Positions 1 through 64,000 of a DNA stretch of 64,000 bases are shown piece after piece. A program made the translations under genes and the position numbers. Positions within the stretch are counted from its first letter, which is position 1; each line of letters begins with the position of its first letter. Source of the stretch: an uncultured virus (IMG/VR IMGVR_UViG_3300009157_000004) (Duplodnaviria > Heunggongvirae > Uroviricota > Caudoviricetes); the IMG/VR virus record IMGVR_UViG_3300009157_000004; one strand, 5' to 3'. The notes under the pieces were generated by a model. The model had not been told where the DNA came from. It saw only the letters and a list, made by a program, of their open reading frames with translations, and made no database searches.

Positions 1-177
1 AGACCTCGGATGTTGGATGCCGAAACGAAACATCAAGTATACGGTGTAGAGATGGCAGAAAAGCATTACAAAGATGTTGTCTATTATCGTCAGCGTCAAG
101 GTGGAGAGGGATGGTTTCATGGGCGTATCTCTCGCAAGTACAAGACTAATTATGATACGATAAAGTGGAATAAATAA
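1..177 (+). CDS. 3' end of a truncated hypothetical protein
   Basis: Frame 1 open from window start to TAA at 175-177 (...GRISRKYKTNYDTIKWNK*); translated by hand, not in ORF track. Confidence 0.6.
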   Translation, partial: RPRMLDAETKHQVYGVEMAEKHYKDVVYYRQRQGGEGWFHGRISRKYKTNYDTIKWNK

Positions 178-193
178 TCTAAGCAGGAGGAAT

Positions 194-358
194 ATGAGTA
201 ACTCAGACTGGAAGCCGGGCCAGGTGAGCCGAGATTATCGTAGCAATTACGATAAGATATTCAAACCAAAGAAATCCAAAGAGCGATGTAAGTGCGAACC
301 AGGCTGCTGCGAAGACAGCTGCGATTGTGGGGAGGACTGCAAATGTACCAAGGAATAA
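194..358 (+). CDS. 54-aa protein with metallothionein-like Cys-rich C-terminus
   Basis: AGGAGG RBS then MSNSDWKPGQVSRDYRSNYDKIFKPKKSKERCKCEPGCCEDSCDCGEDCKCTKE*; below ORF-track cutoff. Confidence 0.7.
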   Translation: MSNSDWKPGQVSRDYRSNYDKIFKPKKSKERCKCEPGCCEDSCDCGEDCKCTKE

Positions 359-822
359 CCCCCTCAGTCCCCCCTGATTTTATTCGTAAACTCAAGAACA
401 TAGACCCTGGATTAGATTGCGAGTTCTCACGCGAGCATGAGCGATTCGTAATCACACAGCAGGGCAAGATCTCAGGTAAGGTTGTCGTGGGTCTGGTCAA
501 AGGCGATGACGGAGGCGGCTACCGCTATCCCGATGACAGGGATATCAAATTCCTCCACCGGGCGGACATGCACCGCAACGGCCAGGAAGTGAAAGACCGG
601 ATTAATAATGGCGAAGAGTATATGATGAGGGTGCGCGAACAGGACAAGATATCATTCCGGGAAGATATTAAGCACCAGACCAAGCTCGACAGTCACCAGC
701 TTAAAAAGGCCTATGCGGATACGTTCAATCTGGGCAAATATAATTCGAAGTATCGCAGGGTCGAACCGAAAACAAAGGGGTACAAAGTAACAGACAGACG
801 AAAACTCTCAACATCCGGATGA
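343..822 (+). CDS. hypothetical protein (head-associated region)
   Basis: ORF 292..822; GGAGG at 331-335 favours ATG 343 (MYQGITP...). Confidence 0.7.
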   Translation: MYQGITPSVPPDFIRKLKNIDPGLDCEFSREHERFVITQQGKISGKVVVGLVKGDDGGGYRYPDDRDIKFLHRADMHRNGQEVKDRINNGEEYMMRVREQDKISFREDIKHQTKLDSHQLKKAYADTFNLGKYNSKYRRVEPKTKGYKVTDRRKLSTSG

Positions 823-904
823 TTATCGGATGATTATTAACCTATTTTCCTAAATGACTGTGTTTTCCTGAATAGGAAATCAGCATTTAACGGGGAGACA
901 ACAC

Positions 905-1621
905 ATGGCAATCGTAGCTAATTTTACACCTGATGACGTAACCTGGACACATATTGGCAATTCTGCCACACTCAAATCCGGGGGTAGGCTGGAATGCAAC
1001 GACGGGCGCGCGAATTTCATTCTTAACAAGTATGGTCCGAGAGGGCTCGTCAAATTAGAGTTCTCTGAAGATCCGGATTATCTGGTCAAGCTGAAGGCCG
1101 AGGCGAAACGGCGTTATGTCGAATTCTGGCGCAGGCAGATTTACAGCTTCAACCAGTTTAACGAAACACTCAAAAACGAGAACAAGCCTTATACGCACCC
1201 GGACGATATGATGACACAGAAGGCACAGGAGTTGGGGATCAACCTCGTCGGGCCATGGAAGACTGAGAACACGAGCAATGATGTCGCGCTCAAAGCAGCC
1301 CTGGATAACAATGCCGCACTTCAGGTTCAGCTCAATAAGCTCATGGAAGCGGTGGGCAAACTCCAGGACCGGCAATCAGATGTAGAGGATCGCAGCGTAG
1401 GCGTGCCCGAGATTGATTGGAACAAAGTCAAGAACAGTTTCTTCTTCCTCAACCGGAAGGATCTGAAGAGTTACTTTTACAAACATTTCGAAATGATGAA
1501 GTCCTGGCCTGTGGATCTCAAAGACGAATTCGCCAAGAAGTACGAGAAGGCGACAGGTAAAGCGCTCAATTTTGATAATGCTCCCGAGGAGCCCAAAGAG
1601 TCAGGCAAAGATGAGGAATAA
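905..1621 (+). CDS. hypothetical protein
   Basis: 238-aa ORF, GGGGAG RBS, stop overlaps next start. Confidence 0.75.
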   Translation: MAIVANFTPDDVTWTHIGNSATLKSGGRLECNDGRANFILNKYGPRGLVKLEFSEDPDYLVKLKAEAKRRYVEFWRRQIYSFNQFNETLKNENKPYTHPDDMMTQKAQELGINLVGPWKTENTSNDVALKAALDNNAALQVQLNKLMEAVGKLQDRQSDVEDRSVGVPEIDWNKVKNSFFFLNRKDLKSYFYKHFEMMKSWPVDLKDEFAKKYEKATGKALNFDNAPEEPKESGKDEE

Positions 1622-2517
1622 TGAGTACATATTTGAACTGCCACGAGCTCCTTGCAGCGGTGAGACAGGGCCTTAACGAATACTCGACTGCCCGTCTCCA
1701 AGCCACCTCAACCAGCGGGGCGTATCTGAATGACTACCTTGTTCGCAAGATCAATGCCGCCCAAAGACAGCTCCACGCCCTGCTGTTCCGTTACATGAAA
1801 GATGACTTTCTCACCGCACCCACAGATATAACAGTAACCAGTTCAGTGATCACCTTGCCGGCAGATTTCTATATCTTAAACGAGCTTAGAGATCAGGATG
1901 GCTATAAGGTGTTTAAATCCGAGGCCCGGGATCTTCCGGTCAATAGTGGCTCCGGGGTAGAGAACTTATACTATCGGCGCGGACGGACATTCAGACTTAA
2001 TAAGAGCGGGATTACCGATACTTACAAGATCTCGTATTATTCACAGCCTCGCGAACTCACTCAGGGTGTCGCTGCCGGGACGAATACTCTTGCATCTTCA
2101 GCCAAGGCAATCGCTGACTATTATAATAACATGACACTCGAAGTCGCGAATGATGGCAGCGTGTTTACGATTTCAGATTACACTGCGGCCAGAGTCGTTA
2201 CCCCCTCTACAGGATCTCTCACCAATGCGTATTATTACGGCCTTGTCTCAGATCTTCCTGAGAACTTCCACCATCTGATCGCGCCTCGGGCAATCCAGCT
2301 TGTTAACCTCGAATTCCCAGTCGCGCAGGGGGCGCTGGTTAATGCCTCGCTCGCGCAGGTATATCTGACTGAGTGGAAAGACATGGTGGCTGATGAGCTG
2401 ATTGCGTATACCGGTAATGACGTGGATATAGACATTGAGGATATATTCGGGGATTATCAGTCTTCCGGACCTTCTCGCGGGGTTAACGTTCCCGGGCAAG
2501 GATACATGTTCAAATGA
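1621..2517 (+). CDS. putative head-tail adaptor / tail tubular protein A-like
   Basis: 298 aa; 'INAAQRQL', 'LPADF', 'LPENFHHLI' pattern typical of podoviral adaptors; lies ahead of nozzle-sized gene. Confidence 0.55.
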   Translation: MSTYLNCHELLAAVRQGLNEYSTARLQATSTSGAYLNDYLVRKINAAQRQLHALLFRYMKDDFLTAPTDITVTSSVITLPADFYILNELRDQDGYKVFKSEARDLPVNSGSGVENLYYRRGRTFRLNKSGITDTYKISYYSQPRELTQGVAAGTNTLASSAKAIADYYNNMTLEVANDGSVFTISDYTAARVVTPSTGSLTNAYYYGLVSDLPENFHHLIAPRAIQLVNLEFPVAQGALVNASLAQVYLTEWKDMVADELIAYTGNDVDIDIEDIFGDYQSSGPSRGVNVPGQGYMFK

Positions 2518-5000
2518 GCTTAACTAAATATTCCGATATGAAGGGTGTTCCTCTGCGCGGGGGAATGGTGACATCGAGAGACGCGGCGCAACTTGAGAGC
2601 GGGTCGTTTTCGGCTGTGGTTAATCTGCGGCCCAAGCACCCCGGATTTGAGAAGAGGCCTGGCCAGCGCGTATTGCACACGAGCGCAGATTCTACAAATC
2701 AGGTAATGAGTCTCTACCAGCTGGTTAAAAATCAGATCTCAGAGTCAGCTGTATTCGCGCAGATGTCAGATGGGGATATCCTCAAAGCGGCGGCGTCTCC
2801 CCCGACTGTGACAACCGGTGCATTTGGGGACGAGATCTTCAGTGGCAACGCTTCACCTAAGCCTGCATCCTGGGCGCACGTGAATGATATCCTGGCTATC
2901 TCGACTGGAGTTGATCAACATAAACTCTATGCCGGGTCTACTAATTATGTAAAGAAGTTCATAGTTTACAGCTCAGACGCGACGGCGCGCTCGATCCCGG
3001 TTACAGGCGTGGATAATACTGAAGAGGTTATTGACGGACTGTCCACTACTGTCTCGCTGGCAGGGATAGGTGCCGATGCCGACAATGCACTTTATATCTG
3101 TACCCCAATACCTGCGAATAAGATTACGTTCACAGTTACAGCTGCGAATACGACCACAGCAACGGCTACACTTAAATATCGCAAGAGTGACAATACCTGG
3201 GCCAGTGCCAGCGCGACAGACGGAACTGCATCTGGGGGTAAGACTCTGGCTGTAACCGGTTCGTTTACCTGGACTTTCCCCGCAGACGAGATTCCCTGGA
3301 TGATGTATGGGACCAGCGGATACTGGTATCAGATTACATTCGGTGCTGGCGATCTTGCAGTCGTGACTGTTTCCGCAGTGACTTACGGCACAGACGGAAC
3401 TGGATCAGGGACACGCACCTCAGTTGCCAGTCTCGAGAATGTCTGGGACGGAATAATGGTTGATGCCATCGAAGCCCGGGTAGGCAAAGATTACAGCACG
3501 ACTGGCAGTTATGCGACCTATTACACCTATGGCTCCTCCGCTGTTTCTCTGGGCGACATTGCGCTTGACGAGAACGATGCGATATTCATCAGTTCGTTTG
3601 ACCCGATTATGGGTATCTATGTCGATGTCGGGGATACTCCGAATACTGATACGACTTCCGCCGCAGCGCTCACGAGCATATCTTATTGGGATGGTAACGC
3701 GTGGCAGGCGTTTAGCAGTGTGGTAGATTATACCGTCGCTGATGCCAATGCGCTTACCTTCGCTCAGTCCGGCTGGATCTTATTCCCTAAGAACACTGCG
3801 GATAAACCTCAGATGTTAGGCAGTACCGAATACTATGCACACTGGTATAAGATTATTCTGGATGATGCGATTACTACCGATGTTGTCGCGGCGTTCTATA
3901 CGATGCCCTGGTTCAAAGCCTCTGAGATGGGATACGGGGTCAGCTGCTGCTCCTGGGGCAACAGGATGTGTTATGCCTCGAATCGCTGGGGGCAATATAT
4001 CTATGTTACCAAACTCGACACTGTGAATGTTCTAAATGGCGCAGATTATTCGGTACTTGAAGCTGGTGATGGCCGAACGAATCAGATCCTCGCAATGGAG
4101 AGATTCTATAACGAGTTAATCGCATGGCAGGAAGAGAAGGGTATCGAAGGCGGCTGCACAACGCTGTTCGAAGGGTATAATCCGTCTACGTATGGGAAGC
4201 TCGTCTTGTCATCTAAGATAGGGATTATTAATGCGAAATGTCGCACCCTGGTCGAAGGTGTGCTCACGAGTACAGCTACGGATGAGACGCTTAAGACTCT
4301 CTGTTTCTGGGTCAGCCGTTACGGGGTCTGCGTTACAGATGGACGCACGGTGTCGATAATCAGTGACGCAATTCAGAACTATTTTGATCCGACCAAGACT
4401 GAGTGTATCCGCAAAGGATACGAGAATCAGCACTGGATGGCCTACGATTCTGCGTTTAATATTCTCCGTATTGGTATCGTCAGCGGGGCGTCCGCAACCG
4501 TCCCCAATAAGTTCTTCTGTTTTGATCTCGTCGATAAATGCTGGTACGAGGATACTCTTGGCCAGGCGCTCTCGTGCGCGACCGACGTGGAAGCTGGATC
4601 GGGAAACGCTGCGGTGCTTCAGATCGGAGGCGGAACTGCCGATGGAACTGTATACCAACTCAATTACGGAACAAATGACATCTCTACTGCCGTTGCCTCC
4701 TACCTCGATATTGAGTTTCAGTACGGAGGAATTTATCTCGTATTGCTGGCTCTCTTATTGCGCTGTAAGGTACAGACTGCCGGAGATGTTACCCTTACCG
4801 TATATGCCAATAAGGTCTCGCAATTCTCGGAGACGCTTTCAATGCTTGCGGAAGACACGAGCGAGGTAGTGCGCCGGAATATGCTGACAATGAATGTTAT
4901 TAACCATGCGCTCTCACTCCGGCTTGCGCACTCAACTGCGAGTCAGTCGATGACGCTCTATGAACTCGGAGTCACAATAGGCTTATGGAACGGAAGATAA
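2514..5000 (+). CDS. putative tail nozzle / tail tubular protein B-like (DNA stabilisation protein)
   Basis: 828 aa, beta-rich; N-terminal 'GGMVT...N...KRPG' pattern; synteny after adaptor. Confidence 0.6.
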   Translation: MSLTKYSDMKGVPLRGGMVTSRDAAQLESGSFSAVVNLRPKHPGFEKRPGQRVLHTSADSTNQVMSLYQLVKNQISESAVFAQMSDGDILKAAASPPTVTTGAFGDEIFSGNASPKPASWAHVNDILAISTGVDQHKLYAGSTNYVKKFIVYSSDATARSIPVTGVDNTEEVIDGLSTTVSLAGIGADADNALYICTPIPANKITFTVTAANTTTATATLKYRKSDNTWASASATDGTASGGKTLAVTGSFTWTFPADEIPWMMYGTSGYWYQITFGAGDLAVVTVSAVTYGTDGTGSGTRTSVASLENVWDGIMVDAIEARVGKDYSTTGSYATYYTYGSSAVSLGDIALDENDAIFISSFDPIMGIYVDVGDTPNTDTTSAAALTSISYWDGNAWQAFSSVVDYTVADANALTFAQSGWILFPKNTADKPQMLGSTEYYAHWYKIILDDAITTDVVAAFYTMPWFKASEMGYGVSCCSWGNRMCYASNRWGQYIYVTKLDTVNVLNGADYSVLEAGDGRTNQILAMERFYNELIAWQEEKGIEGGCTTLFEGYNPSTYGKLVLSSKIGIINAKCRTLVEGVLTSTATDETLKTLCFWVSRYGVCVTDGRTVSIISDAIQNYFDPTKTECIRKGYENQHWMAYDSAFNILRIGIVSGASATVPNKFFCFDLVDKCWYEDTLGQALSCATDVEAGSGNAAVLQIGGGTADGTVYQLNYGTNDISTAVASYLDIEFQYGGIYLVLLALLLRCKVQTAGDVTLTVYANKVSQFSETLSMLAEDTSEVVRRNMLTMNVINHALSLRLAHSTASQSMTLYELGVTIGLWNGR

Positions 5001-5182
5001 AGTCATTCAAAAGTACGGGCAAATGGACCCATCAATTTGGTAAGCCACGGAAATTACTGGATGAAAAAGGCCAGGAAATCGTAGCAAAATTAGTTCCAAA
5101 TGCTTTCTGGCAACCACCTAAACGCGGCATCGAGGATTTCAGTGAGTTTCTTAACGCAAGGAAGGCCGACAGTAAAAAATAA
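4985..5182 (+). CDS. small basic hypothetical protein
   Basis: 65-aa ORF overlapping end of previous gene and start of next. Confidence 0.45.
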   Translation: MERKIKSFKSTGKWTHQFGKPRKLLDEKGQEIVAKLVPNAFWQPPKRGIEDFSEFLNARKADSKK

Positions 5183-7478
5183 GACTTATGGCCGAAAACC
5201 GTACATCAAGGGAGATATAGGCGACTATACCGAACAGATGGGCACGGTTACGCGTAAGGCTATCGAAGACCAGCAGGAGATGCCGCGGAGTAACTTCGAT
5301 AAGCCGTATAACTCGATTGACTACCCGAACCAGGAGTATATCCAGCCGCCTGATTTTAATCCTGTGTTTCCGAATATCGATCCGTTTAAGCCTGACAAAC
5401 CCTCTTCTGATCCGATTACTTATCCGGGGGCAGAGACACCCTGCTGCGACCTTAAGTTTAAATTACCGTTTGAATGCTGTGATTCTCCGGCCCACCCTAA
5501 GCGCGAATGGGTTTATACATATGGAATAGGTCTCTCTGCATTCAATCAACTCTGCTCTACTAAATTACTGCCGGAACAGACGCGTGGGATTGAAGAGCGT
5601 TTTCTCAGATCTATCAATGTGTTCGTTAATGGATTGCGTTACAACCGGGTGCAGTATAGACCAGATGTCGATCCGATTTACCCAGTGCGAGTATATCCTC
5701 CTGAAGATCCTAATTCGCCGGGATGTTTTACCTGGAGAGATGGGGATAAGGTACACGCTCAACTTAACGGTCCTGGTAAAGGGAATGTGCTTTGCGAAGG
5801 GCCTGTATTCAGATCCAAGAGCCAGGTAGCATGTGGTTCTTGGGCAGATTCCCAATGTTGTACCTGTGATTGTGAAGCGGCAGAACAATTTCTGTTCGAT
5901 GACGCGAATACCTCGGATACTATAGTAACAGGTAGTAATATTGAGGTGTATGTTATTGGGGGTTGTCCACCTTTTGTGTTCAAAACCTCTTCAACGGGGT
6001 ATGATTTCGAAGGGATAGCAGGAAATCCGGGATACGAATCTCTGGAAGATCGACACGCTACACTTAACTGTGCAAACACTCCTTGTGAGGAAGGTACGGC
6101 TATAAACTGTGCGTTCACCGTGACTGACGCCTGCGCGACCGTAGTAAGCGGGGTTATACGGAATACCGAGGGGGCATGGAAGGCTCTGGATTGGGATTAT
6201 AATAACGTAGATATGGGGTCAACCCCTCCTACAGAACCAGGTGATACAGGTACTGGCGGCTATTCTCGCAATCTGGGGACACATTTGGGGACAGACGGGT
6301 ATCTATATGAAATGTTCTATGCACTCAGCTATTTTGGTCCGGTACAGGACATTGATCCTCAGTGCCCGGATTCGATAACAACTCTCGACGCGGCTTGTGA
6401 AGCGGGTTATTACTGCTGGCTTTTTGATAATTGGGATGAGGATTATTGTAGCGGTGGGGCCTGGCAGCAGTCTTTTCCCTGCGTAACCGCCTATCTTACA
6501 TGGTATAATCTTGTAAACGCAAACGACAATTATTTTAGCGTTGTTGCGGATAGTGCTTATCTCTGGTCGAGTATGTACTGTTGGAGAGGGGTCATAGATG
6601 ATCTGACAGGGGCAACGATGTGGAGGATAACGTCCGATGCGCTGAGAGCTGCTAATAAAAGCTATAGAATTACTGCAATGCGAAAATGGGAATGGTGGTG
6701 TGCGGCAGCGGGTAGTTCGAGCCCGAGTGCGAGTGCCAGTTCCAGCCCTAGCACAAGCCCAAGCTCCAGCCCCAGTTCGAGCCCCAGTGGGAGCAGCTCC
6801 TCCTCTCCTGAGACCTCCTATGTGGGGTCCGTGGTGAATGACGATGCCTCCAATGTAATCTGGGTTTTACCTCTGACTGGCCTGGCTGCCGATGATCTCA
6901 TGTTCACGCTGCTCTGTGTGTATAAGACTTCAGCCGCGACGATTACACCTCCGACTGGTTGGACTCTGGATGGGAGCTATACAGATAACAACGATAAGTA
7001 TTATCTATATCACAGAATAGCTACTGTAGCTGATACGGGTAAGACGGGAGAAGGAGAAGACCCGGACAATTTTTACGTATGGTCTTCTGATGCGACCAAG
7101 ATCTCAGCAACGATTGTAGCATTCAGAGATGGATTCAATACTGCTGATCCGGTAGATGCTGTTTCAAATACGGCTTATACTACAACCAATACGACTCTAA
7201 GAGCAGCAGCAATGAGCGTTACAGATGCTGGGTCTACTCTCATCTTCTTCGGGGCGGATTATGAAACAACCACAGCTATAACCTCGACAGTCCCGGCAAC
7301 GCAGGACAATGACTGGGTGGAGGATTATGATGCTGGCGCTGCCTCATCGGATTTTTACAGACACATTTATCACTGTAACTGGTCGGGGGAGGATAGCACA
7401 GGGGTAATTGATGCTACTCTGTCAGCTAACCAAGCGACTAAACATGCTTTTGCGGTTGCACTGAATAGAGAGGTTTAA
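5100..7478 (+). CDS. Cys-rich tail-associated protein with Ser/Pro linker and C-terminal beta domain
   Basis: 792-aa ORF (start uncertain); many Cys in N-terminal two thirds; SSSPSASASSSPSTSPSSSPSSSPSGSSSSSP linker; adhesin-like C-terminus. Confidence 0.6.
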   Translation: MLSGNHLNAASRISVSFLTQGRPTVKNKTYGRKPYIKGDIGDYTEQMGTVTRKAIEDQQEMPRSNFDKPYNSIDYPNQEYIQPPDFNPVFPNIDPFKPDKPSSDPITYPGAETPCCDLKFKLPFECCDSPAHPKREWVYTYGIGLSAFNQLCSTKLLPEQTRGIEERFLRSINVFVNGLRYNRVQYRPDVDPIYPVRVYPPEDPNSPGCFTWRDGDKVHAQLNGPGKGNVLCEGPVFRSKSQVACGSWADSQCCTCDCEAAEQFLFDDANTSDTIVTGSNIEVYVIGGCPPFVFKTSSTGYDFEGIAGNPGYESLEDRHATLNCANTPCEEGTAINCAFTVTDACATVVSGVIRNTEGAWKALDWDYNNVDMGSTPPTEPGDTGTGGYSRNLGTHLGTDGYLYEMFYALSYFGPVQDIDPQCPDSITTLDAACEAGYYCWLFDNWDEDYCSGGAWQQSFPCVTAYLTWYNLVNANDNYFSVVADSAYLWSSMYCWRGVIDDLTGATMWRITSDALRAANKSYRITAMRKWEWWCAAAGSSSPSASASSSPSTSPSSSPSSSPSGSSSSSPETSYVGSVVNDDASNVIWVLPLTGLAADDLMFTLLCVYKTSAATITPPTGWTLDGSYTDNNDKYYLYHRIATVADTGKTGEGEDPDNFYVWSSDATKISATIVAFRDGFNTADPVDAVSNTAYTTTNTTLRAAAMSVTDAGSTLIFFGADYETTTAITSTVPATQDNDWVEDYDAGAASSDFYRHIYHCNWSGEDSTGVIDATLSANQATKHAFAVALNREV
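6714..6809 (+). repeat. low-complexity Ser-Pro repeat (SSSP-like units)
   Basis: imperfect 12-bp units such as agttcgagccc / agctccagccc. Confidence 0.8.
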
Positions 7479-7479
7479 A

Positions 7480-8826
7480 ATGTCAGAACTGAGTATTTTA
7501 ATACCAGCCAGGAATGAGATCTTCTTACAGAAAACTGTAGAAAGTATCCTGGATAATATGAGAGGCGATACTGAGATAGTAGTTATCGGAGATGGGTATG
7601 TTCCGGATCTCAATATAGACAACCCTCGGATAAAGTACATTTTTAACGACCAGTCTATCGGCCAGCGCGCGAGTGTTAATAAGGCAGCCAGGATGATCGA
7701 TTCTCGTTATATGATGAAACTTGATGCGCATTGTTCGGTAGACGCAGGGTTCGATGTCAAGCTTATGAAAGACTGCGAACCAGATTGGACAGTAATTCCT
7801 CGTATGTATAATCTTCACGCGTTTGACTGGGAGTGCACCAAATGCGGCAATCGGATATACCAGGATGCAGCACACGATCTCTGCGCCGAATGCGGAAACC
7901 CCTCTTTTGAGCAAAAGCTGGTTTGGCTGCCCCGTTGGAAACGCAGGACAGACTATACGTATTTTGATAGAACTCTTAAGTTCAAATATTGGTATCATTT
8001 TGACAAGAGACCGAATAAAACTACAGAGCAGATATCCGATGTTATGGGAAATCTTGGGGCCTGCTGGCTAATGCGCCTGGATCGGTTTAGAGAGCTTGAA
8101 GGACTGGACGAGAAACACGGTTCCTGGGGCCAGGTTGGGGTAGAGATAAGCTGCAAGAGTTGGCTATCAGGTGGTAGGCAGGTAGTAAATAAGAATACAT
8201 GGTTTGCCCATCTATTCCGTACTACACCTAGTTTCGGTTTCCCTTATGATTTATTGGCTAAAGATCAGGAAAAGGCTAGAGTCTATTCGCGCGATCTGTG
8301 GCTGAACGATAAATGGGAGAAGCAGAAATATCCTCTCAGCTGGCTGGTAGACAAGTTCAGCCCTGTCCCGACTTGGGACCAATTAGCAACTGAGATTATC
8401 CGTGAGCCCAAATCCATCGAGAAGCTGATTCAGGCCTGGAGCCCCAAGATGCTTCAGGAAGCGCTGAACATCTCGAAACAGCTGACTAATTATGGGCGGA
8501 GTTTCAAGGATCTCGAGAAGTACGTAGAAAAGACGCGAGGGCAGATACGCAGGCAGCCGGAAGTAGAAGAGAAGCCCAAGTCGCTGAAGGATGTCCTGAA
8601 AGAAAAGAAAGCGAGTGGGCAGATAAGCTCTAAACTAAGCAGGCCCAAAGAGGTTAAAAGACTGTGTCCGGTGTGCGGCCAACCCCAGAATTTAATCGCT
8701 CTCGAACTTGGGGATAAGTTTAAGAGTATGTGGGAAGGGTGTCAGACTTGCGGGGGCCGGATTCCATGCGGTCATATTGAATACCACACTGAGACTAAAG
8801 AAGAAATAATCGATAAGATGTTCTAA
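7480..8826 (+). CDS. GT-A fold glycosyltransferase resembling polypeptide GalNAc-transferases (GT27), with CxxC inserts
   Basis: LSILIPARNE start, LDAHC (DxH) motif, WGQVGVEISCKSWLSGG...HLFR motif. Confidence 0.8.
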   Translation: MSELSILIPARNEIFLQKTVESILDNMRGDTEIVVIGDGYVPDLNIDNPRIKYIFNDQSIGQRASVNKAARMIDSRYMMKLDAHCSVDAGFDVKLMKDCEPDWTVIPRMYNLHAFDWECTKCGNRIYQDAAHDLCAECGNPSFEQKLVWLPRWKRRTDYTYFDRTLKFKYWYHFDKRPNKTTEQISDVMGNLGACWLMRLDRFRELEGLDEKHGSWGQVGVEISCKSWLSGGRQVVNKNTWFAHLFRTTPSFGFPYDLLAKDQEKARVYSRDLWLNDKWEKQKYPLSWLVDKFSPVPTWDQLATEIIREPKSIEKLIQAWSPKMLQEALNISKQLTNYGRSFKDLEKYVEKTRGQIRRQPEVEEKPKSLKDVLKEKKASGQISSKLSRPKEVKRLCPVCGQPQNLIALELGDKFKSMWEGCQTCGGRIPCGHIEYHTETKEEIIDKMF

Positions 8827-8837
8827 GGAGTTTAATT

Positions 8838-9575
8838 ATGGCTTACGGAATGCTGACGAAATCAAATACAGAAGATGATACCGAGGACGTGGCTGCATCG
8901 GAGAGTGGGGTTTATTACGTACCTCCTACTGAGAAGGCTACAACTGCGATACCTACGACTACTGACCCTCTGGCAGATAATTACACATATCAGCTCTGGA
9001 AGGGGACGTCTTCTGGAGGGTCTTCCGGGGCATCGACTGCGGCGACCCCGACTGGGCAGACTACAGTCTCCGGGACTAAGTATTCCGGGACAGCACCCAC
9101 GCTGGGGGATATTCCTGATTACAAAGCACCTGAAGAGTGGTCTGGCGAGAAAATGGCAGGGGAGGTTCAGAAAAAGTCTGCATTGGGGTTAAGACAGGCC
9201 CGGCAGATGCTCCGGGAAGCTACTGCTGGACTAGGCACTGACCCTGCTGGTAGACTTGCACTCAAGAACGCACTCGCACAGCACGGGATTAATATCCAGG
9301 GCACAATGGCCCAGGCTGAAGCAGCAGCAGAAACATCTGAGGCGAACGAGTTGGCCCGTAAAACTAACGAGGCGCAGGTTAAGTACCAAGCCGAAACCAC
9401 GTATCTATATCAGACTTATCAAGCTGCCTGGAATAAATACATCTCGACAGGCGAACAGTACAGCACGACCAAACAGGATTATGCGGATGGCACAGACGCG
9501 AGTGGTACGTCTACGAAGAGTTATTTTAAAACACTGGGGTACAGCTCCGAAGATCTTGAAGGTGCGGTTGCATAA
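8838..9575 (+). CDS. putative internal virion / ejection protein
   Basis: 245 aa, Ala/Thr/Gln-rich helical; first of three genes of increasing size. Confidence 0.5.
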   Translation: MAYGMLTKSNTEDDTEDVAASESGVYYVPPTEKATTAIPTTTDPLADNYTYQLWKGTSSGGSSGASTAATPTGQTTVSGTKYSGTAPTLGDIPDYKAPEEWSGEKMAGEVQKKSALGLRQARQMLREATAGLGTDPAGRLALKNALAQHGINIQGTMAQAEAAAETSEANELARKTNEAQVKYQAETTYLYQTYQAAWNKYISTGEQYSTTKQDYADGTDASGTSTKSYFKTLGYSSEDLEGAVA

Positions 9576-9587
9576 AGGAGAAATAAT

Positions 9588-10964
9588 ATGGCAGTAGCAT
9601 TCACGAATAAACCAGAACTCGCAGGGACAGAAGCAGCGCCCGGGGTCGTGTATCAGTATGTAGACGCATCAAAGCCGGTAGAGGCTGCGACTCAGATAGG
9701 CGCTGAGACAGTGGGAGGGGTGATTAATAAGCCCTTGTCAACTGAGGATACTGCGCAGTTTACAAAGTTCGGACCCAGGCCAGCTGAGACTGTAAATGCG
9801 CCTGTAACCGCACCTGTATCCGAGCCTCTGCCTGCAACCGATACGTCTAAGATAACATACGGGCCACACAAAGCGTATGTTGAGGCCCAAGATGCACAGA
9901 GAACAGAGGCGGCTGCCACGTCTCAGGCTACACTTCCGAAGCAAATGCCTGTTAATGCGTATGTAATCAAGGGTACAGCTGAAGAGCGGCAGGGATTCGA
10001 GCAGCAGATACTTAACGATGTTTTTGACGGAATTAATCCGCATATGGTAGATACCGAGGTGGTTGTCCAGAAGAAAGTCCAAGACGCGATCCCGGCTGAG
10101 TTCGAAAGATTCTTCAAAGGCAGCGTGCGCTGGCAGAGCCGGGAGCAGTTAGATCCCGAGCAGCAGAAACAGTGGAATAAACACTATCTCGCCTGGGAAG
10201 CGAAGAAGGCCAAGAAGGTCGAGGATGATTTCAAAGGGCTCACGACTAAATACGATTATCTGATGGGCGAATATGATAAGCAGGCGACAGTGGCGGTGGC
10301 GGCGTCTAAAACACAAAAAGAGGCGGACGCTGCGAAACAGAAAGCGCCAGATACCAAAGATATTCTTAATACGGAGACTGGAGATACAGAACTTGGATAT
10401 TATAATCCGGAAACTGGACTCTATGAAAGTAAAGGTCAGGTTACTAAAAAGGGAACTGTAGCCAAGACCCCGACTGTATCAGAAATAAAAACAGTTGAGG
10501 AGGCTACTACCAAACTGTTTACTGAAAAGGCTAATTCTGAAACAGGACAGGTGCCCGAATCGGATCTGGAAGCTATCAATTTAATGCGTACTAAGATTGG
10601 GTTACAACCTTACCGGGAAGTTATCAAAGCCGAACCCGTCAAAGAAGGTTTTATGGGGAGGTATCTCCCAAGGGGGGTGGAAGGTAAGATCAAACAAACG
10701 TATACATACGAGAAGTTGCCTAAAAAGGAAACTAAAGCGGCGACCCCGCAAGCTACCCCGCAAGCTGCGGCGACCACCACTCCAACACAAGATCAAGGTA
10801 TGCAGCTCTCAATTATCGGGACTGCCAAAGATAAAGCTGGGGCGCAGGTTTCAATCGGAGAAGGTCCGGACGGTAAGATTTATTGGGTCGATGCTCAGGG
10901 CAATGGTGGCGAAATAGCAGGCGCAACGAGAGAAAGCTTCTTAGGAGGCAAAGGGACTAAATAA
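9588..10964 (+). CDS. putative internal virion / ejection protein
   Basis: 458 aa, AAGGAG RBS, low-complexity helical content, precedes giant protein. Confidence 0.5.
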   Translation: MAVAFTNKPELAGTEAAPGVVYQYVDASKPVEAATQIGAETVGGVINKPLSTEDTAQFTKFGPRPAETVNAPVTAPVSEPLPATDTSKITYGPHKAYVEAQDAQRTEAAATSQATLPKQMPVNAYVIKGTAEERQGFEQQILNDVFDGINPHMVDTEVVVQKKVQDAIPAEFERFFKGSVRWQSREQLDPEQQKQWNKHYLAWEAKKAKKVEDDFKGLTTKYDYLMGEYDKQATVAVAASKTQKEADAAKQKAPDTKDILNTETGDTELGYYNPETGLYESKGQVTKKGTVAKTPTVSEIKTVEEATTKLFTEKANSETGQVPESDLEAINLMRTKIGLQPYREVIKAEPVKEGFMGRYLPRGVEGKIKQTYTYEKLPKKETKAATPQATPQAAATTTPTQDQGMQLSIIGTAKDKAGAQVSIGEGPDGKIYWVDAQGNGGEIAGATRESFLGGKGTK

Positions 10965-13900
10965 TGGATCTTAAAGATCTTACAGATTTTAAGTTAGCCG
11001 GTAATCAGGCACCCGTTACGGATTTCGCAGAATTCACCCCTACGCAGGCAGAGGCTCCAAAGGTAGTTGACTTCTCGGAGTTTACTCCGGTAGTAACCTC
11101 TGAACCCGTGAAGCCTAAAACATTCGGGGAGAAGGTTAAGACTGCGGCAACGAATATCCCCAAGGCTATTTCGCAGGGGGCCAAACAGATTGCGACTGGG
11201 GCAGCGGTTACACTCGAACAGTTTCCGCAGCTTCTCGATCCGAGATACGCTACCCCCCCAACCGCAGCTGGGATGACAGCGCTCAAGACCCTACCCAGTT
11301 TCGAAGAGCTTGGTGGTTCTGCTGAGAAGACTACAGAGACTATTCTCAAGAATGTCGCTAAACTCCCCGAGGTTACAGAACAGGGATTTGAGAAGGGACC
11401 GATGGCAGTTGCCGAGAAGACCGCAACCAGTCTTGCGCAGTCCGGGATTCCTATGGCAGCTTATATGGTTCCGGGAGCCGGGCCGCTATTAAGTGTTGCG
11501 ACAATCTATGCACAGTTAAAAGGGGCCAAATACGACGAGTTGACTAAACAAGGTATTGATAAGGAGACAGCTGCCCGATCTGGAGATATCGCTGCTCTTA
11601 TGGGTACACCTGTGGAGTTTCTCGGTAATTTGCTCCAGTTCAAAGGGGCCTCGACAGCGTTTAAAGCTATTACGTCTAAAGCCAAAATCGGAGATAAAGT
11701 CTCGCAGGTTCTCTATGCTCTTGGGATGGGCGGGGCAGGCGAAGGCAGTGAGGAATTGGTTCAGGCATATACCGATGCTATTGCAACTGCTTACGGCGAG
11801 AACGCAGATAAGACTCCTAAAGAGATTGCAGCTGCAACCTGGAACAAAGTCAGGACCTCTGCACAATTTAAGAACGCGCTTATTCAAGGTGGATATGGAG
11901 CACTTGCCGGCATGTTTATACCCGGTATCGCAATGACTGTAGGAGCGGCCAAGAACACGTTTACTGCGAAGGTTCCTGCTCCTGAAACGGTTACTAAATT
12001 CAAAACCGCACTCCGTGATTCGATTGCGAAAGATCCCGAATTGACAAAAGGGCTTGAAGGATACCGCGATACCCTGACAAAGAAATCTGATAGAGTATTC
12101 AAACAGGCTGTAGACGAGGTAATCACTGAGGTTAAGAAGGCCCAAGTTCAGCAGCTGACTACGGTCTTGAAAACTAAAGTGGATTATGTTAACCCTACGC
12201 TTTATATTAAGAATATCTCGACGATTCAACGTGAGCCTGGTGCGACAATCTCAGGCGAGACTAAGCCTGCCGCTGCCGGAGCCCCGAAGACTGCCGAACA
12301 GTTAGGCACGACAACAGAACCGTCTGCTGAGACAAGTGGCACGCTACCTCAAACTGCGACAGAGTATAAGACTGCTGGGCCGCAACCTCCTGTGGTTACT
12401 GAAGATGGAGGGAAGGTAACGTATTCAAAGACCCCGGCTAAGAACGTGACAAATAAGCCGTCCGGACCGGTCTATCAAGCTGACTGGATGACAAAAGGGG
12501 AGATAGAGACAATCGGCGAAGAGTCATTCCAGCGTAAAGATAAAGCACTTACTTCTCGTCAGTTAAGTCTTCTGAGCTCAGTAGAACCTGACGGAAAGAT
12601 TAATTCCAAGAATGTTGGAGGAAGACTTTCTAGTGGGGCCAAGAATAGTGAAGCTTTACGCGAACTCGAAAAGCTAGGACTGGTCGAATTCCATGAGTCT
12701 AAATTACGCCCAGATGGTCAAGACTGGAGAGGTTTTTGGATTACGGAAGAGGGTAAGTCATATCTAGGTCAATCTAAACAGACAGCTCTAGGGGAGGAAT
12801 CGTTCCAGCTCAAGAAGGGCGACGAGATACTCCCCAATATTGAGTATGACGGCACCTGGGAAGAGACGGGTATTCACCAATTCACGATCAAGGGTACAGG
12901 CACCAAGGCAGACGGGATTACATTCGCTACAAAGGATACTGACCCGCAGACTGTATTAGACGCTGCGAATAAAAAGAGGAAGGAGTTTGGAATCGAGGTT
13001 ACTGGTAAGGAACTTGGTGGACCTCCTCCATCTGAAACCGCAGCAGTAAAACCCTCCCCGCTTTCCAAAGTCCGCTCTACCCAAGTCGAGATGACCAATA
13101 ACCCCGATATCGGGGGCAGTACATTCTCCGGCAAGGGCGAAGATATGGGCGGCAAACCCTATTACGCTGTTGCCATCCTTCCCGAATTCGGTAAAGTCTA
13201 CAAGGGACTAAAAGTAACTCAAAAACAGATTGATGATTTCTGGGCCACACACGCGGACGCACTCAAGCGTTATCCTGAGCTTAATGTGGGCACCTGGAAT
13301 GATAAGGCCAATGGAGTAATCCATTTAGACCTCACTATCGCTGTGTCTAAAGCAAATCAGGATGTCGCGATCAGCCTGGCCAAAGAACATAACCAGAAAG
13401 CGATTACCGATCTGGAGACGTTTGATGAGATCAAGACTGGGGGGACCGGAGACGCTAGGGGGTTTACGCAGTCTCTGGATGACGCGATCTGGAATTACAG
13501 AGATTCGATAAAGGGTCAGCTGGGAGGGGAGGCGTATCAACTCAAAGCTGAGACGACTACACCAGAATTTAAGAAGTGGTTCAAGGGGTCGAAGGTAGTT
13601 GATGAGAAGGATGAGCCGCTGGTGGTATATCACGGAACTAAATCCAAAACTGATTTTGAGGTATTTGACGCGAAACGCTCTGATCTTGGATTTCATTTTG
13701 GAACACAGTTACATGCACACTCCTTTGTAGATTATGGTTACAATTCTCGGATCATACCTGCGTATCTATCTTTAATTAAACCTCTAAGATTAGAGGACTA
13801 TGGTAGATGGGATGCGGCTGCTGTTATTCCTCAATTAATCGATAGAGGTATAATTAGTGCAGCAGAATGGGATAGAGTGGTTGTCGATTCCGAAGAGTGG

Positions 13901-16900
13901 AGTAATTCTAAAAATGACGCTGCGGTAAGAAAAATCTTGAAAGATAAAGGTTATGATGGCATAATCTATTTAAACAGGCGCGAAGGTTTAGATTCTTCGG
14001 TTCAAAGTTCGAGATATGATTATATTTCCGATACTGAATTCAGGGAAGTTTTCCCAGAAGCTGAAGACTCTTATATAGCTTTCTCTCCCGAACAGATCAA
14101 ATCTGTCTACAATCGCGGCACCTGGAACCCAGAAGACGCGCGGATCTCTTATCAGCGTAAACCCGGTCTGCCTCCCGAAGCTCTTGCTACTGAATTCCTC
14201 AACCGTTCTGCGGCTGCCGAGACTGAGATCAAATCAGTGCTCAAGAAGATGAACGCACCCGAAGAATACTCTGACCGCCTCTTCGTCCAGCTCCAGGCGT
14301 TTATTGACGAGAGGTCTAATGCCGCCCAAAGCGAATCTGAATGGTTCGATCTCTTGGGCGAAGAAGGTTACAAACAGAGTAAGATCGTAGGCTCGAACAC
14401 CCCCGCGCGTAAGGATGGAGTCGCAGGATCACTGATCAAACTCGCACTGTTTGCCCAGAACCCTAGTGGATACCGAGATACGATAGTCCACGAGTTAATC
14501 GAAACTCAGATCCGAGCTGGAGCGTTATCCGATTCCGATATGACCTTACTCAACGAGAAGTTCGGAGGCAACCGTGAACGCATTACTCAGTCTGCTACTG
14601 ATTTCTTCCTCAAAACAGAACGTGCTAAATCTCTGCCTAATTCGATCCGTGCCGTGTGGAGCAGATTCTGGAATATGGTGGAGGGCGTATTCAACGGTAT
14701 TCGCAGCTCAGTCAAGGGTAAGGGTTGGGATGATCGTACTGCGAATGATGCGATAAGAGATCTCGTTGAAGGTAAGTTCCAGGGCAGGGCCGCAGAGAAT
14801 ATGGCCAAACAGGACCGGTCACAGTTTGTGACACCTTCCGAGGCGGGTTATGTACTTGCTGGGGGTAAGGCCCAGGGTGCGCCGACTGACAGACTCTATA
14901 CCGCCGCATTGATGGACGCTGCCAAACAGAGCAAAGACGAGATCTGGAAATCTACAGGCTGGATCAAGGGTGTAGATGGTAAATGGAGATTCGAGTTAGA
15001 CGACAGCCAGGCGGTACTAGACACGAGTTGGATGGGACCCAAGGCCGGACAGACACCACGAGGTACGAATCTCGAGAATGTGCTCCAGTATACACAACTG
15101 TTTACTTCGTATCCTTGGCTGCGAGGATTACCTGTAAATGTGGATATTGATCCGACGAATAGGCTCAAGGGATCTTTCGTCAAGTCTGGTTCTAAGAAAG
15201 GTGTCAATATCTCCGCCCCGACTGTAGAAGAAGCCAAAGCTGGAGTGTTTCACGAGGTCCAACATGCAATACAGGAATATGAGAACTTTGCGCGGGGAGC
15301 TTCGACTACGATGTATATGGACGAGGCCGCAGTAGAAATCAGTAAACTATTTAAGCCCAAATCTTTCAAGGAGGTAGAAGGTCTCGTAGGTGCCAGGGCA
15401 GAACAGATGTATGTTAATACTGCTGGTGAAGCCGAAGCCCGTGAAGTATTCAACCGTACAAACATGACTGCGGAACAGCGTGCTGCAACTCCCCCAGGCT
15501 ATGACGGTATCGCCGAATCAGATCTTATCATCCGTGGTATCGACCAGGAATCTTATCAGCTCCGGACTGACTCTCAAACTGTATTCGATGATTTACTTAA
15601 ACAAGCCAAGGAGACTAGCAAGACCGACGAGATTACGGGTAAGGACGACATAGAGGAGATCGTCACCAAGCGATTCGCGGAGTTACAGGAAGCTGCACTT
15701 ACCCCAGCTGATAACGCACTCGATAAGGCCGCAACTGAATTCGTCAAGACTGGGGATCTCAACGCCTATTTCGATAAGATGCCGAATATGGGCGATCTGA
15801 ACCCTGAAGACATCTTCAAATACGATCCCAAGGCCCAGTCAATGATCGCGAATATTATTGGTGAGGATGGCAAGATTAAACCCGCGATACGTAAATCAGG
15901 ATTCTATGCTGTAGATGAATACGCGCAGGCGATGAGCAAGGCCGAGGATATCGGAGATCTGGCCAACATGTATACCGACCCTGACCGCTTATTCGAACAG
16001 ATGGATGGTGGTAAGGCTGGGGGTGTCAACCAGAAGTATATCCTCGGTCCCTCTAACATGAACACCCGGGCGCGTATGGTCTGGGAGGATCAGCAGACAG
16101 GTCAAGTGCATGATATCGTCGAGAAGTATAATCTCAGCAATGGCAAGAAGCGTAAAGCAGTTGGGCAGATAATCGAATCCGTCACCGGCAATAATGCCTG
16201 GGCCAAAGAGACTGACAAGATCCTCGAACTCAAACCTGTCCAAGAAGCACTCAAGGGATTCGACAAAGATACCCAGATCGAGCTCGTCAACTCCGCATTC
16301 GATTTCCGTAAGCTGTTACAGAGATGGAGAGATAACCAGAACCATGCGAGGAAACTCAGAAAGCAGAATGAGATCAAATACATAGTAGGCTACTTGCCAG
16401 CGATTCGTGAATCTAACGTCTGGGCACGTCTGCTCGGCGAACAGTTTACAGCAAAGACTCTCCCGATGATGCCCGATTTTATCACACCCAACCAGCCATT
16501 TAACGCACGCGCGATGGCAAGGAAGGGTGGGCTTGATCCGATGCTGCGCGAGTGGGATATCGTTAAATTATTACTCGATTATAAGACAACTGCCAGCAAG
16601 GATATATTCGATACGAACACGATCCACAATAATAAGATCCACGCCGCGGTATTGGAGAACCTGGGCCTTAAGAACTCAGCAGATTTCGTTTATCAGTGGA
16701 CATCTGAATACTTCGCGGGATCTCCTGGGCGTCTCGAGAAAGCGCTTAATAAGGTTATTCCGAAGGTAGTCACGAATACCGCCTCCTGGCTCAAACGTGG
16801 TATCACTATGTCAGCGTTTTCGATGAACCCTGCGTGGAACTTGCAGCAGCTTACGAGCGTAATAATGACAGCGGCGAGGTATCCAATCAAGTCTAACCTA

Positions 16901-18022
16901 GCTGGGCTTAACTACTTCTATGACAAAGATCTGCACCGCGCGATTAAGCAGTATGGCTTCAGCAGCGTGATCAAGTCCCGTATCGGCGGAGGTGCGTACT
17001 ATCAAGATGTCAAGGATATCGTAGAAAGCAAGGTAAAACGCATAGATACGAGCTTTACAGATACCGCAGTCAAGTGGGCCAACTTGATGACCTCTGCTCT
17101 GGAAGACGCGCTTACCGGCCACGCGATTGCGACCGCATACCACGATGGCTATAATCGTTTAGGGCTAAGAGGCCGAGATCTTTGGGAATACGCCTCCGAG
17201 GGTGGATTCAAAACCCAGGGTGCTTTTCATAAAGGACGCTTACCGGGGCTTATTCGCGCAAAGCAGGTGGCCATGTTTGCCCCATTTATGAACTTTCCGT
17301 TTGAAGTGTTCAATACCCTGCGCGAGACGAATATCCCGGTAGTGCGCAAATTCCTCCCGGCTACAGGCCTGTACGAGGACATAGCGATGGACAGCACCAA
17401 AGGTAAGGCACTGATCAGTAACCGTATCGAGATCGTCACTAAGTTGATGATGGGTGCCCTGGTAGCGAATTATATTACGGAGAAGTTAACCGGTGTCAAA
17501 TCCTGGACCCTTTCGACGTTTATCCCGGGAATCGGCTATTTACTTGGAGGTATGCCAATCGTCGGCAAATGGGTTAATGAGTACAATCCGCGCTCGCCAA
17601 ACTACACTTTAGTCTACCGCGCGGCCAACGATCTGTTCCAAGGTGTTAAAAACGCTATAGAATACGGCTCGTATAAGAAACTCAGGAAATGGTTGTTTAC
17701 ATACGGCCATATCCCGGCAGGCCTCCAGATCGAGAAAACAACCCAGGCTATCGAAGCTATTTCAAAAGAGGGCAAAGTGACCGATGTTTCAGGCAAAACC
17801 GATTATACTATAGAACCCAAGGATTTCCCGGCAGCACTCATAACCGGGCCATACTGGGCACCTTCAGCGGTTCGACAGCGAGAAGAAGCAACACAAAAAT
17901 CAGAAGAAAAGAAAGCAGCACAGAAAGCAGCACAGAAAGCGGCAGAGAAGAATCCGTCTCAGGATTGGTCTCTTCGCGGATCGAAGTCTAAGTCCAGCTC
18001 TAACGCCTGGAAGAACTATTAA
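10964..18022 (+). CDS. giant polyvalent internal virion protein (wHTH-like, ART-PolyVal-like, degenerate zincin-like, LPD23-like modules)
   Basis: 2352 aa; TPEFKKWFKGSKVVD...VVYHGT...GYDGIIY...FSPEQIKS (ART-like, ~13555-14130); IWKSTGWIKGVDGKWRFELDD...HEVQHAIQ...GEAEAR (LPD23-like, ~14930-15530). Confidence 0.8.
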   Translation: MDLKDLTDFKLAGNQAPVTDFAEFTPTQAEAPKVVDFSEFTPVVTSEPVKPKTFGEKVKTAATNIPKAISQGAKQIATGAAVTLEQFPQLLDPRYATPPTAAGMTALKTLPSFEELGGSAEKTTETILKNVAKLPEVTEQGFEKGPMAVAEKTATSLAQSGIPMAAYMVPGAGPLLSVATIYAQLKGAKYDELTKQGIDKETAARSGDIAALMGTPVEFLGNLLQFKGASTAFKAITSKAKIGDKVSQVLYALGMGGAGEGSEELVQAYTDAIATAYGENADKTPKEIAAATWNKVRTSAQFKNALIQGGYGALAGMFIPGIAMTVGAAKNTFTAKVPAPETVTKFKTALRDSIAKDPELTKGLEGYRDTLTKKSDRVFKQAVDEVITEVKKAQVQQLTTVLKTKVDYVNPTLYIKNISTIQREPGATISGETKPAAAGAPKTAEQLGTTTEPSAETSGTLPQTATEYKTAGPQPPVVTEDGGKVTYSKTPAKNVTNKPSGPVYQADWMTKGEIETIGEESFQRKDKALTSRQLSLLSSVEPDGKINSKNVGGRLSSGAKNSEALRELEKLGLVEFHESKLRPDGQDWRGFWITEEGKSYLGQSKQTALGEESFQLKKGDEILPNIEYDGTWEETGIHQFTIKGTGTKADGITFATKDTDPQTVLDAANKKRKEFGIEVTGKELGGPPPSETAAVKPSPLSKVRSTQVEMTNNPDIGGSTFSGKGEDMGGKPYYAVAILPEFGKVYKGLKVTQKQIDDFWATHADALKRYPELNVGTWNDKANGVIHLDLTIAVSKANQDVAISLAKEHNQKAITDLETFDEIKTGGTGDARGFTQSLDDAIWNYRDSIKGQLGGEAYQLKAETTTPEFKKWFKGSKVVDEKDEPLVVYHGTKSKTDFEVFDAKRSDLGFHFGTQLHAHSFVDYGYNSRIIPAYLSLIKPLRLEDYGRWDAAAVIPQLIDRGIISAAEWDRVVVDSEEWSNSKNDAAVRKILKDKGYDGIIYLNRREGLDSSVQSSRYDYISDTEFREVFPEAEDSYIAFSPEQIKSVYNRGTWNPEDARISYQRKPGLPPEALATEFLNRSAAAETEIKSVLKKMNAPEEYSDRLFVQLQAFIDERSNAAQSESEWFDLLGEEGYKQSKIVGSNTPARKDGVAGSLIKLALFAQNPSGYRDTIVHELIETQIRAGALSDSDMTLLNEKFGGNRERITQSATDFFLKTERAKSLPNSIRAVWSRFWNMVEGVFNGIRSSVKGKGWDDRTANDAIRDLVEGKFQGRAAENMAKQDRSQFVTPSEAGYVLAGGKAQGAPTDRLYTAALMDAAKQSKDEIWKSTGWIKGVDGKWRFELDDSQAVLDTSWMGPKAGQTPRGTNLENVLQYTQLFTSYPWLRGLPVNVDIDPTNRLKGSFVKSGSKKGVNISAPTVEEAKAGVFHEVQHAIQEYENFARGASTTMYMDEAAVEISKLFKPKSFKEVEGLVGARAEQMYVNTAGEAEAREVFNRTNMTAEQRAATPPGYDGIAESDLIIRGIDQESYQLRTDSQTVFDDLLKQAKETSKTDEITGKDDIEEIVTKRFAELQEAALTPADNALDKAATEFVKTGDLNAYFDKMPNMGDLNPEDIFKYDPKAQSMIANIIGEDGKIKPAIRKSGFYAVDEYAQAMSKAEDIGDLANMYTDPDRLFEQMDGGKAGGVNQKYILGPSNMNTRARMVWEDQQTGQVHDIVEKYNLSNGKKRKAVGQIIESVTGNNAWAKETDKILELKPVQEALKGFDKDTQIELVNSAFDFRKLLQRWRDNQNHARKLRKQNEIKYIVGYLPAIRESNVWARLLGEQFTAKTLPMMPDFITPNQPFNARAMARKGGLDPMLREWDIVKLLLDYKTTASKDIFDTNTIHNNKIHAAVLENLGLKNSADFVYQWTSEYFAGSPGRLEKALNKVIPKVVTNTASWLKRGITMSAFSMNPAWNLQQLTSVIMTAARYPIKSNLAGLNYFYDKDLHRAIKQYGFSSVIKSRIGGGAYYQDVKDIVESKVKRIDTSFTDTAVKWANLMTSALEDALTGHAIATAYHDGYNRLGLRGRDLWEYASEGGFKTQGAFHKGRLPGLIRAKQVAMFAPFMNFPFEVFNTLRETNIPVVRKFLPATGLYEDIAMDSTKGKALISNRIEIVTKLMMGALVANYITEKLTGVKSWTLSTFIPGIGYLLGGMPIVGKWVNEYNPRSPNYTLVYRAANDLFQGVKNAIEYGSYKKLRKWLFTYGHIPAGLQIEKTTQAIEAISKEGKVTDVSGKTDYTIEPKDFPAALITGPYWAPSAVRQREEATQKSEEKKAAQKAAQKAAEKNPSQDWSLRGSKSKSSSNAWKNY
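17910..17950 (+). repeat. 12-bp tandem repeat encoding KAAQKAAQKAAE
   Basis: agaaagcagcac x2 plus a degenerate third unit. Confidence 0.7.
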
Positions 18023-18052
18023 TCTAATAACGAACTTATAAGGAGTATTAAA

Positions 18053-18649
18053 ATGGCAGAGATCGAAATAGACAGGTGGAATTTTAGCGGGGACGAGGAA
18101 TTCAATACCACGATAGGCAACAGTGCCGTATCAGATCAGTCGGCCAGTTACAGAGAAATCAAGTACGGGGTGACGCGGCTTACCTCTTCAGATCACGGGT
18201 ACAAGGTCAGTCCGGCTATCTATGGTCCCGAGCCTGGCAATCTGATCTTCGTCCAGGGCACAACAAACTATGAAGGGCTCCGGAAGATTGTCGCAGTCGG
18301 AACAGACACGCTGGACATTATCGCAAAGTTTGTTGCCGAGACCCCGGGCGGAACAGAGACACTGCGGCCCGGATTCAAATGCGATACTGATGTTAAATTT
18401 CTTGGATTTGAGCTGCATCTCGATTCTGCCTCTGCGACTGTGGAAGATCTCGAGATTCACGTTGACGCTGACCGTGGTGCCGCCTGGGATCGCAAACTTT
18501 ACGATCTGGCCATGAACGGGATCAAGGACTATATTGAAATATTTGATCCGCCTATTGTCATTCCGGCTAAAGATATCGTTTACTGCACATGGGCAAACAC
18601 CAACGACCGGCTCTGGGGTCTGACGCTGCTTACTCAGCGTTTGGCCTAA
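18053..18649 (+). CDS. hypothetical structural protein
   Basis: 198 aa, AAGGAG RBS, beta-rich. Confidence 0.65.
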   Translation: MAEIEIDRWNFSGDEEFNTTIGNSAVSDQSASYREIKYGVTRLTSSDHGYKVSPAIYGPEPGNLIFVQGTTNYEGLRKIVAVGTDTLDIIAKFVAETPGGTETLRPGFKCDTDVKFLGFELHLDSASATVEDLEIHVDADRGAAWDRKLYDLAMNGIKDYIEIFDPPIVIPAKDIVYCTWANTNDRLWGLTLLTQRLA

Positions 18650-18662
18650 TCGGAGGTATAAT

Positions 18663-20042
18663 ATGAAAAAGCTATTAATCGCAATAAGTATACTCTGTGC
18701 AGTCCTGTTTGCGAATCCAGGCTATGCACTTACCTTATCAGATGGTAAGCCAATCGAAGCTGCGGCTATTGACGACACCAAGGGCAATGGCGATGTAAAT
18801 AATACTTGGAGTGCGGATAAGATCTATGATGAGATAGCGGCGAAGGTTGGTGCGGCTTCTCCTGCCCTAACCGGAGATCCCACAATAACCGATGCAACGC
18901 CTACGCTGTCATTGCAGGACTCTGACAATGCCGCCGGTACTGCTGCGCTCAATGCCAATAGTTCAGGCGGGGCGAATGATGTTATCCTATCTGTCGGTGT
19001 CGAGGACTCCACAGGTGCGAGTACACCTTATGTAGAGATTGATGGCGTAAGCGAAACTGTTGACCTGCTTAAACCTGTCGTCTTAACAGGTGACATCACA
19101 GTAGGCGGTGGCGACATCCTGACCGGCAACATAGCCCTGAGGATTGGAGACAGCACGACTGACTCAATAACGCTGAACGGTGAATCCGAAACCTTGCTAT
19201 TCACCCCTACGGCTGACGTATGGACACTATCAAGCACGACAGGAGCAGCGACAGTTGTAGGACTGGCTTCTTACTCATTGGGTGCAGCAGGGGTTAAATT
19301 GACAGGTGACGGCGATGGGGCTATTACATTCTTAGGGCTTGGTGACGGCTCAGATGAGGCCCTTACGCTTAACCTTGACGATACAAGCAACACAGCGGTA
19401 GTAAGCTCAACGACTGGTGTGGACAGACTTACCTTGACAGGCATGAATTTGACAGTAGGTGCTTTAACCACAGCGGGGGCGTTATTCACGGATACATCGG
19501 GGAATATAACAAGTTCAAATACGCTTACTCTTAGTGGAATAACTGATGTACCTATCAATAATAGTGGGTCAACGCTTGAGTTACCGAATGCGGCAGATCC
19601 TACAACAGACACAGCTGGAGAAGTAGCAGTTGATTCCTCCGCAGCCCCAGGATCTGGAATTAGATTCTATGGAGATGCTGCTTATACTTTAGCAGGGACT
19701 TATTCAAAGTCTTTTGTGATTACCACGCCTGTCGCTGGATCTGATTATCCTATTTGGTGTTCTCCCTATGCAATTACAATTAAGCATGTCAGGGTTCAGT
19801 GTTTAGGTGGGACAAATATAATAGGTCAGTTATCTGAGTGCGATGCAGAAGGAATAAACTGTGCTGTTGTAGATTCTGCTGATATTACCGCAACCGCAAA
19901 TAACAGTGTGGATGATGATGGGACGCTTTCAAATTCATCTATTGACGCTCTTGATTATGTGGGATGGCTCACAACTTCCATAGATGGAACGCCTACAAGC
20001 GTAACAATCACTTTTGATTACATTATCAATCAAGTTAATTAA
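18663..20042 (+). CDS. signal-peptide protein with fibre-like Thr/Gly/Asp-rich body
   Basis: MKKLLIAISILCAVLFANPGYA leader; 459 aa. Confidence 0.65.
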   Translation: MKKLLIAISILCAVLFANPGYALTLSDGKPIEAAAIDDTKGNGDVNNTWSADKIYDEIAAKVGAASPALTGDPTITDATPTLSLQDSDNAAGTAALNANSSGGANDVILSVGVEDSTGASTPYVEIDGVSETVDLLKPVVLTGDITVGGGDILTGNIALRIGDSTTDSITLNGESETLLFTPTADVWTLSSTTGAATVVGLASYSLGAAGVKLTGDGDGAITFLGLGDGSDEALTLNLDDTSNTAVVSSTTGVDRLTLTGMNLTVGALTTAGALFTDTSGNITSSNTLTLSGITDVPINNSGSTLELPNAADPTTDTAGEVAVDSSAAPGSGIRFYGDAAYTLAGTYSKSFVITTPVAGSDYPIWCSPYAITIKHVRVQCLGGTNIIGQLSECDAEGINCAVVDSADITATANNSVDDDGTLSNSSIDALDYVGWLTTSIDGTPTSVTITFDYIINQVN

Positions 20043-20045
20043 GGG

Positions 20046-20720
20046 GTGAATATGAAAAGAATCTTATCTATATTATTTTTTCTTTGGATGATTTCATCAG
20101 TTTGCTTGGGTGCATCACCTGAAACAATTAATAGTGACGCTACTGTTAATATTGTAGAGGCGGCTCCAACTACTAACTATGCTACAACGAATCCGATGGA
20201 AATATCCACCTATGGGGCAGCGGATAAGAGAAATGCACTTATTAAATTTGATTTATCTGGAATAACTGGACCCGTTACGGTTTCTTCCGTTGTAATAACA
20301 TTGCAAGATTGGAATGTTTCATCTGGCACGACAGACACGATCAGGTTATATAGATGCCTGAGAAATTGGGTAGAAGGAGAAGCAACCTGGAATATCTATT
20401 CTACTGGTAATTCTTGGTCAACGGCAGGCGGGTCAGGAAGTGGAACTGACAGGGCAGCTAGTGAGTCAGCAAACTGGAATGAGACAACATCAGCCTGGTC
20501 AACTCAAACCATTTCATCTACTACTCAATTATGTTCCGATGTGCAAGATATGATTAATAATGGGTCCAATTATGGTTGGATATTCATTCAAGACTACACT
20601 GCTACACACTATCATGATTTTGCAACGGATGATGATGCGACTCCAGCCAATAGACCGACAATAGTTGTTACATACACTGCTGGGGCATCCTCAACCTCTC
20701 AAGTTATAATGGTGCAATAA
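20046..20720 (+). CDS. signal-peptide protein with DNRLRE/CBM96-like domain
   Basis: MKRILSILFFLWMISSVCLG leader; DATV...PTTNY...NALIKFDLSGI...WVEGEATWN...NYGW...RPTIVVTY pattern. Confidence 0.7.
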   Translation: MNMKRILSILFFLWMISSVCLGASPETINSDATVNIVEAAPTTNYATTNPMEISTYGAADKRNALIKFDLSGITGPVTVSSVVITLQDWNVSSGTTDTIRLYRCLRNWVEGEATWNIYSTGNSWSTAGGSGSGTDRAASESANWNETTSAWSTQTISSTTQLCSDVQDMINNGSNYGWIFIQDYTATHYHDFATDDDATPANRPTIVVTYTAGASSTSQVIMVQ

Positions 20721-22699
20721 TGAAATTAAAATTTCTCGTTATACTTTTGTATCTGTGTATCTCTTCACCTGTTTTTTCCGCTACAATATATATGGGGGCA
20801 GAAGAGACATATACAAATCTACAAGCAGCTATGGCTGAATTGGAAGCCGGTGATACTCTCATTATTAGAGATGGAACCTATATTGGATCGACCAATATGA
20901 TTTCCAATGCCTATCATCCCCCAACAGGAGCAGAAGGAAGCTGGGTTACGATACAGGCTGAACACTCTGGGTCAGTAATCTTTGACGGACAGAATACAAA
21001 CAATATGTTTTATATAGACGGGAATACAGCCGGAAATTTAAATTATCTTAAATTCTCAGGGATCATATGGGGTAGGTCTTCAAGCACTGACGTAGTGTTT
21101 ATCCAAGGTAATACTACATCAACTCATAATAGTCATATATATTTTTCTCAATGTGGTTTTTACGATGGTGGTTCGACACAAAGCACTTCTTATAATGGAT
21201 TGAATATTAGACATACAGATTATGCCTTAGTGGAAGATTGTTATGCGTGGGGAGAATTATATTACGGTATGCTTATGGAAATGGATTCATGTTCAGTTTT
21301 TAGAAGATGCGTAGTTAGGTATGATATACATCGAGGGCCTAGAGGTGGGGGTATCGGAGTTTATTCGTCTTCAGACATGGAGGTTCAAAATTGTATCGTA
21401 ATAGATTGTGATCAAGATGCTACTTATACAGGAGTAACCGAAGCTATCTATGCTTTTGCTTATCCTACAACAGATGGCCCATCTACAAATATCTATAATA
21501 GGGGTAATATTGCATTAAATTTAATTGCAGCAACCAAAATAACATCTAGCTTAATTTCAGCGAATGGTGGGGGGAGTGGATTTACATTTAATGATGTAGT
21601 TTATTGGGATACTTCTGGGGGGTTTTGGGATAGAGTTACAGCAAGTATTTATACAAACTGTATATTTGGTAAATCGGGCGGAGGTATAATTTCAGAGGGC
21701 ATAGCTGGCGGGGGGACGCTTACTAACTCCATTATTCTTGACAATACCACTTATGGGTCAAGTGTTACCGCCTCAAATTACAATGTGTATTATGGGAATG
21801 GAACTGATTTCCACAATACAAGTGATGGAGATCATGATTATTGTGCGGCGAATAGCAACGCTTTTGACCCTGAAACTAATGGTCTTAAATATCTTATCCG
21901 GATAGAGCCGGGATCAACACTTTCGACAGCAGGATCAGGCAGCGGCAGATTGGGGCCAAGGATCTTATATCAGATAGGAGCCACAGGTACATTTTATGGA
22001 GAAACAGGATATAACACAGAAAGTGCTATATCCTTATGGCCTTTTCCTAATGAAGATATTATTAAGGTTAAATTTGCGTCTTACGCCGGTAATACAAATG
22101 GAGAAATAACAGGCTTGAGGGGTTTTGCAGCCACGGGTAAGCAATTAAATGGAACTGATGATATTACCCTTACCTCTTACATTTGGGAATATCTTGGGAA
22201 TCAGATGCCGAGTGATATTTATAACCCCTATTGTACCCTCTCTGGCACACTCGCTACGGGAGCAGATGAGGAAGATATCTATAACGGTGGAGGGACAATA
22301 ATCCTCACGTTGACAGGAGATACTTGGGTTGCTGATGACGGAACTTTTGCTGCTCAAAGACAGAATATAATAGATAGCATAACATCAGTAACCTCAGAAG
22401 CGACAGGATGGAACGCAGAGGTTCGAGATAAAGCTGCCGTTACAGAACTGGTTAGGACTAGCGATACGGTGGCAACATGGACAGTAGGAGCACAAATAGG
22501 TTTTGACATTGAAGCCACAGACGGCCCAATAACCGCTAAACCCCCTGCGACAGCTTTAATGGGTGCAGAAGAACTCACGGCATCCCCGACATTCTCAATC
22601 GGGGCCACAGTAGTTGGGACAGGTATAGCAGCCACATATTCAGCCGGTGGAAGTGCTGCTGTTTATGGAGCAGGTGGAATAACGTTAGTCGGCCCTTAA
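20720..22699 (+). CDS. signal-peptide right-handed beta-helix protein (pectate-lyase-like fold)
   Basis: MKLKFLVILLYLCISSPVFSA leader; LQAAMAELEAGDTLIIRDGTY cap and parallel beta-helix repeats. Confidence 0.7.
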   Translation: MKLKFLVILLYLCISSPVFSATIYMGAEETYTNLQAAMAELEAGDTLIIRDGTYIGSTNMISNAYHPPTGAEGSWVTIQAEHSGSVIFDGQNTNNMFYIDGNTAGNLNYLKFSGIIWGRSSSTDVVFIQGNTTSTHNSHIYFSQCGFYDGGSTQSTSYNGLNIRHTDYALVEDCYAWGELYYGMLMEMDSCSVFRRCVVRYDIHRGPRGGGIGVYSSSDMEVQNCIVIDCDQDATYTGVTEAIYAFAYPTTDGPSTNIYNRGNIALNLIAATKITSSLISANGGGSGFTFNDVVYWDTSGGFWDRVTASIYTNCIFGKSGGGIISEGIAGGGTLTNSIILDNTTYGSSVTASNYNVYYGNGTDFHNTSDGDHDYCAANSNAFDPETNGLKYLIRIEPGSTLSTAGSGSGRLGPRILYQIGATGTFYGETGYNTESAISLWPFPNEDIIKVKFASYAGNTNGEITGLRGFAATGKQLNGTDDITLTSYIWEYLGNQMPSDIYNPYCTLSGTLATGADEEDIYNGGGTIILTLTGDTWVADDGTFAAQRQNIIDSITSVTSEATGWNAEVRDKAAVTELVRTSDTVATWTVGAQIGFDIEATDGPITAKPPATALMGAEELTASPTFSIGATVVGTGIAATYSAGGSAAVYGAGGITLVGP

Positions 22700-22755
22700 C
22701 TGCCATTAGGGATAACCTATAACCTTTTTCAGAGGATTCACGGTGGAGATGCGAG

Positions 22756-23079
22756 ATGGTAAAATACGATTCAAATGGGCGGTGGAAATGGATACTTAGC
22801 GGCGGGACGATCATCGTAGTTATTACTTTCGTCGGTTCCATGTGGTATAACACGAAATCTCTTGCCGAGGATATGCCGGCATGTAAAGCACAGATTGCGC
22901 AGAGTATGGTTGATATCCAAATCTCGGCGCAGAAGAATGCTGAACAGGATGAGGACCTGCTGGAGTTGAAACAGCTCCAGAAAGAGACGCTCAAAGCGTT
23001 TAACGATTTCCAGATCGAGAATGCCAAACAACAGGGCGAGATAATGGCGTTCATTAAATCAAATACGAGGCAGAAATAA
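22756..23079 (+). CDS. single-TM coiled-coil protein
   Basis: hydrophobic segment near N-terminus followed by coiled coil; GGAG RBS. Confidence 0.6.
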   Translation: MVKYDSNGRWKWILSGGTIIVVITFVGSMWYNTKSLAEDMPACKAQIAQSMVDIQISAQKNAEQDEDLLELKQLQKETLKAFNDFQIENAKQQGEIMAFIKSNTRQK

Positions 23080-25376
23080 TGATACTTATTAATGGTTACA
23101 GATGGATCTCAGGTTATCTCTACTCCCCGCGTGTAGTCTTCAGGGAGAAGTTTACTGGTGATGGGGCGGACACTACGTTCCAGCTTTCAGGTGAAGCGAA
23201 CGGATCTCTCAACGCCTCATTCTTACTCGGCGATTGGGCTGCGGCCCGAGTACTGATTACCTCTACTGCCAGCGTGACAAACACCAGCGGATCTCCTACC
23301 TATGATTCGATTATCCCTCTGTTGCGCAATCGCGTAGGTGTTGCGTCTATTAATAGTTCAGGACTCGTGACGCTTGATTATGCACCGAGGAATGGAGTCG
23401 AGTTTTATATCTGGTACTGGTATGAGCTGAATAACAGAGACGTACTAGAGGATTACGAGCAGAGCGATTTTACGTCGAGCATGGAGAGCGGCCAGGAAGC
23501 GTCATCTGTTCTTGCATTACTCGATACAAATAGTTCGAATACGCTTGAGGTCTACTGGAATGAGGATGACACTGCGGATCGGACGCTGGGGATCAAGGTA
23601 GTCGGGGCGAATCGGAGTTTGACTATTGAAGGGGATACGATAGTGAACCAGGATCTGAGCAGTGATGCGAGTCCGACGTTCGGTGGAGTAACTATTCAGG
23701 GCGCTGAGGGGGCAGATGGAATTATTAATCTCTATGCTGACGAAGGTGACAACAATGAAGATAAATGGAGATTTGTAGCGTCTGCTGCTGATAAAAAGTT
23801 TTCAATAGAAAGTTATGAAAGCGGTGCTTGGAAATCTGAACTGCTTTTGAATAATGCCGACACTCGAATTCTTATAGGTGAAGGTGCAGGGAGTGCACTT
23901 ACTACAGGAACCGGCAATGTAATGATTGGAGCTTCGGCAGGGCTTAATGCTACAGAGGCTTTATCTAGCACTATTGTAGGGTCTTCGGCAGGGAGAAGTC
24001 TTACGACAGGAGACCGGAATACATTAATTGGAAACGCGGCAGGTTACCATAATCAGACAGGAAACTACAATACGGCTCTTGGTTTTCACGCGCTATACGG
24101 AGTAATGGGAAATAGTCATACTGCGAACGTTGCAATTGGCAATGAGTCTATGAGAGACATTACTACAGGTGCTTATAATACAGCCGTTGGTTATACTTCG
24201 ATGTTGAGTATAACTGAAGGAAGGGAGAATACAGCCGTTGGATATCTTGCCCTTAATAATATTACTACTGGCGACTGGAATGTAGCTCTTGGGACTAGGG
24301 CTGGTTCAGTAGTTAATGGATTAATCGACAACACTACGGGTGCAAATTCTATCTTTATCGGTTATCAAACCCAGCCTTATGCTGATGGAGATACAAATGA
24401 GATAGTTATAGGGCATATGGCGGAGGGTTACGGCTCGAACACAGCTACCTGGGGGAATACCTCAATAACAAACAATTTTTTCAGTCAGGCTGCTACCATC
24501 ACTGGGACTGAAGCAGGGGACGCAGTTCTTAGTCTAATCGCGGATGAAGGCGACAACGATGCTGATAAATGGCGTCTTACCACTCTGGCTGCCGGGGGTT
24601 TCGAGATTCAGTATTACGGTTCAGGCTCTTGGGTCAGCGGCTTCGCTCTTAATTCAGACCTTTATGCGGCTTATACAATCAGACATGGAATTTATTCGGA
24701 CAGCACAACGCATACCCTGACTTCAACTTCTGTCCCTTGGGCTATGACTTTTGATACCGTTGAACATGAGACGGGTGTAACGAAAGGCAAGACAGGGACA
24801 GTAACTATCGATATCGCAACTCCTGTGGTTGTCCATTGGGCAGGGCATGGCCTTTATGTAGATAGCCCTGTGGTTTTTACCACAGATGGGGCTCTCCCTA
24901 CAGGAATTACGCCCGGGACAAAGTATTATATAATCTCTGCGGGATTTGGAACGGACAGTTTTGAAATATCTGCGACGCCGCAGGGTGCAGCGGTTAATAC
25001 TTCAGGGAGTCAAAGCGGGACACATACAGGGACAAATAGTTCAATTATCACTTTATCCGCGGTTGGTTGTTACGGGTTTATCTTTTCGACTTTGTGTGAC
25101 TGCACGTCAGGTAACGGGACTACAATTGATATTTGGTTCAGGAAAAATGGTGTTAATGTAGATCGGTCGAATACGCGAGTTCAGATTGCAACAGCGTCGA
25201 ATGTGGTTGTTTCTGTAGCAGACATCGCTCTTGACTTGGCCGCCGGAGATAAGATTGAAATGTTCTGGGTGGGGAGCTCAACGAATGATCAGCTTTTGGC
25301 TATAGCTGCGCAGGCAAGTCCAACCAGACCGGCAACTCCAAGCACTATCTTGACTGTCAAGAAGATAAGTAAATAA
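23079..25376 (+). CDS. tail fibre protein with NTAVG-type repeats
   Basis: FTGDGADTTF N-terminus, N(T/V)A(V/L/I)G repeats, HGL...VVFTTDGALPTGITPGTKYY module, C1q-like C-terminus. Confidence 0.75.
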   Translation: MILINGYRWISGYLYSPRVVFREKFTGDGADTTFQLSGEANGSLNASFLLGDWAAARVLITSTASVTNTSGSPTYDSIIPLLRNRVGVASINSSGLVTLDYAPRNGVEFYIWYWYELNNRDVLEDYEQSDFTSSMESGQEASSVLALLDTNSSNTLEVYWNEDDTADRTLGIKVVGANRSLTIEGDTIVNQDLSSDASPTFGGVTIQGAEGADGIINLYADEGDNNEDKWRFVASAADKKFSIESYESGAWKSELLLNNADTRILIGEGAGSALTTGTGNVMIGASAGLNATEALSSTIVGSSAGRSLTTGDRNTLIGNAAGYHNQTGNYNTALGFHALYGVMGNSHTANVAIGNESMRDITTGAYNTAVGYTSMLSITEGRENTAVGYLALNNITTGDWNVALGTRAGSVVNGLIDNTTGANSIFIGYQTQPYADGDTNEIVIGHMAEGYGSNTATWGNTSITNNFFSQAATITGTEAGDAVLSLIADEGDNDADKWRLTTLAAGGFEIQYYGSGSWVSGFALNSDLYAAYTIRHGIYSDSTTHTLTSTSVPWAMTFDTVEHETGVTKGKTGTVTIDIATPVVVHWAGHGLYVDSPVVFTTDGALPTGITPGTKYYIISAGFGTDSFEISATPQGAAVNTSGSQSGTHTGTNSSIITLSAVGCYGFIFSTLCDCTSGNGTTIDIWFRKNGVNVDRSNTRVQIATASNVVVSVADIALDLAAGDKIEMFWVGSSTNDQLLAIAAQASPTRPATPSTILTVKKISK

Positions 25377-25390
25377 GGAGCTATCAATGG

Positions 25391-25636
25391 ATGAACCCTC
25401 AGAGCCTCCCTCATATTCTGAAATTCGCGTGGATCGAATGGATGATGATTATTATCTCGGGCGTAGACTCGACTATTGGGATCTTTGTCGCGTTGCAAAT
25501 GGACAAAGGCAACTGGGACGTGGCGCTACCCCTTTTAGGCTTTGGAGTGTTACTGACTGCAATCGGCCAGGGTGTATGGATCAGATGTCTGCATAATATA
25601 CAACAAAATGGAGGTAAGGATGAGTATAGAATTTAA
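25391..25636 (+). CDS. small two-TM membrane protein (lysis region)
   Basis: two hydrophobic segments, AAGGAG RBS, just before endolysin. Confidence 0.55.
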   Translation: MNPQSLPHILKFAWIEWMMIIISGVDSTIGIFVALQMDKGNWDVALPLLGFGVLLTAIGQGVWIRCLHNIQQNGGKDEYRI

Positions 25637-25970
25637 GAATTTACAAGTGCTCAGAGAGATGCTTGAAGTCGCGTGGCACCCGAAACTGATCGACCTCGTG
25701 TGCTGGATGGAGGTCCGATACAGTAGACTAGTATTTACGTCAGGACACAGGGACGGAGATCCCGGGGTGCATGGTGCTGATCCACTGCGTGGTTATGACC
25801 TGAGATCTACAGTCTACCCCGTACCCCAGAATATCGTAGACGATGTGAACAAGCATTGGATATATGACCCCAGCCGGCCCGAGAAGAAGTGTGTGCTCTA
25901 TCATAAAGTCGAGGGTAACGCATATCACCTACATTTCCAGGTACACGACAACACGGTATACGTTCAATGA
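25620..25970 (+). CDS. endolysin, peptidase M15-like
   Basis: TSGHR...VH...GYDLRS...HLHFQV zinc motifs; GGAGG RBS favours ATG 25620. Confidence 0.75.
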   Translation: MSIEFKNLQVLREMLEVAWHPKLIDLVCWMEVRYSRLVFTSGHRDGDPGVHGADPLRGYDLRSTVYPVPQNIVDDVNKHWIYDPSRPEKKCVLYHKVEGNAYHLHFQVHDNTVYVQ

Positions 25971-26953
25971 AGATAGCCTTTTCAGCATACATTGAAACTG
26001 CCAAATTGATTGTATTCGGCGCGCTTCTATTATTCGGGATTATCTTCGGTCTGCGTACTTACCATTGGATCGAGTCTAAGTTCGATAACGCCGAAGAGCA
26101 GACCAGGCTAGAGATCGCAGCCGCCCGGGAAGAGTACCGGATTACGATCAACCAGCTCCGGGCCGAGACAAAGGTAGTCAGCGACAAGTCTGAGCTTAAT
26201 GCGCTGCTCAAGGATAATGCGGAGATGCGCAAACTGATCGCCGCAAATCACGAGGAGATTAAAAATGTTGGAACGATTACGGGCTCTGTTAACGAGAATC
26301 GATCATTGGTACTTGGGGATGCGTCGGACCATACATTCAGACCGGGCACAGGCGACCCCGAAGAACAGTATTTCAAAAAGATCTACGCGTCCGAAACAGA
26401 CAAAGAAGGCAAGACTATCTCGATCCCCTGGGCGTGGTCGATCACCTATCCCAACAAGGACGAGAGCGAAAGGTGGAAAACGGGGATATACCCTATAGAG
26501 TATAAGACCAAGATAGTGCAAACCGAACAGGCAGATGGGCAATGGAATACATACGTGGAGGCCTGGGCCGAGAATAATAAAGATTCAGACAGCAAAGGGA
26601 TTAAGCTGCCGCTCAAGGTAGACGCGGAGTTTGTCCAGCTGAAGAAGAGCACGAAAGAGTTCTACTGGTGGGACCCGAGACTGTCACTTGATCTCGACGC
26701 AACTCAGCATCTCGTCGGTGCGGGGCTAAGTCTCAGCTTATCCGGATATGGCCGGACCCACTCGGATCTCGATTTCAAATTCGTGGAGTTCGGGATTATT
26801 CGCAGCAATACTGATTACATTTTCAAGTTCTCACCGGGAGCTTACAATATTGGTAAGTCTCTCCCGATAATAGATAACCTCTATATAGGACCTTTCGTAG
26901 GCTACAATAGACCTGATCTGGTCTATGGCCTGTCACTAAGTGTCCCTTTTTAA
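25967..26953 (+). CDS. spanin candidate: N-terminal TM, coiled coil, C-terminal beta strands
   Basis: between endolysin and holin-like gene; ends YGLSLSVPF. Confidence 0.5.
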   Translation: MKIAFSAYIETAKLIVFGALLLFGIIFGLRTYHWIESKFDNAEEQTRLEIAAAREEYRITINQLRAETKVVSDKSELNALLKDNAEMRKLIAANHEEIKNVGTITGSVNENRSLVLGDASDHTFRPGTGDPEEQYFKKIYASETDKEGKTISIPWAWSITYPNKDESERWKTGIYPIEYKTKIVQTEQADGQWNTYVEAWAENNKDSDSKGIKLPLKVDAEFVQLKKSTKEFYWWDPRLSLDLDATQHLVGAGLSLSLSGYGRTHSDLDFKFVEFGIIRSNTDYIFKFSPGAYNIGKSLPIIDNLYIGPFVGYNRPDLVYGLSLSVPF

Positions 26954-26963
26954 GGAGCTGTAC

Positions 26964-27203
26964 ATGACAGAAGAAATTACACGACCAACTGGTTATATGG
27001 AAGAGGCCCCCGGGGTCAAATCCTTCCTGCGTATGGCGAGCTTTACCTGCCTTCTCCAGGCGCTTATATTCTCCTGGTATATTTTGATTAGGGGCGACAC
27101 TTCCGGCAATGGAATGTATCTGACTGTGATGTTTATGCTTGCGGCATTCGCACCCAAGGTGATCCAGAAATTTGCCGAGAATATGCCGAAGCTTAAACAG
27201 TGA
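26964..27203 (+). CDS. putative holin
   Basis: 79 aa, two TM segments, SFLRM and APKVIQKFAE motifs; AAGGAG RBS. Confidence 0.65.
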   Translation: MTEEITRPTGYMEEAPGVKSFLRMASFTCLLQALIFSWYILIRGDTSGNGMYLTVMFMLAAFAPKVIQKFAENMPKLKQ

Positions 27204-27214
27204 CGAATTTAAAC

Positions 27215-27244
27215 TTGACAACACTACCTCTTACCTCTTAGACT
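27215..27244 (+). promoter_or_regulatory. sigma70-type promoter
   Basis: TTGACA-N18-TAGACT in the intergenic gap after the lysis cassette. Confidence 0.7.
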
Positions 27245-27250
27245 AATCTC

Positions 27251-27305
27251 GCATAGTGATTCTCCTTTCCTTGGCGGGGGTGTGGACTTCAACCATACCC
27301 TCGCT
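27251..27305 (+). ncRNA. candidate small RNA / leader with anti-SD tract and 12-bp hairpin
   Basis: TCTCCTTTCC then GCGGGGGTGTGG/CCATACCCTCGC stem, directly after promoter. Confidence 0.45.
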
Positions 27306-27335
27306 CTATCTTATTAACTATTCGAGGAGGACTTA

Positions 27336-27776
27336 ATGAAACGGTGTGAACCGAGTTTAGCTCTACCCACTATAGATCTATGGGTTAAGAACTATTTTAT
27401 ACCCAGATTCAAATTGGACTGCCAGTGTAAGATCTCTCAGAGTGCTCTCGATAATCTGACAGCTTGGCATTATTATGAGAAACTCTATGATCAGCTGTAT
27501 GAACATCTTATATTCCATTTCGAAACTTCCTTAGCAGGTAACACCACACAGCAATATTTTTATGATCACGTACACGTTCCTGCAACAGCTTGGCAACATT
27601 TTAAACGCGATTATCTGCCGATCTGGTTCAGCAACCTCTTCCCCGTACGAACAAAAGAGATTGTTTGCAAAACCGAGATTATCAATAATTGGATTTGTCC
27701 GCATATCTCTCTGCCAGAAAAGGATGAAGCTCATTTTAGATTTATCGAATCGAAAGGAGGACTTAATGACAACTAA
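27336..27776 (+). CDS. hypothetical protein
   Basis: 146 aa, AGGAGG RBS. Confidence 0.7.
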   Translation: MKRCEPSLALPTIDLWVKNYFIPRFKLDCQCKISQSALDNLTAWHYYEKLYDQLYEHLIFHFETSLAGNTTQQYFYDHVHVPATAWQHFKRDYLPIWFSNLFPVRTKEIVCKTEIINNWICPHISLPEKDEAHFRFIESKGGLNDN

Positions 27777-30297
27777 ATGGACAGCTGACAGTGCGCTTGC
27801 CGCATTCGAGCAATTCGTTGCAAACTACGGTTATCTCAGTGCAAACAATTATGACAAGATAGGCAAGGGTAAATGCGTAGGGTACCCTAATGGACTACCC
27901 TGCCGGCAAGTGCTTCTCACACTCACAGGTAAGACTTGGGTTGATCTAATGGGTGATGCGCCGCAGCCTGCCGCAGATACGCAGGAATATTCTAAGGATT
28001 CACTGGTACGACAGAACAAACAGTTGATGTCCCGGCTCCAGTCACACGAGGAGGCACTCAAACTATTCATCGATAACTGTTCTGCCGAGATAGCCAAGAT
28101 GAAAATCAAACCGGTAAGCATACCGAAGAATCTGCATAGCCGGGAGAACCTGGAGATGCACGGGATGCGCTCAGACGATCACGTGGGGGCCAAGATTACC
28201 CCCCAGTCCACTCAAGGTTTGGGCGGCTACGACGCAGCCACGTATAAGAAGCGGCTCAACCGCTGGGTAGAGAAGGTGCTCACGTTCAAAGAGCAGGACA
28301 GTTCTCCGCTCGGGCTCAATAAACTCGTTCTGTATTATTTGGGTGACATAGTAACAGGAGAGAATATTTACAAGGGGCAATCTTACGCGCTGGATCTGTT
28401 TCTTACAGAGCAGTTATTCTATGCGCTGGAGCTGAATACTAACGTCATCCTGGGCCTTGCCGGAATCTTCAACAGCGTTGAGATCTTCTGTTGCCCCCCT
28501 GAGACACAGATTAAGATGAGCGATCTGAATACCAAAAATATAGCTGATATCCAAAATGGGGACGAAGTTCTTACGCATACCGGAAAGAAGAAGAAAGTTA
28601 CAAAAATAATGTCGCGTCAAGTTTCTGGTAATTCTCTCGTCGAGTTGATGTTTGAGGGCATTTATGATTACCCTCTTCGAGTTACACCTGAGCACCCAAT
28701 TCTCGCCATAAAACGTAACAGTCTTGCCTGTAAGATCGAAAACTGGAAAAAAAGAGATGCAGTATGTTGGCTTAAACCTGAAGATAAAAAATCTTATTAT
28801 CCCTGTAAGAACTGTAAAGAACGGCGAGGTGAGGTTATCCCCCAGTTCTATCCCGCTTCAGAATTAGTAGAAGGGGATTATCTAGCTGTGCCTGTTCAAC
28901 AAGAGTTTGACTTCGATTCTAAATTTGAGGTTATTGATCTATACGATTATCTCGGTACGCGGATTACCAAGGAATTAAAAGGTAGAGTTGGACTCTGGCA
29001 TACACATACAGATAAAATGTTGCCTAGAATTATACCTCTTACCCCAGACTTTATGCGGCTTTTGGGGTATTTTCTAGCGGAGGGGCACCTTATAAGCGGC
29101 AGGGAAAATCGTGTGGGTATCTGTTTCACCTTCAATCAGAAAGAAGAAAATTATCTTTTAGATATTGAAGATATCTTGAAACGTGAATTAGGTTTGTCTT
29201 CTTATCGAATTTACAAACCCGCTTCGCACGTTACGCAACTTATGGTAGGCAGTAACGTGCTTGCGGAGTTATTCGAAATACTTTGTGGGTCTGGTGCGGG
29301 AAATAAACGTTTGCACTCAAAATTGACTTCTTTGCGACCCGCATTATTATTGGAAACTGTTAGAGGATGGTTTTATGGAGACGGGTGCTTTGGGAAGGGG
29401 TCAGAAGGTGACACTCTTGTAGGCGTAACTATATCTAAAACCCTAAAAGAACAACTAGTAACAATTCTTATCAATAACAAAATACCAGTTTCAGTTTCTT
29501 ACCGGAAAGCTGTTAGCAACGTTCGGAATCAGACTCTAAAAAGTATTACCTATCACTCTAAAGCCTACACTCTCGGAGTTTTCGGTAGTTTTATTAATCT
29601 TATCCATAAGGGATTCAGTTCTCAACTTGATAGCCGAAGCCGGATAAAATATTATGATAAGTATCTCTTCACGGAGCTAAAAACTAAAACCGAAGTGGAG
29701 TATTCTGGCCCTGTCTATAATTTTACTGTAGAGGATGACGAGAGTTATATTGCAAATAATATTGCAGTCCACAATTGTGCGATAGGCAATCATGGCCGGC
29801 CTGGAGCGAAGGGCGAGAACCATTACCTGACCAATTTCGACTATCTGCTGTACCGAATGCTTCAGATGTCGCTCCGGTCGCAGGAGAACGTCAAGGTATT
29901 CGTCAGTGAATCGCCTGAGATGCTGGTGCGCAACGGGGACTTTAACTTTCACTTGTCCCACGGCGAGAAGGTAATGAGCTATTCGGGTACGCCTTATTAT
30001 GGCCTGGATAGAAAGTACCGTAAGCTCGCGAATCTATACAACATGATCGTTAATTATCAGCTTATCGGGCACTTCCATTCCCCTGCCCAGCTCAGTGAGC
30101 ATATACTTATTAATGGGAGTCTGGTGGGAGGGGATGACTTGAGTATCAACCGGATGTCGCAGTCCACCGTGCCCAGCCAGAAGATCTTCTATATGCATCC
30201 GAAGCACGGGATTAACCGGGTCAGTGATCTGTACTTAGATACGATGCCGATACTGACACCGGATCTGGATGGGATCTATACACCAAATATTAAGTGA
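27766..30297 (+). CDS. calcineurin-like metallophosphoesterase precursor containing an intein
   Basis: SDDHVG, LGDIVTGE, GNHGR, SHGE, GHFH motifs; AGGAGG RBS favours ATG 27766 over 27562. Confidence 0.85.
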   Translation: MTTKWTADSALAAFEQFVANYGYLSANNYDKIGKGKCVGYPNGLPCRQVLLTLTGKTWVDLMGDAPQPAADTQEYSKDSLVRQNKQLMSRLQSHEEALKLFIDNCSAEIAKMKIKPVSIPKNLHSRENLEMHGMRSDDHVGAKITPQSTQGLGGYDAATYKKRLNRWVEKVLTFKEQDSSPLGLNKLVLYYLGDIVTGENIYKGQSYALDLFLTEQLFYALELNTNVILGLAGIFNSVEIFCCPPETQIKMSDLNTKNIADIQNGDEVLTHTGKKKKVTKIMSRQVSGNSLVELMFEGIYDYPLRVTPEHPILAIKRNSLACKIENWKKRDAVCWLKPEDKKSYYPCKNCKERRGEVIPQFYPASELVEGDYLAVPVQQEFDFDSKFEVIDLYDYLGTRITKELKGRVGLWHTHTDKMLPRIIPLTPDFMRLLGYFLAEGHLISGRENRVGICFTFNQKEENYLLDIEDILKRELGLSSYRIYKPASHVTQLMVGSNVLAELFEILCGSGAGNKRLHSKLTSLRPALLLETVRGWFYGDGCFGKGSEGDTLVGVTISKTLKEQLVTILINNKIPVSVSYRKAVSNVRNQTLKSITYHSKAYTLGVFGSFINLIHKGFSSQLDSRSRIKYYDKYLFTELKTKTEVEYSGPVYNFTVEDDESYIANNIAVHNCAIGNHGRPGAKGENHYLTNFDYLLYRMLQMSLRSQENVKVFVSESPEMLVRNGDFNFHLSHGEKVMSYSGTPYYGLDRKYRKLANLYNMIVNYQLIGHFHSPAQLSEHILINGSLVGGDDLSINRMSQSTVPSQKIFYMHPKHGINRVSDLYLDTMPILTPDLDGIYTPNIK
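28489..29775 (+). mobile_element. intein with LAGLIDADG homing endonuclease (429 aa)
   Basis: starts CCPPETQI, block B TPEHP, LLGYFLAEG and RGWFYGDG motifs, ends VYNFTVEDDESYIANNIAVHN followed by Cys; visibly AT-richer than flanks. Confidence 0.92.
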
Positions 30298-30306
30298 GAG
30301 GGGAGT

Positions 30307-30501
30307 ATGGCTACACTAAAATTCACAAATCTCAAAGGTGAGAAAATCGAGATCGTGTTGCTGGCTTACTGTTTTTGTGACGGAAAGAGTATAGACGACT
30401 GGGATAGCCGTTTCGAGAGAACTTTCATGGATATGATTCTCGAAGAAGCCCAACAACAAGATAAGCTGGAAGGTAGAACAACCATTTACGAAAGATCTTA
30501 G
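30307..30501 (+). CDS. hypothetical protein
   Basis: 64 aa, GGGGAG RBS. Confidence 0.6.
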   Translation: MATLKFTNLKGEKIEIVLLAYCFCDGKSIDDWDSRFERTFMDMILEEAQQQDKLEGRTTIYERS

Positions 30502-30502
30502 A

Positions 30503-30883
30503 TTGAGGCTAAGTATGACCTTCGCACTCTCCTATTCCAAGACGAATTACTACCTCGCCAGGATACGCAAATACCTGCGCGAGGAGGATCATTTTGTCAA
30601 GCTTAATAGTAAACTCAAATGGCAGAACAAGGCAAGGGAGTTTGACCCTACGATCACTGCGATTCGAAAAGGCGATAAGATTATAATGAGTTCAGGATTC
30701 GAAGTGTTGCAGCTTAACCCGTGTAAGGATATAATGGCAACACTGATACACGAATCACTTCACGGACTTTATTATGACACGCCCGAGAAGCGGATTATTG
30801 AATTGGAGAATGCGATTATGGCAAAGGCGACTGATAGACAGTTTAAGAATTTACTTAAGATAATGGTTGACAAATTGATATAG
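30503..30883 (+). CDS. small HExxH protein (possible zincin)
   Basis: TLIHESLH motif followed by downstream E. Confidence 0.55.
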   Translation: MRLSMTFALSYSKTNYYLARIRKYLREEDHFVKLNSKLKWQNKAREFDPTITAIRKGDKIIMSSGFEVLQLNPCKDIMATLIHESLHGLYYDTPEKRIIELENAIMAKATDRQFKNLLKIMVDKLI

Positions 30884-30896
30884 CGCAGTGTAGTAT
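30867..30896 (+). promoter_or_regulatory. sigma70-type promoter
   Basis: TTGACA-N18-TAGTAT at end of previous ORF, ahead of structured leader. Confidence 0.6.
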
Positions 30897-30972
30897 TGTC
30901 CCCACGTACGACTGTACTTCGATATCCGTAGAGTACAGTATCTGGGATAAAAGCTGTATACAAAGGAGAATT

Positions 30973-31206
30973 ATGCAAGTTAGAATCTTAACAGACGGAA
31001 AAATATATCGCATTCAGCGTAAGCGCTGGTACGGGTGGAGATGGTTGGGTTTCCGGAAAACACAGGAAGGGAGCTGCTCGTCCGAATGCGGGCCTACCTC
31101 TTTCTATTACGCTTGGGATTTTACCAGCAGGGAAGCATGTATAACTTGGCTCGGAGTACAATATGGGAAGTCTGCTGAACTAGTCAGTTCATGGAGGGAA
31201 TGCTAA
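30973..31206 (+). CDS. hypothetical protein
   Basis: 77 aa, AAGGAG RBS, YRIQRKRWYGWRW. Confidence 0.65.
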   Translation: MQVRILTDGKIYRIQRKRWYGWRWLGFRKTQEGSCSSECGPTSFYYAWDFTSREACITWLGVQYGKSAELVSSWREC

Positions 31207-31451
31207 TGCCTAAGTTAATAATCGAGATCCGATTAAACATAACCTCAGATGCGATCCAGGTCGAGAGCGTGATCCAGGAGGAAGAGATTCCTAAGCCGGT
31301 GAGTAACGCACTCGAACCTTGTATAGAAGATCTGGACGAATTTAAGCCTATTACTCTTCTGCTTCCTGACACTACGCCTACACCGTATGAATTTATACGT
31401 GCCAGAACGCTCCAAGAGATGCAGAGGTGTGCTGGTGTATCAGTTGACTAA
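31191..31451 (+). CDS. hypothetical protein
   Basis: 86-aa ORF in tightly packed operon. Confidence 0.5.
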   Translation: MEGMLMPKLIIEIRLNITSDAIQVESVIQEEEIPKPVSNALEPCIEDLDEFKPITLLLPDTTPTPYEFIRARTLQEMQRCAGVSVD

Positions 31452-31651
31452 TACACTAAGACACATACTCCTATGGGTCTTCTGGCTCTGGCTTGTATCC
31501 TATAACATCTTCCTCAGCAAGGTGCTCTGGGAGACATGGGATAGACTCGATGCACTTGAACACCGCGAGCCCCGGCCTTCTATTTATATCGAAGAGGGGA
31601 CGATTTATGGCGGTAAGTCCGAGATGTATATTACAACAAAGGAGAATACGA

Positions 31652-31879
31652 ATGCCGTACAAAAAGATTAGTATAAAGATCAATAACAGGGAGAGTGTGA
31701 GTATACCAGTCGAACAACTCATCGACGTTGAAGACGTAGCGGCGTTATCCCGTGCAGTAGAACAATGCGCTAATCTCGATCATTATTTCGGTGTTATTGC
31801 TTTAACCCCAGAATACGAGTACGTGTTGGGAGAACTCGATGGCCGCAAAGTCCTCGTCCCCTACGACCCAAACAAATAA
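31652..31879 (+). CDS. hypothetical protein
   Basis: AAGGAG RBS then MPYKK within ORF 31493..31879. Confidence 0.55.
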   Translation: MPYKKISIKINNRESVSIPVEQLIDVEDVAALSRAVEQCANLDHYFGVIALTPEYEYVLGELDGRKVLVPYDPNK

Positions 31880-31899
31880 TCTATCAAGGAGAGCTTACT

Positions 31900-32439
31900 A
31901 TGGATGTAAAGGTCGGTTCAGATAACAGTCTTCAGATCGCACAACTCGAAGAAGCAGACTTCCGCGTTTCAGCTAGTGATACCAATGGCCACAGTGTTCG
32001 AGTTCAATATCGCTCACAGCCCGGGATCTTACAGCAGATCGCACGGATCATCAGCAGCAAGAAGTTCCCGCTCAAAGATGCAAGTGAGTTTCATAGACTC
32101 GCAGACGCGTTATTACTCAAGGCTCTGGAGAATTTACGCTCTGGGATACCGAGCATAATGGCGACAGTTGATGCAGTCAATGCGATAATAATGGAAGAGG
32201 AGTATTACCAGGACTTCCTCACTTTATTCGAGAAGCTTAATAAGCGTGTCGCAGAGCATATGGGACGCGGGGCCAAGGGCGAGGCGGTCAGACTCGTGCT
32301 CAAGGTTACCGAGAAGTTACGCGCAATGCCCGAGGGGTACTGGAAGGATCAGTATACCAAAGAGCTCACGATGCGCTGGGGCGGACTGATTGAAGAGGCC
32401 GGGCAGGTTAATCTGTCGCAGATGTTGGGAGAAGAGTAA
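31900..32439 (+). CDS. hypothetical protein
   Basis: 179 aa, AAGGAG RBS. Confidence 0.7.
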   Translation: MDVKVGSDNSLQIAQLEEADFRVSASDTNGHSVRVQYRSQPGILQQIARIISSKKFPLKDASEFHRLADALLLKALENLRSGIPSIMATVDAVNAIIMEEEYYQDFLTLFEKLNKRVAEHMGRGAKGEAVRLVLKVTEKLRAMPEGYWKDQYTKELTMRWGGLIEEAGQVNLSQMLGEE

Positions 32440-32440
32440 T

Positions 32441-32641
32441 ATGGTCAGAGAGTGCCCAGAATGCAAAGAGAGAATGTATAACCAGAATAGTGCTAGACAG
32501 CTATTTCTTACGGGTGCGCGTGGAGGGGATACTTGGTTCTGGAGAGAGGCAACTCTTTATTATTGCGACGCCTGCATGAACTATTTTAGTGAGGTCTCAG
32601 ACGTTATAACTTCGAAACGTTTACGACGAGAGGTGAAGTGA
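32441..32641 (+). CDS. small zinc-ribbon protein
   Basis: CPEC...CDAC; likely start MVRECPEC. Confidence 0.55.
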   Translation: MVRECPECKERMYNQNSARQLFLTGARGGDTWFWREATLYYCDACMNYFSEVSDVITSKRLRREVK

Positions 32642-32644
32642 GCA

Positions 32645-32917
32645 ATGAACTTGCCCTCATTCATGGTCTGGATGTCTTTTCGTTATTGCTTAGGCCGGAG
32701 CTCAGTCGCCCCTGGTATGTGGGTAGATTGGGCTAAAAAGAACTGGAAACGTATTCCTAGGCACGACCGTGATCTGATCGGCACAGAACTGGAACAAGCG
32801 TTTGAGCGTGACGACCGCGCACGGGTATCCTTTAAAGGGGGGATTCTCCCACTCGGTCAGATTTATGATCGTCAGCAGTGGGAGAGAGTCAGAGCACTTT
32901 ATAAAAAGGGGGAGTAA
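32645..32917 (+). CDS. hypothetical protein
   Basis: 90 aa with FRYCLGRSS motif seen in small phage proteins. Confidence 0.65.
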   Translation: MNLPSFMVWMSFRYCLGRSSVAPGMWVDWAKKNWKRIPRHDRDLIGTELEQAFERDDRARVSFKGGILPLGQIYDRQQWERVRALYKKGE

Positions 32918-33162
32918 TGGGGACCGTCCGAGACAGTCTTATATCCGCAATGTTTCCAGAAGGGGGCAAGGATATTGCTATCGACTTCCCACTTGAAGCG
33001 CGATGGCTACTCGACGACATCGAGAAAGTACGTATTAAACGCTTACCCGAAGGCCCACCTTTTCTCTACGAGATCCGCCCTTACCCAAATGAGGAGTATG
33101 CGGAGAACTGGTGCCACTGGTTAGGGTATTACTATTTAACAGAGAGGGGATTAACATGTTAG
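32917..33162 (+). CDS. hypothetical protein
   Basis: 81 aa, coupled to neighbours. Confidence 0.55.
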   Translation: MGTVRDSLISAMFPEGGKDIAIDFPLEARWLLDDIEKVRIKRLPEGPPFLYEIRPYPNEEYAENWCHWLGYYYLTERGLTC

Positions 33163-33362
33163 TCGAATTCAAAGCAGAGATCGCGCCGGGTGTAACTCAC
33201 TCGGAGATTATAGACACCGAGGAGCTTCGGCGCGAACACGGGATCTCGTATCGATGGGACGAGTATAGCGAGAGCTTCCGCAATTCATTAGTATTCGACT
33301 GGTGGGAGAAACTCAATAGCCGCGTGAAGTTGAGTTACGAAGAGGTCATGCCGCGTGGTTGA
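33156..33362 (+). CDS. hypothetical protein
   Basis: GAGGGG RBS then MLVEFK. Confidence 0.55.
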   Translation: MLVEFKAEIAPGVTHSEIIDTEELRREHGISYRWDEYSESFRNSLVFDWWEKLNSRVKLSYEEVMPRG

Positions 33363-34920
33363 TTATCCGGCTCCGTACGAGTTTGGATTACCGGAGAAGT
33401 TCAAGAGCTGGTATCCACGCCAATTTGAAGCGGTGCAAGAGGTTCTCAGCAAACCGAATCGCTTCTTTACAGGTATCCTGAGTACTGGCTCCGGAAAATC
33501 GCTAACGTATATGGCGGCTGCTCAGATGGCCGGCTACCGTACCGCTATCCTAACTGGCACTAAAGCACTACAAACACAACTGCTCAGGGATTTTGCGCCT
33601 ATGGGCTTGACAGATGTAAGAGGGAAAAATGCCTACTATTGTCTTCTCGAATCAGACGGAACGAGGTGCAACGAAGGACTCTGTATCACTGGTTTCCAAT
33701 GTCCTGAACGCCTTTCGAAAACCTGTCCATATTACAGGGCGATTGACCGGGCAATCCAATCTCAGCTCGTCATTACCAACTACCACTTCTGGATGTATAA
33801 TCACCTATATGGAGAAGGGCTCGGAAAGTTCGATCTTCTGGTTCTCGACGAAGCCCATAACATTCCTCAGATTGTGGCTGATTTCCTTACTGTTACGCTT
33901 CCTCGCAATCATCCTGTAACATGTGGCTTCTTACCCAAACTGATCTCGGATAAGCTGGAGTTCTGGCAATCCTGGGCCAGAGAGACAGAACCATACGTAG
34001 ATAAAGAGATCGAGTATATCCGGGGCCAAGCTGCGAGTACCGGGGGCAGAGTAACGTCCGCGTCTCGAAGCGCACTCGCGCAGTTGAACTCACTGAAGAA
34101 CTCACTCACTCAGATCCCCAAGATGGACAAGGACTGGATACTCGAGATCTCCGAACATCAGATCCAATTCGCCCCGAAGTGGCCCAAGGAATACTGCGAA
34201 GGGGTACTGTTCAAGAATATACCTAATGTCGTGTTTATGTCCGCTACAGTGTGCAAGAAGACGATTGATCTGCTGGGGGTTAAGCCGGAATCAAACACCA
34301 TTGTCGAATATCCTTCGACATTCCCTGTCAAAAACCGTATGCTGTGGCACATACCCACGCTGAAGATGAATAACAATAACACAGATACAGATCAGAAACG
34401 CTGGTTGTCAAGGATAGATCAGATCTTAGACGGCAGATTAGACAGGAAGGGGATCATACATACGGTGAGTTATAAACGCCGGGACTATTTGTTAACGCAT
34501 AGCCGGCACCGGGACCTGATGCTGAGTCATGCCCCAGATGATCTGGAGAAGGTAGTGAGTAAGTTCAAACAGAGCTTGGAGCCTGCGATCCTGGTGAGCC
34601 CTAGTCTGACTACCGGTTATGACTTTGACCATGAGTCGTGCAGGTTTCAGATTATAGGCAAGGTTGCATTCCCGGATATGTCGAGCCCGATACTCAAAGC
34701 AAGATTGGAGGATGATCCGGACTATTCTGCGTATCTTGCGATCCAATCGCTTATTCAGACAGTAGGCCGGGCTACACGGGCACCGGATGACTGGAGCGAG
34801 AACTTTATTATAGACGACAATGTGCGGTGGATATTAAGTGCGTACAAAGATTTCAGCCCAGCGTGGTTCAGAGCAGCATTTAAAACAACAGATATAATAC
34901 CGACAGCGAGGGAGTTGTGA
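33355..34920 (+). CDS. DinG/XPD-family SF2 helicase
   Basis: STGSGKS Walker A, Cys cluster (Fe-S-like), LDEAH, MSAT, QTVGRATRAPDD. Confidence 0.88.
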   Translation: MVDYPAPYEFGLPEKFKSWYPRQFEAVQEVLSKPNRFFTGILSTGSGKSLTYMAAAQMAGYRTAILTGTKALQTQLLRDFAPMGLTDVRGKNAYYCLLESDGTRCNEGLCITGFQCPERLSKTCPYYRAIDRAIQSQLVITNYHFWMYNHLYGEGLGKFDLLVLDEAHNIPQIVADFLTVTLPRNHPVTCGFLPKLISDKLEFWQSWARETEPYVDKEIEYIRGQAASTGGRVTSASRSALAQLNSLKNSLTQIPKMDKDWILEISEHQIQFAPKWPKEYCEGVLFKNIPNVVFMSATVCKKTIDLLGVKPESNTIVEYPSTFPVKNRMLWHIPTLKMNNNNTDTDQKRWLSRIDQILDGRLDRKGIIHTVSYKRRDYLLTHSRHRDLMLSHAPDDLEKVVSKFKQSLEPAILVSPSLTTGYDFDHESCRFQIIGKVAFPDMSSPILKARLEDDPDYSAYLAIQSLIQTVGRATRAPDDWSENFIIDDNVRWILSAYKDFSPAWFRAAFKTTDIIPTAREL

Positions 34921-35060
34921 GAGACGGATTGTACCAAGTAACCTATAAAGGAATCTGCGCAGCTTTTGTGCTAAAGACCGATAGAGTCATACGCTGTGCA
35001 CCTATTCTATACAGTCGCTTAAGTTTCTGGAAAACTATTGCGAGGTTTGTAACAGAATGA
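34917..35060 (+). CDS. small hypothetical protein (47 aa)
   Basis: GTG start, RDGLYQVTYKGICAAFV...CAPILY...; overlaps both neighbours by 4 nt. Confidence 0.55.
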   Translation: MRDGLYQVTYKGICAAFVLKTDRVIRCAPILYSRLSFWKTIARFVTE

Positions 35061-35383
35061 GGATCTACTTAGCCGGACCATTCTACCACAAGTGCCCTGC
35101 GATAATGGAGATGCGGTTCTTGATGCTTAATTATAAAGCAGGAGAGCTGATCCGCGATGGCCATATCGTGTTCAGCCCTATCAGTCATTCATGGCCTATA
35201 CAGAAAGAGGGGTTGACGGAGCACACGCATGAGGTATGGCTGAAGCAGGACTACGCATTCATCGAGTGGTGCGATGAGCTGTGGGTACTCGATCTGCCAG
35301 GGTGGGAGGAATCATTCGGCGTAAGTAGAGAAGTAGAGTATGCAACTTCTCTCCACAAACCTGCTCAGTTAATAGGGTTCTAA
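35057..35383 (+). CDS. nucleoside deoxyribosyltransferase-like protein (DUF1937/DUF4406 type)
   Basis: IYLAGPF...FSPISHS...CDELWVL..PGWEESFGVSREV. Confidence 0.75.
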   Translation: MRIYLAGPFYHKCPAIMEMRFLMLNYKAGELIRDGHIVFSPISHSWPIQKEGLTEHTHEVWLKQDYAFIEWCDELWVLDLPGWEESFGVSREVEYATSLHKPAQLIGF

Positions 35384-35384
35384 T

Positions 35385-35870
35385 ATGGAAACTACAATTT
35401 ACGAATTCCAAGGCTTATACCGCTATTTATCTAATTTCTACCCTTTGCGTTTTCCTATAACAGATGAGTATGGAATAAGCTATCCAACAGTCGAACATGC
35501 TTTTCAAGCCGCTAAAACTCTTGATAGAGGCCGTCGCGCAGACATCTCCAATAGAAAAACGCCTTCGGAGGCAAAGAAGCTGGGTCGGACTCTGAGTTTA
35601 CGCCCCGATTGGGAAGACGTTAAAGTAGAACTTATGTATGGGTTTCTCACACAGAAATTTGTCCTGAATGAAGATCTTCGAATTAAGTTGTGTGCTACAG
35701 GTTCAGCGCAACTGATAGAAGGTAATACATGGGGGGATAGATTCTGGGGGATCTGCAACGGTACAGGTTTGAATATACTGGGGGAATGCTTAATGGCTAT
35801 ACGAGAGGGGTTTAGATATGGAACAACTCGTCGCCGATATAGTCGAGAAGATCTACGGCTCTCAAAATAA
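35385..35870 (+). CDS. NADAR (YbiA-like) family protein
   Basis: LSNFY...YPTVEHAFQAAK...AKKLGR...LIEGNTWGDRFWG...NILGECLM. Confidence 0.9.
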   Translation: METTIYEFQGLYRYLSNFYPLRFPITDEYGISYPTVEHAFQAAKTLDRGRRADISNRKTPSEAKKLGRTLSLRPDWEDVKVELMYGFLTQKFVLNEDLRIKLCATGSAQLIEGNTWGDRFWGICNGTGLNILGECLMAIREGFRYGTTRRRYSREDLRLSK

Positions 35871-36015
35871 GTTCTTGACAGAATACACTCGAAGTCCTAA
35901 AATAGTGCTTCGTAGGGTGGCAGGTCGTATGAAAGTGGTGCCTATTAATCTGCGGACAATTCTCAGGGAGTTCTTTGAGGGTCTCGCAGATGGGCACCCG
36001 GACTTAAAAGCATAA
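35818..36015 (+). CDS. hypothetical protein
   Basis: 65 aa, GAGGGG RBS. Confidence 0.5.
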   Translation: MEQLVADIVEKIYGSQNKFLTEYTRSPKIVLRRVAGRMKVVPINLRTILREFFEGLADGHPDLKA

Positions 36016-36035
36016 CAATCTAAAGGAGGATTAAC

Positions 36036-36296
36036 ATGGACGAACAACGAATCACCAAAGCAGTATTAGCCGAAATCAAACAACAACTCGAGGGGCTGGT
36101 AGATACCTACAGCGACATGCTTAACACAGCGTTTATTCGCAACGACACCGACAAGTTCGAGATCAAATTCAAGACAGTGCTCGAAGCGGATAACGCAGCG
36201 ATGAACGTGACGACCGAGATCTCATTCAAACCTATGCCGAATATCAAGGAGAAGCTGGAGAGCAAGGTAGAGGGAGGGGCACAGACAAATGGCTAA
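36036..36296 (+). CDS. hypothetical protein
   Basis: 86 aa, AGGAGG RBS. Confidence 0.65.
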   Translation: MDEQRITKAVLAEIKQQLEGLVDTYSDMLNTAFIRNDTDKFEIKFKTVLEADNAAMNVTTEISFKPMPNIKEKLESKVEGGAQTNG

Positions 36297-36483
36297 CGCA
36301 AAACTCGCGGATATGGAAAGAATGCTTAATCAGATCGTCGATGCCTGGGAATCCTTAGCAGGGGGCAAACAGTACTCTGTGCGAGTATTCGCAGACTGGA
36401 TGAATGCGGATATGAAACCCGCAATGGACAGAGCGCGGAGACTCCTTGGTAGACAAATTCCAGGGGAAGGGGATGACGAATGA
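36289..36483 (+). CDS. hypothetical protein
   Basis: 64 aa, coupled to neighbours. Confidence 0.6.
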   Translation: MANAKLADMERMLNQIVDAWESLAGGKQYSVRVFADWMNADMKPAMDRARRLLGRQIPGEGDDE

Positions 36484-37721
36484 AAATCATCAAACTTGAA
36501 TCGCAAAACGTCAAGAAGCTCAAGGCCATCTCGATCACACCTGAATCGAACATGGTTGTCATTGGCGGCAATAACGAGCAGGGCAAGACCAGTACACTCG
36601 ATTCGATCATGTTCGCATTGGCTGGTAAGAAATCCTACGACAAGGCCCCGGTGCGCAAAGGTACGAAGTCAGCCAAGATCTCGTTAGATCTGGGCGAAGT
36701 CGGCTTACCTGAGATCCTGATCACGCGGACTATAACCGAGTCAGGCGGTGGCCAGATCTCTATCACCAATGCAGAGGGTCAGCAGTTCGCGTCGCCGCAG
36801 TCAATGCTCGACAAGTTAACCGGTAAGCTCACATTCGATCCGTTTGCATTCGCGCAGATGGAAGAGAAGAAGCAGCTGGAGACGCTTAAGCAGTTAGTCG
36901 GGCTGGACTTCACAGCATTAGATATACAGCGGCAGCAGATCTATTCGGCCCGGACTGTAGTTAACGCGGAAGTGAAATCGTTGAAAGCACGGGTCGATTC
37001 AATCCCGGTTCAGAATGCGCCTGATGAGGAAGTAAGCGTATCAGATCTGACGAATAAGCTCGGCGCAGCACAGACAGTCAACGACAACAACGAGGCCCTG
37101 CGCAACCAGATCAAAGACATCACAGCCGCAGTGGTGCGCACTGTCGCTGTTATCGATCAGCTCGAAGCCCAACTGAAAGCGGAACGTCGCGATCTCGAAC
37201 AGAACCAGAGCCTGTTAGATTCGATGACAAGCCTGGAGCTCATTGACGAACCTACTGCCCCGATCCTCCAGCAGATCCAGGACGCAGACGCGACCAATCA
37301 GAAAGTCCGTCTGAAGAAACAGCGCAAGGAGATGGAGAAGGAGCACTCGGCCAAGTTAATCGAATCCGAAGAGCTGACCCGGCAGATAGACGAGATCGAT
37401 CAGCAGAAATCGGATACGTTGTCCGCAGCGAAGTTCCCTGTCGAGGGGCTGAGTTTCGATGAGACCGGTGTATCGTTTAATGGTATCCCCTTTCCGCAGT
37501 GCAGCGGAGCCCAGCGTCTCCGTATCTCAGTCGCTATGGGTATGGCACTTAATCCGGATCTGCGCGTACTGCTGCTTCGTGATGGGAGCCTGCTCGATTC
37601 TGAGAACCTTAAGCTGATTACCGAGATGGCAGACACTGAGAACTTCCAGATATGGATGGAACGCGTAGGGGACGGGAAGGAGTGCACGGTCGTGCTGGAA
37701 GAGGGCGAGGTGCGGGGATGA
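36480..37721 (+). CDS. SMC/Rad50-like ABC ATPase with coiled coil
   Basis: GGNNEQGKTSTLD Walker A, long coiled coil, CSGAQ signature, LLRDGSLLD. Confidence 0.85.
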   Translation: MKIIKLESQNVKKLKAISITPESNMVVIGGNNEQGKTSTLDSIMFALAGKKSYDKAPVRKGTKSAKISLDLGEVGLPEILITRTITESGGGQISITNAEGQQFASPQSMLDKLTGKLTFDPFAFAQMEEKKQLETLKQLVGLDFTALDIQRQQIYSARTVVNAEVKSLKARVDSIPVQNAPDEEVSVSDLTNKLGAAQTVNDNNEALRNQIKDITAAVVRTVAVIDQLEAQLKAERRDLEQNQSLLDSMTSLELIDEPTAPILQQIQDADATNQKVRLKKQRKEMEKEHSAKLIESEELTRQIDEIDQQKSDTLSAAKFPVEGLSFDETGVSFNGIPFPQCSGAQRLRISVAMGMALNPDLRVLLLRDGSLLDSENLKLITEMADTENFQIWMERVGDGKECTVVLEEGEVRG

Positions 37722-37981
37722 GCAATCTGAATCTGGATGCACAGTCTAAGCATTATGATATCGGCGGCGTATCAGTCCTCGACGTGATCAAGGTCAAACT
37801 CAGCGGTGCTAATCTCGATCCATATGAGGGCTTCCTGCTCGGCAACATAATTAAGTACGCACTCAGGTTGCCTTATAAAGGTACACCTTACCGTGATGCG
37901 GAGAAGATCGAAATCTATGCACAGAAACTAATGGAAGAATTGAAAGATCTTGACAACCCTACTAATCAAACAGTAGACTAG
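37718..37981 (+). CDS. DUF3310-like protein
   Basis: HYDIGGVSVLDVI...GFLLGNIIKYALR..YKG...DAEK. Confidence 0.75.
   Translation: MSNLNLDAQSKHYDIGGVSVLDVIKVKLSGANLDPYEGFLLGNIIKYALRLPYKGTPYRDAEKIEIYAQKLMEELKDLDNPTNQTVD
37950..37979 (+). promoter_or_regulatory. sigma70-type promoter
   Basis: TTGACA-N18-TAGACT, sharing CTTGACAACnCTAC and TAGACTA with the promoter at 27215. Confidence 0.7.
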
Positions 37982-37985
37982 GGCT

Positions 37986-38053
37986 TTGAGCAGCCGGGTT
38001 CCCCCTCCTCCAACCTGATACCCAGGTTCCCGCAAGGGCGGCTGCTTCTCAAC
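37986..38053 (+). ncRNA. candidate structured small RNA with C-rich anti-SD loop
   Basis: GAGCAGCCG/CGGCTGCTT closing stem, CCCCCTCCTCC tract, CCC-GCAA-GGG tetraloop hairpin. Confidence 0.5.
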
Positions 38054-38081
38054 TAAACTGAATGTTTTTGAAATAATATCC

Positions 38082-38225
38082 TGCTGTTCGGGAGAGGCAT
38101 TAAGCCCGAAGGTGAGCAGTAAATATAAGATAAGATAGAATAGTACAACTGTTTTACTTATGTTTATAAAAGCCGCTTTAAGTGGTTTCCTTTGGGTGCG
38201 CTCAAAGTGCCTCTCCCGAACAGCA
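38082..38225 (+). ncRNA. candidate multi-stem structured RNA
   Basis: perfect 18-bp inverted repeat TGCTGTTCGGGAGAGGCA/TGCCTCTCCCGAACAGCA enclosing three further stems. Confidence 0.6.
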
Positions 38226-38239
38226 TGATCGGTAGTAAG

Positions 38240-38340
38240 CTGGCAGTGGCGGAATGGATACGCAGGTCGGATAAATAGAGCAGGACAAATGTAAAAGACC
38301 ATCGGCCTCCTGCACACAGGTTCGAATCCTGTCTGCCAGT
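38240..38340 (+). tRNA. tRNA-like element with aberrant, enlarged anticodon region
   Basis: acceptor CTGGCAG/CTGCCAG, D arm GCG-GAATGGATA-CGC, T arm ACAGG-TTCGAAT-CCTGT; no canonical 7-nt anticodon loop, no encoded CCA. Confidence 0.65.
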
Positions 38341-38365
38341 ATTCTTTAACCAAGGAGCGACTTAG

Positions 38366-38806
38366 TTGACAATCGACTGGCAAGGAGTTTCAAAACGATG
38401 TGGCTTCAACGATATCCGGGAACTGATAATAGTCAAATACTATCTGGAGGAGAAGTCAATCGAACTCTGCGCAGAAGAGTGCGCCGTAGATCCACGCTCT
38501 TTCGGGCACCTGATGGAATACGAGAACTTCCCTCGTCGCGGCGCACATCGGATTATTAAGCACGGTTTCTACTGTCAGGTCTGCGGCAAACATCGAGCCT
38601 GGCACGATCTTAAATTCGTCCGGAATGCCGAGTGCACCCCGGATAAACCTTACAGCGCGCACTTTCTCTGTCACTGGTGCGCCAGAAAGTATAAGAAAGG
38701 AGGAACGAGAGAGGGCCAAACGCCCAAGATACGCAAAGAAGAGCTTGAACTGATCGAGCGTGAGTTAGCTGAAAAGCATCAAGATGTAAAATTCGATAAC
38801 TATTAA
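38366..38806 (+). CDS. putative DNA-binding protein (HTH-like plus zinc finger)
   Basis: AAGGAG RBS with TTG start; SIELCAEECAVD helix, CQVC...CHWC. Confidence 0.6.
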   Translation: MTIDWQGVSKRCGFNDIRELIIVKYYLEEKSIELCAEECAVDPRSFGHLMEYENFPRRGAHRIIKHGFYCQVCGKHRAWHDLKFVRNAECTPDKPYSAHFLCHWCARKYKKGGTREGQTPKIRKEELELIERELAEKHQDVKFDNY

Positions 38807-38819
38807 TAGGAGAATAAAC

Positions 38820-39584
38820 ATGAGTGAAGAAGTAAAAGCCATATCGTTGAATCCTGATGATTTCGTCGCAGGAGGACTGATTGATGACATCATCGCAAAA
38901 TTGCAGCACTCTTTCGTGATGTACGATTACGAAGGAAAAGCAGACGCTCCGGCCCCGTGCCTCAAGCTGGAGATGGTCGATAACGAATCGGGCGAGGAGT
39001 ACCCGGTCCAGTATCTCAGCGCGGGAAGTGCCCAGAACTGGGTCCCGAGCGATGATGCAAAAACACTGGTCCCGGTTGGCAGCAAAACCGCCATGACCAA
39101 GAACTCCAATCTGGCCATCTATTTGACCGAGATGATCAATGCCGGCTTCCCCAAGAACCAGCTGACCACATCTATTGCTTGCTTGGACGGAGTAGTTGCG
39201 CACATGATACGCAAAGAGCTCCCCAAGAGAGGCAACGTGTCTCAGACCCAGACCGGCAAAGATGGCAAAGAGTATGCGAAGTCGATCCTCGTCCCGGATC
39301 GTATCGTCAAACTGCCCGGAGAGAAGGCAGGCGCAGTCAAGGGTAAGAAGACCGCAGCGACAGACGATGCAGTGAAGGAAGCCGCGACTACATTCGTGCT
39401 CGAACTGCTGGGTGAGAAGAACGGCAAGTTCCAGAAGAAAGAGATCCCGGCAGCGTTGGTGAAGGTTCCGGTCGCAGTCAGGCCGCAGGTAATGGCGATG
39501 GTATATGCCAATGATAAGTTCCTGTCCGAGGGCGGCGGTGGACTGTGGACTTACGCGAACGGAGAAGTGAAGAGCGTAGGGTAA
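38820..39584 (+). CDS. hypothetical replication-module protein (possible ssDNA-binding protein)
   Basis: 254 aa, strong RBS, GC3-biased codons, location among recombination genes; function is a guess. Confidence 0.6.
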   Translation: MSEEVKAISLNPDDFVAGGLIDDIIAKLQHSFVMYDYEGKADAPAPCLKLEMVDNESGEEYPVQYLSAGSAQNWVPSDDAKTLVPVGSKTAMTKNSNLAIYLTEMINAGFPKNQLTTSIACLDGVVAHMIRKELPKRGNVSQTQTGKDGKEYAKSILVPDRIVKLPGEKAGAVKGKKTAATDDAVKEAATTFVLELLGEKNGKFQKKEIPAALVKVPVAVRPQVMAMVYANDKFLSEGGGGLWTYANGEVKSVG

Positions 39585-39596
39585 CAAAAGCTGGAG

Positions 39597-39707
39597 AGGC
39601 TAATGTTTTGGGGACATTAAAGTAGCCTTGCTTGGCGGCGAGTGCCGGAATGCCTATATTATGTGGGGGCTTTATCGGAGGTCGATGACCGAACTCCGGC
39701 ACTTTTT
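39597..39707 (+). terminator. structured intergenic element ending in terminator-like stem and T tract
   Basis: AGGCTA/TAGCCT hairpin then AGTGCCGGA/TCCGGCACT stem followed by TTTT. Confidence 0.5.
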
Positions 39708-39721
39708 AACAAGGATCGAAT

Positions 39722-39901
39722 ATGCAGACCAATCATTTCACAGTCTATCTATCAATCGAACGCAGAGCTGTTGTACTTTGTAACAAGGGTCGGTCTATTG
39801 CGCGTTTCACCAACCCTGATGAAGTAGAGCGTCTCTGTTCCGAGATGTTGAAGTATGCGAAGGAAGTGCGTGAGAACGCAAACGGTAAAAAGTTAGAATG
39901 A
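39722..39901 (+). CDS. hypothetical protein (59 aa)
   Basis: AAGGA RBS, MQTNHFTVYLSIERR...GKKLE*; below ORF-track cutoff. Confidence 0.55.
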   Translation: MQTNHFTVYLSIERRAVVLCNKGRSIARFTNPDEVERLCSEMLKYAKEVRENANGKKLE

Positions 39902-40929
39902 GGAGGGAGGATATGCCAATACCACAAATAGAAAACTGTTCAAATTGTCGCCACAGATCCACTAACCCGGAAGCGAGATGGTGCCTGTTTATAGGCGATT
40001 GCGTAGGGAATGATAAATGGGAACTAGCCAAGCCTGAGACAGACGTGGTGTCTGCTCGGAACTACCATGACTGCGGAACTTGTAGGCACAGTTTTTTACA
40101 TAACCGCGGGATAAATATATGCCGCTGTGTCGCAGAATGCTGTGCTACCCCTACTAAAGATAGATGGCAGCCTTACGAACCTGACAGGGTTGTAACCGCA
40201 GAGGTCACAGGTGCCTGGATAGACAAAGCACCTCGGATACATACTCCGCAAGAGATTCGGATAGCTGAAAGTAAAGAGGACCTGAAACTGTACACAGGAG
40301 CGCGTGGAGGCGGTACTAAGTCTACTCTTAGCCCGCCCAGGTTTAACTCTGCAATCACTACGCGTTTTGGAGCACCTGAGCTCGAAACCTTCTATGTATT
40401 CCTCTACGACGAGAAGCGCAGGCCCCGTGTCACAATCTGCTATCTGTTCGATGGTGCTTATTATCATCGCGGTATCGCGATCTGTGCACCTGAAGATTAC
40501 GGCAAGTTTACTAAGAAAGAGGGTAGAATACGCGCTCATCGCCGTGCTGCCATTGCGCATTACAGATTTAAAAATTCAGGCAGAACTGAACCTGAAGGAA
40601 AGATTCGAAAGGAACTCCGAAAGCTATGGGCTATTCTTCCAGGAGCTATCCCCTCCGCTACCTTCAGATTTAAATATCTTCCTCAAATCAAATGGTCTGA
40701 GTTGGCCCCCTGGGAACGGGAATCTATTAGCCGCCAGTGGAAGGCACAAAAGGTTAAAGCCCAGACGGTGTTCCAGACCAGATTGATCAGCACCTGCTGC
40801 GGCGCACCTGTTCGCGTCGAGACGGGTAACGATTTCTTTGGCCATAAATCCAAACCGGACATCTGTACTGCCTGGTACGTCTGCGAACTCTGCCACAATC
40901 CCTGCGATTTCCTAGTGGTGTCCGCATGA
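39898..40929 (+). CDS. mosaic Cys-rich hypothetical protein
   Basis: two CxxCRH...C..KxxW modules, central domain, C-terminal STCCGA...CELCHNPC ribbon. Confidence 0.65.
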   Translation: MRREDMPIPQIENCSNCRHRSTNPEARWCLFIGDCVGNDKWELAKPETDVVSARNYHDCGTCRHSFLHNRGINICRCVAECCATPTKDRWQPYEPDRVVTAEVTGAWIDKAPRIHTPQEIRIAESKEDLKLYTGARGGGTKSTLSPPRFNSAITTRFGAPELETFYVFLYDEKRRPRVTICYLFDGAYYHRGIAICAPEDYGKFTKKEGRIRAHRRAAIAHYRFKNSGRTEPEGKIRKELRKLWAILPGAIPSATFRFKYLPQIKWSELAPWERESISRQWKAQKVKAQTVFQTRLISTCCGAPVRVETGNDFFGHKSKPDICTAWYVCELCHNPCDFLVVSA

Positions 40930-41111
40930 CCATACCACGATATGTAATCGAGGATGCACTTAAGCAATGGCCTGAAATCGACATCACACAGTTACGTTGC
41001 GGGTGCGCAGATTGCCCCCAGAATACAGCTTGCGAACTTGCCTGGGATCTTTACAACTGTTATACCGAAGATGGATCAGTAATTGATACTGGTTGTCTAT
41101 GTGAAAAATAA
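40926..41111 (+). CDS. small Cys-rich protein
   Basis: CGCADCP...CELAWDLYN...CLCEK. Confidence 0.6.
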   Translation: MTIPRYVIEDALKQWPEIDITQLRCGCADCPQNTACELAWDLYNCYTEDGSVIDTGCLCEK

Positions 41112-41746
41112 TGAGATATCAACTAATCGAACTCCCGTTCCCGCACAAAGGCTCAGGCGTCCCCCGCTCTGGAGGCATCCACCTCACCGACATTATTAAG
41201 TTCATCGAAGAGGAGAACAATAAAGCATTCAAGGATGACGGCACCTGGGATTCAGAGATGACAATGGAAGCCGGGTTCATCTGGGAGCGCGCACTCGAAA
41301 TGGCCTACGCTGATCGGATGGCGATACGGCCTGACGAGATTATCTGCGACGGGATTGTGTGTAGCCCTGACGGAATAGGGATCGACAAGGATATCTATAA
41401 CCCAGAGACAGAGGAATTGCTGATCCAGGGTACAGGTAAGCTTACAGTTGAAGAGTATAAGTTCACCTGGAAGAGTACGGTCAAGAAGGAAGGGCAGCTG
41501 TTAATCGAAGTGCCCCCGACTGACAACTGGCGCTATATGACTCAGGTCAAAAGTTACTGTTACGCAGTCGGCACTGATGTTGTGATTATGCGGATCTTCC
41601 ATGTCAACGGTGATTACCGCACACGGAGGCCTATACCCCGGTTCTGCCGGATCTGGTTCACTAAAGAAGAGATCGAGTCGAACTGGGCAATGATATTGAA
41701 GTATCGAGATAAGATGTTAACCAAATTAAAAGGAGGAGCACAATGA
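41111..41746 (+). CDS. PD-(D/E)XK exonuclease
   Basis: SPDG...EEYKFTWKS...QVKSYC motifs. Confidence 0.8.
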   Translation: MRYQLIELPFPHKGSGVPRSGGIHLTDIIKFIEEENNKAFKDDGTWDSEMTMEAGFIWERALEMAYADRMAIRPDEIICDGIVCSPDGIGIDKDIYNPETEELLIQGTGKLTVEEYKFTWKSTVKKEGQLLIEVPPTDNWRYMTQVKSYCYAVGTDVVIMRIFHVNGDYRTRRPIPRFCRIWFTKEEIESNWAMILKYRDKMLTKLKGGAQ

Positions 41747-41985
41747 TTGAGGCAAAATCGATGAAGAAACACATAGCAGTAAAGGAGATTCCTTATTACC
41801 CTTGTTTAAAGATTGCCGCAGACGGCTGTATCGTACTTTTTACAACTCTTACCACAGGGGTATGTCTTAAAGAAGGCGATGGAAGCTGCAACCATCCTGG
41901 GATAGTCGGGGAGATCGACGAATGGGAATACGAAGATTTCACGTTATACACCGGAATGCTCGGATTATCGAATAGGAGGGAATAA
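41743..41985 (+). CDS. hypothetical protein
   Basis: 80 aa, AGGAGG RBS. Confidence 0.6.
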   Translation: MIEAKSMKKHIAVKEIPYYPCLKIAADGCIVLFTTLTTGVCLKEGDGSCNHPGIVGEIDEWEYEDFTLYTGMLGLSNRRE

Positions 41986-42797
41986 TGGCTACTGCTAGAA
42001 CACGACTCATCGATGTCGGCTTCGAGCGCATGGAGGGCACCCCTATCACAGGGCTCTTTGTCACCACGATGGGCCATACTGATATGGGCAAGACTACATT
42101 CGGCCTCACTGCACCGGGGCCTATGCTGATATTCGACGGCGACAAGGGGCTCAAAGGTGTAGTAGAGAAGTTTATCGCCGAGGGCAAGGAGATCCACAGG
42201 TATTCGATCAACATGCCTGAGCTGCCCGAGACCAAGACAATCGTAGTCGATGACAAAAAGACCAAGAACTTAATCGCGATAGACCAGGAATCACTCAAGG
42301 CTGCGCAGGATGAATGGACGAAACTCCAGAAAGCGACAGATGCAGGCCTCGAAGATTCCTCAATCCGCACCTTATTCTATGATACAGGCTCGATACTCTG
42401 GGAGCTCTTCCGGTTATCCAAGTTCGGCAAAACCTTGCAGGTCCCGGCTTCGGCATACTCGGCGATAAACCCAGAGTTCACCCAATTTCTGAATAAGCTC
42501 AAGAAAGCCACTGAAGAGAAGCGTAAAAACATCATCATCTCTCATAAAATGCGGTCCGTGTATATCGAGGACAAGAAGACGAGCAGGTACGAGATGGCGG
42601 GGTTCGGGGGCCTGGATTACATCTCCGACATTATTGGCGAGATGCGCTGCGACAAAGAGACACATGAATATGGCCTCTTTCTGCACAAGTGCAAGCCCAA
42701 TGGATCGCTGAGATGGGAATTGTTTACCGGAGATATGTGCACCTTCCCGATGATCGCAACAATGGCGACCGGGCAGGATATTACGGAATGGATGTAG
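41985..42797 (+). CDS. AAA_24/Sak4-like P-loop ATPase
   Basis: GHTDMGKTT, IFDGDKG, LFYDTGS, IIISH motifs; next to exonuclease. Confidence 0.75.
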   Translation: MATARTRLIDVGFERMEGTPITGLFVTTMGHTDMGKTTFGLTAPGPMLIFDGDKGLKGVVEKFIAEGKEIHRYSINMPELPETKTIVVDDKKTKNLIAIDQESLKAAQDEWTKLQKATDAGLEDSSIRTLFYDTGSILWELFRLSKFGKTLQVPASAYSAINPEFTQFLNKLKKATEEKRKNIIISHKMRSVYIEDKKTSRYEMAGFGGLDYISDIIGEMRCDKETHEYGLFLHKCKPNGSLRWELFTGDMCTFPMIATMATGQDITEWM

Positions 42798-42809
42798 GGG
42801 GTCGGAGCG

Positions 42810-42983
42810 ATGGAACTCAGATGTGTCATCTGTGGTAGGGATTGTGGTGAGATAACCATCACCGGCAAGCAGCTGAAAGGTACAGAGCTGGTCATAATCT
42901 GCAAGTGTCATCTATGTAGATTGAAAGAGAAAGCAGAGATGCCCGGATTATTTGAGAGTTTATTTCCAAGGTTTAGATCCTAA
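42810..42983 (+). CDS. small zinc-ribbon protein
   Basis: GGAG RBS, MELRCVICG...CKCHLC...; below ORF-track cutoff. Confidence 0.5.
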   Translation: MELRCVICGRDCGEITITGKQLKGTELVIICKCHLCRLKEKAEMPGLFESLFPRFRS

Positions 42984-42993
42984 GGAGGATTAA

Positions 42994-43767
42994 GTGGATG
43001 CTGAAAATCGCCAACTAATCGACAACTATATCGCCAATGTGTATAAGCGCCTGACGCAGCCCGATCCCAAAATTACCAAGTCTCTGTGTATCGGAACCCC
43101 GTTCTACGAGCACAAAGCCTTCAGCCCTTACATCGCCTCACTCGTACGCCTACTCCAATGCTGCGCTGCGGCGAATATCCCAGTCTCTTCGGTTAACGTA
43201 GATGGGGACAGTTTCATCGACCGGTCGCGCAACACGATTATCTATATGTTCCTGGAGAGTGGGGCCACGGATCTATTATGGATTGATTCAGACGAATCCT
43301 GGGATACAGAGGGTGCGTTTAACCTGATCCGTTCCCCGGAAGATGTCGTATGCGCGGGTTATCCGAACAAGAACATCTGGGGCGAGATGGGTATAGTGCC
43401 CAAGATCTATGACGGAAAACTGGTACCTAATCTCTATGGCCAGATCGAGATAGAGCGGGGTATCGGGGGGTTTATGAGAGTCCGCCGGCATGTGTTTGAT
43501 CAGATCATAGCCGCAGACCCGACCCTATTCTATTTCGATACAGGTACGCACCAGCCCGGCCCATTCTACGATTTCTATGGCCCGATTCAGGATTATGAGA
43601 ACGGTGTGATCATTCGTGATGACTGGGCATTCTTCCGCAGATGGCAGAACAGGGGCGGCAAGATCTGGTGTCATCCGGATATAACAATTACGCATTATGG
43701 TACTGAGGGTAAGAAAGGCAATTATAAAGAATGGCTCGTAAAGCGTTCGAAAGGAGAGACCGCATGA
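42994..43767 (+). CDS. GT-A fold glycosyltransferase-like protein
   Basis: IGTPFY, DSFIDRSRN, LLWIDSD (DxD), GIGGFMRVRRHVF, DDWAFFRRW...H.G. Confidence 0.8.
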   Translation: MDAENRQLIDNYIANVYKRLTQPDPKITKSLCIGTPFYEHKAFSPYIASLVRLLQCCAAANIPVSSVNVDGDSFIDRSRNTIIYMFLESGATDLLWIDSDESWDTEGAFNLIRSPEDVVCAGYPNKNIWGEMGIVPKIYDGKLVPNLYGQIEIERGIGGFMRVRRHVFDQIIAADPTLFYFDTGTHQPGPFYDFYGPIQDYENGVIIRDDWAFFRRWQNRGGKIWCHPDITITHYGTEGKKGNYKEWLVKRSKGETA

Positions 43768-44051
43768 CACCCCTAACCTACGTACTTCACAATCCGGAGA
43801 GCGCTATCTTGATCGAGAGCATCCAGACAGGCTACCTTCTGCATACGTTTAATGCGGACGAGGCTGGAGAGATCATTCACGACCAGTATGCGTTTGACGT
43901 GCCCCCGGTATATATGAACGCGGCTAAGGTGCATACTGAGGCCCTGGTGGATCTCCTGTGGAATATACTTGACGCGTTAGGGGAGACAGGCTCAGATCAT
44001 TATGATTCGTATATACAGATTAAGACACGGAATGCGAGGAAGATTAAATGA
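43764..44051 (+). CDS. hypothetical protein
   Basis: AAGGAG RBS then MTPLTY. Confidence 0.55.
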   Translation: MTPLTYVLHNPESAILIESIQTGYLLHTFNADEAGEIIHDQYAFDVPPVYMNAAKVHTEALVDLLWNILDALGETGSDHYDSYIQIKTRNARKIK

Positions 44052-44392
44052 GTATCTGCTGGTATTGTTACTGGGGCTGGTCTAAACCGGTCGCTGATAT
44101 CTACACCCGGGCTCTAATTAAGCTTGATGGAGACGAGAGCGCGTTACACTACGGCCCCGCCCATGTTGTATGGGAGGATGAGAACTGGGATTGCGCTGAA
44201 GATTGTCTCAAAGACTTCGACCAGTACACTAACACTAACCATACCAACGAGGAATGGGAGATCGTGCGTGATTCTCTGAAAGAACTTATCCAGATCTCCA
44301 TAGAAATTCGTGATCCTGAACCGGAAGAGTATGACGGAGAACACCCCGAACAGTATCCTCCCGCACCAGGGATTGAAATGGTTCGATTATGA
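44048..44392 (+). CDS. hypothetical protein
   Basis: 114 aa, ICWYCYWGW and GPAHVVWEDEN motifs. Confidence 0.65.
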   Translation: MSICWYCYWGWSKPVADIYTRALIKLDGDESALHYGPAHVVWEDENWDCAEDCLKDFDQYTNTNHTNEEWEIVRDSLKELIQISIEIRDPEPEEYDGEHPEQYPPAPGIEMVRL

Positions 44393-45117
44393 TCCTTATC
44401 GACGACCGCAAGGGAAGCCGAGAACTCGCCCCTCTTATAAAGTCCCCGACTCAGTTAACCAGACTCGAATACGGGGATTTTGCTTTTATAGGCAACGGGG
44501 TATCAGGTCAGGTCAGCGTCGGCATAGAGCGCAAGACTATTCCAGATCTCGTCGCGTCAATCACTTCAGGTCGCCTCTCTGGTCATCAGCTCCTGGGCCT
44601 CACCGCCTCCTACGAGTTCGTTTACCTGTTAGTCGAGGGTATGTGGCGTCAGGGTCCCGATGGCGTACTCGAGATCCTTCAGGGCCGCAACTGGATCGAA
44701 TTCAACCTGGGATCTAACCGCTTTACCGCGAGGGAGATCAACAACTATCTCAATACCTTACGTATTATCTGCAATGTCGCGGTATGGCAGACGCCGAATA
44801 TACGTCAGAGTGCTCGATGGATCTCCGACTCCTATAATTGGTGGCAAAAAGATTATGACAAGCACCGGGCTCATTTAGCCTTTCACGAAACCGCCCCCCA
44901 GAATAATAAAGTAGTCTTGATCGCGCCGAATCTAATTCATCGGATCGCGAAAGAACTTCCTGACGTTGGATGGGAGAAAGGTAAACTGATCGCAGAGAAG
45001 TATAAAACCGTTGTTGAGTTGGCCTGCGCCACCGAAGAAGAGTTGATGGAGATCCCCGGAATAGGCAAGAAGATTGCTAAACATATTATTCAAGCGTTAA
45101 GGGGAGCGGAAGAATGA
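44389..45117 (+). CDS. ERCC4/XPF-family nuclease with HhH domain
   Basis: ILIDDR, LEYGDF, IERKT..DL..SI..GRL..Q, C-terminal IPGIGKK HhH. Confidence 0.85.
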   Translation: MILIDDRKGSRELAPLIKSPTQLTRLEYGDFAFIGNGVSGQVSVGIERKTIPDLVASITSGRLSGHQLLGLTASYEFVYLLVEGMWRQGPDGVLEILQGRNWIEFNLGSNRFTAREINNYLNTLRIICNVAVWQTPNIRQSARWISDSYNWWQKDYDKHRAHLAFHETAPQNNKVVLIAPNLIHRIAKELPDVGWEKGKLIAEKYKTVVELACATEEELMEIPGIGKKIAKHIIQALRGAEE

Positions 45118-45359
45118 ATACGATTAAATGTAAATACTGTGGAACTGTGATCAGGTGCATTTCCTGCGCGGATGGAATCTGCCCTGGGTGCGGGGCCGAT
45201 CTGGAGACTGAGGATGGCTGATCTAGGGCGATAAGCGTATTACTTATCTTGTTGATTATTTTAAATCTACTGCCGTGTATAATATTCTGGATCGGAAACC
45301 GGAAATAGTATACACGGCTTTTCGTTTCGGGGTTACGGAGAGCTAGTCTCCCCTAGGCG

Positions 45360-45569
45360 TTAAAAAGATAATACTTCTACCTGTCCCTGTCGTTTGCATT
45401 TTGGGCAGATGATTAAATGTTCGTCTGTCTGGTCACCGCCCTGTATTTCTGCCCCACATTTACAACGGAAAAATCTGAGTCTATCGATAAGTCCGCTACA
45501 GGATGGACATTTACCCTCGTCGCTATCCCACTTGCCACTAAATCCTTCACATTCTAAACATTTAGTCAT
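45360..45569 (-). CDS. small multi-CxxC protein
   Basis: CLEC, CPSC, CKC, CPKC. Confidence 0.6.
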   Translation of the reverse strand: MTKCLECEGFSGKWDSDEGKCPSCSGLIDRLRFFRCKCGAEIQGGDQTDEHLIICPKCKRQGQVEVLSF

Positions 45570-45925
45570 TTCCCTTCTCCTATCGCCTCGATTAAGGCAT
45601 CGGTTATGGCTGTGGCAAGGTTATTATCTTCATAGACAATAGGATTTCTTTCTTGTATTGTATATAGAATAACACAATCCAATAGTCCTGTAATTTTTAT
45701 AATAGCCTCATACCCTTTGTCTCTGCAAAACTTCTCCAACGCATCAATAGCCTGTTGGATGTTGGTGAAGGGGGAATAGTTCAAGACACTAACCATTACT
45801 TTATTATATTTATCAACCCAGCAATCGCAAGTACCTTGGATATTAACCTCTACTATAAATCGTCTTTCTTTATGCCACCCATGTATCTCGGTTGCTATTA
45901 AGTCAATCTGTTCTTGTATGGTCAT
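45566..45925 (-). CDS. phage ABA-sandwich-like protein
   Basis: IATEIHGW...YSPFTNIQQA...AITDALI; GGAGG RBS favours MTIQEQ. Confidence 0.6.
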   Translation of the reverse strand: MTIQEQIDLIATEIHGWHKERRFIVEVNIQGTCDCWVDKYNKVMVSVLNYSPFTNIQQAIDALEKFCRDKGYEAIIKITGLLDCVILYTIQERNPIVYEDNNLATAITDALIEAIGEGK

Positions 45926-46084
45926 TTTGTGCCTCCAATTTACGTAATTGTTTGCGTAACCGCCGGTTGTCTCTCCGTAACTCTGCTTCACGATCACGAA
46001 CTTCGAGAAAGCCAGAACAAGGAGGATGACACTCTAAACCGTGATTACACGGTATGGTTTTATAAATATACTCATTTCGTTTGG

Positions 46085-46453
46085 TCATTTCGGTTCTCCT
46101 CTTGGGCATTGAGGGCATCGAATACCCGGTTTACATTTAACGGTGTATTTATCTACAAAATGTAATTGCTCCGCACAAGTCCAATAGCCATTTTCTAGCT
46201 TATGACGTAGTGGACAAAAAATACTACAAGTTTTATCTTGGTTAAGTTCCGGTATCTTCACCTTAACCGTGAACTTATCTTCCTGCTCCTGCGCTTCAAT
46301 GAGGGCGAGGGCTTCTTTGGTTATATCTCTAATAATTATAAGACAATCTGCATCGGGGCTTATGCCAGATTTTGTCCAATGAAGTATTTGTATAAATTTC
46401 TCTTTAATCTTTTCCATGTGCCCCTTCTTCCCAGCAATGATCATCATATTCAT
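46085..46453 (-). CDS. hypothetical protein
   Basis: 122-aa ORF, Cys-rich C-terminus; start uncertain. Confidence 0.5.
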   Translation of the reverse strand: MNMMIIAGKKGHMEKIKEKFIQILHWTKSGISPDADCLIIIRDITKEALALIEAQEQEDKFTVKVKIPELNQDKTCSIFCPLRHKLENGYWTCAEQLHFVDKYTVKCKPGIRCPQCPRGEPK

Positions 46454-46601
46454 CCTCTTCCGGAAGATCCGGACCGTGATAATCGTGCTCCTCGTCTTCC
46501 TGCCTATCTACTATACACCCCCGTCCGGAGCAGCAGTTACAGATATAATCGTCTATCCGTCCGTCCCCGTCGCACTCTGGGCATCGTTTTAAAATAGTCA
46601 T
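46404..46601 (-). CDS. DnaJ-type zinc-finger-like small protein
   Basis: CPECDGDG...CCSGRG. Confidence 0.6.
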   Translation of the reverse strand: MTILKRCPECDGDGRIDDYICNCCSGRGCIVDRQEDEEHDYHGPDLPEEDEYDDHCWEEGAHGKD

Positions 46602-49175
46602 CTAATCGTCCTCCCCTTTCATTAATCCCCACACCGTCCCTTCCTTAAAATCCACCGGCGTTGGGATTCCAATATTGGTGGTTGTTTCCATAACGCTTTT
46701 TGTCACCAGATTGCAAAAAACAACGTGTTGTTCTGGTATCTCATTAAGAAGTGCGTCGTGAATCTGGATCAAAGAGCGTATGTCAATCCCTTCGCTGCGT
46801 AACTGTCTATAAATTGGTGTCAGTTTGCCCATTGCTAACTTAATAATCCCTTGCGCGGAGGCCTGGATAGGCTGGTTCTGTGCCTGCCTGAGTGCGTCCA
46901 TTACTACCCACTTATTCGGGCTGTATACGCCCGGTGTCAGTTTAATCCTCCCAAACATATCTCTGACATAACCGTGTCTCCTGGCATAAGCATGGATCTC
47001 CGCAATATAATCCCGCACTCTGCTGAACCGGTCGAACCAGGCCTTGATCAGATCCTCGCACGCGGTTAGGGTCCATGTACTCGGATCGGCACCATCTTTG
47101 ATCAGGGTCTCCATCAGTCCCTGTGCTTCCGTACCGTAGGGAATTCCGAAGTTAACCCTCTTACAAGGCAACCGGTGCTTATACTTATCAATCTGAGATT
47201 CAGGTAATCCGAACACTTCACAGGCTGTCATTGTGTGAATATCCTTGCCATCCGTGAACGTCTTAATCATCGAAGGTTCATTCGCCATTTTTGCTAGAAG
47301 TCTAAGTTCTATCTGCGAATAGTCTCCCTCAACTAGCACATACCCCTCTTCCGCAACAAATCCCTCCCGCATCTTCCGGCCCTCTTCATCCTGGTTAGGC
47401 ACTGCCATCAGGTTAGGCTCTGCGGTCGATAGCCGGCCCGTGTCTGCGCGCGTGACCTTAATCTTAGGGTGGATACGCCCATCTGCCGCGATTCGATTGG
47501 GCATAGGCCCTGAGTACGTGTTAATCAGTTTATCATACCCTCGCCAATCCCTAATCACCTCAATAACCGGATGCGTCCCCTGCAACATCGCGAGTACCTT
47601 ATCATCTGCCTGCTCCAGCCCTGTCTTCGTAAACTTTACTGCTTTCAGGCCCAGGTCCTCGAATAACAACTTGCGCACCTGTTGATGACTCCCTAATTGC
47701 ACATCCCGGTCTGTCAACTCGTACACTTTCTTCTGTAACAATTCTTTCTTAGTATTGTAATATTCTGTTAGAGATCGGAACTTGTCCGGGTCTGCCTTGA
47801 TCCCATGCTCCATCATGCCCATAACCATAGGGAGTATACTAACATCCATCCAGAATACGTCTTCAAGCTCTAATTCGTGTATTCTGGGCCACAGGTACTC
47901 GTAGACTGCCAATGTCATCTCAGCGTCTTGGCAGGCGTACTTAAGCGCGTCCTCGAAGGGGATATCACACAGTTCGCCATCAGGCATCAGCCCGAACTTA
48001 GCCTCCGCGATCCCTCTGCCCTCGTTTGGGTCTATGTTCAGCCAGCGTTCGCGTAATTCGATATCCGGACTCTTTGAATAATCGCTTAAGATCCTGGTCG
48101 CTTTTTTATTAATCGGCCAGGGGTTCTTGACCTTCCAGACACCTTTGGCTTGATAGGGTATCGCTTCGGGCTTAGGCCAGGATTCAGAGGCGATAAGACA
48201 TAAGTAATCCAGTGCTTTCTGCTGCCGGGCTGGGCGGATTGTCTCCTCGTAACTGAACATCCGACGGCCAGTAACCCGGTACGCCAAGGCCTTGAGGCCC
48301 TGCGGCTCGTCCTGGAGCAGATAGGCGAGAATCATAGTATCCACTATCTTATCCGGGATCAGCCCCATATCCTTCAGCACAGGTAGATCGTAGAGTGCAT
48401 TATGCAACAGGACCGTAATGTTGTTCGTACGGATATAGTTGTCCAACTGGGCAATAAGCGGGTTATCTGCCAATAAGAAATATGCCTTGCCGTGTTCCCA
48501 GCACGCGGTCAGGTTCCAGCCCTTCCCCCTGGCCCATTCAGTATCTATTGCAATCACTTTCGGCGGCTGTTCAGGAAACGTGAACGTGTGTGCTTCGTAT
48601 ACAGGCGTCGAAGTATCCCAGTAAATCGCTGGTTTAGGCTTAACCTGGCCATACATAATCTTGACTACCTGCTTATAATCGTTCTGGCATAGGGCCATTA
48701 TCTCAGGGCGGTGTAATCCTGCCGCTGGGTGATAACAGGGGATAATCGTCCGGCCATTGATCTTGTAGCCGATACCGTGGCAGAGTTCCATGTCCAGGTC
48801 CGGGATAAACTTATGTGTGGCCAAGGCACCCAGGCAGACGATGATCGAGGGATCTACTAGTCGGATCTCCTCGTTCAGCCAGTATGAGCATGCTTTCACG
48901 CATTCCTCATCCGGGTCCTCATCATCGGGCACCCTGCACTTAACTATATTCGTGGTATAGGTATCTTTGCGGTTCAGCCCGTTGCGCCGTAGATATGCTG
49001 TGTGCTCTTCCCCAGCTTTAGCTTTCTCGACAAAGGGCCTGCCTGTGCTGTCTTCCCACTTCCCAGGGCCTTCGCCAATAAACATAATCCCGGCGTCTTC
49101 GGGGCCTTCACCCCATACTATCTTACGCCGGGATTTGGATAATTTACAAAGATTGCATGTGTTTGCGAGTTTCAT
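46602..49175 (-). CDS. polA: family A DNA polymerase with N-terminal family-4 uracil-DNA glycosylase domain
   Basis: CNLC/GEGPG/TNIVKC/YHPAA (UDG4); IDTEW, HNALYD, YACQD (3'-5' exo); TGRLS, DYSQIELR, KRVNFGIPYG, QIHD (PolA). Confidence 0.93.
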   Translation of the reverse strand: MKLANTCNLCKLSKSRRKIVWGEGPEDAGIMFIGEGPGKWEDSTGRPFVEKAKAGEEHTAYLRRNGLNRKDTYTTNIVKCRVPDDEDPDEECVKACSYWLNEEIRLVDPSIIVCLGALATHKFIPDLDMELCHGIGYKINGRTIIPCYHPAAGLHRPEIMALCQNDYKQVVKIMYGQVKPKPAIYWDTSTPVYEAHTFTFPEQPPKVIAIDTEWARGKGWNLTACWEHGKAYFLLADNPLIAQLDNYIRTNNITVLLHNALYDLPVLKDMGLIPDKIVDTMILAYLLQDEPQGLKALAYRVTGRRMFSYEETIRPARQQKALDYLCLIASESWPKPEAIPYQAKGVWKVKNPWPINKKATRILSDYSKSPDIELRERWLNIDPNEGRGIAEAKFGLMPDGELCDIPFEDALKYACQDAEMTLAVYEYLWPRIHELELEDVFWMDVSILPMVMGMMEHGIKADPDKFRSLTEYYNTKKELLQKKVYELTDRDVQLGSHQQVRKLLFEDLGLKAVKFTKTGLEQADDKVLAMLQGTHPVIEVIRDWRGYDKLINTYSGPMPNRIAADGRIHPKIKVTRADTGRLSTAEPNLMAVPNQDEEGRKMREGFVAEEGYVLVEGDYSQIELRLLAKMANEPSMIKTFTDGKDIHTMTACEVFGLPESQIDKYKHRLPCKRVNFGIPYGTEAQGLMETLIKDGADPSTWTLTACEDLIKAWFDRFSRVRDYIAEIHAYARRHGYVRDMFGRIKLTPGVYSPNKWVVMDALRQAQNQPIQASAQGIIKLAMGKLTPIYRQLRSEGIDIRSLIQIHDALLNEIPEQHVVFCNLVTKSVMETTTNIGIPTPVDFKEGTVWGLMKGEDD

Positions 49176-49648
49176 GCACTTGCCTTTGGTTTACTCGGCC
49201 GAGGACTCCAAGGCAATTCGGCAATCGCAAGCGCATACTTCTGGGCAAGTTTGGGGCTTTTCACGTCCCACCACTTGTCGAATAAAGTCGTGCCACAGGT
49301 ACAGGGTTCATCAAATTCTTTAGATTTCCCTCCCCAGTCAATAGGGCAACACTTACAGATGTCACGATGTCTAAATTCAGACCCATAACGGGTTGCGGCT
49401 TCAACACACGCATAACAGTAGGGATAGTCTATGATTGCGAATCCCAATGTCATGCGAGCCCTCTCCTTCGCGCTGTGATTTCGGTCCACCCATCTTATGA
49501 GTTTATATCTGGCGATCTTTTTCCAGACCGCAATATGTCGTCTATGGTTTTCTCGATTACTGTTCATTATGATCCTCCTATGATTCCGTATTACCTTTCT
49601 CGAACCCTGTCTGATAAGAATCCTGAAGACATTTCTCGCAGGGTTCAA
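49172..49648 (-). CDS. hypothetical Cys-containing protein
   Basis: CYAC...CKCCPIDW; likely start is MNSNRE (GGAGG RBS). Confidence 0.6.
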   Translation of the reverse strand: MNPARNVFRILIRQGSRKVIRNHRRIIMNSNRENHRRHIAVWKKIARYKLIRWVDRNHSAKERARMTLGFAIIDYPYCYACVEAATRYGSEFRHRDICKCCPIDWGGKSKEFDEPCTCGTTLFDKWWDVKSPKLAQKYALAIAELPWSPRPSKPKASA

Positions 49649-49763
49649 CGATTAACCTTCTTGATTTGCCGCATCTCTCTTCTGTCCTGCTCTGGTTGCA
49701 TAATCCTGCACCACAAGAACAGTATACCTCGAACTCAATCTCTTCTCCGCTAAATGATGGCAT
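49578..49763 (-). CDS. small zinc-ribbon protein
   Basis: YCSCGAGLCNQ...PCEKC; GGAGG RBS. Confidence 0.65.
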   Translation of the reverse strand: MPSFSGEEIEFEVYCSCGAGLCNQSRTEERCGKSRRLIVEPCEKCLQDSYQTGFEKGNTES

Positions 49764-49832
49764 ATTTATCCTCCCAATGCTAATTTTAAGATGTATATCA
49801 TTACCGCAGCGTACATGAACGCTACCCAGTAT

Positions 49833-50450
49833 CTATATAGCCATTTCGGGTCCATGTACGCCCCCTGCCTGATTGAGTATTTCGCTATACTCCTCTACGG
49901 CCTCTGCCCTTTTCTTCTCTCTGTGCCGCTTCTCAATCTCTCTTCTGATCTGCCTCTGGTGTTCCGGATCTGAGCGCATCCCGTCCCAGTCAAACTCGGA
50001 GATATACTTAAGCAGGACCTCAAACTCGCACCAAAGGATCTGAATCAAGTTACCATACAAAGGGAGCTTTGACTCGGTTTGTCTGTTAACGCACCCGGAG
50101 CAGGTCATAAGCGCAGCGAGCTTTGAGTCGCTCAGATCTCCCAGGTCAGTCGTGTTCTTATATCTGAGATAGTGATTCCAGGCTTCTAGGGCATACTCCT
50201 GGCGTCTTTGGCAAGCGCGGCAGGATATCCGGGCATTAAGTGAAGTACAGACAACCAGCTCCGGGTAATCAACCGAGAAGTCTGCGTCCTGTGGGAGGAC
50301 GTGGTCTTCTATTGAATTGAAAGGCGTTTCGGTATGCGGGTTATCAAAGCTCTGTCGGAGCCATTCCATCTTATCCGAATGATATAGGGCAGGCTTGAAT
50401 TCCTCTGACGGTGTGGTATAGGCGTTTATTACTCCGAAATGTCCGGGCAT
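49833..50450 (-). CDS. hypothetical protein
   Basis: 205 aa, GGAGG RBS, CRAC and CSGC. Confidence 0.65.
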   Translation of the reverse strand: MPGHFGVINAYTTPSEEFKPALYHSDKMEWLRQSFDNPHTETPFNSIEDHVLPQDADFSVDYPELVVCTSLNARISCRACQRRQEYALEAWNHYLRYKNTTDLGDLSDSKLAALMTCSGCVNRQTESKLPLYGNLIQILWCEFEVLLKYISEFDWDGMRSDPEHQRQIRREIEKRHREKKRAEAVEEYSEILNQAGGVHGPEMAI

Positions 50451-50722
50451 GTGCTCACCTCCGTAGCCGTATTCTTCTGGGGCAGGTTAGGCTTCTTCTG
50501 GTCCATACCCAATTGTCTTCTGAGGCGTCGGTCCAGGCTGGTGAACTTCTTCATTATCCGGGCCTGTGCAAGTGACGCGTCCGGGTTCGCCTCATACTCG
50601 CGCTCTAACCTGGCCATCTTCTTGATCGCCCGGCGCTGGTGGCGGTTCAATCCGTCTTCCGGGGCCTGGTCGGGCATTTCGTCCACTTGTACCCCAGGGT
50701 GATTTGTTCCGTTGTCGTCCAT
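50429..50722 (-). CDS. hypothetical protein
   Basis: 97 aa, AAGGAG RBS, LNRHQRR motif. Confidence 0.6.
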   Translation of the reverse strand: MDDNGTNHPGVQVDEMPDQAPEDGLNRHQRRAIKKMARLEREYEANPDASLAQARIMKKFTSLDRRLRRQLGMDQKKPNLPQKNTATEVSTCPDISE

Positions 50723-50898
50723 TATCTTATCTCCTCCTTTTGCTCTTCGGGGAATCGGCGTATATCCTTCTCATGGACAAGTAGCCAGGCCCCCTTAGTT
50801 GTTAAGATCTCGCGCGTATAAGGCTTGTCGCCCTTACGCACCTCTAAAAAGTATCGCTGTTTCCCTTTGTCCCAGTATAATCCCGGTTTAGTTTTCAT
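50722..50898 (-). CDS. hypothetical protein
   Basis: GAGGG RBS then MKTKPGLYWD. Confidence 0.55.
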   Translation of the reverse strand: MKTKPGLYWDKGKQRYFLEVRKGDKPYTREILTTKGAWLLVHEKDIRRFPEEQKEEIR

Positions 50899-51182
50899 TG
50901 CACCCTCACCGGGAATTCCATAACCATTACGCCCTGAGATTCCAGCCATGCTGGGCAGTTGTCGCGCTTCTCACACGTCGCACACCCGAATACCTCCATC
51001 TGTTCGACCATAGACAATGACTGGAACGTGGCGACAATAAACAGGTTAATGTCAAGCAGCTCCTTGAACATGCCGTATACCTCTTCGGGCTTGTTCATGT
51101 CGAGCTGGCCGGATTCCTTCTTGACTGCTATCCCGGCCTCAATAAGCAGGTCCTTGAATTCCTCTGCGCGTGATTTAGCCAT
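50895..51182 (-). CDS. hypothetical protein
   Basis: 95 aa, AGGAGG RBS. Confidence 0.6.
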   Translation of the reverse strand: MAKSRAEEFKDLLIEAGIAVKKESGQLDMNKPEEVYGMFKELLDINLFIVATFQSLSMVEQMEVFGCATCEKRDNCPAWLESQGVMVMEFPVRVQ

Positions 51183-51366
51183 TCGTTTCGCCCTCCTGTC
51201 TGTATTCGGTTACCGCTTTGTTAAACTTGTCCGCGTCAATATGCAGCGTGACCTCATTATCGTGGCCGCCGATAAGAATTGATAATGGTTCATCGTGGCC
51301 AAATTGCCGGATTGAGAAGATGTCGCTCTTCTCTATGTCAAATATGCGTCTGGTTGATCGTTTCAT
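51175..51366 (-). CDS. hypothetical protein
   Basis: 63 aa, coupled to neighbours. Confidence 0.6.
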   Translation of the reverse strand: MKRSTRRIFDIEKSDIFSIRQFGHDEPLSILIGGHDNEVTLHIDADKFNKAVTEYRQEGETNG

Positions 51367-51548
51367 TACTCCCCTCCCTCCCTGTCATGCACGGTTTTTA
51401 CCAATACCCGGCCCATGTACTCTGCCTGGACATTGACTATCTCGTCAATATCCGTATCGGTCCAGGTGGCGTGTACGTCAACAATCGCCTTGTCAGCCGG
51501 GTTGTGAACGTTCTCAAAATGAAGCTCTTTAAGCGTTGATTTTACCAT
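51366..51548 (-). CDS. hypothetical protein
   Basis: 60 aa, AGGAG RBS. Confidence 0.6.
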   Translation of the reverse strand: MVKSTLKELHFENVHNPADKAIVDVHATWTDTDIDEIVNVQAEYMGRVLVKTVHDREGGE

Positions 51549-51568
51549 ATTAAATATACTCCTGTCAA
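51539..51568 (-). promoter_or_regulatory. sigma70-type promoter overlapping an RBS/start codon
   Basis: minus strand TTGACA-N18-TAAAAT with TG extension. Confidence 0.5.
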
Positions 51569-51579
51569 ATAGTTAATGT

Positions 51580-51741
51580 TTAAATCCGTACCCCCGATTG
51601 CCGCGCCAGGCTATACAGCGACTCGTCGTTCATTACCCACAATTCGCGCTCCTGGTTGTTGATCTTGCAATTAGGGCATACGGCGATAATTACCGCGTCA
51701 ATCTCTTCTCTGTATTCCTTGACGAATTGTTTGAGCGTCAT
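51580..51741 (-). CDS. hypothetical protein
   Basis: GGAGG RBS, MTLKQF...ERELWVMNDESLY. Confidence 0.65.
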   Translation of the reverse strand: MTLKQFVKEYREEIDAVIIAVCPNCKINNQERELWVMNDESLYSLARQSGVRI

Positions 51742-51806
51742 GCCTACCTCCGTTATACCCAGGGAGACGTTCATAGTCTCCCCGGCCTATGTTAGACTGT
51801 TAAAAT

Positions 51807-51974
51807 CTACCTATGGCAATATCCGGCTTCAATAAGAGCCGATGCTGTCCGGCCATAGCACCCTTGCAAACTCCAGGCCATACCATTATCAATTAATTCC
51901 TGAAACAGTTCGATGGTTCCGTCGTCGTCGAGTTCGCCCTCTTCCCAGGCTATCATTTTGTCAAGCTGGTCCAT
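51807..51974 (-). CDS. small conserved-looking phage protein (55 aa)
   Basis: AAGGAGG RBS, MDQLDKMIAWEEGELDDDGTIELFQELIDNGMAWSLQGCYGRTASALIEAGYCHR*; below ORF-track cutoff. Confidence 0.7.
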   Translation of the reverse strand: MDQLDKMIAWEEGELDDDGTIELFQELIDNGMAWSLQGCYGRTASALIEAGYCHR

Positions 51975-52253
51975 TATTTAGTCCTCCTTTTTAGATGTTA
52001 ATTTAAAACCTTCGAGCCTGCCTACAACTTACCAGGTCATAAGCAGGATTGAGGGTTTTAGCCCCCTAAGCGCATGAGATCACCTGCCTTTCTTATCAGA
52101 CGTTTGTACCCTCCCATATAATATAATCTTTAATAAGTACTCTGCTTTTCTGCATATTCTGAATGCGCTCCGCCGTGATATACCCATCCGAATAAGCATA
52201 CATGCTAAATTAAGCGGATTGAAATAATGTTGTAACATGGAGCGCGTCATAGC

Positions 52254-52466
52254 CTACACCTTCGCGGCCGCTGCCCAGTCCATAATAAATCGATAAAGCC
52301 CCAGGCCTGTCTTGTTACCGCTTGGCAGGTCCCAGCGGTCCCGATATCCCGGAGCACGCGTGAGTCCCAGGTTCTCTGCCAATATGTTGCCCCTAATCTC
52401 CTGAATCTGTTCCGGCGTCTTCCCGGCTTCCTCATTCAATCTCTTTAATGTCTCTAAATCGTGCAT
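52254..52466 (-). CDS. hypothetical protein
   Basis: 70 aa, GGAGG RBS. Confidence 0.6.
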   Translation of the reverse strand: MHDLETLKRLNEEAGKTPEQIQEIRGNILAENLGLTRAPGYRDRWDLPSGNKTGLGLYRFIMDWAAAAKV

Positions 52467-52469
52467 AGT

Positions 52470-52691
52470 CTATTCCTCCGTGGTGAATTCTGCTATAAGT
52501 TGACTTGATACGCACCAATTACTGCCCCCGGTTCTGTATACCCTGCATACGTCTTTCCCATCTATATGCTCCATTACTACCCTCGCGCCGATATTCCAGC
52601 CGCGGATATGCCCGGATATGCCTGAACTTTTGGTTCCCATACGCGTCGCCTCTCCTCTGTTGCCCTGTATTGCTGCATAGAATTGTGCCAT
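52470..52691 (-). CDS. hypothetical protein
   Basis: 73 aa, MAQFY...GNRGEATRMG...GWNIG...TGGSN. Confidence 0.7.
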   Translation of the reverse strand: MAQFYAAIQGNRGEATRMGTKSSGISGHIRGWNIGARVVMEHIDGKDVCRVYRTGGSNWCVSSQLIAEFTTEE

Positions 52692-52695
52692 TGTT

Positions 52696-53412
52696 TTAAT
52701 CCTCCCTTGTTTTAGTGTATACTATAAAATGAATATCAAATTGCCCCTTGCCTGTCAAGACAAATATGAAGTCAAGCTCCGGGTTCCTGTCCTGTATAGC
52801 CTCTGCAATCTTCTCAGGCTTATTATCTTGGCCTGGATAGAAGCCGCTTTCATAGCGTTCGGTGCCCCTGGTCCAGCCGTTAATTTCCAGTATAGCCTGA
52901 AAATCATCGGGCAGCGCTTTACGGTTGTCGTTTTTGAATTCGTCAATAATCTCCGGGAGACTGTTAGTATAACAATCCCGGCATATTATCGCGCAGCCAT
53001 CATTAATACGTACATAAGAAGGCAGCCATGAGTATGAATCCGGGCTTGTTCGGACCGCGCAGCCGCAGTCGTCGCAGGCTGTCCATTCGTCGCTCCATAA
53101 TACTTCAATATCCAGCTTGTTTTCAACAAAAGACTGCAATTTATCGGAGACTTTATTCCAATTAGCAGCTATGCCCGGCCTATCAGTACATCCCGGTTCG
53201 CTTATGCCCGGATAATCCATCGGATATGCGCCGTGCTCTTCCAGGTGCTTTATAATGTTCTCTAATACGATATCAGGATTGAATTCAGTCACGCGTGCTT
53301 CAATCGCATAGCAGTCGCGGCATAGGTCCTGGCCGTGATATGGCTTTAAGAATTCAGGCCCGATTGCTGTTTGTCCACACTTACACGTATTTGTCTGCAT
53401 AATGTCCTCCAT
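52696..53412 (-). CDS. hypothetical zinc-binding protein
   Basis: 238 aa, WSDEWTACDDC...SPDSYSW...YESGFYPGQ...GQFD. Confidence 0.7.
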   Translation of the reverse strand: MEDIMQTNTCKCGQTAIGPEFLKPYHGQDLCRDCYAIEARVTEFNPDIVLENIIKHLEEHGAYPMDYPGISEPGCTDRPGIAANWNKVSDKLQSFVENKLDIEVLWSDEWTACDDCGCAVRTSPDSYSWLPSYVRINDGCAIICRDCYTNSLPEIIDEFKNDNRKALPDDFQAILEINGWTRGTERYESGFYPGQDNKPEKIAEAIQDRNPELDFIFVLTGKGQFDIHFIVYTKTRED

Positions 53413-53673
53413 TTAGTTTGTTATTAATCGTGCTCTTTACTCCCCCTTCCAGGTCCTCGACTGGCTGAGGGATAAAAAGCAGGGTTAATCGTCAGTAAGC
53501 TCCCATTCAGGTTTAATATCCCATTCTGAGAACGGGCATTTATCAGGCGTGCCTTTTGCAATAGTCGCATCTACCTGACATTGATTCTCGCATTGTCTGC
53601 ATACCCAGCGCTGGTAATCTTTCTGCATAGTCTCTCCCTTGCCCGGATATCGCTCCGGGCGGCGCTTAATAGG

Positions 53674-54057
53674 TTAATCAATAAAAATCACTTCGCCCAC
53701 TAATAAGTCATATATCGCTTTCTGCCCGTTCGCGCGCCCTGCCTTAAAAGCCGCGTTCAGGTCCCCAAATAGACTGGCCACTTCGATGTAGCTGGTATCG
53801 GTGTCCGTGTCATACCAGGTGCCTAGCGCCGGGATAGAGAAGTAGTATTTGGGTACAGGCGTTTTGTCCGTTAACCAGTTATGCTGGACCTCTATCAAGT
53901 CGTCGTCGCTGATTATCGCGCCTTTCACTTCTTTTGTCAAGCGCGAATTAATAACGACGCTGAAAAATGCCACGCCTGCCAAATTGTGGCGACTGTCCAT
54001 TGTAAACGTGCTGCCGCCTGTCTCGTTATGTACCTTTACTTGGTCCTGTAATGACAT
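53674..54057 (-). CDS. first gene of minus-strand block; paralog of a module of the giant virion protein
   Basis: AAAGGGG RBS then MSLQDQ; GGSTF...GTWYD...YIEV...GQKAIYDL. Confidence 0.7.
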   Translation of the reverse strand: MSLQDQVKVHNETGGSTFTMDSRHNLAGVAFFSVVINSRLTKEVKGAIISDDDLIEVQHNWLTDKTPVPKYYFSIPALGTWYDTDTDTSYIEVASLFGDLNAAFKAGRANGQKAIYDLLVGEVIFID

Positions 54058-54099
54058 GTTATCCCCTTTCAAATAAGTATTAATCTCTGCCTATTATAT

Positions 54100-54140
54100 A
54101 GCATACTCCGTGCCAAACTGTAACCTATTGAAATCATTGA
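54100..54140 (-). promoter_or_regulatory. sigma54 (-24/-12) promoter with adjacent IHF-like site
   Basis: minus strand TGGCACGGAGTATGCT (GG-N10-GC); TTTCAATAGGTTA just upstream resembles WATCAANNNNTTR. Confidence 0.7.
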
Positions 54141-54330
54141 ACTCCCGTTTTCCAGACATTGCATAATTCAATGGACAAATCAGTAACCATTCCTATTTAG
54201 CCCAATCTATTAGTCTATTCAGCTAGTTATCGCCTTGCAAAGTTCAATGCCCGAATACCCCTATTTCTTGCAATCTGCAATCTAAAGACGGCTGGTCCAT
54301 GCCGCGACAAGCTGTCTATTACTCTCATCC

Positions 54331-54402
54331 CTGGACACGTTTGGACATCTTTGGACATCTATTCTCACCTGTGGACACCTGCACTATTTATTTCCCTGGA
54401 CG
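54331..54402 (+). repeat. TGGACA direct repeats upstream of terS
   Basis: TGGACA x3 at 10-bp period, a fourth at ~54373, and TGGACG-N17-TACACT (possible terS promoter). Confidence 0.65.
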
Positions 54403-54454
54403 GCGTATTACCTGCATAGTACACTAATACACTGAGACACAGGAGATGTAAAGC

Positions 54455-55102
54455 ATGTTAGAAGAGAAAAAAGTGCAATTTTTGCACTTATACGTTCGCA
54501 ATCTAAGTGTCAGAGCGTCCGCCCTTGCGGTAAATGTCGCGGAGTCTACAGCATGGGAATGGATGAAACATCCTGATATTGTTAAGTTATTAGAAGATTA
54601 TGCGGCAGTGCAGAATTCGCGGACAACTATTAACGTAGACAAGCTGGTGAAAGAGATTGCTATCCTGGCAAGTAGTGATGTCATGGATTATTTCGACTCA
54701 CATAAGGGGATATTGACGTTTAAAGACCTCAAGAGTCTGCCGCCGGAGATGACGCGTTGTATTAAATCGGTTGAAGAAACCGTGTCGCCCCAAGGCCAGG
54801 TCAAGCTTAAGATCCAGGTCCATGACAAGCTGGAGGCCATTGAACGGCTAACTAAGGTATTCGGGCTGGAGATGGAACGTGTGTTACTCGTCGATTCGAA
54901 CAACCAGGCGCTAGGCGTGGTAGGTACCGGCCAGCAGCAGGCGGCCCTCCCACCTGTCAATTCAATAGAAGACTGGGAAGCGCAGGTGCAGAGCGCGCGC
55001 AGGTCCCGGGATTCATTGCCCGGATTAAGCGCCCCTTTATCTCCGCCACGCACCCCGGATTCAGCGCCCACCAGCGCCCAGGTAATCGACATTGACCCCT
55101 AA
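54455..55102 (+). CDS. terS: terminase small subunit
   Basis: N-terminal HTH; IAILASSDVMDYF...IKSVEET...KLKIQVHDKLEAIERL. Confidence 0.8.
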   Translation: MLEEKKVQFLHLYVRNLSVRASALAVNVAESTAWEWMKHPDIVKLLEDYAAVQNSRTTINVDKLVKEIAILASSDVMDYFDSHKGILTFKDLKSLPPEMTRCIKSVEETVSPQGQVKLKIQVHDKLEAIERLTKVFGLEMERVLLVDSNNQALGVVGTGQQQAALPPVNSIEDWEAQVQSARRSRDSLPGLSAPLSPPRTPDSAPTSAQVIDIDP

Positions 55103-55251
55103 CCTACCCACACACACACGGGTTCAAATACCCGTTGACCCAGCCGATCACCTGACCGTAAATCCTAAGACCGGGGGGTGGCCCCCTCGATGGGGTGGGT
55201 GTATCGTAGAGAGGTTGGATCTCACACGATTTTTTAGAAAGGTAATCAGAG

Positions 55252-55425
55252 ATGCCGAACGATAAAGACATAAAAGTGACACGTACAGATTGGCCTACAA
55301 ACATGGATGAGTTTATTAAAAAGTTATGGGGGAAGAAGCAGGAGCTGGAGATGCAGGGGAACGAGGATTATTTCAGAAAGATGCAGATGGGGGACTGGGA
55401 GATAAAGAGGCCAGGGGAGAAATAG
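55252..55425 (+). CDS. small hypothetical protein
   Basis: MPNDKDIK...RPGEK*, AAAGG RBS; hand translated. Confidence 0.4.
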   Translation: MPNDKDIKVTRTDWPTNMDEFIKKLWGKKQELEMQGNEDYFRKMQMGDWEIKRPGEK

Positions 55426-55533
55426 GGATCTCAGCTGAAATTTTAAACACTTTTTCACATAGGGGTGTATTCGCAATTAGAAATAAGGCCCTGTAATTAT
55501 TTTTTTATAAAAAGGTATTCAAGGGAGGACGAG

Positions 55534-55641
55534 ATGGAGGATCACGATCAAATAATCCACTTACTGAAAGATATCAAATTTTTCGTAATGGTTATCTGGA
55601 TTCAAATCCTAGTTGTCTGGTTACTAGTTTTAGCGGTATAA
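55534..55641 (+). CDS. small single-TM peptide
   Basis: GGAGG RBS, MEDHDQIIHLLKDIKFFVMVIWIQILVVWLLVLAV*. Confidence 0.5.
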   Translation: MEDHDQIIHLLKDIKFFVMVIWIQILVVWLLVLAV

Positions 55642-55649
55642 GATATCCT

Positions 55650-55720
55650 GAGACAAGGTGACATGTACGACAAATGACATGTGGGACAAGGCGACAACTA
55701 GTCAACTAGTTAACTAGTAA
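55650..55720 (+). repeat. GACA iteron-like array and ACTAGT palindromes
   Basis: six GACA at 8-9 bp spacing, then AACTAGT x3. Confidence 0.7.
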
Positions 55721-55755
55721 GGCGGTGGCCGCGAACCGGTTCAGATCAGATTTTT

Positions 55756-55970
55756 TGTACTCTTGTAGTATACGAGAATTAGCCCGGATACAGTTAGCGG
55801 CGGGTATGGAATGACAAAGTGACACGTGTGACACGGAGACAAAGCAACAATAATACATATACTGTATCTGTCATTCTGTCACACAATACTCTTGTACGAC
55901 ATGTCATTCTGTCGGTTTGTACCCAAAACTCACTGTATCCGGGTCAAATCTCGTATACTACAAAGATACA
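55756..55970. repeat. long imperfect inverted repeat (39-bp arms, ~215 bp span)
   Basis: TGTACTCTTGTAGTATACGAGAATTAGCCCGGATACAGT versus ACTGTATCCGGGTCAAATCTCGTATACTACAAAGATACA. Confidence 0.85.
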
Positions 55971-56035
55971 GAATATGGAGGGCCGGATTTAACCATCCTT
56001 GCATTTTGCAAGGTTTTAGATGGGGAGCTTAATTA

Positions 56036-56431
56036 ATGGCAGAAGCAGGAAGCAAGATCGGATTCCAGATGTTCAAAGACCTATTCGGCAAATACGTCAA
56101 CACTCTGCCGGCGAAGAATCGGGCAGCGATTATGGAAGAGGCGAAAGAGGCCGATGTGATGTCGCCTCTCCTCACGATGGAGAATGTTACCAAGCACTCT
56201 ATCTCGATAATCCTGACGGAGAATGATGATCGTGCGATCCTGGTCCAGAAGCGTATAGACCCAGCAGACAATTCGAGTGTGTACGTGATCGATATCGTGT
56301 GTAGATCGGACCGGACCAAGCTCCAGACGACTGAGGAGATCCGGACGATGCTGATTCTGAGCCCCAGATCGAATGAGTATGAGGAGATAGGACCTGAAGA
56401 AATATATAGAAAGGTAATAGAGGAGGATTAA
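56036..56431 (+). CDS. hypothetical protein
   Basis: 131 aa, GGGGAG RBS. Confidence 0.65.
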   Translation: MAEAGSKIGFQMFKDLFGKYVNTLPAKNRAAIMEEAKEADVMSPLLTMENVTKHSISIILTENDDRAILVQKRIDPADNSSVYVIDIVCRSDRTKLQTTEEIRTMLILSPRSNEYEEIGPEEIYRKVIEED

Positions 56432-56702
56432 GATGGCGGTTATCAACATACCTGCACTGAAGATTATTTATCCAGATCTTGTGAAGGCCTGGGAGAAGTA
56501 CCGGAAGAGAAGTCAGCGTATATGGGCAAAGTACCCGGCAAAGAATGAGGCGACTAAAAATGAATGTACCCCCTCGAAGTAGGCGAGGAGTACCTTGTCA
56601 GACAGACCTAGATTGGGGTATTCGCCGATATACCCGATCTGAGGAGCCGGCCCTTGTATACTGAGATCTGCCTGAAAGATCATTTTAAAAAGGTAACAAA
56701 TA

Positions 56703-57362
56703 ATGAGAACAATAACGAAAGCTGATATCCAATACGCCGAGGGCATCGCATACCGGACGTGCCCGATTAAGGATTTCGACCACCCTTTGTGGAAAGAGTG
56801 CCTCTCTGCGGCGCGTTATGGCCTCGTTGATGCCGCAAGGAAGTATGACCCGGATCATGCCAAACAGAACTGGAAGGCGTTTATGGCCATACGAGTCCGA
56901 GGGGAAGTCCGTGAGATTATTCGCAAAGAGAGGGTCCAGTGCAGTGTAGGGCTGACTCACCGGAGCCGGAATAACCAGGATCATATAAAGATCTCAGAGT
57001 ATGACACAATCTGGGATATCGCGTCAGATTCACACCAATCTATGAATAAGGAGGCGGTGTATGATAATCAGGAGATTGGGGACGTTATGGATCTTATTGG
57101 TAAGAAGTTTCCTCTCCGTGTGGCATCGGAGTCAGAATCGCCAGAAGATATATTATTGGCAAAAGAGATAACCAAGTTGATTTATGAGGCGATGGACTTC
57201 CAGCTGCCGGCAAAAGAGAGTTATGTACTGGATCTGTTCTATTTCCAGGATATGACGATACCCGAGATAAGGAAGTATAGCAGAGTATCAGAAGATGAGA
57301 TTCAGGCACTTATCGAATCGGGGCTCAAACATCTAAGAGAATTGTTGAAAGAGCTCGAATGA
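56703..57362 (+). CDS. sigma70-family RNA polymerase sigma factor (FliA/SigF-like)
   Basis: GLVDAARKYDP...FMAIRVRGEV (region 2); LPAKESYVLDLFYFQDMTIPEI (region 4). Confidence 0.8.
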   Translation: MRTITKADIQYAEGIAYRTCPIKDFDHPLWKECLSAARYGLVDAARKYDPDHAKQNWKAFMAIRVRGEVREIIRKERVQCSVGLTHRSRNNQDHIKISEYDTIWDIASDSHQSMNKEAVYDNQEIGDVMDLIGKKFPLRVASESESPEDILLAKEITKLIYEAMDFQLPAKESYVLDLFYFQDMTIPEIRKYSRVSEDEIQALIESGLKHLRELLKELE

Positions 57363-58936
57363 GTCTAATTGAACCAAAGAACATAGATACGAATAAGTTC
57401 TGGATACCTCAGGTAGGTCCGCAGTTAGAGGCAACGCTATGCCCTGCTGATGAACTGTTGTTTGCCGGCACGAGAGGGGGAGGAAAGACACATCTCGCGG
57501 TAGGTAAACAGATCATAGGTGCGCTTAAATATGGCTATGCGTGGAACGGGGCTATCTTCAGGAGGAAGTATAAAGATCACGCTGTAATGCGCAGATCCTT
57601 TGATGAGATAATACGCACTACACGCCTACCTGCTAAACGTGTTGGCGGTGATGAGCAGCTTACAGTATATCATTTCTCTAACGGGGCCACCGTATCCTTG
57701 CACGCGATTCCAGAGGTCAAGGCCCTGGAGGATTTCCAAGGCCAGCAGTTTCAGCTTATCGTGCTCGATGAGGCACCTTTATTGCCGTATATAGGCATTG
57801 CGATAGACTTATTGAAAGGGTGTCTGAGATCTCCACACGGCGTCCCCTGCCAGATGCTGCTTACCGGCAACCCAGGCGGACCCGGTGCCGGGACAATCAA
57901 AGCGATGTATATCCCCAAATCTGCTGGAGGCATGAGCCCGGTAGAGGAGGGCCAAGTTAACTATATAAGGGAGACACTGCCAGATGGAAGAGCGTTTACT
58001 AGAACCCGAGTATTCATTCGATCTCGATTGCAGGATAACAAGTATCTCTGGGAAAATAACCCGGGATACGTTTCCAGCCTTATGTCAATTAATGACCCAG
58101 CTCTTAGAGCAGCCTGGCTCGATGGACGATGGGATGTCTTTGTCGGTCAGGCCTTCAACTTCAATGAGCGCCACATAGTCAAACCGATCTGGCCTATTCC
58201 CCAGGAAGTCCCTCTATATATGACCTACGACTGGGGACATGGCGCGCCCTTCTCTGTAATCTGGTGGTGGGTAGACGCAGATGACAGAGTTTATGGATTT
58301 GCCGAATGGTATGGCTGCGACCCCAGCAATCCGTCAAAGGGGATCAGATTGACCGATAAACAGCAGGCAGAAGGGATTGTTCAGCGCGAAAAGCAGATGG
58401 GCATCGCCGGACGCCCGATTACGCGATTATGCGACCCGACGTGTTTTAATAAGAAACCGGATTATATGGGCGGAGGTCAGGGGCCATCTACCGCTGAAGA
58501 GTTCGAAAATTATGGCAACTCAGTAGGTTACAACCTGACACTCTACCCAGGAGATCCGAATAAAAAGTTAAAGATCAGGCAGTTCCGCAACCGGCTCGAG
58601 GTGCCCTCATCAGATGAGACAATGCCGGCTCTTGTGGTCTATAACACGCTTGAGCATTTTATCCGGATAATCCCCAATCTGTGCGTAGACGAGTTGACGC
58701 AGGAAGGGCTGGCGGAAGGCCAGGAGCTGCATCCCTATGATAGCGCTTGTCATATCTGTATGGCGAGGCCTCACGGTGCAGATTACGTTGCGCTTCAGGA
58801 AGAGGCGCAGAAGCAGGCTCGGGTCGAAGTGGTGCAGAATTTGGATAACGTGTCGCAGATGGCTAGTCATGCGATTGATCAATTAAAAGAGAAGCTTACT
58901 AATCAACAGAATTATGATAATATTTTCTATGATTAA
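57359..58936 (+). CDS. terL: terminase large subunit
   Basis: PQVGPQ...GTRGGGKT, LDEA, TGNPGG, YDWGHGAPF, HPYD. Confidence 0.93.
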   Translation: MSLIEPKNIDTNKFWIPQVGPQLEATLCPADELLFAGTRGGGKTHLAVGKQIIGALKYGYAWNGAIFRRKYKDHAVMRRSFDEIIRTTRLPAKRVGGDEQLTVYHFSNGATVSLHAIPEVKALEDFQGQQFQLIVLDEAPLLPYIGIAIDLLKGCLRSPHGVPCQMLLTGNPGGPGAGTIKAMYIPKSAGGMSPVEEGQVNYIRETLPDGRAFTRTRVFIRSRLQDNKYLWENNPGYVSSLMSINDPALRAAWLDGRWDVFVGQAFNFNERHIVKPIWPIPQEVPLYMTYDWGHGAPFSVIWWWVDADDRVYGFAEWYGCDPSNPSKGIRLTDKQQAEGIVQREKQMGIAGRPITRLCDPTCFNKKPDYMGGGQGPSTAEEFENYGNSVGYNLTLYPGDPNKKLKIRQFRNRLEVPSSDETMPALVVYNTLEHFIRIIPNLCVDELTQEGLAEGQELHPYDSACHICMARPHGADYVALQEEAQKQARVEVVQNLDNVSQMASHAIDQLKEKLTNQQNYDNIFYD

Positions 58937-58945
58937 GGGGGATGA

Positions 58946-59152
58946 GTGCCAGGATTTTATATAAAAGCAGTGCCTTTCTCCCCAAGCTGGGATTATGACC
59001 GAAGTGCTTCCTGCTATGTTTGCGATACTTCTGTAAGTTTTCAGTATCTCCCGTATACGATTACGCAAGAAGGAGAGCACAGATGGATCTGGCACTGTAA
59101 GAACCCTGAATGCGAGAAAGCAATAAGAGAGAAGTTTTTTCATAAACCTTAG
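58946..59152 (+). CDS. small zinc-binding protein
   Basis: CYVC...CKNPEC. Confidence 0.5.
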   Translation: MPGFYIKAVPFSPSWDYDRSASCYVCDTSVSFQYLPYTITQEGEHRWIWHCKNPECEKAIREKFFHKP

Positions 59153-59155
59153 ACC

Positions 59156-59374
59156 GTGGAGGACAAGACAATGTTAGATTTAGAGAATATCTACAAGTAT
59201 CACGCACCGAAGAACGACCAGCAAGAACGCTATGTCGCTTTGAGAGATAAAGCGAAAGAATTGGCCAGATTGATCGAAGCTAACTGCCCAGAAAGTAGGG
59301 AGCGTTCAATCGCGTTCACAGAAATAGAATCTGCGGTGATGTGGGCAAATGCGTCTATAGCCCGCAACGAATAA
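59156..59374 (+). CDS. Acb2/Tad1-like anti-defence nucleotide sponge candidate
   Basis: YKYHAPK..Q.ERY..LR..AKELA..I...CPESRERSIAFTEIESAVMWANASIAR pattern matches my recollection of this helical family. Confidence 0.6.
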   Translation: MEDKTMLDLENIYKYHAPKNDQQERYVALRDKAKELARLIEANCPESRERSIAFTEIESAVMWANASIARNE

Positions 59375-59388
59375 CCTTTTAATCTAAG

Positions 59389-59685
59389 TTGGAGGACAAC
59401 ATGGATATGACACTTGGAGTATGTCTTTTTATCATCTGCGCTCTTTTGGCCTTAGTCGTTATTTTGGCTACTGGCATGAAGAAGAGCTCGGATAAACTTA
59501 TTAACGACTTAACAAACAAGCTGATCGCGAAGGATCTCACAGAATACGCAATGTCTAAATCTGCGCTGGATTCCACGCCCAAAGATGAACTTAAGAAGAT
59601 CGGGGCCGAGAATAAGCTCGCAGTCAAGGCGGCGCAGATTGAGCAGCAGATGGTCGAGAGGCAGCTTACGGGGGTGCAGGTATGA
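59389..59685 (+). CDS. single-TM hypothetical protein
   Basis: hydrophobic N-terminus; GGAGG RBS favours ATG 59401. Confidence 0.6.
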   Translation: MEDNMDMTLGVCLFIICALLALVVILATGMKKSSDKLINDLTNKLIAKDLTEYAMSKSALDSTPKDELKKIGAENKLAVKAAQIEQQMVERQLTGVQV

Positions 59686-59936
59686 CAGGAGAGATCAATA
59701 CCCCTAAAGAAACCCCCCCTAATGCGCCGTCTCGCCAGGAGCCCCTCAATATCAGTTTTATTGTCTTACCTGATGGCCGGCTCTCCTGTTCAACCAACAT
59801 GGACTATCTGACTTTCTGTTCAGTTATGCTCGACGGATGGCGTACTATAATGAACGGGATGCTCCAGCAGGCAGCCAAGCCGCCCTCGATAATCATACCT
59901 CAAATGGACGTGTCCAAGATAAAACTGGCACATTAA
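59682..59936 (+). CDS. hypothetical protein
   Basis: 84 aa, overlaps previous stop. Confidence 0.55.
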   Translation: MTGEINTPKETPPNAPSRQEPLNISFIVLPDGRLSCSTNMDYLTFCSVMLDGWRTIMNGMLQQAAKPPSIIIPQMDVSKIKLAH

Positions 59937-59950
59937 GGAGAATTTACCAC

Positions 59951-62032
59951 ATGGCTAAAAAGTTATCCTCCAAGCTCTCCCAGGCCGAATGGGAGCAGAG
60001 ATTCGTCTCGGCATTTAAGCCGATGTCAGATATGGTCAGGCCTACGCAGGAGCTCGACTGGTTTCGCAATATTCTCTATTACTTAGGCCAGCAATGGATC
60101 GAATGGTTCACGTCTGAGTCCAAGTTTGGCCGGAAGTACGCGGCAGATGTGAATGTGCCGACACCTGTATCGAATCTTATCCGCGAATATGTCCGATCCA
60201 AGAAAGCACTCGTACTCAATAAAGCGTATTCGATGACAGTATGGCCGAATAGTGCAGAACAGTTCGACAAGGATGCCGCCGAGGTGGGCCAGAATATACT
60301 TGATCACCTGAGGACTGCTGACGACGAAGAGGATCTCGAGCTTCAGGAAGAGACGGCTATGTGGTGGCTGATTTGCGGCAATGCGTTCCCGCGCGTGTTC
60401 CCGGATATGGAGAGAGGCGGATACATCCCCTTTGCTGAAGGTGTCGTAGGCCGTGGCGAAGTTGGCATGGACATCGTACTGCCGTTTAATATCAAGGTGC
60501 CGACTATTGGGACCAGATTAAAGCGTAAGCCCTGGGTAGGAATCCATACGCTCGTGCTCAAAGAATGGCTGGAGGATACGTACAAGGTTAAAGTCGAAGG
60601 GTCTGCGTCTGGGGAGCTGGACTATCAGAAAGAGTTACTTACGCTTGTTGGCAACGTGTCGAGCTGGAACAGTTCCGGGGATGCGCTGGCGATGGACATC
60701 GAGAACAAGGATCTGGTGATTGTTAAAGAACTCGAATACCGTCCCACAGCCACTTATCCCAAAGGCCAGTATGCTATCATGGCCGGAAATGACGTTATCT
60801 ATACACGTGATGATATGCTCATTCCGACTGATGCAGATTCGGGATTCTGGAGCTATTCAGTAACCCATGTGAAATATGATCTAGTCCCTGGTAGTTTCTG
60901 GGCCACTGGTGCCGTGGATGATCTCCTCTCGCCCCAGCGGACGATTAACGAGATTGATCAGGCACTTGAGATCAACCGCAAGTCATTTGGCCGCCCCTTC
61001 TTGTTAACCCCGGCAGAACTCACACTTAAGCGTGTCTCGGCCCGGGGCCAGGGTATCCTCGCTGTTACTTATGACGCAATGAAGGCCCGTAATCTCCAGC
61101 CGACAATTCATCAAGGCGTACCCTATCCTGCCCAGATTATTGAAGAAAGATCGATTAAGATGGAAGCAGCTCAGAATGCAGGCGGAGATCCGAAGAATGT
61201 AATGAAGGGGTCGCAGCCGTCAGCCAATGCCTCTGGGACCTTATTCGACATTATGCGTGAAGCCGCAGAGCAGAGCCATGCCCCGGATATTAAACGATTC
61301 TACCGCGCCTGGAAGCAAGTCGAGAGAAAGAAACTCATCCTTGCGCAGACACTATTCAGCGAAGAGCGGATGATCAAGTATAAGGGCAAGGGGAACGAGG
61401 CACTGGTTAAACGGTATAAAGGTTCGGATATACACAACAATTTCGATGTGCGTATGGACTTGGATAGTGGCATCGCCTCGACGCAGGCCGGCACCAAGGA
61501 TATGATGATGCAGTTATTGCAGTATAAGCTCTGGGACCCTAGCATACCCGCCGTAACACGCAGAGAGGTGCTTAAACGCGTAGGGCTGGGAGGGTTCCCT
61601 GAAGAGAGCAATGTGCATCGGGATAGAGCCGAATGGGAGAATAGCATGATATCAACCGGTCAGATGGACATCATTGCTACCCCTGGGATACCCGATAAGG
61701 TGGCAACCGATCCCCAGACGGGCCAGGAAGATATCGCGAGTTATAAGATTGAACCGGTTGTTGACCCTGTGTTTAAGTTCGATAACCATCAGATTCATCT
61801 GGTCACGCACGCGATATTCATATTTAGTAGAGAGTTCAAGGGATTAACTAAGGCGGTACAGTTACTCGCCCTGGGCCATTACGAAATGCACAAGGTTACA
61901 ATGGAACAGGAGATGGCACAGCAGGCTGCCCAGGGTGCAGCACTCGAAGCTGCGGCGAAAGGGAAGACAGCTGAACAACCTGGAGCTGTGCCTGAAGCTG
62001 GTGGAGAGACAGATACCTACCAAGGAGCGTAA
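59951..62032 (+). CDS. portal protein
   Basis: ~690 aa between terL and scaffold; YYLGQQW, SNLIR, LLSPQRTIN, ASG motifs of podoviral portals; AAGGAG RBS favours MAKKLSS. Confidence 0.85.
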   Translation: MAKKLSSKLSQAEWEQRFVSAFKPMSDMVRPTQELDWFRNILYYLGQQWIEWFTSESKFGRKYAADVNVPTPVSNLIREYVRSKKALVLNKAYSMTVWPNSAEQFDKDAAEVGQNILDHLRTADDEEDLELQEETAMWWLICGNAFPRVFPDMERGGYIPFAEGVVGRGEVGMDIVLPFNIKVPTIGTRLKRKPWVGIHTLVLKEWLEDTYKVKVEGSASGELDYQKELLTLVGNVSSWNSSGDALAMDIENKDLVIVKELEYRPTATYPKGQYAIMAGNDVIYTRDDMLIPTDADSGFWSYSVTHVKYDLVPGSFWATGAVDDLLSPQRTINEIDQALEINRKSFGRPFLLTPAELTLKRVSARGQGILAVTYDAMKARNLQPTIHQGVPYPAQIIEERSIKMEAAQNAGGDPKNVMKGSQPSANASGTLFDIMREAAEQSHAPDIKRFYRAWKQVERKKLILAQTLFSEERMIKYKGKGNEALVKRYKGSDIHNNFDVRMDLDSGIASTQAGTKDMMMQLLQYKLWDPSIPAVTRREVLKRVGLGGFPEESNVHRDRAEWENSMISTGQMDIIATPGIPDKVATDPQTGQEDIASYKIEPVVDPVFKFDNHQIHLVTHAIFIFSREFKGLTKAVQLLALGHYEMHKVTMEQEMAQQAAQGAALEAAAKGKTAEQPGAVPEAGGETDTYQGA

Positions 62033-62085
62033 CATTTTAGAACCAAATATGTATACAAGTTTGTGGCAAAAACAGGGGTAATATT

Positions 62086-62250
62086 ATGCCTGATACATAC
62101 CAAGCCTACGTTGCAAAATGCAATGCAGAGAAGACCAAACCACTCGCTGAGAAAGAGTGGAAGAAGAAGAACACTTTAAGCATCCGGTCTGCGGTTGGTG
62201 CGATTAAAACCCGACAGCAGCAGATGAAGGAAGTAATGGGGGGTAATTGA
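62086..62250 (+). CDS. small basic protein (54 aa)
   Basis: AGGGG RBS, MPDTYQAYVAK...EVMGGN*. Confidence 0.55.
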   Translation: MPDTYQAYVAKCNAEKTKPLAEKEWKKKNTLSIRSAVGAIKTRQQQMKEVMGGN

Positions 62251-62353
62251 GAATGATTCTCAATAGCAATAATCACTGAACCGCTTCCGAATAGAATTTT
62301 AGAACCACTTTTATCTAATAGTGTCGAGCACCTATTAGCTTAATAAGGAGAAA

Positions 62354-63328
62354 ATGATGGGTATAAGAGAAGGCCTCAAAGAGGCAAACGCGGAATTTAC
62401 AGCCGCACTGACACAGGAACTTAACGCGGGGCAAGACGACGGAAACGCCGCCAAACCAGCCTCCCCAGCTGGAGAAGATAAATCTGGGCAAGCCGCAGCG
62501 GCAGCCTCCCAGACTGCCGACAAAGATGCTGGCAACAAAAATGCTGGCGCAGACGGTGCGACTAAGGATGAGGAGACACTCCCATTCGACAAGCATCCAA
62601 AGTGGATCTCAGCACGTCAAGCTGAGAAAAAGATGCAGGAGACCCTGGAGAAATTCGGGCTCGAGTCGATTGACGAATTGACTGAGCGCATGGAAGCCGG
62701 GGAATCGCTCAAGGGTATCCTCGGGGGCAAAGACCCCAAGAAGCTTATCGAGGATGCTGACTACCTGGCGAAGGTCAAAGAGTACTGGGCGCAACAAGAC
62801 GCGCTCAATAAAGAGAAAGAGGAGACTCTCGAAGAGACCGTTACGCGTCTCAAGAAAGAAAAGGAAGATATCCTCAAAGGTAAACAGGCCGAGGAAGACG
62901 GTAAGAAAGAAAAGGAAAGTGCCGAGAAAGCAGTGCAGGACTATACGAGCTTTGTGAATAAGGCATTAACCGCTTCCGGAATCACTGGTAAAATGGCCGA
63001 GCTTACCAAACTGGCATTGACCCTGGACAATCCGCTTGTAGATGTGACTGATATTACGGACAAGAAAGCGGTAAAGGACGCGACGGATAAGGTTCTTACA
63101 CAGGTCAAAACGCTCTATGATGCGATCAAGCAGGAAGTGATTGCAGAATATGCCAAGACTAAAGGGGATGTCCCCAAAGTGCCTGGCGCAACCGGAGCAG
63201 CGACCAATACTACAGTGGTTGATACAGTAGATGAGTCTAAACTTACTCTGGCGCAGCGCAGGAAACGTGCTGACGATGAGGTTTTAAAAATCATGCTCTC
63301 GGCAAAGGGTGCCATAGATAATAGTTGA
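62354..63328 (+). CDS. capsid scaffolding protein
   Basis: 324 aa, charged coiled coil, LPFDKHPKW, between portal and capsid. Confidence 0.75.
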   Translation: MMGIREGLKEANAEFTAALTQELNAGQDDGNAAKPASPAGEDKSGQAAAAASQTADKDAGNKNAGADGATKDEETLPFDKHPKWISARQAEKKMQETLEKFGLESIDELTERMEAGESLKGILGGKDPKKLIEDADYLAKVKEYWAQQDALNKEKEETLEETVTRLKKEKEDILKGKQAEEDGKKEKESAEKAVQDYTSFVNKALTASGITGKMAELTKLALTLDNPLVDVTDITDKKAVKDATDKVLTQVKTLYDAIKQEVIAEYAKTKGDVPKVPGATGAATNTTVVDTVDESKLTLAQRRKRADDEVLKIMLSAKGAIDNS

Positions 63329-63394
63329 CGAGTTAACTAATTGTCGAATCGCATTTTCTGCTTGGGGGCCAACTAATATGAAAGGACTATTAAA

Positions 63395-64000
63395 ATGGCT
63401 GATGACGGCTTGACCCACAACACTACCGCTATAGCATTCCAGCTCAAAAGGGTTTATGGAAAACTCCTGACCGCTCTGGCTGCAAAGCAGAAAATGACCT
63501 ATAACCTGTTCGAGGAATCGAACCGTAAGGCGGCAATTCAGCCGCGCGGTGCCGGATACTATTTCGGCGTCCGGACTAAATCCAACCAGGCAATCGGTGC
63601 CCGTGGTGAGGATGAGTATTTGCCTGATGCCCTCCAGCCGGCTGGGACCCAGGGAGTAATTCTGCCCAAGTATGTATACGGTACCCTGAGACTCTCCGGC
63701 CCGGCTCTTTATGCTGCAAAGGGTAACGAGGCTGCATTCGTCGAACAGCAGGGCGATGCGGTTATGGACACCTACGAGTCCCTGGTCGAAGATCTTAACC
63801 GGCAGTGCCACGGCGACGGGCACGGCAAGTTGGCAGTGATGTCTACTTCCGCGACCTCTAGCACCTCGGCGACCTGGACAGTAACCTGCAACAACGACCT
63901 GGGAGTAAGGTATCTGAAACCCGGCATGGTTGTAGATTTCTACGGCTCCAGCGGCGCGACACCCGATTCCACCTGTTCGTCTTCAAGGATCTCGAGCATT
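63395..64000 (+). CDS. major capsid protein (5' part, runs off window)
   Basis: hand translated MADDGLTH...LKRVYG...GARGEDEYLP...KYVYGTLRLSGPA...DLNRQCHGDGHGKL; not in ORF track because it has no stop. Confidence 0.85.
   Translation, partial: MADDGLTHNTTAIAFQLKRVYGKLLTALAAKQKMTYNLFEESNRKAAIQPRGAGYYFGVRTKSNQAIGARGEDEYLPDALQPAGTQGVILPKYVYGTLRLSGPALYAAKGNEAAFVEQQGDAVMDTYESLVEDLNRQCHGDGHGKLAVMSTSATSSTSATWTVTCNNDLGVRYLKPGMVVDFYGSSGATPDSTCSSSRISSI

Follow-up and report, generated by a model that had tools for sequence, protein, structure and literature searches.

Does a phage glycosyltransferase that is encoded immediately behind a tail-region protein with a Ser/Pro-rich linker place sugars on that protein? 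This question is raised by a locus of an uncultured virus (IMG/VR IMGVR_UViG_3300009157_000004), whose DNA was analysed here as one stretch of 64,000 nucleotides (hereafter the window). The main features of the locus are listed in Table 1. A preliminary description of this DNA had claimed that the transferase gene starts one nucleotide after the stop codon of the 792-aa protein, and this is indeed the arrangement found, with a Shine-Dalgarno-like GAGAGG ahead of the start of the transferase (P0001). No terminator-like site was found between the two genes, and promoter- or terminator-like sites were not in excess over shuffles. The two genes are probably translationally coupled. The claimed tail-region placement also agrees with the presence in the same window of an SU10-type adaptor, a P22-like portal, a small terminase and a polyvalent internal protein; the transferase gene is set among tail-region genes, directly behind its candidate acceptor gene (encoding P0002), which is positioned two genes past the adaptor.

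Table 1. Coordinates of the features of the glycosyltransferase/tail protein locus and of its setting in the window.
Feature	Position	Strand	Description
SU10-type adaptor	1621-2517		
Tail-region protein P0002	5100..7478	+	792 aa, ATG start; Cys-rich N-terminal domain, Ser/Pro linker, C-terminal beta-sandwich module
N-terminal domain of P0002, aa 1-534	5100..6701	+	Conserved, Cys-rich; common to four homologues ending here
Putative ~1.7-kb block	6708..8407	+	Linker, module and transferase catalytic domain; missing at the syntenic L406 site
Ser/Pro tract of P0002, aa 539-570	6714..6809	+	SSSPSASASSSPSTSPSSSPSSSPSGSSSSSP; candidate O-glycosylation acceptor
C-terminal module of P0002, aa 571-792	6810..7475	+	Two beta-jelly-roll subdomains
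Gene junction	7468..7482	+	GAGAGG 7468-7473, stop TAA 7476-7478, single base 7479, ATG 7480
Glycosyltransferase P0001	7480..8826	+	448 aa, ATG start; Pfam PF00535
GT27-like GT-A catalytic domain of P0001, aa 1-300	7480..8379	+	D82-x-H84, W216...G232, H244-x-F-R247
Zinc-ribbon-like CxxC..CxxC insert, aa 117-141	7828..7902	+	Inside the catalytic domain
C-terminal tail of P0001, aa 311-448	8410..8823	+	Helical stretch and Cys4 zinc ribbon
Polyvalent internal protein	10964-18022		
Small terminase	54455-55102		
P22-like portal	59837-62032		

A Pfam scan of the transferase at E<=0.01 returned PF00535 (Glycos_transf_2) alone (aa 5-103, E 4.2e-10, 40.2 bits versus a gathering cut-off of 23.3), with PF02709 not matched. 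PF00535 is a generic model for GT-A enzymes, and its match spans only the nucleotide-binding half of the protein. No hydrophobic segment is present (no 19-mer exceeds a Kyte-Doolittle value of 0.67) and the first beta-strand begins at residue 4; the protein is a soluble GT-A glycosyltransferase. Its residues 1-300 are modelled at pLDDT mostly >90. The motifs reported earlier for this enzyme, viz. LDAHC (residues 81-85), WGQVGVEISCKSWLSGG (216-232) and HLFR (244-247), are all present, and their key residues (D82, H84, W216, G217, E222, W228, G231, G232, H244, F246 and R247) are invariant in an alignment of 23 family members, where they align to LDAHC, WGGENLEISFRIWQCGG and GHVFR of GalNAc-T1. 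The centre of the Gal/GalNAc-T motif diverges, reading WGQVGVE in this enzyme versus WGGENLE. The CxxC..CxxC insert that had been pointed out is likewise found and is a family-wide feature, its cysteines (C119, C122, C135 and C138) being nearly invariant (at least 90% conservation in the same alignment); its rubredoxin-like and L37e-like matches are weak. The C-terminal tail, carrying the zinc-ribbon cysteines C396, C399, C421 and C424, is modelled poorly (pLDDT <50).

If this enzyme were an ordinary polysaccharide or lipid GT2 enzyme, then its best structural matches should lie among such enzymes, and the preliminary description had proposed a comparison of this kind. The top matches are instead to GT27. 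All of the PDB matches listed by Foldseek (29 rows, ranks 1-49) are polypeptide GalNAc-transferases (E 7.1e-16 to 6.8e-13), with GalNAc-T2 matched at E 7e-16. In a VIA-align comparison with 48,161 chains, GalNAc-T1 (Z 27.4, 271 aa, 2.9 A) and Toxoplasma GalNAc-T3 (Z 25.4) are followed, as the best matches after GT27, by WrtF (Z 18.8), a chain at 18.7, K4CP (18.4) and SpsA (18.3), which places GT27 7-8 Z units above the polysaccharide and lipid GT-A enzymes. When a profile of the family was compared with PDB sequences, 14 of the 17 matches at E<=0.01 were GalNAc-Ts (best E 1.2e-9, GalNAc-T1), and the remaining three cover the N-terminal nucleotide-binding half only. The GT60 family model of Pfam, which we take to be PF11397 ('GlcNAc'), gave no match to the enzyme at E<=0.01, and phage proteins of BFVD labelled 'Glycosyltransferase, GlcNAc' match it at E 6e-12 and weaker, below the GT27 structures. 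However, as the matches from which the GT27 kinship is drawn include no GT60 structure, an affinity to GT27 is here indistinguishable from one to GT60. According to an excerpt of PMC7185993, DxH takes the place of DxD only in GT27 and GT60, two families of polypeptide Ser/Thr O-glycosyltransferases; the polypeptide alpha-GlcNAc-transferases of GT60, from protists (Dictyostelium, Trypanosoma), carry the motif as well. Of the known prokaryotic or viral families, that of this enzyme most closely resembles the eukaryotic polypeptide GalNAc-transferases (GT27).

The family comprises >3,000 sequences at 90% clustering. It is represented on at least 583 viral contigs and at 229 MAG loci, the MAGs bearing the labels of many phyla of bacteria and archaea; none of 50,697 GenBank phage records matched it, a set in which the sequenced mycobacteriophages should be represented. 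Some relatives of the enzyme are fused to extra GT2 domains or to domains of sugar-methyltransferase type. The suggested check for co-occurrence with (SxSP)n proteins revealed a strong linkage in both directions. An ORF with alternating-Ser/Pro (SxSxSP)n repeats is present in 56 of the 80 viral enzyme loci versus 1 of 80 random viral loci (Fisher p 2e-22), the single positive being a high-GC artefact; since the controls were drawn at random from phage DNA and not matched for tail modules, part of this contrast could reflect tail-cluster position. Alternating-serine ORFs are also present in 42 of 80 MAG loci. In each set the 80 best loci were taken, out of at least 583 viral and out of 229 MAG loci, and these are mutually related rather than random samples; when the enzymes are clustered at 70% identity, 51/67 clusters have a repeat ORF. 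No repeat ORF was seen in the fetched DNA of 24/80 viral and 38/80 MAG loci, and where at least 6 kb was available on each side such an ORF is present in 55 of 65 loci and lacking in 10. In the viral loci the repeat ORFs are all on the strand of the enzyme (88/88), with a median of 714 bp separating the enzyme from the closest one. For the reverse comparison, a DNA pattern that encodes the repeat led to 13 loci (on 12 contigs) in which a repeat ORF was confirmed; the enzyme is encoded within 10 kb of the repeat ORF in 6 of these loci (5/12 contigs), and in none of 66 pattern matches without a repeat ORF or of 80 random loci (0/146). The repeats are found in tail-type proteins that are unrelated to each other (viz. 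those with Beta_helix, Phage-tail_3, Gly_rich_2, Laminin_G_3, SPP1_Dit and GDSL domains).

The 792-aa tail protein gave no match in Pfam, PHROGs or a PDB sequence comparison. Its N-terminal domain is 32-35% identical (BLASTP) to four homologues of 436-574 aa (P0273-P0276), and the invariant residues W532 and C534 are located at the C-termini of these homologues. The Ser/Pro linker described earlier follows directly, and its composition is beyond chance, because its richest 20-residue window holds 19 S/P/T, versus a maximum of 16 (mean 10.6) in 1000 shuffles of the same protein. In this window all 10 alternate positions are S/T under the strict motif; residues 537-576 (40 residues) contain 23 Ser and 6 Pro, and no other gene-sized ORF of the 64-kb window was picked out by the alternating-serine criterion. 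However, at about 32-40 aa the tract is short compared with the arrays of relatives (median 208 aa), and given this shortness it could be merely a flexible linker. The C-terminal module is well modelled by AF2 (pLDDT 82, pTM 0.85), and its top structural match, the head of the Tuc2009 RBP (Z 8.8 over 105 residues), is borderline, so that on this model it is possibly a receptor-binding head. The module is 41-45% identical to modules on two other contigs (L400 and L401), where it is flanked by long SxSxSP arrays, and on L400 transferase genes lie on both sides as well. Serine repeats are absent from 4 of 6 homologues of the module (P0278-P0281).

A natural experiment on the pairing of linker and enzyme is offered by L406, the sole close relative found. 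Synteny between the two is indicated by an 828-aa protein that is 70% identical, a 245-aa protein (74% over 121 residues) and a homologous 458-aa protein. The tail-protein homologue in L406 is 568 aa long and ends just ahead of the linker, lacking both linker and module, and the 13.5 kb of this relative contains neither a transferase nor an alternating-serine ORF. Residues 311-436 of the transferase match a stand-alone 137-aa ORF (L406:11718-12128; BLASTP E 3e-12, 29% identity). Because L406 lacks linker, module and catalytic domain and has the zinc-ribbon ORF as a separate gene, these three parts differ between the two phages as one block, of GC content 0.474 versus 0.492 and 0.497 in the flanks. 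This difference would represent either a gain here or a loss there, and the comparison, with one relative, points to an enzyme and an acceptor that move as one unit. The homology also bears on the suggestion that the enzyme carries a zinc ribbon where GT27 has its lectin domain. A zinc ribbon is indeed present at the C-terminus, but it should not be interpreted as replacing the lectin domain, as its homology identifies it as a small ORF that once stood alone in this phage lineage and was later joined to the catalytic domain.

The best reading of these observations, to which we give fair though not full credence, is that the transferase O-glycosylates a virion protein, and the genes point to a phage that probably sugar-coats its own tail. 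The acceptor, timing and effect that we infer are as follows. The enzyme would act in the cytoplasm as a soluble, metal-dependent GT-A enzyme with the host as the source of its nucleotide sugar, placing the first sugar on the serine hydroxyls of (S-x-S-P)n tracts in virion proteins that have just been synthesised and are not yet assembled. In the present phage the acceptor would be the 32-40-residue linker of the tail protein, the only such tract that it has, which bears the beta-sandwich module and with it possibly the receptor-binding head; glycosylation would render this linker stiffer, extended and protected from proteases. Through the change that produced the block difference, the enzyme would have come to be joined to a small zinc-ribbon protein from the tail gene cluster.

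If the enzyme instead acts on a non-protein acceptor, viz. a host envelope glycan or lipid (e.g. in a superinfection block) or the phage DNA, then its location in the tail cluster will be incidental, serine-rich fibre proteins being common there. Such a role is consistent with the generic GT2 family that alone is given by Pfam, with the Z values of 15-19 that other GT-A enzymes still reach, with control loci unmatched for tail modules, and with the phage transferases modifying DNA or host serotype that are described in an excerpt of PMC12619734. However, a lipid-linked acceptor is at odds with the lack of a membrane segment, and DNA with a Pfam scan of 45 window ORFs that revealed no hydroxymethyl-pyrimidine pathway gene. 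The lead of GT27 over the polysaccharide and lipid enzymes, a DxH motif described (in the excerpt of PMC7185993) as confined to the protein O-glycosyltransferases of GT27 and GT60, the enzyme's occurrence in repeat-selected contigs and in none of the 146 other loci, and its absence along with the linker from L406 all argue against a non-protein acceptor, which we regard as improbable.

It is similarly doubtful that the enzyme glycosylates some other phage or host protein, the linker being a mere tether inherited with the module, although the shortness of the tract and the module homologues without serine repeats would fit this. The window has no second gene-sized ORF with such a tract, the two genes are separated by 1 nt with a Shine-Dalgarno-like site, and the L400 module is accompanied by both long repeats and transferase genes. 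The enzyme could also be a decaying passenger, inactive or irrelevant, that was dragged in with the module and accidentally fused to the zinc ribbon. Its chimeric nature, its poorly modelled C-terminal part and the single near-identical copy on record (P0003) are what such decay might leave, but the reading frame is open over 448 codons from a start that is well placed after the Shine-Dalgarno-like site, all family-invariant residues including the metal ligands are kept, and the catalytic domain is confidently modelled, and we consider this explanation very unlikely.

To our knowledge, phage virion glycosylation has apparently been documented for mycobacteriophages only, and mucin-type initiation by GT27-like enzymes is considered a eukaryotic process. 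If enzymes of the present type glycosylate serine tracts, then a large family would mark sugar-coated tail fibres in phages that have never been cultured, with a bearing on host recognition, on how stable particles are in the environment and on where the protein O-glycosylation machinery came from; they would also provide soluble, bacterially expressible enzymes for the synthesis of mucin-like glycopeptides. A 300-aa domain and a 32-residue tract make this locus a small and tractable enzyme/acceptor pair. More tentatively, it is possible that the family is a prokaryotic-virus sister of GT27/GT60 and that tract, module and enzyme travel as a self-contained 'glyco-cassette', by which a single recombination could add a sugar-coated, protease-resistant stalk and a new receptor-binding head to an existing tail protein. 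Uncultured phages and ultra-small bacteria would in that case commonly bear mucin-like glycoprotein fibres that have gone unrecognised.

One of the closest known systems is that of mycobacteriophages, which encode glycosyltransferases that add sugars to their own virion proteins (Freeman et al. 2023, as cited in an excerpt of PMC12619734); the same is proposed here. However, the mycobacteriophage glycans are carried, according to that excerpt, by the C-terminal ends of the capsid and tail-tube subunits, whereas the candidate acceptor here is internal, consisting of aa 539-570 of 792 or, in relatives, of long serine arrays in fibres. The serine-rich repeat glycoproteins (SRRPs) of Gram-positive bacteria (Fap1, GspB, SraP) resemble the present repeats in having serine at every second residue over long tracts, which in SRRPs dedicated transferases, encoded close by, O-glycosylate in the cytoplasm. 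SRRP glycosylation is initiated by the GT-B pair GtfA/GtfB and export is by the accessory Sec system; GT-B and SecA2/SecY2 families were not found among the 45 window ORFs scanned (those of at least 100 aa). In contrast to SRRPs, the phage system would be initiated by a GT27-like GT-A enzyme, proline is a regular component of its repeats, and the repeat proteins belong to the virion. The GT27 enzymes themselves (PDB 8v9q, 1xhb, 2ffu, 6egs, 8uhv) are eukaryotic, whereas the present family is encoded by phages and MAGs; sequence identity is only 14-20%, the zinc-ribbon insert past the DxH strand sets the phage enzyme apart, and it has neither the type II membrane anchor and secretory-pathway action nor the ricin-type (CBM13) lectin domain of GT27, no lectin family being seen in the Pfam scan. 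The two nevertheless have in common the GT-A catalytic domain, the DxH metal motif (D82-A-H84), and the Gal/GalNAc-T-like motif W-G-x4-E-x-S-x3-W-x2-G-G together with the metal-ligand His in HxFR. GalNAc-Ts prefer Pro at +1 and +3, positions which SxSP supplies, and the likely acceptor of the phage enzyme resembles that of GT27 in being Ser adjoining Pro.

The two adjoining genes of interest, encoding a tail protein and a glycosyltransferase-like enzyme, lie on the same strand and both start with ATG, and the single base which the preliminary description had placed between the TAA of the first and the ATG of the second is found at their junction. A GAGAGG sequence precedes the ATG of the enzyme gene, and the layout of this junction (7468-7482) is that of translationally coupled genes; promoter- and terminator-like sites showed no excess over shuffled sequences in the scans carried out for them. 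The minus-strand ORFs within 5100-8826 are short and nested in the long plus-strand frames, and they were taken as spurious. The Ser/Pro linker of the tail protein is likewise present at the position claimed for it. Residues 537-576 of this protein contain 23 Ser and 6 Pro, and its best 20-residue stretch has 19 S/P/T residues, the highest count among 1000 shuffled versions of the protein being 16. The tail protein matches no PHROGs family and a PDB sequence search with it was empty.

Coordinates of the gene pair and of other features in the window
Feature	Coordinates	Strand	Details
Tail-protein gene	5100..7478	+	792 aa
Extra block relative to contig L406	roughly 6708-8407		~1.7 kb
Ser/Pro linker of tail protein	6714-6809	+	residues 539-570, SSSPSASASSSPSTSPSSSPSSSPSGSSSSSP
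GAGAGG	7468-7473
Stop codon of tail-protein gene	7476-7478	+	TAA
Enzyme gene	7480..8826	+	448 aa
Polyvalent protein	10964-18022	+	2352 aa; ART-PolyVal (ADP-ribosyltransferase) domain and LPD23
CBM96/disaggregatase-repeat protein beside right-handed beta-helix protein	20046-22699	+
911-aa ORF	27562-30297	+	mid-protein Hint/intein splicing and LAGLIDADG homing-endonuclease matches
NADAR domain protein and DUF1937 protein	35057-35870	+
Family A DNA polymerase	46602-49175	-	fused N-terminal uracil-DNA glycosylase (UDG) superfamily domain; 3'-5' exonuclease
SU10-type adaptor, P22-like portal, small terminase			among encoded proteins

The window is a tailed-phage genome, within which the 911-aa ORF is an intein-bearing phage gene, and the CBM96 and beta-helix proteins are possible tailspikes or depolymerases. 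The ART-PolyVal domain of the 2352-aa protein and the NADAR protein could form an ADP-ribosylation writer/eraser pair. Neither gene of the tail protein-enzyme pair is present on the nearest record to the window, a 17-kb fragment (G001).

The enzyme contains the motifs attributed to it earlier, viz. LDAHC, WGQVGVEISCKSWLSGG, HLFR, a CxxC..CxxC insert and a C-terminal Cys cluster. It matches no PHROGs family and nothing in NCBIfam over its cut-offs. In a single-sequence search of PDB, GalNAc-transferases were weakly matched, accounting for 12 of the 23 matches at E<=1 (best 0.009), and the other matches were zinc-ribbon proteins aligned to the insert or the tail. With a 23-member family profile, 14 of the 17 matches at E<=0.01 are GalNAc-transferases (best 1.2e-9), which run through the Gal/GalNAc-T motif region, and the remaining 3 cover the N-terminal half only. 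The AlphaFold model of the enzyme has a mean pLDDT of 74, with residues 1-300 mostly >90 and most of 302-448 <50. It had been proposed that structural comparison should separate GT27, the eukaryotic polypeptide GalNAc-transferases, from GT2, and by this comparison GT27 is the best match. GalNAc-transferases were the only proteins among the 29 Foldseek matches listed (E 7e-16 to 7e-13), and an exhaustive VIA-align comparison with 48,161 chains gave Z scores of 27.4 for GalNAc-T1 and 25.4 for Toxoplasma GalNAc-T3 vs 18.8-18.3 for the next folds (WrtF, AvpGT, the chondroitin polymerase K4CP and SpsA). However, the ricin lectin domain and membrane anchor are features of GT27 which the window enzyme lacks, and due to this its putative action is described here as GT27-like and it is not classed as a GT27 member. 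Since it contains no hydrophobic segment, the enzyme should, judging from its sequence, work in the cytoplasm. ESM Atlas searches with the enzyme tail, and also with the N-terminal domain of the tail protein, gave only TM scores <0.5 and nothing usable.

Co-occurrence of the enzyme with serine repeats, which the preliminary description had suggested as a check, is borne out by the surrounding genes of its relatives. A first, loose criterion based on S/P/T content passed 12 of 80 control loci, mostly due to high-GC antisense frames and PT linkers, and hence an alternating-serine criterion was used instead, in which S or T fills 8 or more of the 10 alternate positions in a 20-residue window and Pro fills at least 2 of the other positions. 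An ORF with this strict motif is present in 56 of 80 viral enzyme loci (the best 80 of at least 583), giving 88 ORFs, all on the enzyme strand, whereas 1 of 80 random viral loci had such an ORF and this was a high-GC artefact (Fisher p 2e-22). The motif is also present in 42 of 80 genome loci (the best 80 of 229). Where at least 6 kb is available on both sides, 55 of 65 loci carry a repeat ORF, and after clustering of the enzymes at 70% identity, 51 of 67 clusters do so. The median distance to the closest repeat ORF is 714 bp, and this ORF is downstream of the enzyme at 66 loci, upstream at 20 and overlapping at 12. When 54 of the 88 repeat ORFs were scanned against Pfam, 12 had a globular-domain match, some below Pfam's own cut-off, involving Gly_rich_2 (3), Laminin_G_3 (2), Beta_helix, Phage-tail_3, SPP1_Dit, GDSL/CE2, Disaggregatase-related, DUF1349 and Ig. 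As these are unrelated tail-type families, the repeat is a portable element and not one gene family that is co-inherited with the enzyme.

Conversely, a repeat-encoding DNA pattern drew 79 loci, of which 13 (on 12 contigs) contain a genuine repeat ORF. The enzyme lies within 10 kb at 6 of these 13 loci (on 5 contigs); within the same distance it was found in 0 of 66 pattern loci lacking a repeat ORF and 0 of 80 random loci. Because the DNA pattern was matched mostly by chance (66/79), this reverse test is small. Among the repeat loci without the enzyme, L340 and L318 are from records estimated as 38% and 13% complete, and three more (L306, L356 and L324) have plain (SP)n and not SxSxSP, followed in L324 by a serine run. 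Serine tracts inside the transferases themselves were considered and rejected, as they occur, marginally, in 1 of 171 enzyme ORFs. Some enzyme loci have Thr/Pro-rich mucin-like tracts (TTTTSTTPVPTTTGPTTTTTPAPTTTTT; 3-1658 in L019/L065 and 9551-10087 in L012), which are of another repeat type than SxSxSP.

The enzyme family is large, with >3133 proteins (90% clusters) matching at E<=0.001, the best 120 of which are 45-63% identical to the enzyme across the catalytic domain; at the level of 50% representatives there are 1035 matches at E<=0.001, of which 264 reach E<=1e-30. Relatives are encoded on at least 583 viral contigs, as determined by an alignment-based scan (a single-protein scan gave one partial relative), and at 229 loci of species-representative genomes, the best 80 of which are all metagenome bins labelled as Patescibacteria groups, Planctomycetota, Anaerolineales, 'Gammaproteobacteria', DPANN archaea, Thermoplasmatota and others. 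By tblastn, no relative was found in 50,697 records of GenBank phages. Many members have further domains (extra GT2; Methyltransf_24 or CmcI-type), and this fits multi-step glycan building. About half of the close homologues (P0018, P0030, P0088 and others) share a conserved domain of ~230 aa which contains a CEHDxLYHPSHF motif and is not matched by Pfam (alignment columns about 400-730); it may be a second transferase-like domain, so far undescribed. In another member, P0135 (774 aa), a GIY-YIG/NUMOD3 homing-endonuclease module is fused to, or interrupts, the protein. On the large MAG contigs L241 (455 kb, Parcubacteria-labelled), L215, L226 and L263, enzyme relatives lie within glycosylation islands containing extra GT2 genes, several Methyltransf_24 genes, RmlD and an RGP-type mutase; serine-repeat proteins are present in the L241, L226 and L263 islands and in none of the L215 DNA examined. 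L263 is prophage-like (integrase, PG-binding, collagen repeat), and L241 encodes TatC and surface Ig and dockerin domains, with no phage hallmark within 8 kb. In ultra-small bacteria, cell-surface proteins may also be among those which the system serves.

For the N-terminal part of the tail protein (534 residues), four homologues (436-574 aa) were found, all of which stop at the invariant W532/C534, directly ahead of the linker position. One of these is encoded by L406, a 14-kb viral contig from a close relative of the window phage, whose 834-aa protein is 70% identical to an 828-aa protein of the window and whose 266-aa protein shares 74% identity with a 245-aa protein of the window across 121 residues, the next gene being homologous as well. 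When further relatives were sought using the tail-protein alignment and the 828-aa protein, one contig was obtained, and the synteny comparison is thus n=1. In L406, the tail protein ends after the N-terminal domain, its gene is followed by a 137-aa ORF with homology to enzyme residues 311-436 (E 3e-12), and neither a transferase nor an alternating-serine ORF is present in 13.5 kb. Based on this synteny, the window has an extra block, which, as compared with this one relative, would comprise the linker, the tail protein's C-terminal module and the catalytic domain of the transferase. An in-frame fusion arises at each of its two ends, and its GC content (0.474) is near that of the flanks (0.49). 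Due to the homology of enzyme residues 311-436 to a stand-alone ORF, the C-terminal zinc ribbon is a fused neighbour gene. The earlier view that a zinc ribbon stands where GT27 enzymes have the lectin domain is correct as to the presence of the one and absence of the other, but the ribbon is not the counterpart of that domain.

The C-terminal module of the tail protein (residues 571-792) is 41-45% identical to modules on two other viral contigs, L400 and L401, where long SxSxSP arrays lie on either side of it. In L400, a complete genome, the fibre gene with the module is directly flanked, before and after, by transferase genes; in L401 (98% complete record), two homologues are near the other end of the record. 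In four database homologues the module is N-terminal in fibre-like proteins without serine repeats, and hence it is not tied to these repeats. Its model (pLDDT 82) consists of two beta-jelly rolls, for which the best, borderline, structural match is the receptor-binding head of the lactococcal phage Tuc2009 (Z 8.8, 105 residues), ahead of TNF/C1q-like folds and other phage fibre tips; Foldseek gave weak double-jelly-roll matches alone (E 2.8e-4, TM 0.29). From this model, a role in receptor binding may be guessed.

Our preferred interpretation, which we regard as probable, is that the enzyme would initiate O-glycosylation on the serine tract of the adjacent tail protein, in the cytoplasm and prior to virion assembly. 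That it acts on a non-protein acceptor is quite unlikely. In favour of such an acceptor, the generic GT2 model is its sole Pfam match (residues 5-103); against it, PMC7185993 describes the replacement of DxD by DxH as restricted to two families, GT27 and GT60, which are polypeptide Ser/Thr O-glycosyltransferases. The targeting of a different protein is also unlikely; it is favoured by the greater length of the tracts in the relatives (median 208, longest 1363 residues), and it is disfavoured in that no other gene-sized ORF of the 64-kb window contains an alternating-serine tract. An inactive passenger is very improbable: across the family alignment there is no variation in the metal ligands D82, H84 and H244 or in the residues of the motifs.

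In the literature covered, from which subscription journals are mostly absent, no publication was found that describes a GT27-like enzyme of a phage or its pairing with Ser/Pro repeats. Known systems are the serine-rich repeat glycoproteins and the mycobacteriophage virion glycans (PMC12619734). What is new in the window is the short-linker form, the fusion to a zinc-ribbon ORF and the synteny comparison.

Follow-up and report, generated by a model that had tools for sequence, protein, structure and literature searches.

The sigma70-type early and middle promoters of phages that use the host RNA polymerase (RNAP) are exemplified by lambda PL/PR and the T7 A promoters, and leaders that occlude a ribosome-binding site in cis through an anti-Shine–Dalgarno (anti-SD) sequence are known from the early transcripts of T4 genes e and soc and from the ROSE and fourU thermometers. 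C-rich small RNAs (sRNAs) that target SD sequences include RsaE/RoxS and RNAIII, the latter through its UCCC loops; the species 1 and 2 RNAs of the T4 tRNA cluster are stable RNAs co-transcribed in a phage tRNA gene region, and the early RNase III hairpins of T7 are RNase III sites between phage cistrons. The window that we analysed, 64,000 nucleotides of DNA, is part of a novel uncultured tailed phage and contains two loci that can be compared with these systems. We give an even chance to the reading that they are two host-RNAP sigma70-type promoters, each heading a transcription unit with a cis-acting 5′ leader and not forming a matched trans-acting pair, and for the folded pyrimidine-rich stretches that follow them the most likely role is that of ordinary gene leaders, not of a matched pair of regulatory sRNAs. 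The starts of transcription, the repression in cis and the processing discussed below are what we infer from the sequence. If the leader reading is right, a host-type promoter with an SD-occluding leader at the head of the replication module would represent ordinary phage gene control, mainly useful for annotating an otherwise unknown lineage.

The motif CTTGACAAC(A/C)CTAC-N11-TAGACTA, reported twice in the first-pass annotation, occurs exactly at 27214-27245 and 37949-37980, on the + strand in both cases. Both copies contain a sigma70-like site, TTGACA-18-TAGACT, which matches 10 of the 12 consensus positions with an exact TTGACA and has hexamers of the sigma70 type at a spacing within 16-18 nt: P1 at 27215-27244 (+; TTGACA 27215-27220, 18-nt spacer, TAGACT 27239-27244) and P2 at 37950-37979 (+; TTGACA 37950-37955, 18-nt spacer, TAGACT 37974-37979). 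Like lambda PL/PR and T7 A, the candidate promoters of this phage combine TTGACA at −35 with TAnnnT at −10, lie at module starts and are several per genome; they differ in being predicted sites with a recurrent 18-nt spacer, and in that P1 and P2 have in common an AAC-N-CTAC block beside the −35 in the spacer and the same non-consensus −10. The spacer of P1 also carries a tandem ACCTCTT (two copies, 27226-27239). Directly 5′ of the P1 −35, after the TGA at 27201-27203 that ends the last gene of the structural module, lies an A/T-rich stretch, CGAATTTAAA (27204-27213, +), which resembles the GAATTGAAAGAT that stands upstream of locus 2.

The likeness of P1 to P2 is only marginally above that of any two strong promoter-like sites. 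With 23 identities in 40 positions they form the top pair among the 24 strong (at least 10/12) sigma70-like sites in the window, and a best pair with at least 23 identities arose in 8% of 200 shuffles; outside the hexamers the identity (11/28, P 0.72) is not significant, and among all 117 sites with at least 9/12 one unrelated pair reaches 24/38. A test in which the motif pattern exceeded chance (expected 0.01) had to be discarded as circular, the same two sites having served to define the pattern. A relaxed scan for further copies gave 15 matches, compared with 11.2 in shuffles, and only the minus-strand match at 54242 is of interest. The shared polypyrimidine run is a firmer common feature than the promoter likeness; runs of 13 nt begin 16 and 20 nt past the −10 (27260-27272 after P1 and 37999-38011 after P2), and these two loci hold two of the four runs of at least 13 nt that the + strand has within +-coded territory.

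Locus 1 is a 132-nt gap with the structural module on one side and the replication module on the other, and P1 would be the promoter that the replication module needs, because it stands immediately behind the co-directional structural operon. From a presumed transcription start, the predicted 5′ leader of the ORF at 27336-27776 is ~85 nt long (27251-27335, +) and has no ORF with a credible start inside it. The tract GCATAGTGATTCTCCTTTCC is at 27251-27270 (+), as first described, and the 13-nt polypyrimidine run TTCTCCTTTCCTT (27260-27272, +), the anti-SD tract, has GAGGAGGAC at 27324-27332 as its predicted pairing partner. The hairpin at 27273-27305 (+; −23.2 kcal/mol; tail CTATCTTATT) has 13 pairs, rather than the 12 originally counted, eight of them G-C. 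The SD GAGGAGG and the ATG (27336), together at 27324-27338 (+), belong to the first gene of the replication module (146 aa, P0001). The string GGAGGACTTAATGA is found again at 27756-27769, ahead of the exonuclease gene.

In the minimum free energy (MFE) structure of 27251-27345 (−30.2 kcal/mol, z −2.76, 1/200 shuffles as good), positions 27258-27267 are paired with 27324-27332. For assumed 5′ ends of 27249-27257, the unpaired probability of the P0001 SD is 0.01-0.03 and the CU tract accounts for 75-96% of the pairing of this SD; with the tract removed, the value is 0.59. When random 22-mers replaced the tract, none of 500 left the SD as little unpaired as the native tract, and when the same 22 nt were shuffled an equally low value was reached in 6% of 500 trials; the composition of the tract, rather than its order, does most of the sequestration. 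The degree of sequestration depends on the assumed 5′ end, with values of 0.03-0.25 for ends at 27244-27248, and in a uniform −90..+12 window with a differently placed 5-nt SD index P0001 ranks 26th of 94 ORF starts (0.287). The SD remains paired in read-through RNAs (0.03-0.04 unpaired), where other sequences provide most of its partners.

The earlier suggestion that the transcripts might be leaders is thus borne out by prediction at locus 1, where the fold joins the CU tract to the SD of the gene immediately downstream on the same RNA. As in T4 e and soc and the ROSE/fourU leaders, the predicted partner of a gene's SD and AUG is a pyrimidine tract further upstream. Unlike in those systems, a 13-bp clamp hairpin lies between the paired strands, no alternative promoter was found whose transcript would lack the tract, the leader is not conserved in relatives and no melting of the helix is predicted from 15 to 50 °C. 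Over that range the unpaired probability of the SD changed merely from 0.001 to 0.031, so that no obvious switch is predicted, and an RNA thermometer at locus 1 was rejected because the SD helix stays closed throughout. In the mechanism that we propose, the tract UUCUCCUU and the 5′-terminal CAU would pair with the SD GAGGAGGA and the AUG, and the G+C-rich hairpin, as a predicted clamp, would hold the anti-SD and SD strands together. This pairing would keep translation of the 146-aa gene low or gated and would leave the 5′ end of the mRNA base-paired. The hairpin may also act as a weak terminator, halting read-through from the upstream late operon; it is the best terminator-like match in 26-40 kb, although its tail barely passes the 5-of-8 T rule of the scan, whereas the clear phage terminator at 45272-45318 is followed by TTTTCGTTT.

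These features could also belong to the upstream genes, the promoter resemblance being incidental, which we consider unlikely. The hairpin at 27273-27305 would then terminate the transcript of the structural operon or stabilise its 3′ end, and the junction at 37988-38047, which begins 7 nt past the stop codon of the DUF3310 gene, would be a 3′-end structure of the DUF3310 transcript. At locus 1 the structure does start within ~70 nt of a stop codon and at locus 2 within 7 nt, and the rank of the locus-1 hairpin among terminator-like matches and the marginal likeness of the two promoter sites (8% of shuffles) are consistent with such an origin. Against it, the replication module must have a promoter that does not depend on the late operon, and the gap offers no strong candidate other than P1. 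Strong sigma70-like sites are, moreover, enriched about twofold in the window (24 compared with 12.6 expected) and are located in intergenic gaps, as at 30867 (TTGACA-18-TAGTAT), 35875 (TTGACA-17-TAAAAT), 51568 (minus strand, TTGACA-18-TAAAAT) and 54242 (minus strand, TTTGCA-18-TAGACTA), and five of the seven best intergenic candidates have an 18-nt spacer. The nearest relative has the same promoter design, TTGACA-18-TATAGT, ahead of its orthologous exonuclease gene, together with a divergent TTGACA-18-TAAAAT, whereas there is no overall excess of terminator-like sites (9 compared with 10.7, and 14 compared with 15.5).

The first-pass annotation had favoured two co-regulated sRNAs that act in trans, blocking initiation at the SD regions of phage or host mRNAs. 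On this account, which we find distinctly unlikely, the P1 product would be an RNA of ~60 nt in which a single-stranded CU seed of 22 nt precedes the 13-bp hairpin and a tail that contains U, and the P2 product an RNA of ~70-100 nt displaying CCCCCUCCUCC. Locus 1 does have the layout of a classic sRNA (a promoter, an unstructured seed and a terminator-like hairpin flagged by the scan, with 13 pairs and the tail CTATCTTATT), the C tract of locus 2 is predicted to be exposed, and rare 13-nt pyrimidine runs follow both promoters at similar distances. Like RsaE/RoxS and RNAIII, the exposed C/U-rich tracts are complementary to GGAGG, and some of their predicted duplex partners fall at start regions: 53647 on the minus strand for the locus-1 tract (−24.5 kcal/mol), and 32908 and 39889 for the locus-2 tract. 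However, strong SDs are matched by any CU tract, only a minority of the top 18 duplex partners of the locus-1 tract fall at start regions, for which the scan at this locus shows no preference, and the best-supported partner of this tract is the SD of its own gene. A discrete transcript, bounded by a promoter and a terminator-like hairpin, is possible at locus 1, but its tail is U-poor beside that of the terminator at 45272-45318, and locus 2 has no terminator-like site past the junction. In further contrast to RsaE/RoxS and RNAIII, there is no Rfam match, no target enrichment and no homologue, and the anti-SD seed is not conserved in IMG/VR, GenBank phages, the relatives' loci L021-L100 or the 79 DUF3310 loci. 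The motif, the tracts, the hairpin and the layouts of the original observation stand, the layouts (AAAGGAGAAT then ATG) being present at 30962-30977 and 31638-31654; its account of the setting of the second site and its named trans targets do not, since neither layout is among the 18 best partners of the locus-1 tract. Nor is a matched pair supported by the RNAs downstream of the two promoters, which share only the pyrimidine run and no other sequence or structure.

A more elaborate version of action in trans, which we judge very unlikely, is a phage-specific design in which a shared promoter variant, with an extended −35 block and TAGACTA, would launch RNAs that mimic the 3′ tail of 16S rRNA and reshape translation during infection. 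The first RNA segments to be exposed would be CUCCUUUCC and CCCUCCUCC, acting in trans on SD sites, and locus 2 would yield a composite stable RNA in which a junction and an RNase III-type hairpin are joined to a tRNA-like element with a widened anticodon loop; this last part might serve as a decoy for host defences that target tRNA.

The second copy of the motif had been placed ahead of a non-coding stretch, and a structured region does follow it, but the motif itself lies inside the 3′ end of a gene. This gene encodes an 87-aa DUF3310 protein (37718-37981, +) and shares an ATGA with the AAA_23 gene, whose stop codon its own ATG overlaps; P2 sits in the last 33 nt of the DUF3310 gene, the stop codon of which (TAG, 37979-37981) overlaps the P2 −10. 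P2 would thus be built into the codons of a non-conserved C-terminal tail. The non-coding region after P2 is 384 nt long and strongly structured; 37986-38400 folds at −152.5 kcal/mol, compared with −113.7 for shuffles (z −6.23, 0/100 as good). Its 5′ part is a predicted three-way junction (37988-38047, +), with a closing stem of GAGCAGCC and GGCTGCTT and the hairpins AACCTG-ATACC-CAGGTT and CCC-GCAA-GGG, which would expose a C-rich strand. The 13-nt polypyrimidine run TTCCCCCTCCTCC (37999-38011, +) lies on this junction strand and is predicted to be mostly unpaired, in agreement with the earlier description of CCCCCTCCTCC at 38001-38011 as able to sit in a loop (9/12 positions at 0.79-1.00 and three at 0.28-0.43). 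No pairing of the run with the downstream SDs is predicted. The leader reading leaves the locus-2 C tract unaccounted for, because it has no predicted partner in cis.

Beyond the junction lies a long hairpin (38078-38229, +) based on a 22-nt inverted repeat that is 95% complementary (arms 38078-38099 and 38208-38229), with an AT-rich core (25% GC at 38110-38169), of a kind that RNase III might cut. Since the scan found no terminator-like site after the junction, transcription should continue through 300 more nt of structured RNA and the following gene, and in the leader reading P2 would drive the 384-nt structured region and then the mRNA of a Zn-ribbon protein; together, P1 and P2 would head two transcription units, both within the module for replication and nucleotide metabolism. 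The downstream ORF, P0002 (38352-38806 with its SD AAGGAG, +; start TTG 38366 or ATG 38398), contains two CxxC pairs. There is no credible ORF in the gap at either locus; a 151-aa minus-strand ORF (37928-38383) was rejected as a gene, having only a TTG start and no family match and overlapping both the DUF3310 3′ end and the tRNA-like element. A replication origin at locus 2 was likewise dismissed, as GC skew tracks gene direction only and does not turn at 38 kb, and so was a duplicated cassette, the 146-aa ORFs downstream of both promoters not being paralogues (BLASTP E 8.4).

It is highly improbable, in our view, that the pyrimidine tracts are instead protein-binding or polymerase-modifying signals in an early transcribed region, with the AAC-N-CTAC spacer block as a factor-binding site; such a signal could be an enhancer or standby site of the ribosomal protein S1 type, the target of a phage RNA-binding regulator, or a nut/put/Q-type antitermination signal. 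Promoter and pyrimidine run do co-occur position-specifically at both loci, the conserved spacer block adjoins the −35, and P0002, the gene after locus 2, has matches to HTH and sigma70-region-4 families that, with scores below 0.9, are leads only. The locus-1 hairpin followed by CGCTCTATCTTATTAAC is also loosely like the boxB-boxA order. The boxA likeness, however, requires an insertion, two copies are too few for a motif to be built, and the identity outside the hexamers is not significant; the downstream genes, moreover, are replication rather than late genes, and no antiterminator homologue was identified.

The tRNA-like element of locus 2 (38239-38341, +) has a putative acceptor stem of CTGGCAG (38240-38246) and CTGCCAG (38333-38339), a canonical T arm (ACAGG-TTCGAAT-CCTGT), a 3-bp D stem and a 24-nt anticodon-loop insertion. 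ARAGORN with the intron option called it as its one match in the window, with none in 10 shuffled windows, although default ARAGORN did not, and with Rfam RF00005 it scored 14 bits against a gathering score of 29, only the T arm matching. The cloverleaf is absent from the 415-nt MFE structure, and the element's own fold has a z of −1.6. Like the T4 tRNA cluster and the T7 RNase III sites, locus 2 is a non-coding island between genes with a promoter-like site, a tRNA-shaped element and a long imperfect hairpin; unlike the T4 cluster RNAs, the element has the loop insertion and the short D stem, fails the Rfam tRNA model and has a 3′ half that matches none of 185,579 species genomes. An attP-type copy of a known tRNA end was therefore rejected. 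The element could be a processing signal for RNase P/Z.

At the gathering score, Rfam 15 gave no match in the whole window, the sub-threshold matches having E-values of 0.68-7. A distant-mode blastn search of GenBank phages returned nothing for 26900-28400 or 37982-38365, and in IMG/VR both the full motif and relatives of the 328-aa structural protein were confined to an identical 17-kb contig. Relatives gathered through the AAA_23 protein comprised five viral and 80 metagenome loci, of which only the lineage at 55% amino acid identity is syntenic. Its members lack the locus-1 leader, the P0001 gene and the DUF3310 gene with its non-coding region, so neither structure is conserved, and blastn-short searches of the relatives' loci with both non-coding regions gave no match beyond the identical contig. 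The 79 loci around other DUF3310 genes contained no tRNA-like element and merely chance 14-nt matches, and a 19-nt arm of the inverted repeat had seven genome matches in unrelated taxa with unrelated flanks, a chance level, none of these loci fitting an Rfam family. Those parts of the literature that our search covered yielded nothing relevant. Locus 2 is the part worth a bench test, as a lineage-specific, very strongly folded island of 384 nt that combines a candidate promoter with a tRNA-shaped element and an anti-SD-like tract predicted to be exposed and is matched by no current RNA family or homologue. The P0002 gene that follows it does have homologues, which in relatives sit directly 3′ of the AAA gene.

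The promoter motif that the first-pass annotation had reported at two loci, CTTGACAAC(A/C)CTAC-N11-TAGACTA, was found at 27214-27245 and 37949-37980, and these are its only two occurrences in the window. In the promoter scan, both copies read as TTGACA-18-TAGACT and score 10/12 (27215-27244 on the + strand at locus 1, 37950-37979 at locus 2), each being a strong promoter-like site, sensibly placed. Our first chance test gave an expected motif count of 0.01, a value that is circular because the pattern was derived from the same two sites. Sites scoring at least 10/12 number 24 in the window, against 12.6 in shuffles, and among these the locus 1/locus 2 pair shows the highest identity (23/40) of the 90 same-spacer pairs, a best pair of at least 23 being reached in 8% of 200 shuffled windows. 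Without the hexamers, the identity of the pair is unremarkable (11/28, P 0.72); at a threshold of at least 9/12 (n = 117), one unrelated pair scores 24/38, with at least 23 attained in 25 of 40 shuffles. A relaxed motif scan of the window gave no additional good copy (15 matches vs 11.2 in shuffles). The original observation is thus confirmed in part: the motif and its positions hold and each copy is a strong promoter-like site, whereas the shuffle and pairwise tests make the ‘twin’ likeness just marginal. A third TAGACTA -10, in TTTGCA-18-TAGACTA (54207-54242, a minus-strand site at 54242), faces the minus-strand early genes from the divergent gap that lies upstream of them.

A firmer shared feature is the 13-nt polypyrimidine run 3' of each -10, at 27260-27272 (the CU tract, 16 nt after) and 37999-38011 (the C tract, 20 nt after). 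The + strand of the window holds seven such runs of at least 13 nt, only four of them (1438, 6797, 27260 and 37999) in its +-coded part, whose sense strand is rich in purines.

At locus 1, all on the + strand, the final ORF of the structural module stops at 27203, and the promoter-like site is followed by a 13-bp hairpin at 27273-27305 (-23.2 kcal/mol, z -3.65, 0/200 shuffles as good), the Shine–Dalgarno (SD) sequence GAGGAGG at 27324-27330 and the ATG of a 146-aa ORF at 27336. In the minimum free energy (MFE) fold of 27251-27345 (-30.2 kcal/mol, z -2.76), G27258 and 27260-27267 are predicted to pair with 27324-27332, and the 5' CAU with the AUG. The ensemble probability of the SD being unpaired is 0.01-0.03 for 5' ends at 27249-27257, with the CU tract supplying 75-96% of the SD pairing, and 0.03-0.25 for 5' ends at 27244-27248; it is 0.59 once the 5' 22 nt are removed. 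None of 500 random 22-mers matched the native tract in SD occlusion, but its own 22 nt, when shuffled, were as effective in 6% of cases, so that composition does most of the work. Two results count against SD occlusion: the 146-aa gene ranks 26th of 94 ORF starts (uniform -90..+12 window, differently placed 5-nt SD index), and the SD pairing is predicted not to melt anywhere from 15 to 50 °C. The SD also remains paired in read-through RNAs, mainly to partners other than the CU tract. A rival explanation is that the structures at the two loci are part of upstream transcripts, the promoter-like sites being incidental; the strength and placement of those sites point the other way, and we regard this explanation as unlikely.

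The most likely explanation, to which we would give about an even chance, is that both loci carry host-type promoters followed by leaders that act in cis. Locus 1 would then be an SD-occluding leader heading the replication module, and its hairpin may additionally block late-operon read-through. The hairpin is the top terminator-like match within 26-40 kb, with a tail (CTATCTTATT) less rich in U than the TTTTCGTTT that follows the clear terminator at 45272-45318. The earlier proposal of small RNAs, or leaders, is thus partly supported in its ‘leaders’ form. Trans-acting anti-SD small RNAs seem distinctly improbable. The locus-2 C tract is predicted to be mostly unpaired, as had been suggested. 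The best non-self duplex partner of the locus-1 5' 22-nt segment is at minus-strand 53647 (-24.5 kcal/mol), and most of the segment's top 18 partners are not start regions. The ribosome-binding layouts singled out earlier at 30962 and 31638 both exist, but neither is among those 18.

The locus-2 motif falls within the final 33 nt of the DUF3310 gene, which has its true start at ATG 37718, overlapping the AAA_23 stop, and its stop at TAG 37979-37981; the Pfam domain ends 19 residues short of that stop, and the motif therefore encodes a non-domain tail. No credible ORF was found in 37982-38365; a 151-aa minus-strand frame across the locus was rejected as a gene, having a TTG start only and no family match. 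The RNA 37986-38400 has a predicted fold of -152.5 kcal/mol, compared with -113.7 ± 6.2 when shuffled (z -6.23, 0/100 as good). Its + strand elements are a predicted three-way junction (37988-38047, z -3.08), a 22-nt inverted repeat (arms 38078-38099 and 38208-38229, 95% complementary) and a tRNA-like element (38239-38341). The repeat encloses 108 AT-rich nt (25% GC at 38110-38169) and is predicted to form a long hairpin of about 150 nt, perhaps a site of the RNase III type or an element at the DNA level. The tRNA-like element combines a canonical T arm with a 3-bp D stem, an acceptor stem of 7-8 bp and an anticodon loop enlarged by a 24-nt insertion; it was called in ARAGORN intron mode only (one call in the window vs none in 10 shuffled windows), and not by default ARAGORN or Rfam, where the T arm alone matches (14 bits vs 29). 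Its 3' half had no match in 185,579 species genomes scanned.

On our preferred explanation of promoters with cis-acting leaders, the promoter embedded in the gene end would direct synthesis of a structured RNA island, specific to the lineage and including the tRNA-like element, and then of the downstream mRNA. The C tract is not predicted to pair with any SD of the gene that follows (probability 0.0-0.004). The terminator scan found no terminator-like site 3' of the junction. Protein-binding or antitermination signals at the two loci are in our view a very remote prospect. The next gene (38366-38806) encodes two CxxC pairs and resembles HTH/sigma70-region-4 proteins at scores below 0.9, a lead only. 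In the 415-nt MFE fold (region 38334-38384, +), ACTGGCA at 38378-38384 takes up the 3' acceptor strand of the tRNA-like element, and the SD and TTG start of this gene are enclosed; formation of the tRNA-like fold and occlusion of the start are thus predicted to be mutually exclusive. Further along, a 314-nt gap without a listed gene (39585-39897, +) ends with GAGGAGGGAGGA, an SD of unusual length ahead of ATG 39898; in the duplex scan this SD ranks with the better partners for the C tract (-23.8 kcal/mol).

No nucleotide homologues of either region were found in any database or relative set searched. The only syntenic relatives, L002, L003 and L021 (loci collected through the AAA_23 protein, 55% identity in that protein), carry the homologue of the 38366 gene directly after the AAA gene, from which we infer that DUF3310 and the non-coding region (37718-38365) are an insertion in the window phage. 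Their exonuclease gene, without an intein and with no 146-aa gene ahead, is read divergently from TTGACA-18-TATAGT, and its leader of about 40 nt is unstructured; by this comparison the lineage shares the promoter design but neither leader. The parts of the literature reached by our search held nothing pertinent to either locus. Systems for comparison are T4 gene e and soc, ROSE/fourU elements, RsaE/RoxS, lambda and HK022 antitermination, T7 RNase III sites and T4 stable RNAs. What is of interest is mainly the structured island of locus 2, an orphan.

The window is from a novel tailed phage, its nearest record being an identical 17-kb fragment, and its GC skew tracks gene direction and nothing else. 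Structural genes occupy 1-27203 (+), including a tail spike-like gene (23079-25376, +) and a 2352-aa ORF (10964-18022, +) matching only PHROGs of unknown function. The replication and nucleotide-metabolism module (27336-45117, +) encodes the exonuclease, a helicase, DUF1937, NADAR, AAA_23/SbcC-like and DUF3310 proteins and a Sak4-like protein. An identical 14-nt string, GGAGGACTTAATGA (SD, spacer, ATG and one further base), heads two consecutive genes at 27326-27339 and 27756-27769 (+); the second copy makes 27766, within the 3' end of the 146-aa ORF, the likely true exonuclease start. The exonuclease gene (27766-30297, +) carries a Hint/intein-splicing domain and LAGLIDADG insertion, which in the 843-aa form cover approximately residues 243-672; the L003 orthologue is a colinear 447-aa open frame without an intein. 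Behind the module, after a small ORF, a clear intrinsic terminator (45272-45328, +; 15-bp stem, then TTTTCGTTT) stands where the + genes converge with the minus-strand block (45566-54072), which includes a family A DNA polymerase gene. The small and large terminase, portal and major head protein genes follow at 54455-64000 (+). In the divergent gap immediately upstream of the small terminase gene lie five TGGAC(A/G) repeats (54332-54402, +; at 54332, 54342, 54352, 54372 and 54397), three reading TGGACA(C/T)C and two forming an exact tandem of TTTGGACATC, which, from this position, may be an operator array or pac-type site.
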